A stretch of 13,362 bases of DNA from Lysobacterales bacterium. Lineage in GTDB: Bacteria; Pseudomonadota; Gammaproteobacteria; Xanthomonadales; SZUA-5. Below are positions 1 through 13,362 of this stretch, piece after piece. Under the pieces are notes generated by a model. It worked only from the letters and a program-made list of their open reading frames with translations, ran no database searches and had not been told where the DNA came from. The translations under genes and the position numbers were made by a program. The DNA is taken from positions 1-13,362 of the forward strand of contig JALHMH010000059.1 in the NCBI GenBank assembly GCA_022844165.1, in the 5' to 3' direction. Within the stretch, counting starts at the first letter, position 1, and every line of letters begins with the position of its first letter.

Positions 1-1027
1 GCCAAGAATTGACGTACTCAAAAAAACTCTGCCCGAAGTGTGCGTTTAACGTCTGCGAGAGCGTATGCGAGCTGATTTGCAGCCGTGAAGCCAGTTCATG
101 CAGGGAGAGTTCTGGCTCCAGAAATGGCATTTCGGTGGACATCAGTGCATTGAGTCTGGCACCGATTTGCGCCAGTTCCTGTGGGCTGATACCGGACCTG
201 GCGTACTTTGGCGTCGCAGTCGATGCCTTCGGGAGTTCAGTCTCACTGCGGTCCAGGGCCGTCGCAGACGCCAGCAATTGGGTGTGTTCTTGCGCATATT
301 CAGAGGCGGGCGAGGGGCGTTGCGCATTCCAAAGTTGCGGCTGGTTCAGGCCCACATAGCCCATGACGTAAACGGAGATCGCCACGCCAAATTGTCCAAG
401 CAGATCGGCCCACGTCCAGAGAAAAACCAATGAGAGCATCCAAAGCGACCAGAGCACTGCGCATATGCAGAGGAGTTGCACCAGCCAACGCAATTTGTAT
501 CGCTCAGCATTGGAGTATTCAGCCTCCAGCGCACGCCAATAGTGACGCAAAACGAAAATGCTTCGCAGCAGATAACCCAATGTCAGTATGCCGACAGCAA
601 TTAGAAAGGCGCTCGGCCCGCTTTCGGTCATGTGTAAATCGGTCATGATCGTCGCACGGCGCGTAGACAGCGGTGCGAATATCTCAGGAAGCAACAAACT
701 CTGGAGCAAGAAGTACGGCAAGAAATGCAGCAGTATCATGGGAAGTCGCCACGGTTGGCGACCGATCATCGTGCGTACATAGCCGTAACAGAGCGGGCCA
801 ATCGCCAGAATCAAAGCGTCGAACAGCTGATACAGATAGGGCAACTCCAGTATTGCCCTGGTCTGCAACAACACATCGCCGAACACCACGAGCGAAAGTG
901 CTGCCACAAAGCCGCCCAGCCACAGCAGTTGCGACTGACGACGTCGCACCGCCAGCGCGGCCAAAAGCAGCGCCAGCAGCAAACCTTGAATGGCCCCGGC
1001 GCCAATAAGCAAGTTCAGAACAATCAT
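1..1027 (-). CDS. Membrane-anchored AraC-family transcriptional regulator (partial, runs off the left edge)
   Basis: Manual translation from ATG at 1027 is open to base 2 (342 codons): MIVLNLLIGAGAIQGLLLALLL...IGPLCYGYVR...LLHFLPY... Several hydrophobic TM segments are followed by KYARSG...PFLEPELSLHELASRLQISSHTLSQTLNAHFGQSFFEYVNSW, the first helix-turn-helix of an AraC domain. It is absent from the ORF track because there is no stop in the window. An in-frame upstream TGA makes 1027 the most upstream start. Confidence 0.92.
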   Translation of the reverse strand, partial: MIVLNLLIGAGAIQGLLLALLLAALAVRRRQSQLLWLGGFVAALSLVVFGDVLLQTRAILELPYLYQLFDALILAIGPLCYGYVRTMIGRQPWRLPMILLHFLPYFLLQSLLLPEIFAPLSTRRATIMTDLHMTESGPSAFLIAVGILTLGYLLRSIFVLRHYWRALEAEYSNAERYKLRWLVQLLCICAVLWSLWMLSLVFLWTWADLLGQFGVAISVYVMGYVGLNQPQLWNAQRPSPASEYAQEHTQLLASATALDRSETELPKASTATPKYARSGISPQELAQIGARLNALMSTEMPFLEPELSLHELASRLQISSHTLSQTLNAHFGQSFFEYVNSW

Positions 1028-1033
1028 GCCGCC

Positions 1034-1039
1034 ATTATA
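1034..1039 (-). promoter_or_regulatory. Perfect sigma70 -10 box (TATAAT) for the AraC gene; probable leaderless transcript
   Basis: The minus strand reads TATAAT-ggcggc-ATG, a 6-nt spacer with no Shine-Dalgarno sequence. The -35 match is poor. Confidence 0.6.
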
Positions 1040-1210
1040 GATTGCGGCACTTAGCCATCACCCATGTATCGCTTCAGTTCCGGACCTATCGCGTCGCGAG
1101 ACGGTCACGTCAGGTCGTCGATGGCCATGAGCGAGGAAGACCGGTCGACGTTGATTTGTCTTTCGCCTGACTGACCAGATTGGCGTTGCGAACAACGCAA
1201 CGCGGCGTTG

Positions 1211-1276
1211 CGCTTTTCGGACGTTCTCTGCTGACTCGTGCCGCCCTAGGCTGCGCGCCGTCCTGACCGAAAAGCG
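1211..1276. repeat. 10-bp perfect inverted repeat upstream of the operon
   Basis: CGCTTTTCGG (1211-1220) and CCGAAAAGCG (1267-1276) flank a possible -10 box TAGGCT (1247-1252). Confidence 0.6.
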
Positions 1277-1289
1277 TGCATCGTCTGCA

Positions 1290-3422
1290 ATGAAAAGCCG
1301 TTGGCTGTTGCTGGTTCTGATCGTCGTCGCCATCGCGATGTTCTTCGGCTTTGGCCTCGACGACTACTTGTCGCTGCAACGGCTGAAGTCAGAGCAGGCA
1401 GCGCTTGCAGCCTGGATCGCGGACAACGCCGTCATTGCCGCCGCTGCGTACTTCATCGCCTACGTGCTGGTGGCGGCGCTGTCGCTGCCTGGGGCGGCGG
1501 TGATGACGCTCGCGGGCGGCGCGCTGTTCGGTCTTGGATTTGGCACGCTGCTGGTGTCTTTCGCCAGCAGCCTTGGCGCGACGCTCGCCTTCTTCGCCGC
1601 GCGGTTCTTGTTTCGCGATGTGGTGAAAGAGAAGTTCGGCGAGCGCCTGGCGCCAATCGAAGCGGGTGTGGCGCGCGATGGTGCGTTTTACCTGTTCACG
1701 CTGCGCCTGGTGCCGGCGTTCCCGTTTTTCCTGGTGAACCTGTTGATGGGACTGACGCCGATGAAGAGCGGCGTGTTCTATCTCGTCAGCCAGATCGGCA
1801 TGTTGCCGGGCACGGCCGCCTTCGTTTACGCGGGCACGCAGCTGGCTCAAATCGACAGCCTGTCGGGCATATTGTCCCCGGGTTTGCTGGGTGCATTCGC
1901 CATCCTCGGCGTATTGCCGTTGCTGCTGAAGTGGCTGCTCGGTACGCTCGCTGCGCGTCGCGTGTATCGCGGCCACACCAAGCCCAAATCGTTCGACTAT
2001 AACTTGATCGTGATTGGCGCCGGCTCCGCGGGTCTGGTCAGCGCCTACATCGGCGCGGCAGTGAAATCGAAGGTGGCGCTGATCGAGCGGCATCGTATGG
2101 GCGGCGATTGCCTGAACACCGGCTGCGTGCCATCCAAGGCGCTGCTGCGCAGCGCGCGTCTGGTGGCTGAGGCCAAACGCAGCGCGCGTCTGGGCATTCG
2201 CTCGATGCACATCGATATGTCGTTTGCCGAAGTCATGGCCCGTGTGCACAGTGTCATCGCGGCTGTCGCGCCGCACGACTCGGTCGAGCGCTATCGCGGA
2301 CTCGGTGTCGACTGTATCGAGGGCGAAGCGAAGCTGGTGTCGCCGTGGATGGTAACCGTCAATGGCCGGTCGCTGAGCGCTCGTTCGATCATCGTCGCCA
2401 CGGGCGCAAAACCGTTGGTACCGGCCTTGCCGGGTCTGGAAGATGTCGATTACTTGACCACCGATAGCGTCTGGTCGTTACGCGAACAACCGCAGCGTTT
2501 GCTGATCCTGGGCGGCGGCCCGGTGGGTTGCGAGCTGGCGCAAGCGTTTGGGCGCCTGGGCAGTCAGGTGACGCTGGTGGAGATGGCGCCGCGGCTGGTC
2601 CCGCGCGATGAAGACGACGCCAGCGTGGCGCTACGCGCTGCGCTCGAACACGATGGCATCGATATCCGCACTGGCCACAAGGCGCTGCGCTTCGAGCGCG
2701 GTGGCGGCGCCCAGTCGCTGATCGCGCAAGGCGCCGACGGCGAGATCTCGATTCCTTTCGATCGTGTGTTGCTGGCGTTGGGGCGCAAAGCCAATGTCGA
2801 TGGATTTGGCCTGCGCGAACTGGGCGTGGTGTTGAATCAGCGCGGCACGGTGGCCGCAGATACCCTGATGCGCACCAATTTCCCGAACATTGCGGTCTGT
2901 GGCGATGTGACCGGGCCGTTGCAGTTCACGCACGTCGCCGCGCATCAGGCGTGGTACGCGGTGGTTAATCAACTACTCGCGCCGTTCTGGTCGTACCGCG
3001 TCGATATGCGTGTGATTCCCTGGGTGACCTACACTGAACCGCAGGTGGCGCGCGTCGGGCTGTCGGCCGCCGATGCCGAACAACAAAACATCGCTTTCGA
3101 AATCACACGCTACGGCATGGACGATTTGGACCGCGCGATCGCTGATGACACGGCCGAAGGTTTCATTCAAGTGCTTACCGTTCCCGGCAAAGATCGCATT
3201 CTCGGTGCGACGATCGTGCATGCCGAAGCCGGCGAGTTGATCGCCCCATTCGTGCTGGCAATGAAACACAACCTGGGCTTGAACAAGATCCTGGGCACAG
3301 TTCACGCCTACCCAACCTTGATGGAAGGCAACAAATATGTGGCGGGCGCCTGGCGCCGGGCACACGCGCCGATCAAGGCACTGGCCTTCGCAGAACGCTA
3401 TTTCGCTTGGAGACGCACATGA
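1290..3422 (+). CDS. DedA/VTT (TVP38/TMEM64, SNARE-associated) membrane domain fused to a class I pyridine nucleotide-disulfide oxidoreductase (MerA/Lpd-like)
   Basis: The N-terminal ~220 aa are hydrophobic with DedA-type motifs (LPGAAVMTLAGGALFG, GATLAFFAARFLFR, LRLVPAFPFFLVN). Then come the FAD motif IGAGSAG, the redox disulfide GGDCLNTGCVPSK, the NAD motif GGGPVGCE...VTLVE, GDV and C-terminal HAYPTLME. It lacks the MerA C-terminal CC pair, so it is not called merA. Confidence 0.93.
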   Translation: MKSRWLLLVLIVVAIAMFFGFGLDDYLSLQRLKSEQAALAAWIADNAVIAAAAYFIAYVLVAALSLPGAAVMTLAGGALFGLGFGTLLVSFASSLGATLAFFAARFLFRDVVKEKFGERLAPIEAGVARDGAFYLFTLRLVPAFPFFLVNLLMGLTPMKSGVFYLVSQIGMLPGTAAFVYAGTQLAQIDSLSGILSPGLLGAFAILGVLPLLLKWLLGTLAARRVYRGHTKPKSFDYNLIVIGAGSAGLVSAYIGAAVKSKVALIERHRMGGDCLNTGCVPSKALLRSARLVAEAKRSARLGIRSMHIDMSFAEVMARVHSVIAAVAPHDSVERYRGLGVDCIEGEAKLVSPWMVTVNGRSLSARSIIVATGAKPLVPALPGLEDVDYLTTDSVWSLREQPQRLLILGGGPVGCELAQAFGRLGSQVTLVEMAPRLVPRDEDDASVALRAALEHDGIDIRTGHKALRFERGGGAQSLIAQGADGEISIPFDRVLLALGRKANVDGFGLRELGVVLNQRGTVAADTLMRTNFPNIAVCGDVTGPLQFTHVAAHQAWYAVVNQLLAPFWSYRVDMRVIPWVTYTEPQVARVGLSAADAEQQNIAFEITRYGMDDLDRAIADDTAEGFIQVLTVPGKDRILGATIVHAEAGELIAPFVLAMKHNLGLNKILGTVHAYPTLMEGNKYVAGAWRRAHAPIKALAFAERYFAWRRT

Positions 3423-4213
3423 AAATCTACATCGCCATCCTACTGTTCGCGCTGACCGGCAGCGTGGCCGCATTCGACCACGAGCATCGGGCATTCACCG
3501 AACTCCTGGCGCCGCATGTCGCCTGGAACGCCGCTGGAACGAGTACTGGCGTCGACTACGCCGGATTGCAGCGCCAGCGGGCGCCGCTGCGGGAATACCT
3601 GGCGACGCTCTCGGCGGTCGATCAAGCCACGTTCGATGGTTTCACGTTACCCCAGCGTCAGGCATTTCTGATCAACGCGTACAACGCGTACACGCTGGAG
3701 TTGATCCTCACCGCGTACCCGAAACTCGAATCGATCAAAGATCTGGGATCGCTGTTTTCTTCGCCTTGGAAGAAGGCCTTCTTCCGGCTGCTCGGCGAGG
3801 AGCGCCACTTGGACGACGTCGAGCACGGTTTGCTGCGCGGTGCCGAGGACTTCAACGAGCCGCGTATCCACTTCGCCGTGAACTGCGCATCCATTGGTTG
3901 TCCGGCGTTGCGGCCGGAGGCCTTCACCGCTGCGCGATTTGATGCGCAACTCGACGACCAAACGCGTCGATTCCTGCGCGACCGCACGCGCAATCGCTAT
4001 GAGGCGGACGACGATGTGCTGCTGCTGTCGTCGATCTTCGATTGGTACGCCGGCGACTTCGAGACCGGCTGGCGCGGCACCGAGTCGGTGGCGGCATTTG
4101 TCGCGCTGTATGCGGATGCCATCGGCGCCGATCCCGCGCTCGCCGCGCGACTGAAGAGCGACGAGGTGGAGATCGACTATCTCGACTACGACTGGTCGTT
4201 GAATTCGAAATGA
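3419..4213 (+). CDS. Exported DUF547-domain protein (264 aa)
   Basis: ATG at 3419 overlaps the upstream stop (ATGA). It has a signal peptide MKIYIAILLFALTGSVAA and motifs VDY, AFLINAYNAYT, LDDVEHGLLR, EPRIHFAVNCASIGCPAL, LSSIFDWYAGDF, YDWSLN. Confidence 0.92.
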   Translation: MKIYIAILLFALTGSVAAFDHEHRAFTELLAPHVAWNAAGTSTGVDYAGLQRQRAPLREYLATLSAVDQATFDGFTLPQRQAFLINAYNAYTLELILTAYPKLESIKDLGSLFSSPWKKAFFRLLGEERHLDDVEHGLLRGAEDFNEPRIHFAVNCASIGCPALRPEAFTAARFDAQLDDQTRRFLRDRTRNRYEADDDVLLLSSIFDWYAGDFETGWRGTESVAAFVALYADAIGADPALAARLKSDEVEIDYLDYDWSLNSK

Positions 4214-5241
4214 GCGCGCGTGTCATTCTGATCGTGGATGCCAGCCAGGAGGCCCTGCTTCGCGCTGCGTTTATGGGCGCCGGCTTTGCGGTGCGCGTTC
4301 CGACGCCGGACGAGAGCACGCTCGACAGGTGGATCGCGTTGGCGCGTTCAGGCGAAGCCGCGCTGTTCGTCATTGATCCGCGTCGCTTGAATACGGTCAA
4401 TGTCAGTCTCGCTGCCGCTGCCGCGGCCATCCGGTTGCAAATACCAGATGCAGCAGCGGCTGCATCGTTCAGCGACCGCGAACGACCGCTACCGCTGACT
4501 CATAACTGGGCAATCCGGCATGGATTGTTGGGCGCCTTCGGTCGCGTAAGCAAGGCGCAACTCGCACAATCGGCGGAAGCGCTGTTGGAGGCAGCTACGC
4601 GTCGCATCGGCGCGTCATGGCAGCCTGAGCGTGTGCAGCAGTTTGCGCGCGCGCTGTTGACCGTCGATACCGATGCGAATCTTACGCCGACGGCCATGAG
4701 CGACGAATTCGTCGATCGCCTGGCCGATTCGATTCTCGAAGAATGCCTGGCGCTCGGCGATCGACGTTGGCGCCTGAAGTCCTATCCCAGTTGTTTTGTC
4801 GGCATCGATGCGGTCAGCCAGATGGCACGCAAGTTGGGTACTGATCGCGCTGCGGCGACCGCCTTTGGCCAACGCCTGCTTGAACGCGGTTACATCTATC
4901 ACGTCACCGGCGATCAGCCCTTTCGTGACGGCAACTTCTACTATCGGGTGCATCAGATCACTGACCGCCTCAAACGCGTCGATATCGACCAGATCGAACT
5001 GCATCTGCGCAAACGTGTGGCCATCGCCGATCGCACCTGGCGTGGTTTGTCTTTCCCGCGCTGTTTTGTGGGCAGCGACGCGCGCCAGATTTTGATGCGC
5101 GAGGTGGACCTGGGGTTTGCAGAGGCCGTGACATTGGGCCAGGCACTGCTCGAAACCCACGCATTCCGGCACGTGGCCGATGCCCACGATTTTTTTGGCA
5201 CCGACTACTTCTATCGCTTCGTGCCGGAGGTCTACGCATGA
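4210..5241 (+). CDS. Receiver-like N-terminal domain plus two tandem DEP (Dishevelled/Egl-10/Pleckstrin) domains (343 aa)
   Basis: Start moved to ATG 4210 (ATGA overlap). Two 66-aa repeats 90 codons apart (4753-4950, 5023-5220) follow the pattern DRxWR..S[YF]PxCFVGxDA...A...GQxLLE....HV.....F....[FY][YF]YR[VF], matching the DEP consensus. The N-terminus has a beta/alpha receiver-like pattern (VILIVD...LFVID); this part of the call is weaker. Confidence 0.85.
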   Translation: MSARVILIVDASQEALLRAAFMGAGFAVRVPTPDESTLDRWIALARSGEAALFVIDPRRLNTVNVSLAAAAAAIRLQIPDAAAAASFSDRERPLPLTHNWAIRHGLLGAFGRVSKAQLAQSAEALLEAATRRIGASWQPERVQQFARALLTVDTDANLTPTAMSDEFVDRLADSILEECLALGDRRWRLKSYPSCFVGIDAVSQMARKLGTDRAAATAFGQRLLERGYIYHVTGDQPFRDGNFYYRVHQITDRLKRVDIDQIELHLRKRVAIADRTWRGLSFPRCFVGSDARQILMREVDLGFAEAVTLGQALLETHAFRHVADAHDFFGTDYFYRFVPEVYA

Positions 5242-5681
5242 GCCTATGGTTGCTGGTCGCCGCGCTCGCCACTGCTTCACTGGACGAACTCGCATCCGAG
5301 GGTGCTGCCGCGTATCCAGATGCCCCAGTCATTCGCGTCGAACAGGCCGTGGCACGCACGGATGCGCTGCTGCTCGATGCGCGCGGCGCGGAGGAAATGG
5401 CCGTGTCGATGATCGCGGGTGCGATCCCCGCAAACGCGCTCCCGGACGCCATCGGTGATCGCGTCGTGATCGTCTACTGCACGATTGGCGTGCGCAGCGG
5501 CGAGCTGACGCTGGCGCTGCGCAAGCGCGGCATTAATGCCTACAACCTCTACGGCGGCGTGCTCGCCTGGGCGCAGCAAGACGGTGTGTTCGTCGATAGC
5601 GCCGGGCAACCGACGCGCCGCGTGCATGTGTATGGAAAACGCTGGAACCAACTGCCGAAGAGTTTTGAGCCGGTCTTTTGA
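5238..5681 (+). CDS. Rhodanese-like domain protein, probably exported (147 aa)
   Basis: ATGA overlap with the upstream gene. Motifs are LLLDARGAEE..VSMIAGA, the active-site loop IVYCTIGVRS and YNLYGGVLAW. The N-terminus is short and hydrophobic (MSLWLLVAALATA). Confidence 0.9.
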   Translation: MSLWLLVAALATASLDELASEGAAAYPDAPVIRVEQAVARTDALLLDARGAEEMAVSMIAGAIPANALPDAIGDRVVIVYCTIGVRSGELTLALRKRGINAYNLYGGVLAWAQQDGVFVDSAGQPTRRVHVYGKRWNQLPKSFEPVF

Positions 5682-5760
5682 CGGGAACATTTCGAATCCC
5701 GCCAATCCGCTGTCGCAACCTGCGCGGTATGCCGCGCACATCAACCAGGAGAGAGCAACG

Positions 5761-6066
5761 ATGCAAAGTCATACCACCCCGCGCTGGGCCTTGATTGGCG
5801 TGCTTTTTGTCGGTCTGGGCGCTGCTTTCGGCACTTCGGCCTCTGGCACTCTGTCGCCCGGCGGCAGTGTCGACCCCACGGAGCAAGGACGCCGTGTGTA
5901 CCTGAAAAAAATCGCTTGCACAGACTGCCCCGTGCCCGGCGGTGTATCCGACAAGAGCGCGGCGATGACGCTGGTGGAGCGTCTCAACGCCAACGAGTTC
6001 TCGCTTTCGCGCCGCGAGCGCAACGCCGTCGTCAGCTATCTCAATCGCCGCTGGCGCCTGGGCTAA
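5761..6066 (+). CDS. Small exported protein, class I cytochrome c-like pattern but with CxxCP instead of CxxCH (101 aa)
   Basis: SD AGGAG precedes ATG 5761, followed by a signal peptide-like segment and EQGRRVYLKKIACTDCP...LSRRERNAVVSYL. The ORF-track start at 5536 overlaps the rhodanese gene and is rejected. Confidence 0.7.
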   Translation: MQSHTTPRWALIGVLFVGLGAAFGTSASGTLSPGGSVDPTEQGRRVYLKKIACTDCPVPGGVSDKSAAMTLVERLNANEFSLSRRERNAVVSYLNRRWRLG

Positions 6067-6077
6067 GGAATATCAAG

Positions 6078-6908
6078 ATGAGAAAATTATTCGCTGTGGC
6101 TTTGAGTTGTGTGGGGATTGCGCCGGCATTTGCTGTATCGCCGTGGCTGCCGGTCGCTGGCGGACACGAATTCAGCGTCAGCTATATCGATCAAAACGCA
6201 GATCGTTTTTTTGTCGGCGAAAACGAAATGAACTTGCCGGCCGATCTTGAGCTGCGCACCTTTCAGGTGAACTATGCGTATGGCATCAACGACCGCTGGG
6301 CGCTCGATGTTCAGGCCGGTTACGCCGAGAGCGATTTCATCGTCGATCCAGGCCTGGCGCCGCGCGGCGGGCTCGATGGCTTCACCGATGCGCGGATCGG
6401 GTTGCGTTGGCTGGCATTCGATCAATTCGATGGCCGTCCGTTCACGCTGACGTTGGCGGGCGCTGTGCTGATCGAAGGCGACTACGATACCGGCGCGATT
6501 TCTGCTATCGGCGATGGCGCCAGTGGCGGCGAGTTGTCGCTGATCACCGGTCGCAGCTTCGACTCCGGATTTGCCTGGCAGAGCGAGTTGGGTTATCGCT
6601 TCCGCAGCGGCGAGGTGCCGAACGAGTGGTTTTTCAATCGTACTTTGAGCTACGGATTCAATGATCGTATTTCGGGTCGCCTGAGCTGGAACTCAGTCGA
6701 CGGTCGCGGCGATCTGGACATCGGCGGCCCTGGATTCTCGCCAGCCCGTTTTCCAGAGCTCGAAGAGGACTACGATCTATGGCTCGCAGGCGTGAGCTTT
6801 GTGCCCAGCGATACCTGGCTGCTTGGGTTCGATTACGGTCGTAAGTTCGATGGCCGCAACACCGCCAAGAGTGATGTGTTCGCGTTCACTGTCGGCCGGA
6901 GTTTCTGA
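6078..6908 (+). CDS. Outer-membrane beta-barrel protein, putative channel (276 aa)
   Basis: SD TAAGGA precedes ATG 6078, followed by signal peptide MRKLFAVALSCVGIAPAFA. There are many amphipathic aromatic-ended strands (VNYAYGINDRWALDVQAGY, WQSELGYRFR, LLGFDYGRK) and a C-terminal BAM-type signal FAFTVGRSF. Confidence 0.85.
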   Translation: MRKLFAVALSCVGIAPAFAVSPWLPVAGGHEFSVSYIDQNADRFFVGENEMNLPADLELRTFQVNYAYGINDRWALDVQAGYAESDFIVDPGLAPRGGLDGFTDARIGLRWLAFDQFDGRPFTLTLAGAVLIEGDYDTGAISAIGDGASGGELSLITGRSFDSGFAWQSELGYRFRSGEVPNEWFFNRTLSYGFNDRISGRLSWNSVDGRGDLDIGGPGFSPARFPELEEDYDLWLAGVSFVPSDTWLLGFDYGRKFDGRNTAKSDVFAFTVGRSF

Positions 6909-7639
6909 TGCGCACCGTCGCCGTTATTCCGGCGCGCGATGAGGCGCAGGTGATCGGGCGCGTGGTTGGCGACTTGCTCAGCGCGCGGCGGGGACGCCGC
7001 GCGTTGGTCGATCGCGTCATCGTCTGCGACAACGGTTCGGTCGATGGCACCGGCGCGGTTGCCGCAGCCGCTGGAGCATTGGTGGTGCGCGAGGAGCGCC
7101 GAGGTTATGGCGCCGCCTGTTTGCGCGCGCTGCGCGAGATCGGCGATGCCGAGGCCGTATTGTTCGTCGACGGCGATGGTTCGGTGCGTGCCGAGGACGC
7201 CTGGGCGCTGCTGCTTGCCCTCGATCAGGGTGTCGATCTGGCCCTTGGTCAGCGCCCGCTGGAATGGGTGGAACCCGGCGCCATGACGCCGCCGCAAGTG
7301 GCAGGAACGCGTTTTGCGGTCATGCTGATCCGCTGTTTGTTCGGCTATCGATTCGCTGACCTGGGTCCGCTGCGCGCGATCCGGCGGGCGTCGCTCGAGC
7401 GATTGCATATGGCGGACGCGGCTTACGGTTGGACCGTCGAGATGCAAGTCAAAGCGCTGCTCCACGACCTGCGCATCGTCGAATTGCCAGTGCACACCGA
7501 TAGACGCGTAGGGTTGAGCAAAATCAGCGGCACCTGGCGCGGCGTGATTGGCGCAGGATGCGGCATCATCGGCATGACGCTGAAACTGCGCATCGGCGCC
7601 TGGGTCGACGCGTTGCGGCGGCGCTCGCTCGCCGCGTGA
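6908..7639 (+). CDS. GT2 family glycosyltransferase, DPM1/polyprenol-phosphate glycosyltransferase-like (243 aa)
   Basis: TGATG overlap with the upstream gene. Motifs are VIPARDEA, VIVCDNGSVDGT, RGYGAAC, a DxD motif (FVDGDGS), DLGPLRAIR, GWTVEMQVKA and SKISGT. Confidence 0.92.
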   Translation: MRTVAVIPARDEAQVIGRVVGDLLSARRGRRALVDRVIVCDNGSVDGTGAVAAAAGALVVREERRGYGAACLRALREIGDAEAVLFVDGDGSVRAEDAWALLLALDQGVDLALGQRPLEWVEPGAMTPPQVAGTRFAVMLIRCLFGYRFADLGPLRAIRRASLERLHMADAAYGWTVEMQVKALLHDLRIVELPVHTDRRVGLSKISGTWRGVIGAGCGIIGMTLKLRIGAWVDALRRRSLAA

Positions 7640-8913
7640 ACGTGCTGCTGGCGACTTTTGCGCTGCTCGCCATTGGCACACGCGCCGGATGGCCGCTACC
7701 GGTCTTAGTGGTGTTACTGCTGCTCGCACACCTGGCATTGCTCGGCTGCTGGCGCGAGCGTTTTTCGCGGCGTCGTTTGATGGCAGGCGCGACGCTCGCG
7801 GGATTGCTCGCGATGGCGGCCGTCCCGGTGGCTGAAGACGATTTTTATCGCTACCAGTGGGACGGCTGGCGCACGCTCAATCATGGCACGCCGTATGGCG
7901 CGGCACCGGCGAATCATTTTGGCGATGAGAGCCTGCCGGCCGCTGCACAAGCCGCGCTCGATGGCGTGAACTATCCCGATACACCCACCATTTATGGGCC
8001 TTTGTTGCAGGCACTGTTTGCGACGTCGTGGCTGCTGGGTGAGAACAGCTTTTGGCCGCTGCGTTCATTGACGCTGGCGCTGCATCTTGCCGCACTCTGG
8101 TTGGTGATGCGTTATGCGTCGCGGCGTGCGCTGGCGCTGGTCGCGCTCAATCCGGCGCTGTATTTCTTCGGTTTCATCAATCTGCATCCGGATATCTTGC
8201 TCGGCTGGCTGTTGTTGTTCGCCTGCATTGCAGCTCGTCGGACGCGAATTGCGACAGTGGGGGCGCTGCTTGGCGCGGCGGTGGCGACCAAAATCAGCGG
8301 GTTGATCGTAGCTCCCCTGCTGCTTGCTGCCGGTGGATTCGGCGCAGCGCTGCGCCGCGGAACGCCTGCGATGCTGGCCGCAATGGTGATGAGTTATGCG
8401 CCGTTTCTCGCATTCGGCGATGCCGCCGGGTTGCTCGCGTTTGGCAAGGAGTGGATCTTCAATCCTGGCGCATTTGCGCTGCTCGCGTTGGCATTCGGTG
8501 CCGATATTGCGCGCCTCATTGGCGCCGCGTTATTGCTCATTCTGGCGACAGCGCTACTGCGCACTCGGCGCGAGAATCTGGCGCGCAGCGCCGTCGTTTT
8601 GTTGTCAGCACTATTGCTGGTGGCACCCGTGGTCAACGCCTGGTACGTGCTGTGGTTGTTGCCGCTGGCAGCGCTCACGCGGGCGCAGACGCCGTTTGCG
8701 CTCGCCGCCGCGCTATCGTTGTCGCTGATGACGCGGGGCGAACTCGGTTTGGCTGGCGATCCGTTCTCCCTCGTGCCCTGGGCCGCAAGCTTGCAATGGT
8801 CGTTGATTGGCATCGCTGTTGCCTTCGATTTCATTCGTTGGCGAAAGGCGCATCAATACGCTCCGGTCTTGTCCGGATCGCATGGAGGCGCGCGCGCTTG
8901 CTCACCGCATTGA
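7636..8913 (+). CDS. Polytopic GT-C fold glycosyltransferase (GT87/DUF2029/MptB-like) (425 aa)
   Basis: GTG at 7636 overlaps the GT2 stop (GTGA). The first extracytoplasmic loop has EDDFYRYQWDG and PTIYGP, followed by ALNP, H-x-D, ATK and PVVNAWYVLWLLP. There are roughly ten hydrophobic segments. Confidence 0.82.
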   Translation: MNVLLATFALLAIGTRAGWPLPVLVVLLLLAHLALLGCWRERFSRRRLMAGATLAGLLAMAAVPVAEDDFYRYQWDGWRTLNHGTPYGAAPANHFGDESLPAAAQAALDGVNYPDTPTIYGPLLQALFATSWLLGENSFWPLRSLTLALHLAALWLVMRYASRRALALVALNPALYFFGFINLHPDILLGWLLLFACIAARRTRIATVGALLGAAVATKISGLIVAPLLLAAGGFGAALRRGTPAMLAAMVMSYAPFLAFGDAAGLLAFGKEWIFNPGAFALLALAFGADIARLIGAALLLILATALLRTRRENLARSAVVLLSALLLVAPVVNAWYVLWLLPLAALTRAQTPFALAAALSLSLMTRGELGLAGDPFSLVPWAASLQWSLIGIAVAFDFIRWRKAHQYAPVLSGSHGGARACSPH

Positions 8914-9959
8914 TCATCGCCACGCTGCTGCTTGCCGCTGCCAATGGCGGCAATGACAACATCAAGGGTGCAGCCACATTGCTCGGCGCGGGGCTGCTGA
9001 CGTATCGACAGGCAATATTCGGCGCGACGATTGCAACTGCAATGGGCGGCCTGATCTCGATTTTGATCGCTCAGGAGTTGCTCGCGTTATTTAGTGGGCG
9101 CGGCATTGTGCCTGATGGTCTGACGTCGACGCCGGCCTTCCTGCTGTCGGTTGCGCTGGCCGCGGGAATCACCGTGGCAATTGCCACCGTAGCAGGATTG
9201 CCGATCTCGACGACGCATGCGCTGGTTGGTGGCCTGCTCGGCGCGGGTCTTGGCAGTAAGGCGGTGGTGAATTTTGTGGCTGCCGCGACCGCGACCGCAT
9301 TGCCGTTGTTGTTGTCGCCGCTGATCGCTATGGCGGCGGCGCTCACGTTGGTGCCGGTTGTGGTTCGTTTGCGGCAGCGCCTGCAACCGCTGTGCGTCTG
9401 CGCCGTGCCGGTCGGCGGACCTGCGGCGAGCGTGGCCCGCGTTGTTGCAGCCAGCGACGATCCGCGCTGCGAAACTGCGCTGGAGCGCAGCGAATTGCGC
9501 CCGGCGAAATTGCTCGATGGCGCGCACCTGCTGAGTGCCAGTGCGGTCAGCTTCGCGCGCGGTCTGAACGACACGCCAAAAATCGCAGCCTTGCTGGTGG
9601 CCAGCGGCGCCGCCGATGTATGGGTCGCGGGCAGTGCGGTGGTGTTGGCGATGAGCTTGGGCGCAATTGCGGCGATTCGCGTCGCGCGCACCATGGCCTT
9701 TAAGGTTACCTCGATCGATGCGCCGCCAGGCCTGGCGGCGAATCTGGTCACCTCGTTTCTGGTGATCGGTGCCTCTCGGTTGGGTTTGCCGGTGTCCACT
9801 ACCCACGTGAGTACCGGTGCATTATTCGGCATTGCTCTTGGGCAACGAAGCGGCAGCCCAAGCGTCATCCGCAATATTCTGCTGGCGTGGTTGGCGACGT
9901 TGCCGATTGCCGCATTGCTGGCGTTCTCCATCGCACAACTTCTGAGGAGCTTTTCATGA
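8898..9959 (+). CDS. PiT/PHO4-family inorganic phosphate/anion transporter, divergent signature (353 aa)
   Basis: TTG start at 8898 with GGAGG at 8884-8888. Duplicated PiT motifs are ANGGNDNIKG / PISTTHALVGGLLGAG and ARGLNDTPK / GLPVSTTHVSTGALFG, with C-terminal AWLATLP. Confidence 0.9.
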   Translation: MLTALIIATLLLAAANGGNDNIKGAATLLGAGLLTYRQAIFGATIATAMGGLISILIAQELLALFSGRGIVPDGLTSTPAFLLSVALAAGITVAIATVAGLPISTTHALVGGLLGAGLGSKAVVNFVAAATATALPLLLSPLIAMAAALTLVPVVVRLRQRLQPLCVCAVPVGGPAASVARVVAASDDPRCETALERSELRPAKLLDGAHLLSASAVSFARGLNDTPKIAALLVASGAADVWVAGSAVVLAMSLGAIAAIRVARTMAFKVTSIDAPPGLAANLVTSFLVIGASRLGLPVSTTHVSTGALFGIALGQRSGSPSVIRNILLAWLATLPIAALLAFSIAQLLRSFS

Positions 9960-10990
9960 TTGCCACCGAATCTCTCGCCGCCATTCGTCATTACTACGGC
10001 AGCGTACTGCAGTCGTCGAGCGATCTGAAGACCGGCGCCTGCTGCACGATCGACGCCATGCCGGCGTATTTGCGTCGACTGTTGGACGACGTGCACCCGG
10101 CCGTTCGCGAGCGTTTCTACGGTTGCGGCTCGCCTCTGCCGCTGGCGCTCGAAGGCATGACGGTGCTCGATCTGGGTTGCGGCAGTGGCCGCGATGCGTA
10201 TCTGTTGTCGCGTCTGGTGGGCGAACGCGGCCGCGTCATCGGCGTCGATATGACGGCCGAGCAACTGGCCGTGGCCCGTGCGCACCTGGATTGGCAGGCA
10301 CAACGCTACGGCTATGCGCAGAGCAACGTCGAGTTCGTCGAAGGTTTCATCGAAGATTTGAGCGCCTGCGGTATCGCCGACGGCAGCGTCGATGTCGTCG
10401 TCAGCAACTGTGTGCTCAATTTGTCGCCGGAGAAACCGCGCGTGTTCCGCGAGATCATGCGCGTGCTCAAACCGGGTGGCGAGTTGTACTTCTCAGACGT
10501 TTTTGCCGATCGCCGCGTGCCTGCGGATCTTGCGCGCAATCCGGTACTGCTCGGCGAATGCCTGGGTGGCGCCATGTACCGCGAGGACTTTCGGCGCCTG
10601 ATGGCGAATGCCGGTTGCAGCGACGTGCGGCGCATCAAGGAATCGCCGATTGCGCTGCACGACGAAGCGATCATCGCCAAGATCGGCATGATCGGTTTCG
10701 CGTCTGTCACCTGGCGCGCTTTCAAGCTGCCGCTGGAAGATCGCTGCGAGGACTTTGGCCAAATCGCGACCTATCGCGGCAGCATCGACGGCGCGCCGCA
10801 TGCCTTTGATCTCGATGACCACCATCATTTCGAAACTGGCCGGCCGCTGCGTGTCTGCGGCAATACCTTCGACATGCTCGCAAGCACGCGTTTTGCCGCG
10901 CATTTCGAACTGGTTGGCGATAAACGCCGTCACTACGGACTATTCGATTGTGCGCCGGCGCCAGTCGCTAACGCCGCCCCTTGCTGCTGA
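9956..10990 (+). CDS. arsM: Arsenite S-adenosylmethionine methyltransferase, long AS3MT-like form (344 aa)
   Basis: ATG 9956 has an ATGA overlap and SD GAGGAG. The SAM motif is VLDLGCGSGRD with IGVDMT. All four As-binding Cys positions are present: DLKTGACC, FYGCG, SNCVLNL, GECLGGA. The protein ends in CC. Confidence 0.9.
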   Translation: MIATESLAAIRHYYGSVLQSSSDLKTGACCTIDAMPAYLRRLLDDVHPAVRERFYGCGSPLPLALEGMTVLDLGCGSGRDAYLLSRLVGERGRVIGVDMTAEQLAVARAHLDWQAQRYGYAQSNVEFVEGFIEDLSACGIADGSVDVVVSNCVLNLSPEKPRVFREIMRVLKPGGELYFSDVFADRRVPADLARNPVLLGECLGGAMYREDFRRLMANAGCSDVRRIKESPIALHDEAIIAKIGMIGFASVTWRAFKLPLEDRCEDFGQIATYRGSIDGAPHAFDLDDHHHFETGRPLRVCGNTFDMLASTRFAAHFELVGDKRRHYGLFDCAPAPVANAAPCC

Positions 10991-10999
10991 GAGCTTGCC

Positions 11000-11950
11000 A
11001 TGCACGACGTCCTGCCGCGCCTTCAGGCGCACCGGTTTCCCGCCATCGAGCGTGAGCGTATCGATACGCTGCAATTGAACTTGGGTTACCTGTGCAATTT
11101 GAGTTGCATCCACTGCCACGTCAACGCCGGGCCGCGGCGCAAAGAATTGATGGATCGGCACACGATGGAATTGGCGTTCGATGTCGCGGCACGCCACGGC
11201 GTAAAGCGTTTCGATCTGACCGGCGGATCGCCGGAAATGAACCCGCACTTTCGCGCTCTGGTGACAGAGGCGATTGCGCGCGGCATTCATGTGATGGATC
11301 GGCTCAACCCGACGATCATGGAAGAGCCGGGTTACGAATGGGTCGGGAGCTTTCTAGCCGAGCAGCGTGTAGAAGTTGTCGCATCGCTGCCGTGTTACAG
11401 CCAGTCGAATGTCGATGAGCAGCGCGGCGACGGCGTCTTCGAATCGTCGATCCGTGCTTTGCAGCAACTGAATGCGCTCGGTTATGGCAGCGATCCGGGC
11501 TTGCCGTTGAACCTGGTGTACAACCCCAACGGCGCCTTCCTGCCGCCCAATCAGCAGAAGCTCGAAGTCGACTACAAGCGCTTGCTCCAGGAGAATTTCG
11601 GTATCCGCTTCAACGCGCTGTTTGCACTCGCCAACATGCCCATCCAGCGCTTTGGGTCGTGGCTCGTATCCAAGGGCAAGTTCGACGAGTACTTGCTAAA
11701 GCTGATCGATGCGCACCGCGACGACAACCTGCCCGGCGTGATGTGTCGCTCGCTACTCAGCGTGGACTACGACGGTTATGTCTTCGACTGCGACTTCAAC
11801 CAGATGCTGCGTTTGTCTGCGAGCGATAGACCCCTGCACTTGCGCGATCTGTTGCAGGCCGAGATCCCGCGCAAAATCGCTGTCGCAGGCCATTGTTTTG
11901 GCTGCACGGCGGGCCAAGGTTCGAGCTGCGGCGGGGCGTTGGCGGCGTAA
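11000..11950 (+). CDS. arsS: Arsenosugar biosynthesis radical SAM protein with DUF3641 C-terminal domain (316 aa)
   Basis: Motifs are LQLNLGYLCNLSCIHCHVNAGP (CxxxCxxC), DLTGGSPEMNP, ASLPCY, LNLVYNP.GAFLPP, NMPI.RF, MCRSLLSVDYDG..DCDFNQML and HCFGCTAGQGSSCGG. It is adjacent to arsM. Confidence 0.93.
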   Translation: MHDVLPRLQAHRFPAIERERIDTLQLNLGYLCNLSCIHCHVNAGPRRKELMDRHTMELAFDVAARHGVKRFDLTGGSPEMNPHFRALVTEAIARGIHVMDRLNPTIMEEPGYEWVGSFLAEQRVEVVASLPCYSQSNVDEQRGDGVFESSIRALQQLNALGYGSDPGLPLNLVYNPNGAFLPPNQQKLEVDYKRLLQENFGIRFNALFALANMPIQRFGSWLVSKGKFDEYLLKLIDAHRDDNLPGVMCRSLLSVDYDGYVFDCDFNQMLRLSASDRPLHLRDLLQAEIPRKIAVAGHCFGCTAGQGSSCGGALAA

Positions 11951-12193
11951 GCGGAACGTGTCTCCGGACGCGGCGTCACCGGGGCCGATCTCTCATGATG
12001 CTCAGGCTGGCGGTGGAATCAGCTGGAGGATATTGAGAGGTCTCACGGGCATGCCGCAGCGCTTGACGTTCACGAACAAATCGCCCGGCACTCTCGGTGA
12101 CATTCATCGCTCCAGTAGAGAAAAGCGCAAGCTGGGCGACGTTTTTGAAGGAAACGTGGTTGACCTTTCGTCGGCACGAAAGCTCAGATTGGA

Positions 12194-12238
12194 AAACCCA
12201 CCGCGATCCGCGCCATCCTCGCCCACTTCGAGGAGCAG
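12194..12238 (+). mobile_element. Possible tiny remnant of an IS91/ISCR-type transposase C-terminus
   Basis: Translates as KPTAIRAILAHFEEQ, which resembles my recollection of the C-terminal EPTAIRAILAHFEK motif of ISCR/IS91 transposases. It is only ~15 codons and unverified. Confidence 0.4.
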
Positions 12239-12298
12239 TTGGCCGCTGGGAAAGGGGGTTCGAATTTCCTATGCTTTCATCTCGTAAGGGGGTGACCT

Positions 12299-12790
12299 AT
12301 GTTTCGTCTTGCACTGATCACGACAATCTGTGTTTCGATGACCGGTTGCGCCACGATGCGCGACCGGCCGACGGTTGAACGAATCGACGATTGGTTCGCA
12401 AAGACCAAGTACGTCATCGAAATCCAGTCCACCCAAACGCCGCAGGAGCTGATGGATGGACTTAAACAAGCGCCCTGTCAGGATGGGACTGTGGACTCGT
12501 CCGGAACGGCGGTCGTTGGACCGAATGCCTACGCACCCGTGAGCGTCAGTGTCCGGTTTTACACGGATTTTGGTACCTATCCTGACGGCAGCCTTTGGGC
12601 ATCGATGAATTCGTCCTCGCTAATGATGCATGACTCGGTCATGGCCGTAAGAGCATTCGCAACGGACACGGGATCGAGGGTTTTGATTACACCAGTCGTG
12701 CGCGAAAAGAACGACGAAATCAAGTCGCAACTTGAAGCCGGCTTGTTGTTGTGCAACTGGCGCCTGTACGTTGATCCCTGGCGCATGTAA
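12299..12790 (+). CDS. Hypothetical lipoprotein (163 aa)
   Basis: SD-like AAGGGGGT upstream, and signal peptide MFRLALITTICVSMTG|C with a lipobox-like MTGC. No family recognised. It appears less GC-rich than the operon. Confidence 0.75.
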   Translation: MFRLALITTICVSMTGCATMRDRPTVERIDDWFAKTKYVIEIQSTQTPQELMDGLKQAPCQDGTVDSSGTAVVGPNAYAPVSVSVRFYTDFGTYPDGSLWASMNSSSLMMHDSVMAVRAFATDTGSRVLITPVVREKNDEIKSQLEAGLLLCNWRLYVDPWRM

Positions 12791-12832
12791 GGCCTAAGCT
12801 CTCGCCGCGGGCGATCGCCGACGCTGCCGCGC

Positions 12833-13135
12833 TCAACCAACGAGCGTTGGCGACGGCTGCCAGGCCACAATTCAACAGGGCAATGTCGCGAGTCAGCAAT
12901 CGGATTCCCTCATCGGTCGCTTGCGCCAGCAACAGCCGGTCGAACGGATCGCTATGGCCAATGCTCAGCCTGCGCAGCGCGTCGATATGTCGCGCATGGA
13001 TCGGCAGCACGACAAATCCCTGCGCCTGCAGCGGCTCGATCAGTGATCCGGACGGCAGAGGCAGTTTGCCCTTGGTGTTCTTGAGGCCATTTCGCACAGG
13101 CTGACGACGCTAACGTAGACCTCGGCGGTCTCGGA
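12833..13135 (-). pseudogene. vapC: PIN-domain (VapC-like) toxin pseudogene, 5'-truncated and frameshifted
   Basis: The minus strand gives EVYVSVVSLCEMA in one frame. After a 1-nt shift near 13085 it continues KNTKGKLPLP...LPIHARH...HSDPFDRLLLAQATDEGIRLLTRD, a typical PIN C-terminal half. The N-terminal LLDT motif and an antitoxin gene are missing. Both ends are approximate. Confidence 0.85.
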
Positions 13136-13140
13136 CGTCG

Positions 13141-13170
13141 TTGCGACCGATGGGCCGCAGCCGCTACAAT
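13141..13170 (+). promoter_or_regulatory. Sigma70 promoter of the tRNA-Gly gene
   Basis: TTGCGA (13141-13146), an 18-bp spacer, then TACAAT (13165-13170). A GC-rich discriminator-like stretch of 11 nt precedes the tRNA. Confidence 0.7.
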
Positions 13171-13181
13171 TCGGGCGGATC

Positions 13182-13255
13182 GCGGGTGTAGTTCAATGGT
13201 AGAACTGTAGCTTCCCAAGCTACTAGCGTGGGTTCGATTCCCATCACCCGCTCCA
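13182..13255 (+). tRNA. tRNA-Gly(CCC)
   Basis: 74 nt. Acceptor stem GCGGGTG/CACCCGC, discriminator T and encoded CCA. D arm GTTC-AATGGTA-GAAC. Anticodon arm GTAGC-TTCCCAA-GCTAC with CCC at 13214-13216. T arm GTGGG-TTCGATT-CCCAT. Confidence 0.98.
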
Positions 13256-13263
13256 CCGCATCA

Positions 13264-13336
13264 TTCTGCGGACTTCCGCAGAAGTCCAAGAGAGTCTGCA
13301 AGTCGTTGCCACACAAAGACTTTTCCTCTCTTTGAC
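13264..13336. repeat. Nested/overlapping inverted repeats immediately 3' of the tRNA
   Basis: TTCTGCGG/CCGCAGAA (13264-13283) overlaps GACTTC/GAAGTC (13271-13286). GTCCAAGAGAG (13284-13294) pairs with CTCTCTTTGAC (13326-13336) with 1 mismatch and encloses AAGTC/GACTT. Confidence 0.7.
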
Positions 13337-13362
13337 GTTCTGCCGCGGTCCACTGCGATCCG

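Follow-up and report, generated by a model that had tools for sequence, protein, structure and literature searches.

We identified an operon-like unit of eleven genes that appears to merge three gene sets, which mostly lie apart on chromosomes yet share genomes. These are the arsenic enzymes ArsM and ArsS, a putative thiol-redox/membrane set (a DedA/VTT-flavoprotein fusion, a DUF547 protein, a rhodanese and at times a PiT transporter), and a GT2/GT-C glycosyltransferase set, of which a small CxxC protein and an outer-membrane barrel may be companions. We estimate at about 55% the probability that the cluster takes arsenosugar synthesis on to a processing step or to a product bound to the membrane or envelope, and is not a plain operon for detoxification by methylation. 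The recurrent partners of ArsM and ArsS are candidate genes for the later steps of arsenic-sugar synthesis.

Layout of the Gene Cluster

An ORF check of the window (the whole stretch of 13,362 nucleotides that was analysed) reported eleven ORFs, g01 to g11, all on the plus strand between positions 1290 and 11950, and reproduced exactly the co-oriented genes, overlaps and gaps listed in the first-pass annotation. The overlaps are of 4, 4, 4, 1, 4, 16 and 4 nt (g01/g02, g02/g03, g03/g04, g06/g07, g07/g08, g08/g09 and g09/g10, respectively), and the gaps are of 79 nt (g04-g05), 11 nt (g05-g06) and 9 nt (g10-g11). Nine ORFs start with ATG; the starts of g08 (GTG) and g09 (TTG) are the least certain of the cluster because they are non-ATG. 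A promoter and terminator scan of the stretch yielded nothing exceeding shuffled sequences, and no conspicuous terminator-like site was seen inside the cluster. The cluster is a discrete unit, as DNA similarity to its closest relative, L091, spans positions 1153-8782 and 9942-11945 and ends at both flanks. Nucleotide identity to L091 is 77.5% across g01-g08 and 87.9% across arsM-arsS, with an indel in between: positions 8783-9941 have no counterpart in L091, and PiT is missing from the cluster of this relative. Judged by the arrangement of its genes, g01-g11 is an operon-like unit, predicted to be translationally coupled through overlaps of 1-16 nt.

A perfect palindrome, GCGTTGCG-N5-CGCAACGC (1183..1203, plus strand), lies 87 nt 5′ of the g01 ATG. 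It was matched once in the stretch and not at all in 200 shuffles, and its exact form was found only once in the 4.68-Mb genome. L091 keeps both arms, with a different spacer. We consider it a candidate operator of the g01-g11 cluster, with a putative function.

The Arsenic Enzymes

The identification of arsM and arsS in the first-pass annotation proved genuine. The protein encoded by g10 (9956..10990, plus strand) is ArsM, the As(III) S-adenosylmethionine methyltransferase. In a profile comparison with solved structures its residues 8-334, nearly the whole length, match 5evj 'Arsenite methyltransferase' (E 5.7e-111), and the alignment retains the motifs GAC, YGCGSP, SNCVLNL and GECLGGA; it scores under the cut-off of every NCBIfam ArsM model, the best being NF008823 (185 vs 263). 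The radical SAM enzyme ArsS is encoded by g11 (11000..11950, plus strand), which exceeds the curated cut-off of TIGR04167 (428 bits vs 300), matches DUF3641 (176 bits) and Radical_SAM, and shows CNLSCIHC (CX3CX2C) in its translation. Enzymes of the ArsM family methylate As(III) to dimethylarsenite. ArsS has reportedly been characterised biochemically by Cheng et al. in 2021 (listed as a reference in PMC12159101). Activity of the ArsS family on dimethylarsenite is described as demonstrated in the available part of one publication (PMC13598754).

As first noted, arsR, arsC, arsB and acr3 are absent from the window, where none of the proteins scanned matched these families. Across the genome, which is 99.97% complete, nothing exceeded the Acr3 cut-off, ArsB had no match and an ArsC of the Grx type was not found. 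An arsR-like/arsC-like/MIP locus is, however, encoded outside the window, on contig C34 of the same genome. Because of this locus, the lack of ars genes in the window does not amount to purposeful arsenic acquisition, and the initial suggestion that the cell builds a product rather than detoxifying arsenic was not borne out. TIGR04283 and TIGR04282, the usual ArsS partners, are encoded amid housekeeping genes on contigs C16 and C7.

The Putative Thiol-Redox and Membrane Genes and the Tandem-DEP Gene

Profile scans recovered the families initially assigned to the partner genes (flavoprotein reductase, DUF547, rhodanese, outer-membrane barrel and PiT). By Pfam, g01 (1290..3422, plus strand) is a fusion of a VTT/DedA membrane domain (approximately residues 1-230; VTT_dom, 75 bits) and a FAD/NAD(P)H pyridine-nucleotide disulfide reductase (Pyr_redox_2, 193 bits; Pyr_redox_dim, 82 bits) with the redox pair CLNTGC. 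Its C274 and C279 are invariant across 24 orthologues, and it obtained 485 bits with NF004991, under the cut-off of 620. The secreted DUF547 protein encoded by g02 (3419..4213, plus strand; PF04784, 89 bits) has a signal-like hydrophobic segment at its N-terminus and an invariant CxxxxC pair (CASIGCP), with C156 and C161 invariant in 21 sequences. The g03 product (4210..5241, plus strand), left unnamed in the first-pass annotation and predicted to be cytoplasmic, combines an N-terminal domain of no assigned family with two DEP domains (PF00610, 122 bits in 2 stretches; match to the tandem DEP of DEPTOR, E 2e-13). The g04 gene (5238..5681, plus strand; PF00581, 36 bits) encodes a single-domain rhodanese whose active-site Cys lies in YCTIGVRS and whose C-terminal extension is conserved. 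Its C81 is invariant in the aligned sequences, its score with NF045521 'rhoda_near_glyco' is 84 bits, under the cut-off of 145, and close orthologues are encoded in L091 and in the Bdellovibrionales L096 and L109. The short PiT/PHO4-family anion transporter g09 (8898..9959, plus strand; PF01384, 176 bits) scores 47 bits with both the CysP sulfate permease and PitA models, two weak and equal matches, and the g08/g09 junction is spanned by contigs from two studies.

The Predicted Lipid-Linked Glycosylation Genes

The 101-aa secreted protein g05 (5761..6066, plus strand) has a signal-like N-terminus and an invariant CxxCP motif (C53 and C56 invariant in 4 sequences); the Pfam and NCBIfam profile scans gave no family for it. 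It is followed by g06 (6078..6908, plus strand), an outer-membrane beta-barrel of the Phenol_MetA_deg family (PF13557, 28.3 bits vs a cut-off of 22) with a predicted signal peptide and a homologue in the L092 gene triad. The product of g07 (6908..7639, plus strand) is a GT2 of the kind that makes polyprenyl-phosphate sugars. In the PDB its profile matches the dolichol monophosphate mannose synthase 5mlz at positions 2-201 (E 5e-18) and entries for ArnC at positions 2-200 (E 2e-13), covering the whole catalytic domain; it also matches AglJ with 94 bits, under the cut-off. It is short (243 aa), and a simple hydropathy scan found no strong TM segment in it. While the Pfam scan left g08 itself (7636..8913, plus strand) without any match, we classify it as a polytopic GT-C glycosyltransferase, a distant relative of GT87/MptA_B, based on its profile matches in the PDB (9dm5 'Mannosyltransferase', E 1.9e-5; GPI mannosyltransferase 1, E 3.3e-5) and the families of its relatives. 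These have PF26314 and PF09594, with a GT87 match in 7 of 18 aligned members, and a homologue at 72% identity scores 0.99 to MptA_B_family clusters. D69, H184, D186 and K219 are invariant, and an invariant Asp lies within an EDDxYRY loop. The resemblance of g07 to DPMS/ArnC and of g08 to solved mannosyltransferases, with relatives in GT87/MptA_B, supports the original reading of this pair as 'GT2 plus GT-C'.

Association With ArsS and Alternative Explanations

To describe genome-level co-occurrence we used 400 genomes of the same class, 188 of which encode ArsS. The g01 fusion and ArsS were both present in 107 genomes, ArsS only in 81, g01 only in 18 and neither in 194; the corresponding counts were 60, 128, 21 and 191 for DUF547 and 15, 173, 2 and 210 for GT-C, giving odds ratios of 14, 4.3 and 9.1, respectively, which overestimate the association because the sampled genomes share kinship and are not independent. 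Thus, ArsS is encoded in 107 of the 125 g01 carriers, with 81 of the 188 ArsS genomes lacking g01, and the link of DUF547 (60 of 81 carriers) is weaker. GT-C and DUF547 occurred together in 16 genomes, DUF547 only in 65, GT-C only in one and neither in 318. Of the two GT-C genomes scored as 'ArsS-negative', L199 has ArsM and another radical SAM gene directly adjoining DUF547-GT2. One genus includes two genomes with g01 and a strong DUF547 and without ArsS; because of these and of the 18 of 125 g01 carriers without ArsS, g01 and DUF547 are not strictly ArsS-dependent.

Such genomes would fit an unlikely, though not far-fetched, explanation by detoxification or damage control, in which ArsM and ArsS dispose of As(III) as less reactive organoarsenicals and no arsenic-bearing envelope product is made. 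The flavoprotein reductase would then, together with DUF547, the rhodanese and the CxxC protein, repair or shield thiols that As(III) and methyl-As(III) attack, and the glycosyltransferases would remodel the envelope under stress. AhpD/CMD-type peroxidase-like genes in the clusters of relatives, an RclR-like divergent regulator in L011 and the match of g01 to RclA-type reductases (199 bits) point in the same direction, and with no over-cut-off Acr3, ArsB or Grx-type ArsC found in the genome methylation could be the chief arsenic outlet. However, a general thiol-stress system is not expected to follow ArsS as closely as g01 does, and the polyprenyl-phosphate GT2/GT-C pair in ArsS genomes (15 of 17) is left unaccounted for. 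Moreover, the arsR/arsC-like/MIP locus is a detoxification route already present, and a PiT inside the cluster would increase, not reduce, arsenate entry.

We also examined 20 kb on each side of ArsS in 40 genomes picked by contig position alone. These neighbourhoods included g01 (any part) in 17 cases, rhodanese in eight (with weak scores), DUF547 in four and PiT in two, and none of the 40 contained the GT2, GT-C, outer-membrane barrel or CxxC genes. Among the 80 nearest ArsS loci g01 was found in 35, DUF547 in 18 and PiT in five; PiT is an occasional member of ArsS clusters. The tandem-DEP gene was found at three Lysobacterales loci only (the window, L091 and Silanimonas L020/L108). The enrichment test proposed in the first-pass annotation was positive at the genome level for g01, DUF547 and GT-C; in the neighbourhoods, the result was negative or weaker for the four glycosylation genes, PiT and tandem-DEP. 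The g07 orthologue adjoins GT-C in all 12 further genomes examined, accompanied by a g05-type small protein in five and by the barrel in four, and ArsS proper was found in none of these 12 regions. The GT2, GT-C, outer-membrane barrel and CxxC genes are a module of their own, usually unlinked from arsS. The module is joined to the arsS cluster only in the window, in two Lysobacterales relatives (L091 and Silanimonas) and in Bdellovibrionales. In Silanimonas, DUF547-DEP-small-OMP-GT2-GT-C is divergent from g01-PiT-ArsM...ArsS. Three Bdellovibrionales genomes, from a second phylum, encode ArsS, ArsM, PiT, g01, DUF547, a g07-like GT2, a g08-like GT-C and rhodanese together in differing orders, consistent with the expected presence of the partner genes near arsS elsewhere.

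The unlinked state of the module (0/40 and 0/12) might reflect a chance composite, which we regard as improbable: an envelope glycosylation module unrelated to arsenic (g05-g08, perhaps with DUF547), inserted between the two halves, upstream and downstream, of an ordinary arsenosugar cluster and co-inherited in a few lineages. One Hyphomonadaceae genome, its completeness not stated, has part of the module as a small-protein/OMP/GT-C triad amid housekeeping genes, with no ArsS over the cut-off, and the uneven identity to L091 and the PiT indel give the cluster a mosaic character. Against chance stand the joining of the module to arsS in at least three arrangements across two phyla (that of window/L091, that of Silanimonas and that of Bdellovibrionales), the presence of ArsS in 15 of 17 module genomes compared with 188 of 400 overall and of DUF547, itself ArsS-tracking, in 16 of 17, and the predicted translational coupling of the genes here. 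A substrate other than arsenic (selenium, antimony or a sulfur compound), with misleading 'Ars' names, could be suggested by the selenoprotein forms among TIGR04167 and several ArsM-like NCBIfam models, the equal PiT match to a sulfate permease model, the rhodanese and the sub-cut-off ArsM scores, and is highly improbable given the match of g10 to solved arsenite methyltransferases with cysteine motifs retained, the ArsS score far over the equivalog cut-off and the dimethylarsenite activity of that family cited above.

Proposed Roles and Comparison With Known Systems

By homology to two families of established chemistry, ArsM would convert As(III) to dimethylarsenite, and ArsS, with SAM, would adenosylate dimethylarsenite to 5′-deoxy-5′-dimethylarsinoyl-adenosine. 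For the steps that usually follow, TIGR04283 and TIGR04282 would be supplied in trans from the other contigs. The g01 flavoprotein may spend NAD(P)H to hold dithiol or As(III) species reduced, and its DedA half may handle lipids, as members of the DedA family are undecaprenyl phosphate flippases and phospholipid scramblases. In the periplasm, DUF547 could bind or relay either the arsenical or a disulfide, and PiT could admit arsenate, phosphate or sulfate. At the inner face, the GT2 g07 would load a sugar, perhaps an ordinary hexose or the arsenosugar itself, onto polyprenyl phosphate; after flipping, the GT-C g08 would pass this sugar to a periplasmic acceptor, which may be DUF547, a lipid or a glycan of the envelope.

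The window shares the ArsM-ArsS adjacency with the NCBIfam arsenosugar cluster (ArsS TIGR04167, ArsM and the TIGR04283/TIGR04282 glycosyltransferases), but here TIGR04283 and TIGR04282 lie outside the cluster and six extra genes (DEP, rhodanese, CxxC, outer-membrane barrel, GT2 and GT-C) lie between DUF547 and PiT. In the relative L011, g01, DUF547, PiT, ArsM, TIGR04283, TIGR04282, a hydroxylase, ArsS and an AhpD-like gene are encoded in a row. In the literature on the arsenosugar cluster we found no description covering the roles of g01 and DUF547. The canonical ars operon (arsR, arsC, arsB/acr3) has arsenic in common with the window, which lacks those four genes; ArsM at times belongs to ars operons. 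The pairing of a DPMS/ArnC-like GT2 with a GT-C is shared with ArnC/ArnT, with dolichol-P-mannose synthase and its GT-C mannosyltransferases, and with the mycobacterial PPM-dependent GT87/MptA-type enzymes. A candidate flippase domain (DedA) within the operon-like unit is a further point of likeness. Compared with these polyprenyl-phosphate sugar pathways, g08 reaches only approximately E 1e-5 to solved GT-C chains, g07 is short, and the pathways have no equivalent of the association with ArsS and DUF547. The domain architecture of g01 is that of the commonest DedA fusion, in which a DedA protein of the COG0398 subfamily is joined to a pyridine-nucleotide disulfide oxidoreductase (PMC10127716). 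The available part of that source ties the subfamily to aerobic metabolism, without giving a function or mentioning ArsS, and the ArsS link found here is an addition to a fusion described there as common but unexplained. A second copy of g01 in the genome is solitary.

The cluster and its borders

Eleven plus-strand ORFs (g01 to g11) fill positions 1290-11950 of the window, with overlaps of 4, 4, 4, 1, 4, 16 and 4 nt and gaps of 79, 11 and 9 nt. The genes are thus as tightly packed as the first-pass annotation had claimed, and form a discrete unit. Family scans assigned g01 as a DedA/VTT membrane domain fused to an FAD disulfide reductase, g02 as DUF547, g04 as a rhodanese, g06 as an outer membrane (OM) barrel, g07 as a GT2, g09 as a PiT protein, g10 as ArsM-like and g11 as ArsS. 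The remaining three are g03, with two DEP domains in tandem like DEPTOR, g05, a 101-aa secreted protein without a family but with an invariant CxxCP, and g08, a polytopic protein with no Pfam match of its own. The source genome (4.68 Mb, 59 contigs) is rated 99.97% complete. The window is the whole of contig C59; as its left end (2-118, 39 codons' worth) matches the last part of contig C40 (C40:39729-39845) without a difference, C59 probably runs on into C40.

DNA similarity to the nearest relative found, a locus from a Lysobacterales MAG (L091), covers 1153-8782 at 77.5% and 9942-11945 at 87.9%, and ends at both flanks. The arsM-arsS DNA is 88% identical to the relative's but g01-g08 only 77.5%, and the cluster is therefore a mosaic. 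A 1.16-kb stretch holding the PiT gene (8783-9941, versus 11148-11369 in L091) has no counterpart in the relative's otherwise collinear cluster; in a DNA contig comparison, the g08/PiT junction was bridged by short contigs from two studies. The membrane-bound regulator-like gene upstream and the lipoprotein gene downstream have no counterparts in 80 ArsS loci or in L091, and hence were not counted as parts of the cluster. Composition gave no indication of a foreign origin of the cluster, its GC content being 62.2% versus 60.5% for the genome.

ArsM, ArsS and other arsenic-related genes of the genome

The ArsS equivalog model (TIGR04167, cut-off 300 bits) matched g11 with 428.4 bits, and with the same score in a whole-genome search. 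The protein carries the radical SAM CX3CX2C motif as CNLSCIHC (PF04055, 37 bits) and a C-terminal Cys-rich DUF3641 domain (PF12345, 176 bits). In an excerpt of PMC13598754 the ArsS family is described as adenosylating dimethylarsenite to DDMAA, an activity that g11 would share by family membership. The ArsM-like g10 aligned end to end with solved arsenite methyltransferases (5evj, E 5.7e-111 over residues 8-334; 4fr0, E 7.7e-92), though it scored below every NCBIfam ArsM cut-off (NF008823, 185/263 bits; NF038099, the arsenosugar ArsM, 107/400; NF040538, 152/500). The ArsM family methylates As(III), which by family is also the predicted activity of g10; the cysteines kept in its motifs GAC, YGCGSP, SNCVLNL and GECLGGA, as aligned to the solved enzymes, are those that we take to be the As(III)-binding residues of ArsM. 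Both original gene assignments therefore hold.

In a canonical ars operon, arsR and arsC are accompanied by a gene for an arsB/acr3 pump, whereas none of these families was found among the window's proteins, in agreement with the first-pass annotation. A classical arsenosugar cluster has TIGR04283 and TIGR04282 genes, the usual glycosyltransferase partners, beside ArsS; the window lacks both. The best matches to the two in the genome (C16:21990-22610, 171 bits versus a cut-off of 182, and C7:38577-39137, 96 bits versus 134, respectively) are dispersed amid housekeeping genes. Genome-wide, the best Acr3 match reached 34 bits, under the cut-off, and neither an ArsB match nor a Grx-type ArsC was found in this 99.97%-complete assembly. 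Contig C34 (L151 1-2281, minus strand) encodes in a row an ArsR/SmtB-like protein, an LMW-PTP arsenate-reductase-like protein, an OlsE-like hydroxylase-like ORF and a MIP-family channel, all four scoring under their curated cut-offs. This row may thus provide, in trans, both the reduction of arsenate and a channel for As(III), and the lack of such ars genes in the window is by itself no proof of the deliberate arsenic acquisition that had been proposed. One of the two main rival explanations, that the operon serves detoxification plus thiol protection, has to be weighed with both the C34 row and the genome-wide lack of an Acr3 over cut-off or an ArsB match in view.

The glycosyltransferase pair and the other genes

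Among PDB chains, the g07 profile matched dolichol-P-mannose synthase (5mlz, E 5e-18) and ArnC (E 2e-13) over positions 2-200, the whole catalytic domain; other GT2 chains matched in the N-terminal half only. It stayed under the equivalog cut-offs for AglJ (94/325 bits) and dolichyl-P hexose transferase (58/375 bits). The g08 profile found, among solved chains, 9dm5 'Mannosyltransferase' (E 1.9e-5) and GPI mannosyltransferase 1 (E 3.3e-5). Although g08 itself had no Pfam match at E 0.01, GT87 was matched by 7 of 18 aligned relatives, PF26314 is precomputed on relatives, and a 72%-identical homologue in the Atlas scores 0.99 to MptA_B_family clusters. Its invariant D69 lies in the motif EDDxYRY, in the putative first extracytoplasmic loop. 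GT-C enzymes take lipid-linked donors. The label 'GT2 plus GT-C' was therefore correct, with g08 matching mannosyltransferases at about 1e-5, and the pair is, to judge from sequence, described more exactly as a predicted polyprenyl-phosphate sugar synthase and a lipid-donor-dependent transferase. A rhodanese domain match in 1 of the 18 aligned g08 relatives hints at a GT-C-rhodanese fusion.

The DUF547 assignment of g02 is well above threshold (PF04784, 89.3 bits; gathering cut-off 27), and no significant relative was found among solved structures, either by sequence or by profile. We know of no function for this family, which occurs in plants too. For g09, the PiT/PHO4 family scored 176 bits (PF01384, gathering cut-off 33.7), and the CysP sulfate permease and PitA models 47 bits each, far under their cut-offs. 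The rhodanese g04 scored 35.8 bits (PF00581, cut-off 22.2), fell under the NF045521 cut-off (84 versus 145 bits), and has an active-site cysteine, C81, that is invariant in 7 sequences. Residues 1-170 of g03 (window 4210-4720) had no family match; by eye they resemble an alpha/beta domain of the receiver type. Among bacteria, proteins with tandem DEP domains seem to be rare, g03 relatives having been seen in only three loci.

According to an excerpt of PMC10127716, members of the DedA family act as undecaprenyl phosphate flippases or as lipid scramblases, and a common arrangement among them, yet to be explained, is fusion to a reductase. A paralogue of the g01 fusion, 60% identical, stands alone on another contig (C25 13536-15665) with no DUF547 gene beside it; the idea that it is the vertically inherited copy and the window an import gained no support from the evidence. 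Separate genes for the DedA domain and the reductase lie near ArsS in many genomes (loci L122, L134, L136, L148, L153, L173, L175, L181, L183 and L191), often with a hydroxylase and a weakly scoring rhodanese; the two parts thus occur in two forms, of which the window has the fused one.

Neighbours of arsS in other genomes

The first-pass annotation had taken the other nine genes to be functional partners of arsM-arsS. We surveyed the best 80 ArsS loci (all Pseudomonadota, 56-75% identity; neighbours by tblastn, E<1e-5), where the counts are floors because many loci are short contigs. TIGR04283-like genes were found in 61/80, TIGR04282-like genes in 47/80, g01 in 35/80, an OlsE-like hydroxylase in 25/80, ArsM of the g10 type in 23/80, DUF547 in 18/80 and PiT in 5/80. 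Matches to g03, g05 and g06 came from a single locus of the 80, that of Silanimonas (L020), and g04, g07 and g08 were found in none. Examples of species that carry the classical cluster among the loci are Pseudomarimonas salicorniae (L008) and Novilysobacter erysipheiresistens (L013).

From the window's class, 400 genomes were drawn evenly; 186 of them had an ArsS above the TIGR04167 cut-off, among them some of ~1.1-1.5 Mb. Forty of the 186 were picked solely because ArsS lay >60 kb into its contig, and 20 kb on each side were scanned (five cut by a contig end) with HMMs built from loci already in hand, which may therefore miss distant family members. TIGR04283-like genes were present in 29/40 neighbourhoods, TIGR04282-like genes in 28/40 and the hydroxylase in 14/40; its OlsE-like family, which also includes the C34 ORF, is thus a frequent ArsS neighbour. 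At least half the length of g01 was found in 13/40 and any part of it in 17/40, split DedA and reductase genes being common. A rhodanese was seen in 8/40, at 22-33 bits only, full-length ArsM-like genes in 3/40 (the N-terminal part only in 11/40), DUF547 in 4/40, PiT in 2/40 and a GT2 match in 1/40 (49 bits, ~18 kb away), while g03, g05, g06 and g08 were found in 0/40. At the level of neighbourhoods, association with ArsS is thus supported for g01 and, more weakly, for DUF547, with PiT an occasional member.

Co-occurrence in the 400-genome sample

Genome-wide co-occurrence was tallied over the same 400 genomes, one of which (G253) was unscored. For ArsS and g01 (E<=1e-150), 107 genomes had both, 81 ArsS only, 18 g01 only and 194 neither (odds ratio 14). 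The corresponding numbers for ArsS and the DUF547 profile (E<=1e-40) were 60, 128, 21 and 191 (odds ratio 4.3), and for ArsS and the g08 profile (E<=1e-15) 15, 173, 2 and 210 (odds ratio 9.1). Association between g08 and DUF547 was tighter, with both in 16 genomes, g08 only in 1, DUF547 only in 65 and neither in 318 (odds ratio 78). These tallies include four genomes flagged as unpublished (G044, G146, G301 and G313), without which they become 104/80/18/194, 58/126/21/191, 14/170/2/210 and 16/0/63/317, respectively. Since related genomes are not independent, the associated p-values cannot be read literally. Altogether, the association of g01 with ArsS is strong genome-wide and repeated in neighbourhoods, and that of DUF547 is weaker. 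In two genomes, both from a single genus, g01 and a strong DUF547 match occur without ArsS, so this pair can work in its absence. The g08 family had appeared very rare in a word-index protein search (27 proteins), which the genome profile search corrected to 17/400 genomes.

The GT2/GT-C module outside the window

Of the 16 further genomes with a g08-family gene, 12 were examined over ~19 kb around that gene (G146, G198, G327 and G330 were left out). A g07-type GT2 was adjacent to the GT-C gene in 12/12 (255-283 bits), DUF547 was nearby in 6/12 plus one partial, a g05-type small protein in 5/12, a g06-type barrel in 4/12 and full-length g01 in 1/12; ArsS proper was found in none of the 12 regions. 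As a counter-example, a Hyphomonadaceae MAG, listed with no completeness value, has the small-protein/barrel/GT-C triad flanked by glmS/serS on one side and spoU-type genes on the other, and a search of this MAG gave no ArsS above the cut-off. Physical joining of the module to an arsS cluster was seen in the window and in L091. It was also seen in Silanimonas, where DUF547-DEP-small-OMP-GT2-GT-C is divergent from g01-PiT-ArsM...ArsS, and, in other gene orders, in two Bdellovibrionales genomes; in a third the pieces lie on separate short contigs. The GT2/GT-C pair, with the small protein, barrel and DUF547, is thus a conserved unit that is enriched in ArsS genomes, usually lies apart from arsS, and in two phyla has become joined to an arsS cluster. 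It is with this usual separation and the mosaic on the one hand, and the repeated fusion on the other, that the second main rival explanation, a chance composite of unrelated gene sets, has to be weighed.

Further genes around GT-C were seen in one Bdellovibrionales locus (L094 4158-13017): an adenylate/guanylate-cyclase-domain protein, a YHS-domain protein, two CMD/AhpD proteins, a BBP2-type porin that differs from g06, a MarR/ArsR-like regulator and an ECF-type sigma factor. In one genome scored as ArsS-negative (G190; L199, C42:60000-79000), ArsM (441 bits), a TIGR04282-like gene and a radical SAM ORF lie directly beside DUF547-GT2. This ORF, a weak match to the ArsS model (42 bits), may encode a divergent ArsS-like enzyme.

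A possible route for an arsenosugar to the envelope

The arsM-arsS core with TIGR04283/TIGR04282 partners is already annotated as arsenosugar biosynthesis. The window gathers recurrent ArsS partners in one transcription-sized unit, and offers as candidates the DedA-flavoprotein fusion, DUF547 and the lipid-linked GT2/GT-C pair. The flavoprotein and the Cys-pair proteins would form a thiol/As(III) redox set, PiT would import arsenate, phosphate or sulfate, and the GT2/GT-C pair would move a sugar, possibly the arsenosugar, to an acceptor in the periplasm; the candidate acceptor that co-occurs most tightly is DUF547. In the full scheme, dimethylarsinoyl-ribose made via ArsM and ArsS would be activated, transferred by g07 to polyprenyl phosphate, flipped (the DedA half of g01 being the candidate flippase) and loaded in the periplasm by GT-C onto an acceptor, either DUF547 or a lipid or glycan of the envelope, with the flavoprotein, DUF547, the CxxC protein and the rhodanese acting as a trans-membrane thiol relay serving the product. 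We consider this scheme unlikely as a whole, at roughly one chance in eight. The 40-genome and 12-genome sets are samples.

To our knowledge, neither what follows ArsS in the arsenosugar pathway nor the products in which it ends have been defined for non-photosynthetic bacteria. A literature search with supplements outside its scope found no paper tying to arsenic the DedA-reductase fusions, DUF547, or GT87-type enzymes or a polyprenyl-phosphate GT2/GT-C pair. In excerpts of a 2025 review (PMC12159101), cyanobacteria are the only bacterial arsenosugar producers named; next to such cyanobacteria-centred literature, as far as these excerpts represent it, ArsS in 186/400 genomes of one proteobacterial class is far commoner than suggested. 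The role of the DedA-flavoprotein reductase fusion is a question still posed in the DedA field. If the arsenosugar-loading scheme were true, many Gram-negative bacteria would bear an arsenic-containing envelope glycoconjugate; should the module act on the arsenical, this would establish a new class of organoarsenicals, in the envelope or in lipids, and give cells a motive for processing arsenic that goes further than detoxification. Otherwise, g01 and DUF547 remain ArsS-associated redox factors.

Putative regulatory elements

A perfect 8+8 palindrome, GCGTTGCG-N5-CGCAACGC, lies at 1183-1203, 87 nt upstream of g01. Its arms are kept in L091, where the spacer differs, and its exact form occurs once in the genome, making it a candidate operator of the cluster. 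Promoter and terminator scans of the window gave nothing above shuffles. The only Rfam match in the window is a tRNA-Gly(CCC) at 13182-13255, which is preceded by the window's only sigma-70-like site (13141-13170); the cluster lies ~1.2 kb from this tRNA gene.

Follow-up and report, generated by a model that had tools for sequence, protein, structure and literature searches.

Plant and algal class IV glutaredoxins (GRXs) combine GRX, DEP and DUF547 domains. According to a 2026 review (PMC13621322), these proteins have never been characterised biochemically and are predicted to be cytosolic; the initial annotation of the locus described here had portrayed them in the same way, as three-domain fusions of unknown function. 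Two other systems are also close. In the COG0398 subfamily of DedA proteins, a pyridine-nucleotide disulfide oxidoreductase is the commonest fusion, its function being unknown, and the paper that notes this makes no mention of DUF547 (PMC10127716). In arsenosugar biosynthesis, ArsS makes 5'-deoxy-5'-dimethylarsinoyl-adenosine (PMC13598754).

The window, the whole stretch of 13,362 nucleotides of Lysobacterales DNA analysed here, carries one 11-gene operon of the arsenosugar/organoarsenical type (1290-11950, + strand), whose last genes encode ArsM and ArsS. The DUF547 gene and a gene encoding a tandem-DEP protein of 343 aa, which we labelled DEP2 together with its relatives, lie mid-operon, 3' of a gene for a VTT(DedA)-FAD disulfide reductase:

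1290-3422, + strand: VTT (DedA, TVP38/TMEM64-type) membrane domain joined to an FAD/NAD(P)H pyridine-nucleotide disulfide oxidoreductase, 710 aa
3419-3422, + strand: ATGA overlap of reductase stop and DUF547 start, read from the sequence
3419-4213, + strand: DUF547 protein, 264 aa (PF04784, E = 2.6e-25, 89.3 bits, cut-off 27)
4210-4213, + strand: ATGA overlap of DUF547 stop and DEP2 start, read from the sequence
4210-5241, + strand: DEP2, cytoplasmic, 343 aa, with a receiver-like N-domain followed by a linker and two DEP domains
5238-5681, + strand: rhodanese-domain protein (Pfam Rhodanese, E = 1.1e-8)
5761-6066, + strand: small exported protein of 101 aa; has a CxxC motif, matches no family
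6078-6908, + strand: outer-membrane beta-barrel protein, MetA-pathway type (PF13557, E = 2.3e-6)
6908-7639, + strand: family 2 glycosyltransferase (GT2), polyprenyl-phosphate sugar transferase type (Glycos_transf_2, E = 6.1e-14)
7636-8913, + strand: polytopic membrane protein with no family match; start probably GTG 7636, overlapping the GT2 stop
8898-9959, + strand: PHO4/PiT-family anion transporter (PHO4, E = 6.2e-51; start approximate, TTG 8898)
9956-10990, + strand: ArsM-like SAM methyltransferase (NF008823 arsenite methyltransferase, 184.7 bits, under the cut-off of 263); ATG 9956 overlaps the PHO4 stop
11000-11950, + strand: ArsS, arsenosugar-biosynthesis radical SAM enzyme (TIGR04167, 428.4 bits, over the cut-off of 300; DUF3641 and Radical_SAM)

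Positions 4207-4216 read GAAATGAGCG, in which the DEP2 ATG (4210-4212) overlaps the DUF547 TGA (4211-4213). The translational coupling first noted for these genes is thus borne out, as is the presence of a disulfide reductase ahead of both, the VTT-Pyr_redox gene at 1290-3422. Another ATGA, at 5238-5241, couples the DEP2 stop to the rhodanese start. The operon shares an above-cut-off ArsS with the described ArsM/ArsS pathway and its TIGR04167/TIGR04283/TIGR04282/NF045521 neighbourhood. By contrast, its GT2 is not TIGR04283 (21.6 bits only; AglJ-like at 93.7 bits, under the cut-off), its ArsM falls under the NCBIfam cut-offs, and the pathway as described does not include DUF547, the VTT-reductase or the DEP protein. 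The rhodanese scores 83.8 bits against NF045521 'rhoda_near_glyco', under the cut-off of 145. The proposed link to arsenic extends beyond the window: 'arsenosugar' glycosyltransferases (TIGR04283/TIGR04282, above cut-off) and an MTAP-type phosphorylase occur at DEP2 loci L012, L014 and L049.

The reductase has the same architecture as the COG0398 DedA fusions (VTT_dom, 75.4 bits; Pyr_redox_2, 193.5 bits; Pyr_redox_dim, 82.2 bits), but is here linked to DUF547 through adjacency and through triple fusions described below. Its hydrophobic segments are confined to residues 1-258. GGDCLNTGCVPSK is the redox-active motif, and C274 and C279 do not vary among 14 orthologues. The protein scored under the cut-offs for MerA, lipoamide dehydrogenase and glutathione reductase, all three of which were rejected as identities. 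A second, stand-alone paralogue of the VTT-reductase is encoded elsewhere in the genome.

The DUF547 protein begins with a hydrophobic, signal-peptide-like leader, MKIYIAILLFALTGSVAA/F (about 3419-3478), which is of Sec type and contains no twin arginine. Its di-cysteine motif, C-A-S-x-x-C-P, has Cys codons at 3884-3886 and 3899-3901. Among 19 bacterial, algal and fused DUF547 sequences, C156 and P162 never vary, and conservation of H151, A157, S158 and C161 is 90% or higher. The topological complication raised at the outset, a leader on DUF547 and none on the DEP protein, proved real and general: all 16 module-linked DUF547 copies carry a leader, with a twin-arginine motif in about 10.

PF00610 matched DEP2 over two stretches (E = 8.8e-36, 122.1 bits, cut-off 32.7). 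Profile searches thereby confirmed both domains, DUF547 and DEP, above their Pfam cut-offs. A scan of the whole 4.68-Mb genome returned only two DEP matches, both in this protein (4753-4947, 70 bits; 5017-5220, 58.7 bits). ATG 4210 is likely the true start, because the alignment with the orthologue from the same genus (67% identity) begins at residue 1. No hydrophobic segment was found in DEP2, which is divided as follows:

4216-4542, + strand: receiver (CheY)-like domain, residues 3-111 (hhalign)
4735-4959, + strand: DEP domain a, residues 176-250
5005-5229, + strand: DEP domain b, residues 266-340

Aligned with a profile built from 80 receiver domains of this genome, the N-domain gave an hhalign probability of 96.4% (E = 1.2e-9, 99 columns). 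Like CheY-type receivers, it has an Asp at the phospho-acceptor position (Asp56) and a Thr/Ser at beta-4; it differs from them in missing the conserved lysine and in having DEP as its output. As Pfam Response_reg did not match the N-domain even at E = 10, we call it receiver-like only, and for this reason and the absent lysine phosphorylation is doubtful. To our knowledge, DEP is not a known bacterial output domain.

To place DEP2 in a wider context, we compiled 51 loci encoding it or its relatives: the window, 12 genome loci and 38 metagenome loci. The reductase, DUF547 or both lie within one or two genes of DEP2 at 20 of the 51 loci (the window, 4 of the 12 genome loci and 15 of the 38 metagenome loci), a set that includes kin and is not independent. 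Three gene orders were observed. Reductase-DEP-DUF547 is the commonest, mostly from one betaproteobacterial clade (L012, L045, L046, L048, L050-L053, L057 and L058). Reductase-DUF547-DEP occurs in the window, L006, L008 and L030, and DEP-reductase-DUF547 in L014. Among the 43 DEP2 proteins placed in a tree, the module-linked members fall into three separate clades, and the adjacency is found in unrelated bacteria, namely Lysobacterales and several betaproteobacterial lineages. DEP is very rare, being present in 3 of the 400 genomes sampled from the class, yet 20 of 51 DEP2 loci are module-linked; the adjacency is therefore far beyond chance. Given the recurrence in three clades and three gene orders, the DEP gene is not a one-off insertion.

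The association is nevertheless partial. No module is visible in the available DNA at 31 of the 51 loci (about 60%), 13 of which span less than 5.2 kb. One clade of 12 DEP2 proteins occupies a constant site between GGT/GNAT and type II secretion genes, and L049 keeps the reductase and DEP2 with no DUF547 within 8 kb. The idea of a conserved redox-DEP-DUF547 module holds in that the arrangement recurs in three clades, and is weakened in that DEP is optional and most of its relatives lie elsewhere. DUF547 occurs in 92 of 401 genomes of the class and in all 10 DEP-bearing genomes tested; the five genomes in which DEP2 is not beside DUF547 all carry DUF547 elsewhere.

These distributions bear on whether the DEP gene arrived by horizontal transfer as a passenger, functionally unconnected with DUF547 and brought next to it by shared genomic-islet mobility. 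Among 39 relatives the gene is restricted to the same genus, and compared with the relatives' loci L018 and L019, where a rhodanese gene directly follows DUF547, it looks inserted between the two. Its GC3 of 0.683 is among the lower values in the operon, but inside the range of its neighbours (0.668-0.781). Translational coupling at both ends, the co-occurrence with DUF547 in the 10 genomes and the association across clades, gene orders and different orders of bacteria all argue against a passenger, which we consider very unlikely and already disfavoured.

DEP2 could also be an atypical response regulator whose DEP pair binds DNA and controls the operon or other genes, the link to DUF547 being purely regulatory. 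DEP domains have a winged-helix fold, and the receiver-like domain with its acceptor Asp fits such a role. In L014 a histidine kinase gene precedes DEP2 by 30 bp, kinases flank DEP2 in L009 and another is nearby in L033; occurrence away from the module is likewise consistent with regulation. However, the DEP pair has very strong matches, spanning its whole length, in DEPTOR (E = 1.1e-38) and P-Rex1 (E = 3e-34), whose own tandem DEP domains bind proteins and lipids, although DEP2 lacks the PDZ, DH/PH and other partner domains of DEPTOR and P-Rex1/2 and has a receiver-like N-terminus. DEP2 matched no DNA-binding family, its gene is mid-operon with overlaps at both ends, and the other bacterial DEP proteins encountered have a mechanosensitive channel or an HD-GYP domain as fusion partner, neither DNA-related. 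The median pI of the pair, 6.8 in 39 members, is unlike that of typical basic DNA-binding outputs; the pair not being basic, it also lends no support to simple acidic-lipid binding. On balance, a DNA-binding role appears rather unlikely.

Most reductase/DUF547 modules have no DEP, which is an occasional add-on. In the same family, DUF547 is present in 20 of 22 genomes and DEP2 in one, and DEP2 was found at none of the 11 DUF547 loci examined in relatives. Counted by hand, at least 12 of the 92 DUF547-bearing genomes of the class have the reductase gene no more than 5 kb from DUF547. Among the 120 longer DUF547 relatives listed, most are VTT-DUF547 fusions, six are VTT-reductase-DUF547 fusions and one joins reductase to DUF547; four of the six triple fusions keep a hydrophobic segment between reductase and DUF547. 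One protein, P0270, is a DEP-DEP-DUF547 fusion.

Such a fusion, together with those in class IV GRXs as described in PMC13621322, suggests that DEP and DUF547 might make contact, and DEP2 sits between the reductase and DUF547 genes in the commonest order. Conceivably, DEP2 is a cytoplasmic escort that holds the DUF547 precursor or its leader until the reductase has reduced or loaded it, and releases it afterwards for export in the manner of Tat-substrate chaperones. The twin-arginine leaders on about 10 of the 16 linked copies would suit this role, but the window's leader is of Sec type, DEP2 resembles no known Tat chaperone and a DEP partner is missing for most exported DUF547 proteins. We regard an escort as improbable, and see a similarly slim chance for its corollary, DEP-DUF547 contact confined to the time before export.

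DEP2 most likely serves the membrane reductase from the cytoplasm, as its adaptor or regulator. The predicted module at the front end of the operon comprises a NAD(P)H/FAD disulfide reductase, cytoplasmic but fused to a DedA/VTT domain in the inner membrane; a periplasm-exported DUF547 with an invariant Cys-x4-Cys; and a soluble cytoplasmic protein with receiver-like and tandem-DEP domains. The core thiol-redox unit would consist of reductase and DUF547, the VTT domain providing its membrane link; the redox target may be DUF547's own Cys-x4-Cys, or else some small thiol or metalloid conjugate handled by DUF547. By analogy with eukaryotic DEP domains, DEP2 may dock on the inner membrane face or on the reductase, and its receiver-like domain may couple the module to a signal. 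Being on the opposite side of the membrane, DEP2 would not touch mature DUF547. We give about even credence to the reading as a whole: a recurrent core of reductase and exported DUF547, with DEP2 as an optional cytoplasmic accessory, analogous to class IV GRXs.

The initial annotation viewed the locus as a split version of Grx-DEP-DUF547. Its observation of DEP and DUF547 as neighbours beside a thiol-redox enzyme stands and is strengthened by the DEP-DEP-DUF547 fusion; an orthologous split does not stand, because a Grx domain is missing, DUF547 is exported and most modules are without DEP. Grx was accordingly rejected as the redox partner, which is the FAD disulfide reductase fused to DedA/VTT. 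Both systems, the eukaryotic one represented by GRXlike1/2, combine a thiol-disulfide oxidoreductase with DEP and DUF547, and Cys-x4-Cys is common to bacterial, algal and fused DUF547 forms. By contrast, the bacterial parts are three separate genes, the place of Grx is taken by an FAD/NAD(P)H disulfide reductase fused to a DedA membrane domain, the DEP protein has two DEP domains and a receiver-like domain, and DUF547 is exported whereas class IV GRXs are predicted to be cytosolic (PMC13621322). The DEP of an algal-like DEP-DUF547 gene fragment had no detectable similarity to bacterial DEP, and a DEP-domain tree gave no robust placement of the DEP domains of P0270. Judged by its parts, the bacterial module is a putative functional analogue of Grx-DEP-DUF547, not a split orthologue. 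The bacterial trio offers a way to study the uncharacterised plant Grx-DEP-DUF547 fusion.

The window spans an entire 13,362-bp contig (C59) of a 4.68-Mb genome and carries an operon-like run of 11 genes on the + strand, from 1290 to 11950.

Genes of the operon-like run, with coordinates, strand and product
1290-3422, +, VTT (DedA) domain fused to a pyridine-nucleotide disulfide oxidoreductase (Pfam)
3419-4213, +, DUF547 protein (Pfam PF04784)
4210-5241, +, tandem-DEP protein, DEP2 (Pfam PF00610)
5238-5681, +, rhodanese
5761-6066, +, small exported CxxC protein
6078-6908, +, outer-membrane barrel
6908-7639, +, family 2 glycosyltransferase
7636-8913, +, polytopic membrane protein
about 8898-9959, +, PHO4/PiT transporter
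9956-10990, +, ArsM-like methyltransferase
11000-11950, +, ArsS (TIGR04167, 428.4 bits; cut-off 300)

In gene order, the junctions measure −4, −4, −4, +79, +11 and −1 bases, followed by a GTGA overlap, an overlap of ~16 bases, and junctions of −4 and +9 bases. The initial annotation had described the DUF547 stop as overlapping the DEP2 start in an ATGA at 4210-4213, downstream of a disulfide reductase, and this observation proved right throughout. Both of the domains that it had proposed to confirm by HMM scored above their gathering thresholds: DUF547 at 89.3 bits (cut-off 27) and DEP at 122.1 bits over two stretches (cut-off 32.7), the single domains scoring 70 and 58.7 bits. The reductase conforms to the DedA (COG0398)-disulfide oxidoreductase fusion pattern, comprising VTT, Pyr_redox_2 and dimerisation domains with a CxxxxC redox centre whose cysteines, C274 and C279, are invariant. 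Its assignment as the mercuric reductase MerA was rejected, the TIGR02053 score of 354.2 bits lying below the cut-off of 454.45.

Two further window genes were without a family match. The exported protein of 5761-6066 (+) has 101 residues and a CTDC motif, and matched nothing in Pfam or NCBIfam. In a congener it is 69% conserved, its gene again falling between the rhodanese and barrel genes, and it is a possible additional thiol partner in the periplasm. A divergent gene truncated by the contig end, at 2-1027 (−), had no Pfam match. It encodes six hydrophobic segments followed by an AraC-type helix-turn-helix-like tail, and may specify a membrane-bound regulator of the operon.

The C-terminal half of DEP2 is a tandem DEP pair, and the DEP2 family profile matched the tandem DEP domains of DEPTOR (E 1.1e-38) and P-Rex1 (E 3e-34). 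The N-terminal ~110 residues had no match in Pfam, and PF00072 was absent at E ≤ 10 from the N-terminal parts of seven family members. In an hhalign comparison of a 52-member DEP2 family profile with 80 receiver domains taken from the window's own genome, the N-domain aligned with the receiver profile over 99 columns (probability 96.4%, E 1.2e-9). Asp56, conserved in the family, coincides with the receiver phospho-acceptor position: the Asp occurs in 41 of 43 members, accompanied by Thr/Ser at β-4, but the receiver Lys position is not conserved. Because the profile match and the Asp are offset by the lack of a Pfam match and of a conserved Lys, we term the N-domain receiver-like and go no further; phosphorylation at Asp56 is putative. 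With this N-domain joined to a DEP pair, DEP2 might be an atypical DNA-binding response regulator, a reading that we consider rather unlikely.

A word-indexed search with DEP2 yielded 14 relatives among 5.8 billion clusters. An exhaustive search returned 1334 matches at E ≤ 1e-3; the stricter threshold of E ≤ 1e-30 was passed by 31, and dozens of ~350-residue proteins were alignable end to end. DEP2 defines a bacterial family of receiver-like plus tandem-DEP proteins for which we found no earlier description in the literature searched; nothing relevant was found on bacterial DEP domains. Many of the best database matches to the DEP pair (P0138-P0191) are long proteins with 3-7 consecutive DEP domains, some of which also contain an AAA_16 (STAND-type) ATPase. 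Other DEP proteins encountered were an 870-residue MscS mechanosensitive-channel-DEP fusion (L016:7715-10327) and a 567-residue HD-GYP-type (HD_5)-DEP protein (L070, G039:C64, 5574-7277).

To count how often DEP2 neighbours DUF547, as the initial annotation had suggested, DEP2 loci were gathered from one genome per species (12) and from JGI metagenomes scanned with an 11-sequence DEP2 alignment (38); with the window, these made 51 loci, of which L012 and L052 are identical in sequence. A VTT-reductase and/or DUF547 gene lay no more than 1-2 genes from DEP2 in 20 of the 51, and DUF547 itself was present in 16 of those 20 linked loci. The contig edge directly follows DEP2 in three linked loci (L040, L054 and L059), and L049 has the reductase and DEP2 with no DUF547 within 8 kb. 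Three gene orders were observed: reductase-DUF547-DEP in the window, L006, L008 and L030; reductase-DEP-DUF547 in ten loci; and DEP-reductase-DUF547 in L014. When 43 DEP2 proteins were placed in a tree by a quick search, with SH-aLRT as the sole support measure, the linked members fell in three separate clades. Among the genomes sampled from the same bacterial class, DEP occurred in 3 of 400, one of the three having eukaryotic-looking DEP contigs, and DUF547 in 92 of 401; at these background rates, chance adjacency is negligible. All five genomes in which DEP2 lies away from DUF547 carry DUF547 elsewhere, and DUF547 was present in 10/10 DEP2 genomes tested, although kin among these are not independent.

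Nevertheless, several results speak against close linkage. Of the 22 genomes of the family to which the window belongs, 20 have DUF547 and one has DEP2. DEP2 was not found in the DUF547 loci of 11 relatives, and two loci (L018 and L019) run ArsM-ArsS-DUF547-rhodanese with no DEP gene, so that the DEP gene of the window resembles an insertion between the DUF547 and rhodanese genes. A one-off insertion is nonetheless contradicted by the recurrence of the association across clades and gene orders, and the possibility that the DEP2 gene is a mere passenger appears very unlikely.

The other 31 of the 51 loci showed no module in the available DNA, which was shorter than 5.2 kb in 13 of them. A DEP2 clade of 12 holds a constant place, flanked by gamma-glutamyltranspeptidase/GNAT genes on one side and by genes of type II secretion on the other. 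In L034, L036-L039, L041-L044 and L047, DEP2 diverges from the GNAT acetyltransferase and gamma-glutamyltranspeptidase genes and converges on those of type II secretion F, E and D, making this a second conserved DEP2 context, with a glutathione-degrading enzyme close by. Other loci place DEP2 beside histidine kinases, a decarboxylase or transport genes.

Reductase and DUF547 together make up the module's core. Of the 120 longer relatives listed for the window's DUF547, the majority were VTT+DUF547 fusions, six were VTT+reductase+DUF547 and one was reductase+DUF547; fusions to DEP or glutaredoxin were absent from the same 120. Four of the six triple fusions retain a hydrophobic segment between reductase and DUF547, as expected if DUF547 sits across the membrane from the reductase. 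The 120 also included seven fusions of DUF547 to an inosine-uridine nucleoside hydrolase (P0026, P0035, P0038, P0054, P0067, P0090 and P0110) and four to a family 2 glycosyltransferase (P0032, P0065, P0086 and P0123). Reductase homologues occurred in 126 of 401 class genomes. According to tables compared by eye, at least 12 of the 92 DUF547-bearing class genomes have the reductase no more than 5 kb from DUF547. The reductase adjoins or lies near ArsS in at least 10 genomes, and at least seven have DUF547 no more than 5 kb from ArsS; these tables include genomes flagged as unpublished (G076, G178, G344 and G332), none of which is among the examples counted. The window's genome encodes a second VTT-disulfide reductase, 60% identical (L071, G000:C25, 6537-8666), which adjoins CinA and an ECF sigma/kinase pair, with no DUF547, ArsS or DEP there. 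Since this paralogue stands alone, the window's copy is the cluster-specific one. DedA-reductase fusions are described as common and unexplained in the available portions of a DedA subfamily study (PMC10127716), which do not mention DUF547; this study was the only paper found on arsenosugar gene clusters and DedA-reductase fusions.

DUF547 bears a leader and the DEP protein none; this contrast, raised by the initial annotation as a complication, held in the window and proved general: a hydrophobic leader is predicted at the N-terminus of every one of the 16 linked DUF547 copies examined. The window's leader is Sec-like, and about ten betaproteobacterial linked copies carry a twin-arginine motif of the Tat-export type (L012, L045, L046, L048, L050, L051, L053, L057, L058 and L064), a hint that DUF547 is folded, or picks something up, before leaving the cytoplasm. 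The reductase requires cytoplasmic NAD(P)H. As DEP2 is devoid of hydrophobic segments, mature DUF547 and DEP2 should, judging from their sequences, occupy opposite faces of the inner membrane, and any contact between them would precede export. DEP2 could conceivably escort DUF547 during that interval, but we regard this as improbable.

When 19 DUF547 sequences (bacterial, algal and fused) were aligned, they showed an invariant core that includes EPRIH-x-A-x-x-C-A-S-x-x-C-P; its di-cysteine part, C-A-S-x-x-C-P, lies within NCASIGCP in the window. C156 and P162 never vary, and C161 is conserved in 90% or more of the sequences; Cys156 and Cys161 form the di-cysteine of the window protein. No solved structure related to DUF547 emerged from sequence and profile searches of the PDB, and an ESM Atlas search with a homologue (P0298) gave no usable match. 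The Cys-x4-Cys motif is common across kingdoms and always occurs with a thiol oxidoreductase, be it plant glutaredoxin or bacterial FAD disulfide reductase; it is therefore the most economical candidate for a redox or metalloid-binding centre.

The proposed link to arsenic chemistry recurs in other DEP2 loci. ArsS, which converts dimethylarsenite to 5'-deoxy-5'-dimethylarsinoyl-adenosine according to PMC13598754, is encoded in the window. Outside the window and its congener, the TIGR04283 'arsenosugar' glycosyltransferase scored above cut-off in DEP2 loci L012, L014 and L049, as did TIGR04282 in L014. L012 also encodes, beside the module, an MTAP-type phosphorylase above cut-off (6250-7248) and a TIGR03169 oxidoreductase, and L049 encodes a PNP_UDP_1 phosphorylase. 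By contrast, arsenosugar-type TIGR04283/TIGR04282 glycosyltransferases were not found among the window proteins: the window's own glycosyltransferase scored 21.6 bits against the TIGR04283 cut-off of 182. Its ArsM likewise fell short of the arsenosugar type (NF038099, 106.3 bits versus 400; NF008823, 184.7 versus 263). The fusions of DUF547 to nucleoside hydrolases and glycosyltransferases, together with the MTAP-type phosphorylase of L012, would fit steps after ArsS, namely adenine removal and glycosyl transfer. The occurrence of ArsS in four of five DEP2 genomes was rejected as evidence of a link, because ArsS (TIGR04167) scored above cut-off in 186 of 400 class genomes; its spread across the class far exceeds the few organisms studied for arsenosugars.

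The initial annotation had interpreted the DUF547 and DEP genes as a split version of class IV glutaredoxins. PMC13621322 agrees with its description of these proteins as GRX-DEP-DUF547 fusions of unknown function, and reports that full-length plant proteins resisted purification. The papers found on DUF547, alone or with DEP and glutaredoxin, were plant, protist and phage papers with passing mentions. The bacterial arrangement differs in several respects. No glutaredoxin/thioredoxin-fold family was detected in the 13 window proteins at E ≤ 0.01. DEP and DUF547 share one polypeptide in class IV glutaredoxins, whereas in the window they are in separate frames, with a stop at 4211-4213. Finally, class IV glutaredoxin, with its DUF547, is predicted to be cytosolic, whereas the window's and the 16 linked bacterial copies have predicted export leaders.

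In a search of representative sequences, 56 of 147 non-self top matches were scanned with Pfam (49 long, 7 short), and the only DUF547 carrier among them was P0270, a DEP-DEP-DUF547 protein of 500 residues encoded on a metagenome contig of 1547 bp. Compared with the window's proteins, P0270 shares 33% identity with the DEP pair (E 1e-23) and 30% with DUF547 (E 4e-33). Its linker is rich in Lys, Glu and Ser, and the contig end possibly truncates its N-terminus. In a 67-domain DEP tree (LG+G4, quick search), both P0270 DEP domains joined a clade with all 24 bacterial ones (SH-aLRT 95); a quick mixture-model tree gave no supported set with these domains, and the nearest rows were eukaryote-type. 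Among the three genomes positive for DEP in the class sample is G092, which has an algal-looking contig with DEP and DUF547 as adjacent exons. This locus (L067, G092:C109, 8488-9866, −) has split reading frames and CAAA-type microsatellites, and the contig ends upstream. The eukaryotic-looking contigs of G092 are probably mis-binned DNA with a class-IV-GRX-like gene; their DEP domain had no similarity to the window's (E 4.3) and was not matched by the bacterial-DEP profile. Of the split-architecture proposal, then, the recurrence of the three kinds of part and the P0270 fusion stand in favour, and the missing glutaredoxin, the exported DUF547 and the dissimilar G092 domain against. The parallel is most reasonably taken as three kinds of part that recur in functional association, not as a demonstrably split orthologue.

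The reading that we prefer, at roughly even odds, is that DEP2 acts in the cytoplasm as an adaptor or regulator, docking on either the membrane or the VTT-reductase. It would modulate the reductase-DUF547 thiol-redox unit, which in turn would serve organoarsenical or related chemistry at the envelope. A broader reading is more speculative, and we hold it to be doubtful. According to it, the trio of membrane DedA-disulfide reductase, receiver-like tandem-DEP protein and DUF547 would be the prokaryotic counterpart, possibly the evolutionary source or sink, of GRX-DEP-DUF547. DUF547 would be a thiol-redox-driven enzyme or carrier, its Cys-x4-Cys serviced by a dedicated reductase and its substrate membrane-associated or organoarsenical (arsenosugar/arsenolipid); DEP would be a conserved membrane-side regulator, and DEP2 the first bacterial signalling protein with a eukaryote-type tandem DEP output.

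A thiol oxidoreductase, DEP and DUF547 recur in bacteria as separate, small, co-transcribed genes, which is guilt-by-association evidence that the three work together. The recurrent trio marks the invariant Cys-x4-Cys of DUF547 as a likely redox site, connects the module with gene clusters of the organoarsenical type and offers a first functional lead for the DedA-reductase fusions. The bacterial parts are open to expression and knock-out one by one; if the trio is indeed the counterpart of GRX-DEP-DUF547, these separately expressible parts would, for the first time, make the function of class IV glutaredoxins tractable.

Follow-up and report, generated by a model that had tools for sequence, protein, structure and literature searches.

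We propose that the GT2 glycosyltransferase (positions 6908–7639) and the GT-C-fold membrane glycosyltransferase (7636–8913) encoded by neighboring genes in this DNA act as a two-step carrier-lipid glycosylation system within an envelope module allied with organoarsenical metabolism, a reading to which we assign a probability of about 0.6. Rather than standing alone as an accessory of arsS, the pair belongs to a conserved envelope module. This module of five genes, which encode a small CxxCP protein, an outer-membrane beta-barrel protein (OMP), the GT2, the GT-C, and a DUF547 protein, is widespread, occurs in many phyla, and was previously undescribed.

Genomic organization and the conserved envelope module

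The window, i.e., the whole stretch of DNA analyzed, covers 13,362 nt (positions 1–13,362, forward strand) of contig JALHMH010000059.1 from Lysobacterales bacterium GCA_022844165.1; it is a short whole contig, accessory in character. An operon of 11 tightly coupled genes, all on the forward strand, extends from 1290 to 11950, starting with a fusion of DedA and an FAD-disulfide reductase and ending with PiT–ArsM–ArsS. Its junctions are overlaps of 16, 4, 4, 1, 4, 4, and 4 bases, with gaps of just 79, 11, and 9 bases. Both glycosyltransferase genes are confirmed as real, as opposed to chance ORFs, since genome contigs yielded at least 588 related stretches and the predicted structures are of high confidence (pLDDT 93.0 for GT-C and 92.2 for GT2).

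The neighbors of GT-C were examined in the best 80 of these at least 588 related stretches. The most constant partner is the small exported CxxCP protein, recognized by its recurrence in jackhmmer searches across GT-C loci (72/80), followed by DUF547 (67/80) and the OMP (56/80), which is likewise a core partner. GT2 lies within 10 kb of GT-C in 55 of the best 80 loci and is missing there in 25; in 29 of those 55, it is directly adjacent on the same strand, and in a single locus, L071, the two are fused into one ORF that scores 341 and 294 bits with the two HMMs. All five genes occur together in 33 of the best 80, in gene orders that vary widely among loci.

The CxxCP protein of the window (5761–6066, 101 aa) displays the motif G-K/R...C-x-x-C-P and a Y-L-x-R-R-x-x-L tail. 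It matches no Pfam or NCBIfam family, and its Atlas relations are to unnamed clusters (0.96) and, weakly, to cytochrome c clusters (0.92). The DUF547 protein (3419–4213; PF04784, 89.2 bits), whose ATG overlaps the upstream stop, is predicted to be exported, with an N-terminus that resembles a signal peptide by eye. It carries the motif N-C-A-S-x-G-C-P, in which C156 and C161 are invariant among 43 sequences, and a search by sequence returned no solved relative. The OMP (6078–6908, 276 aa) is recognized by PF13557 (28.3 bits).

The GT2 enzyme

The GT2 gene runs from ATG 6908 to TGA 7639, its start overlapping the end of the preceding OMP gene (TGATG), and encodes a 243-aa protein (PF00535, 52.7 bits) with the motifs D88-G-D90 and R200-x-G202-x-S-K205 and a long hydrophobic C-terminal helix at residues 210–242. 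It is not a member of TIGR04283, where its score of 21.6 bits falls short of the cut-off (182), and it reaches none of the curated equivalog cut-offs of NCBIfam. The best matches there, all below cut-off, are AglJ (TIGR04182, 93.7 bits; cut-off 325), DPhHxTase (57.6), and PpgS (36.6), which are enzymes that work on dolichyl or polyprenyl phosphate.

A profile of the GT2 aligns over its full length with the dolichyl-phosphate mannose synthase (DPMS) of P. furiosus (5mlz; E 9.4e-14) and with ArnC (E 4.4e-7), in both cases across positions 3–214 and including the R-x-G-x-S-K stretch. The alignment with GpgS and MpgS is restricted to the N-terminal ~95 positions (4–96), and that with GtrB is weak. 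The predicted structure ties between these candidates, with Z scores of 24.2 for DPMS, 23.6 for GpgS, and 23.5 for MpgS; thus, the acceptor class is not fixed by the fold alone. The C-terminal helix 210–242 of the model (range 1–243) is covered by the alignment to DPMS only. The GT2 is probably a polyprenyl-phosphate sugar synthase. The original prediction of a DPM1-like GT2 that feeds a GT-C is supported by the full-length DPMS and ArnC alignments, by the clear GT-C fold of the partner, by the neighborhood in 55 of the best 80 loci, and by the L071 fusion.

The GT-C enzyme

The polytopic GT-C protein (425 aa) starts at GTG 7636, overlapping the GT2 stop as GTGA, and its stop at 8913 overlaps the TTG start of PiT (TTGA). 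Its predicted structure (pTM 0.91) is unambiguously of the GT-C fold: the top 43 rows of the structure search are all GT-C-fold chains, with Z scores of 24.1 for ALG3 (332 residues, 3.8 Å), 22.6 for GPI mannosyltransferase I (PIG-M), 19.2 for ALG6, 17.9 for PimE, and 15.9 for ArnT. The protein itself has no Pfam match at E ≤ 10; among its relatives, PF09594 is matched by 31 of 73, and PF26314 is present in 25 of the 27 with precomputed domains and in 83–96% of Atlas cluster members. The protein is close to GT87/MptA_B.

The conserved motifs comprise an invariant E-D-D-x-x-R-Y-x-W-D, H-P-D, K219, and N-x-W-Y. Across 73 aligned relatives, D68 and D69 of the EDD motif (E67-D68-D69) are invariant, and R72, Y73, and K219 are conserved. 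The EDD directly follows helix 45–60, which aligns with TM1 of solved GT-C enzymes. The DD motif had been placed in the first external loop; the pair is indeed invariant and lies in the first loop by canonical GT-C numbering, although it is not literally in the first loop of the protein, because two extra N-terminal helices (residues 1–38) precede the TM1-like helix. K219 falls on K195 of PimE in a weak profile alignment (E 2.6), and the latter residue is described as essential and as binding the donor phosphate (PMC12041525).

The DedA fusion and the question of a flippase

A DedA domain does head the operon, as originally noted, but as one part of a fusion whose other part is a complete FAD pyridine-nucleotide-disulfide oxidoreductase: the 710-aa product of 1290–3422 combines a VTT/TVP38 membrane domain (PF09335, residues 70–183) with PF07992 and PF02852 (residues 237–680) and scores 484.6 bits against NF004991, below the cut-off of 620. 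A VTT domain occurs near GT-C in only 19 of the best 80 loci (of at least 588). The DedA and reductase unit is similarly common beside ArsS, in 13–15 of 40 ArsS loci, which are without GT-C. We regard this gene as accessory to the module and not as part of its core. A flippase role for DedA in this system is not upheld by these counts or by the reductase fusion, and it is further unsupported because the DedA proteins studied to date, as described in PMC12893004, flip free undecaprenyl phosphate and not the loaded carrier. Genes for GtrA-, ArnE/F-, or MATE-type flippases are absent from the window by Pfam annotation. Of the three-component lipid-carrier system first envisaged, the GT2/GT-C pair is supported, and DedA as its flippase part is not.

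Association with the arsenic genes

The downstream part of the operon encodes a PiT/PHO4-family transporter (8910–9959; PF01384, 175.9 bits), an ArsM-like SAM-dependent arsenite methyltransferase (9956–10990; PF13847), and the arsenosugar-biosynthesis radical SAM enzyme ArsS (11000–11950; PF12345, PF04055). ArsS exceeds its curated cut-off (TIGR04167, 428.4 vs 300), whereas the ArsM-like protein reaches none of the curated ArsM cut-offs (at best NF008823, 184.7 vs 263; NF038099, 106.3 vs 400). PiT, which is translationally coupled on both sides (TTGA and ATGA), is assigned to the operon's arsenic section; it stands beside ArsS in 4 of 40 ArsS loci and also occurs in L015 and L039.

ArsS adjoins GT-C in 5 of the best 80 loci (of at least 588), in three architectures. 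In L079, L080, and L089, it lies between DUF547 and GT-C, and in L010 and L015, as in the window, the module is coupled to ArsM–ArsS. Two further loci, L039 and L071, link the module to ArsM or TIGR04282; in L071, a TIGR04282 member (179.7 vs 134) and a TIGR04283-like gene directly follow it. From the other side, GT-C, the small CxxCP protein, and the OMP are near ArsS in none of 40 sampled ArsS loci. At the level of genomes, ArsS exceeds its cut-off in 56 of the 78 distinct genomes with GT-C loci (33/50 and 25/30); the 22 in which it was not detected are MAGs and may be incomplete. Among 400 genomes of the same class, ArsS is present in 15 of 17 with GT-C and in 171 of 383 others (odds ratio 9.3, Fisher p 6.5e-4, kinship ignored); these counts include the unpublished genomes G191 (GT-C and ArsS) and G346, G089, and G358 (ArsS), with G298 left out. 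This co-occurrence is weaker evidence than it appears, because ArsS is common in the class (186/400) and kin are not independent. The link between ArsS and the module is real but partial, loose yet repeated.

The absence of TIGR04282 and TIGR04283 from the locus was confirmed by HMM within the window, and their relatives elsewhere in the genome are lone and sub-threshold (95.4 vs 134 and 170.9 vs 182, respectively). At the sampled ArsS loci, a TIGR04282-like gene flanks ArsS in 26 of 40 and a TIGR04283-like gene in 25 of 40. The suggestion that the pair provides an alternative downstream route in place of these transferases is not supported by the genomes in which ArsS and the module occupy separate loci, since relatives of both are kept at the ArsS locus in 5 of 5 sampled.

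Proposed mechanism and comparison with known systems

In the proposed mechanism, the GT2 would move a sugar from a nucleotide-activated donor onto polyprenyl (undecaprenyl) phosphate at the cytoplasmic face; the sugar-loaded lipid would be flipped by a separate protein; and the GT-C, with the invariant Asp pair after TM1 as its putative catalytic center, would hand the sugar to an acceptor at the periplasmic face. We consider a membrane-anchored acceptor most likely, since the GT-C is without a soluble domain, like ALG3, PIG-M, and PimE; the alternative is an exported protein encoded in the module. The module is at times extended by the DedA and FAD-disulfide-reductase unit, and in this lineage it has been joined, through translational coupling, to PiT–ArsM–ArsS. 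We read this arrangement as a functional alliance of the module with organoarsenical metabolism at the envelope, which makes the module a candidate, not proof, for an envelope step in arsenic metabolism.

The arrangement resembles mycobacterial Ppm1, a GT2 polyprenyl-phosphate mannose synthase (PPM), with the PPM-dependent GT-C mannosyltransferases PimE (GT87) and MptA/MptB (PF26314). There, the lipid-linked donor comes from a DPM1-like GT2 in the cytoplasm and is used at the outer face by a compact GT-C that has no soluble domain. As in PimE, an acidic residue after TM1 is followed four residues on by Tyr (D69...Y73 here, D58...Y62 in PimE), Lys occupies the K195 position, and the relatives of the GT-C carry PF26314 and PF09594. 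However, the GT-C of the window lacks a Pfam match, and its PimE profile match is that weak; in addition, the host here is Gram-negative, and the PIM/LM pathway is without counterparts of the CxxCP protein, DUF547, and OMP.

In the same organisms, MtxS is a GT2 and MtxT a GT-C. MtxS (Rv0539) is described as making a lipid-linked 5-methylthio-xylose donor and MtxT (Rv0541c) as adding that sugar to lipoarabinomannan (PMC12088412, PMC8780516), so that one enzyme makes a lipid-linked 5-substituted 5-deoxy-pentose donor and another transfers it outside the membrane. Chemically, no better precedent stands among the compared systems for a carrier lipid loaded with a sugar derived from ArsS, although arsenic would replace sulfur, the likeness is one of described roles, and the module also occurs in genomes without detected ArsS (22/78).

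The order of synthase, flipping, and GT-C is shared with GtrA/GtrB/GtrC, ArnC/ArnE-F/ArnT, and, as described in PMC11127046, polyprenyl-phosphoribose synthase with MATE and GT136; the GT2 profile aligns with ArnC and, weakly, with GtrB. In contrast to these systems, the window has no flippase gene of their types, DedA is inconstant, and the locus is outside an O-antigen or lipid A locus; in the pentofuranose system, moreover, the sugar is loaded from PRPP and not via a GT2. The best structural matches are to eukaryotic DPM1 with ALG3, PIG-M, and ALG6, but at identities of just 12–20%; the fold and mechanism class are common, not the family membership. With the ArsM–ArsS core that accompanies TIGR04282/TIGR04283, the operon shares a full-member ArsS, an adjacent ArsM, and the DedA and reductase unit as a frequent ArsS neighbor; it differs in that both transferases are missing and the GT-C module does not usually lie beside ArsS.

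Alternative explanations

The module might instead be an ordinary envelope glycosylation unit that is functionally unrelated to arsenic, with the PiT–ArsM–ArsS adjacency produced by operon shuffling of accessory genes that share a habitat. The rarity of the adjacency at both GT-C and ArsS loci, the high ArsS background in the class, the accessory character of the window, and the many gene orders of the module are consistent with this. Against it, chance alone would give just ~0.3 adjacent pairs per 80 loci (our estimate, 20 kb of ~4 Mb × ~0.7), and five are seen in three architectures, in addition to the L039 and L071 links; the genome co-occurrence, the DedA and reductase unit common to both kinds of loci (19/80 and 13/40), and the seven start/stop overlaps that bind both parts of the operon here also argue for a connection. 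We consider the unrelated unit possible but unlikely.

Alternatively, the arsenic-bearing pentose itself could be the cargo of an MTX-like route, in which the arsenoribose is freed from the ArsS product and activated, loaded by the GT2 onto polyprenyl phosphate, and transferred by the GT-C to a lipid, glycan, or protein of the envelope. Methylthioadenosine is a 5'-substituted 5'-deoxyadenosine. The ArsS product 5'-deoxy-5'-dimethylarsinoyl-adenosine (DDMAA) is described as one as well (PMC13598754). The position of ArsS inside the module in three loci, the ArsM–ArsS coupling here and in two others, and the genome co-occurrence are in keeping with such a cargo, as is TIGR04282, which we take to be of a nucleotidyltransferase-like fold, directly after the module in L071. 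Nevertheless, ArsS is undetected in 22 of 78 module genomes, the module is at none of 40 ArsS loci, and the window is without a phosphorylase or nucleotidyltransferase, the genome's TIGR04282 relative being sub-threshold and elsewhere. Furthermore, the ribofuranose loading characterized in PMC11127046 uses PRPP and a different synthase, and the sequence gives no indication of which sugar is used; we regard an arsenic-pentose cargo as improbable. Finally, the GT2 could be GpgS/MpgS-like, acting on a small phosphorylated cytoplasmic acceptor while the GT-C donor is made elsewhere. GpgS holds the first Foldseek rank for the GT2 model (E 3.3e-12, 24% identity), the Z scores tie, and 25 of the best 80 GT-C loci are without this GT2; however, the partial GpgS/MpgS profile matches, model scores about twice as high for AglJ and Dol-P hexose transferase as for GpgS, the C-terminal helix aligned by DPMS only, and the L071 fusion render this very improbable.

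Further genes of the operon

The two remaining genes are rare in the surveyed loci. The protein with two DEP domains (4210–5241; PF00610 in two stretches, 122.1 bits) is lineage-specific, being found in only 1 of the best 80 related loci. The rhodanese-domain protein (5238–5681; PF00581, 35.8 bits) scores 83.8 bits against NF045521 'rhoda_near_glyco', below the cut-off of 145; it has a hydrophobic signal-like N-terminus and lies near GT-C in 4 of the best 80 loci.

Organization of the operon

The window is the entire 13,362-bp contig C59 of a 4.68-Mb genome in 59 contigs, and positions 1290-11950 are filled by eleven genes that all run in one direction. Their junctions are overlaps of 16, 4, 4, 1, 4, 4, and 4 bases, with gaps of just 79, 11, and 9 bases. 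The operon starts with a DedA (VTT) domain fused to an FAD pyridine-nucleotide-disulfide oxidoreductase (1290-3422, +), followed by an exported DUF547 protein (3419-4213, +), a two-DEP-domain protein (4210-5241, +), a rhodanese, an exported CxxCP protein of 101 aa (5761-6066, +), an outer-membrane barrel, GT2 (6908-7639), GT-C (7636-8913), a PiT/PHO4 transporter (8910-9959, +), an ArsM-like methyltransferase (9956-10990, +), and, as the eleventh and last gene, ArsS. The anatomy given in the original prediction, i.e., a GTGA overlap of GT2 and GT-C at 7636-7639, an EDD motif in GT-C, DedA at the head and ArsS at the end, is correct. ArsS scores 428.4 bits against TIGR04167 (cut-off 300) and matches both PF04055 (radical SAM) and PF12345 (DUF3641). 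A consensus scan for promoters and terminators found 1 promoter-like and 15 terminator-like sites, compared with 3.0 and 14.5 in shuffled sequences, and is thus no better than shuffles. The DUF547 gene is translationally coupled to the two-DEP gene, which occurs in just 1 of 80 related loci.

A conserved envelope module around the pair

Scanning one genome per species revealed at least 588 stretches encoding GT-C relatives, the best 80 of which were studied. These 80 loci come from Lysobacterales and other Gammaproteobacteria, Vicinamibacterales, Rhodothermales, Nitrospirales, Binatia, Thermodesulfobacteriota, and others. Neighbors were counted with HMMs and phmmer among all ORFs within about 10 kb of GT-C. 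The small CxxCP protein is the most constant partner (72/80), followed by DUF547 (67/80), the outer-membrane barrel (56/80), and the GT2 family of the window (55/80, scores of 170-402); these four and GT-C occur all together in 33 of the 80 loci. VTT/DedA is found in 19 loci, the disulfide reductase in 18, true ArsS in five (plus one unrelated radical SAM protein of 39 bits), and the rhodanese and ArsM-like proteins in four each. By these counts, the pair is part of a conserved envelope module, of which DedA is no constant member. Unbiased clustering of the neighbors in the same 80 loci yielded no further family in more than eight of them.

Of the 55 loci with GT2, 29 have it directly adjacent to and co-oriented with GT-C. 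In locus L071, the HMMs of GT-C (341 bits) and GT2 (294 bits) match one and the same ORF (9821-11902), the only GT-C::GT2 fusion in the 80 loci. No fused form was found in a search of proteins of 964-2750 aa, nor any such fusion among 27 near database homologues. Two other apparent fusions were rejected. A 695-aa GT-C::DUF547 ORF, seen in loci of the L027 type, proved from its frame and coordinates to be the DUF547 ORF extended in an alternative frame across the GT-C gene. The rhodanese-like tail of protein P0010 scores 17.8 bits against PF00581, below the cut-off of 22.2, and does not resemble the window rhodanese by BLAST.

The CxxCP protein carries the pattern G-(K/R)-x7-(K)-x2-C-x-x-C-P, which resembles the haem-binding N-terminal stretch of class I cytochromes c with His replaced by Pro. 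It matches no Pfam or NCBIfam family; in the Atlas, its nearest clusters are unnamed (0.96), followed by weak cytochrome c clusters (0.92). The DUF547 protein contains two invariant cysteines in the motif N-C-A-S-x-G-C-P. Its profile retrieved nothing significant from the PDB sequences and hence no solved relative by sequence, and a literature search at the level of listings returned no function for bacterial DUF547 proteins.

GT2 and its acceptor class

The original prediction would have been refuted had GT2 scored as a standard member of TIGR04283, one of two transferase families usually annotated near arsS. It is not a member: its match covers profile positions 4-86 only and scores 21.6 bits (cut-off 182), and its orthologues reach 30.1-37.6 bits. 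Conversely, GT2 genes adjoining ArsS score just 28-37 bits against the HMM of the window GT2 family. Neither GT2 nor GT-C matches the other such family, TIGR04282 (DUF2064), at E ≤ 0.01. The best family matches of GT2 all lie below their cut-offs and act on dolichyl or polyprenyl phosphate: AglJ (93.7/325), DPhHxTase_Halo (57.6/375), and PpgS (36.6/370). The glucosyl-3-phosphoglycerate synthase model gives 46.1 bits, and the ArnC model gives 21.4/529 for the GT2 orthologue of locus L079. Since it falls under every curated equivalog cut-off, GT2 belongs to no named equivalog.

Among 54 aligned GT2 sequences (alignment A3, from which L076, with an internal stop, and L071 are omitted), D90, R200, G202, and K205 are invariant and D88 is at least 90% conserved. 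The R-x-G-x-S-K motif is a hallmark of the polyprenyl/dolichyl-phosphate GT2 class. The profile of the 54 orthologues aligns with Pyrococcus dolichyl-phosphate-mannose synthase (DPMS, 5mlz) over positions 3-214 (E 9.4e-14) and with ArnC over positions 5-212 (E 4.4e-7), both alignments spanning the invariant R200-x-G202-x-S-K205, whereas GpgS and MpgS align over the first ~95 positions only. GT2 combines the GT-A fold and DxD motif with full-length similarity to the polyprenyl/dolichyl-phosphate GT2 class, the acceptor half included. The structure model (pLDDT 92.2) gives Z 24.2 for DPMS (230 aa, model range 1..243), 23.6 for GpgS (212 aa, model range 1..233), 23.5 for MpgS, 21.6 for ArnC, and 18.1 for GtrB. 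Rows within 1 Z unit are treated as tied, so the fold of GT2 does not separate the acceptor classes of DPMS, GpgS, and MpgS. The hydrophobic C-terminal helix 210-242 is aligned by DPMS only. Read alongside the GT-C context, the sequence data favor polyprenyl phosphate as the acceptor of GT2, and a GpgS-like enzyme is kept as a minor alternative.

Fold and conserved residues of GT-C

No Pfam or NCBIfam model matches GT-C itself, and the Pfam search is empty even at E ≤ 10. The structure model built from 73 relatives (pLDDT 93.0, pTM 0.91) places ALG6, ALG3, GPI mannosyltransferase I, PimE, Emb, and ArnT at the top ranks of Foldseek, none at E ≤ 0.001. A second structural aligner returned GT-C-fold chains throughout rows 1-43, with Z 24.1 for ALG3 (332 residues, 3.8 Å rmsd), 22.6 for GPI mannosyltransferase I, 19.2 for ALG6, 17.9 for PimE, and 15.9 for ArnT. 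The product of 7636-8913 is accordingly a polytopic membrane protein with the GT-C core fold. Since the alignments to solved GT-C enzymes begin at model residues 37-44, helices 1-38 are an N-terminal extra, and the EDD motif, which follows helix 45-60, stands directly after the canonical TM1.

The residues D68, D69, R72, W75, D76, H184, N276, N334, W336, and Y337 are invariant in the 73 sequences, with at least 90% conservation at E67, Y73, P185, D186, and K219 (alignment A2, which omits L023, L045, and L069 for internal stops, L014 and L071 for length, and L049). A conserved acidic residue opens the first periplasmic loop after TM1, and we infer its equivalence to the catalytic Asp of solved enzymes. 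The catalytic base of PimE is described as D58, located at the tip of its first juxtamembrane helix and hydrogen-bonded by Y62, and K195 as stabilizing the donor phosphate (PMC12041525). The spacing of D58 and Y62 in PimE is repeated by D69 and Y73 in the window GT-C. By sequence, PimE is the sole PDB match of the GT-C family profile, at a non-significant E of 2.6, and K219 falls on its K195. This match and the coupled, once-fused DPM1-like GT2 point indirectly to a polyprenyl-phosphate-linked sugar as the putative donor of GT-C.

As for family membership, PF09594 (GT87, formerly DUF2029; gathering threshold 25 bits) leaves the window GT-C unmatched at E ≤ 10 and matches 31 of its 73 aligned relatives at E ≤ 0.01, the best at 1.1e-8; the orthologue of locus L015 scores 30.2 bits. 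A precomputed PF26314 (MptA_B_family) tag is present on 25 of 27 database homologues and on 83-96% of the members of the nearest Atlas clusters, which are named GT87/MptA_B family. A Pfam hmmscan returned nothing for the window GT-C or for proteins P0001 and P0002, using a Pfam copy that may lack the PF26314 model. By these matches, the GT-C relatives lie at the edge of GT87.

Proposed mechanism, flippase, and acceptor

The classic two-step scheme is the best-supported one for the pair, which itself is of the type known from the Ppm1/PimE, Gtr, and Arn systems. GT2 would load a sugar onto polyprenyl phosphate in the cytoplasm, the loaded lipid would be flipped across the membrane, and GT-C would hand the sugar on at the periplasmic face. 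Complex prediction for GT-C with GT2 scored 0.00 in both runs and has no bearing either way.

No Pfam family of the GtrA, ArnE/F, or MATE flippases is found among the 13 ORFs of the window, the small CxxCP ORF included. DedA, proposed originally as the flippase, is the sole candidate in the window; however, it is inconstant, being present in 19 of the 80 related loci, and is fused here to a reductase, and the proposal is not supported. According to PMC12893004, those DedA proteins that have been characterized to date recycle free undecaprenyl phosphate; such recycling would fit here, yet the domain is reductase-fused and inconstant.

ALG3, PIG-M, ALG6, and PimE all use lipid-anchored acceptors. 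Because GT-C is compact and has no soluble domain, and because these nearest structural relatives act in this way, the acceptor is most likely a membrane lipid or glycolipid, with the two exported proteins, CxxCP and DUF547, as alternative candidates. The barrel may pass the product outward. The periplasmic set of the CxxCP protein, DUF547 with its two invariant cysteines, and the rhodanese is cysteine-rich and, taken with a cytoplasmic CxxxxC flavoenzyme, suggests thiol chemistry, which would suit trivalent arsenicals.

Association with ArsS

True ArsS lies within 10 kb of GT-C in L010, L015, L079, L080, and L089, against a rough chance expectation of ~0.3 adjacent ArsS in 80 loci. L010, a Lysobacterales MAG and the nearest relative in the public set, has the same layout as the window; L015 is ordered GT2-small-OMP-GT-C-sigma-PiT-ArsS-ArsM, and in L079, L080, and L089, ArsS stands between DUF547 and GT-C. 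In L039, ArsM and PiT adjoin the module. ArsS scores over its cut-off in 33/50 and 25/30 of the genomes behind the GT-C loci; two genomes are represented twice, so that the count is 56 of 78 distinct genomes. One of the loci, L073, is from a cultured isolate (Arenicella sp.) that has the module as well as ArsS. Among 400 genomes sampled evenly from the class to which the window genome belongs, ArsS is present in 186 and GT-C in 17, with ArsS in 15 of the 17 GT-C genomes vs 171 of the 383 others (odds ratio 9.3, Fisher p 6.5e-4, kin being non-independent). These class counts include the unpublished genomes G191, G346, G089, and G358, and genome G298 was left unscored.

The link is weaker when viewed from the ArsS side. 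Around 40 ArsS loci, taken non-randomly from the top of the class-sample score list with enough flank, GT-C, the CxxCP protein, and the barrel are found in none and a module-type DUF547 in one, compared with ArsM in 15, the disulfide reductase in 15, and VTT/DedA in 13. These counts show the GT-C module to be a separate unit that docks to ArsS only sometimes; the link is measurable, though partial. The DedA (VTT) and FAD-disulfide-reductase unit (1290-3422 in the window; L090-L129), fused or split, is a frequent neighbor of ArsS even where the GT-C module is lacking, and it bridges the GT-C loci and the ArsS loci.

TIGR04282- and TIGR04283-like genes are present in 26 and 25 of the 40 loci, which bears out the premise that these families are the usual neighbors of arsS. 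The further suggestion that the pair is an alternative downstream route is not supported. Five of the 40 loci (L102, L105, L106, L117, and L127) come from genomes with a GT-C module elsewhere, and since all five retain relatives of both families beside ArsS, the module comes in addition to these two transferases rather than in their place. In the window genome, relatives of both are lone genes on other contigs, distant from arsS: the TIGR04283 relative (170.9 bits vs 182; C16:21984-22625, -, equivalent to L130:6994-7635) is flanked by an FKBP isomerase gene and gspD, and the TIGR04282 relative (95.4-96 bits vs 134; C7:38484-39230, -, equivalent to L131:6907-7653) lies next to gcvH.

An arsenosugar as a possible cargo

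GT2 might load ArsS-derived arsenoribose onto polyprenyl phosphate for transfer by GT-C to a membrane lipid or an exported cysteine protein, which would make the module an envelope arm so far missing from the organoarsenic metabolism of bacteria and the arsenic counterpart of mycobacterial methylthioxylose capping, for which Rv0539 (MtxS) is reported to generate the MTX lipid donor (PMC12088412). The ArsS product, described as 5'-deoxy-5'-dimethylarsinoyl-adenosine (PMC13598754), is formally the arsenic analogue of methylthioadenosine, and because of this formal likeness, an arsenopentose on a carrier lipid is chemically plausible. However, 22 of the 78 module-bearing genomes have no detected ArsS, the window encodes neither a phosphorylase nor a nucleotidyltransferase, and the characterized lipid-linked ribofuranose route is described as proceeding from PRPP with a different synthase (PMC11127046); on balance, we consider an arsenosugar cargo unlikely. 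If it were the cargo, periplasmic handling of trivalent arsenicals or of their thiol adducts would fall to the CxxCP protein, DUF547, the rhodanese, and the DedA::reductase fusion, and export of the product to the barrel.

Apart from the cargo, the module is compact and widespread, spanning many phyla in the at least 588 genome stretches, and three of its five core proteins, i.e., the CxxCP protein, DUF547, and the GT87-like GT-C branch, have no described function. A literature search at the level of abstracts, with subscription journals largely outside its reach, returned no description of the constant module or of its tie to ArsS, and the literature searched assigns no genes to the post-ArsS steps from arsenic nucleoside to arsenosugars and arsenolipids. 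The partial link to ArsS provides concrete targets for knock-out and biochemical studies. Even if this link is incidental, the module is still new as a conserved unit for envelope glycosylation in Gram-negative bacteria, and it gives a first context for bacterial DUF547.

Additional genes and a variant locus

A lipoprotein-like ORF of 163 aa (12299-12790, +), whose signal-like N-terminus is followed by a Cys, is located 348 bases 3' of arsS; it matches no family and has no counterpart among the 80 related loci. The divergent ORF at 2-1027 (-), truncated by the contig end, encodes a multi-helix membrane domain followed, by eye, by an AraC-type helix-turn-helix-like start; it matches no family and may be the operon regulator. 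The ArsM-like protein falls under all curated ArsM cut-offs, the best being NF008823 (184.7 vs 263), and scores 106.3 bits against the arsenosugar-type NF038099 (cut-off 400). The protein is a divergent ArsM or, possibly, a methyltransferase that acts on a related substrate. The PiT/PHO4 gene, coupled between GT-C and ArsM, also adjoins ArsS in 4 of the 40 sampled ArsS loci (L098, L105, L109, and L126) and recurs in L015 and L039; its product may provide the pathway with arsenate or phosphate.

The Porphyrobacter MAG locus with the GT-C::GT2 fusion (L071:7226-17363) begins with a HAD hydrolase, a fatty-acid hydroxylase, CxxCP, the fusion, and DUF547. Directly after this module come a TIGR04282 member (179.7 vs 134), a TIGR04283-like gene (161.9 vs 182), an acyl-reductase-like NAD_binding_4 gene, an ArsM-like gene, and a radical SAM gene other than arsS (63 bits against TIGR04167). 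No ArsS was seen in this genome, and the locus may represent a lipid-directed variant of the pathway.
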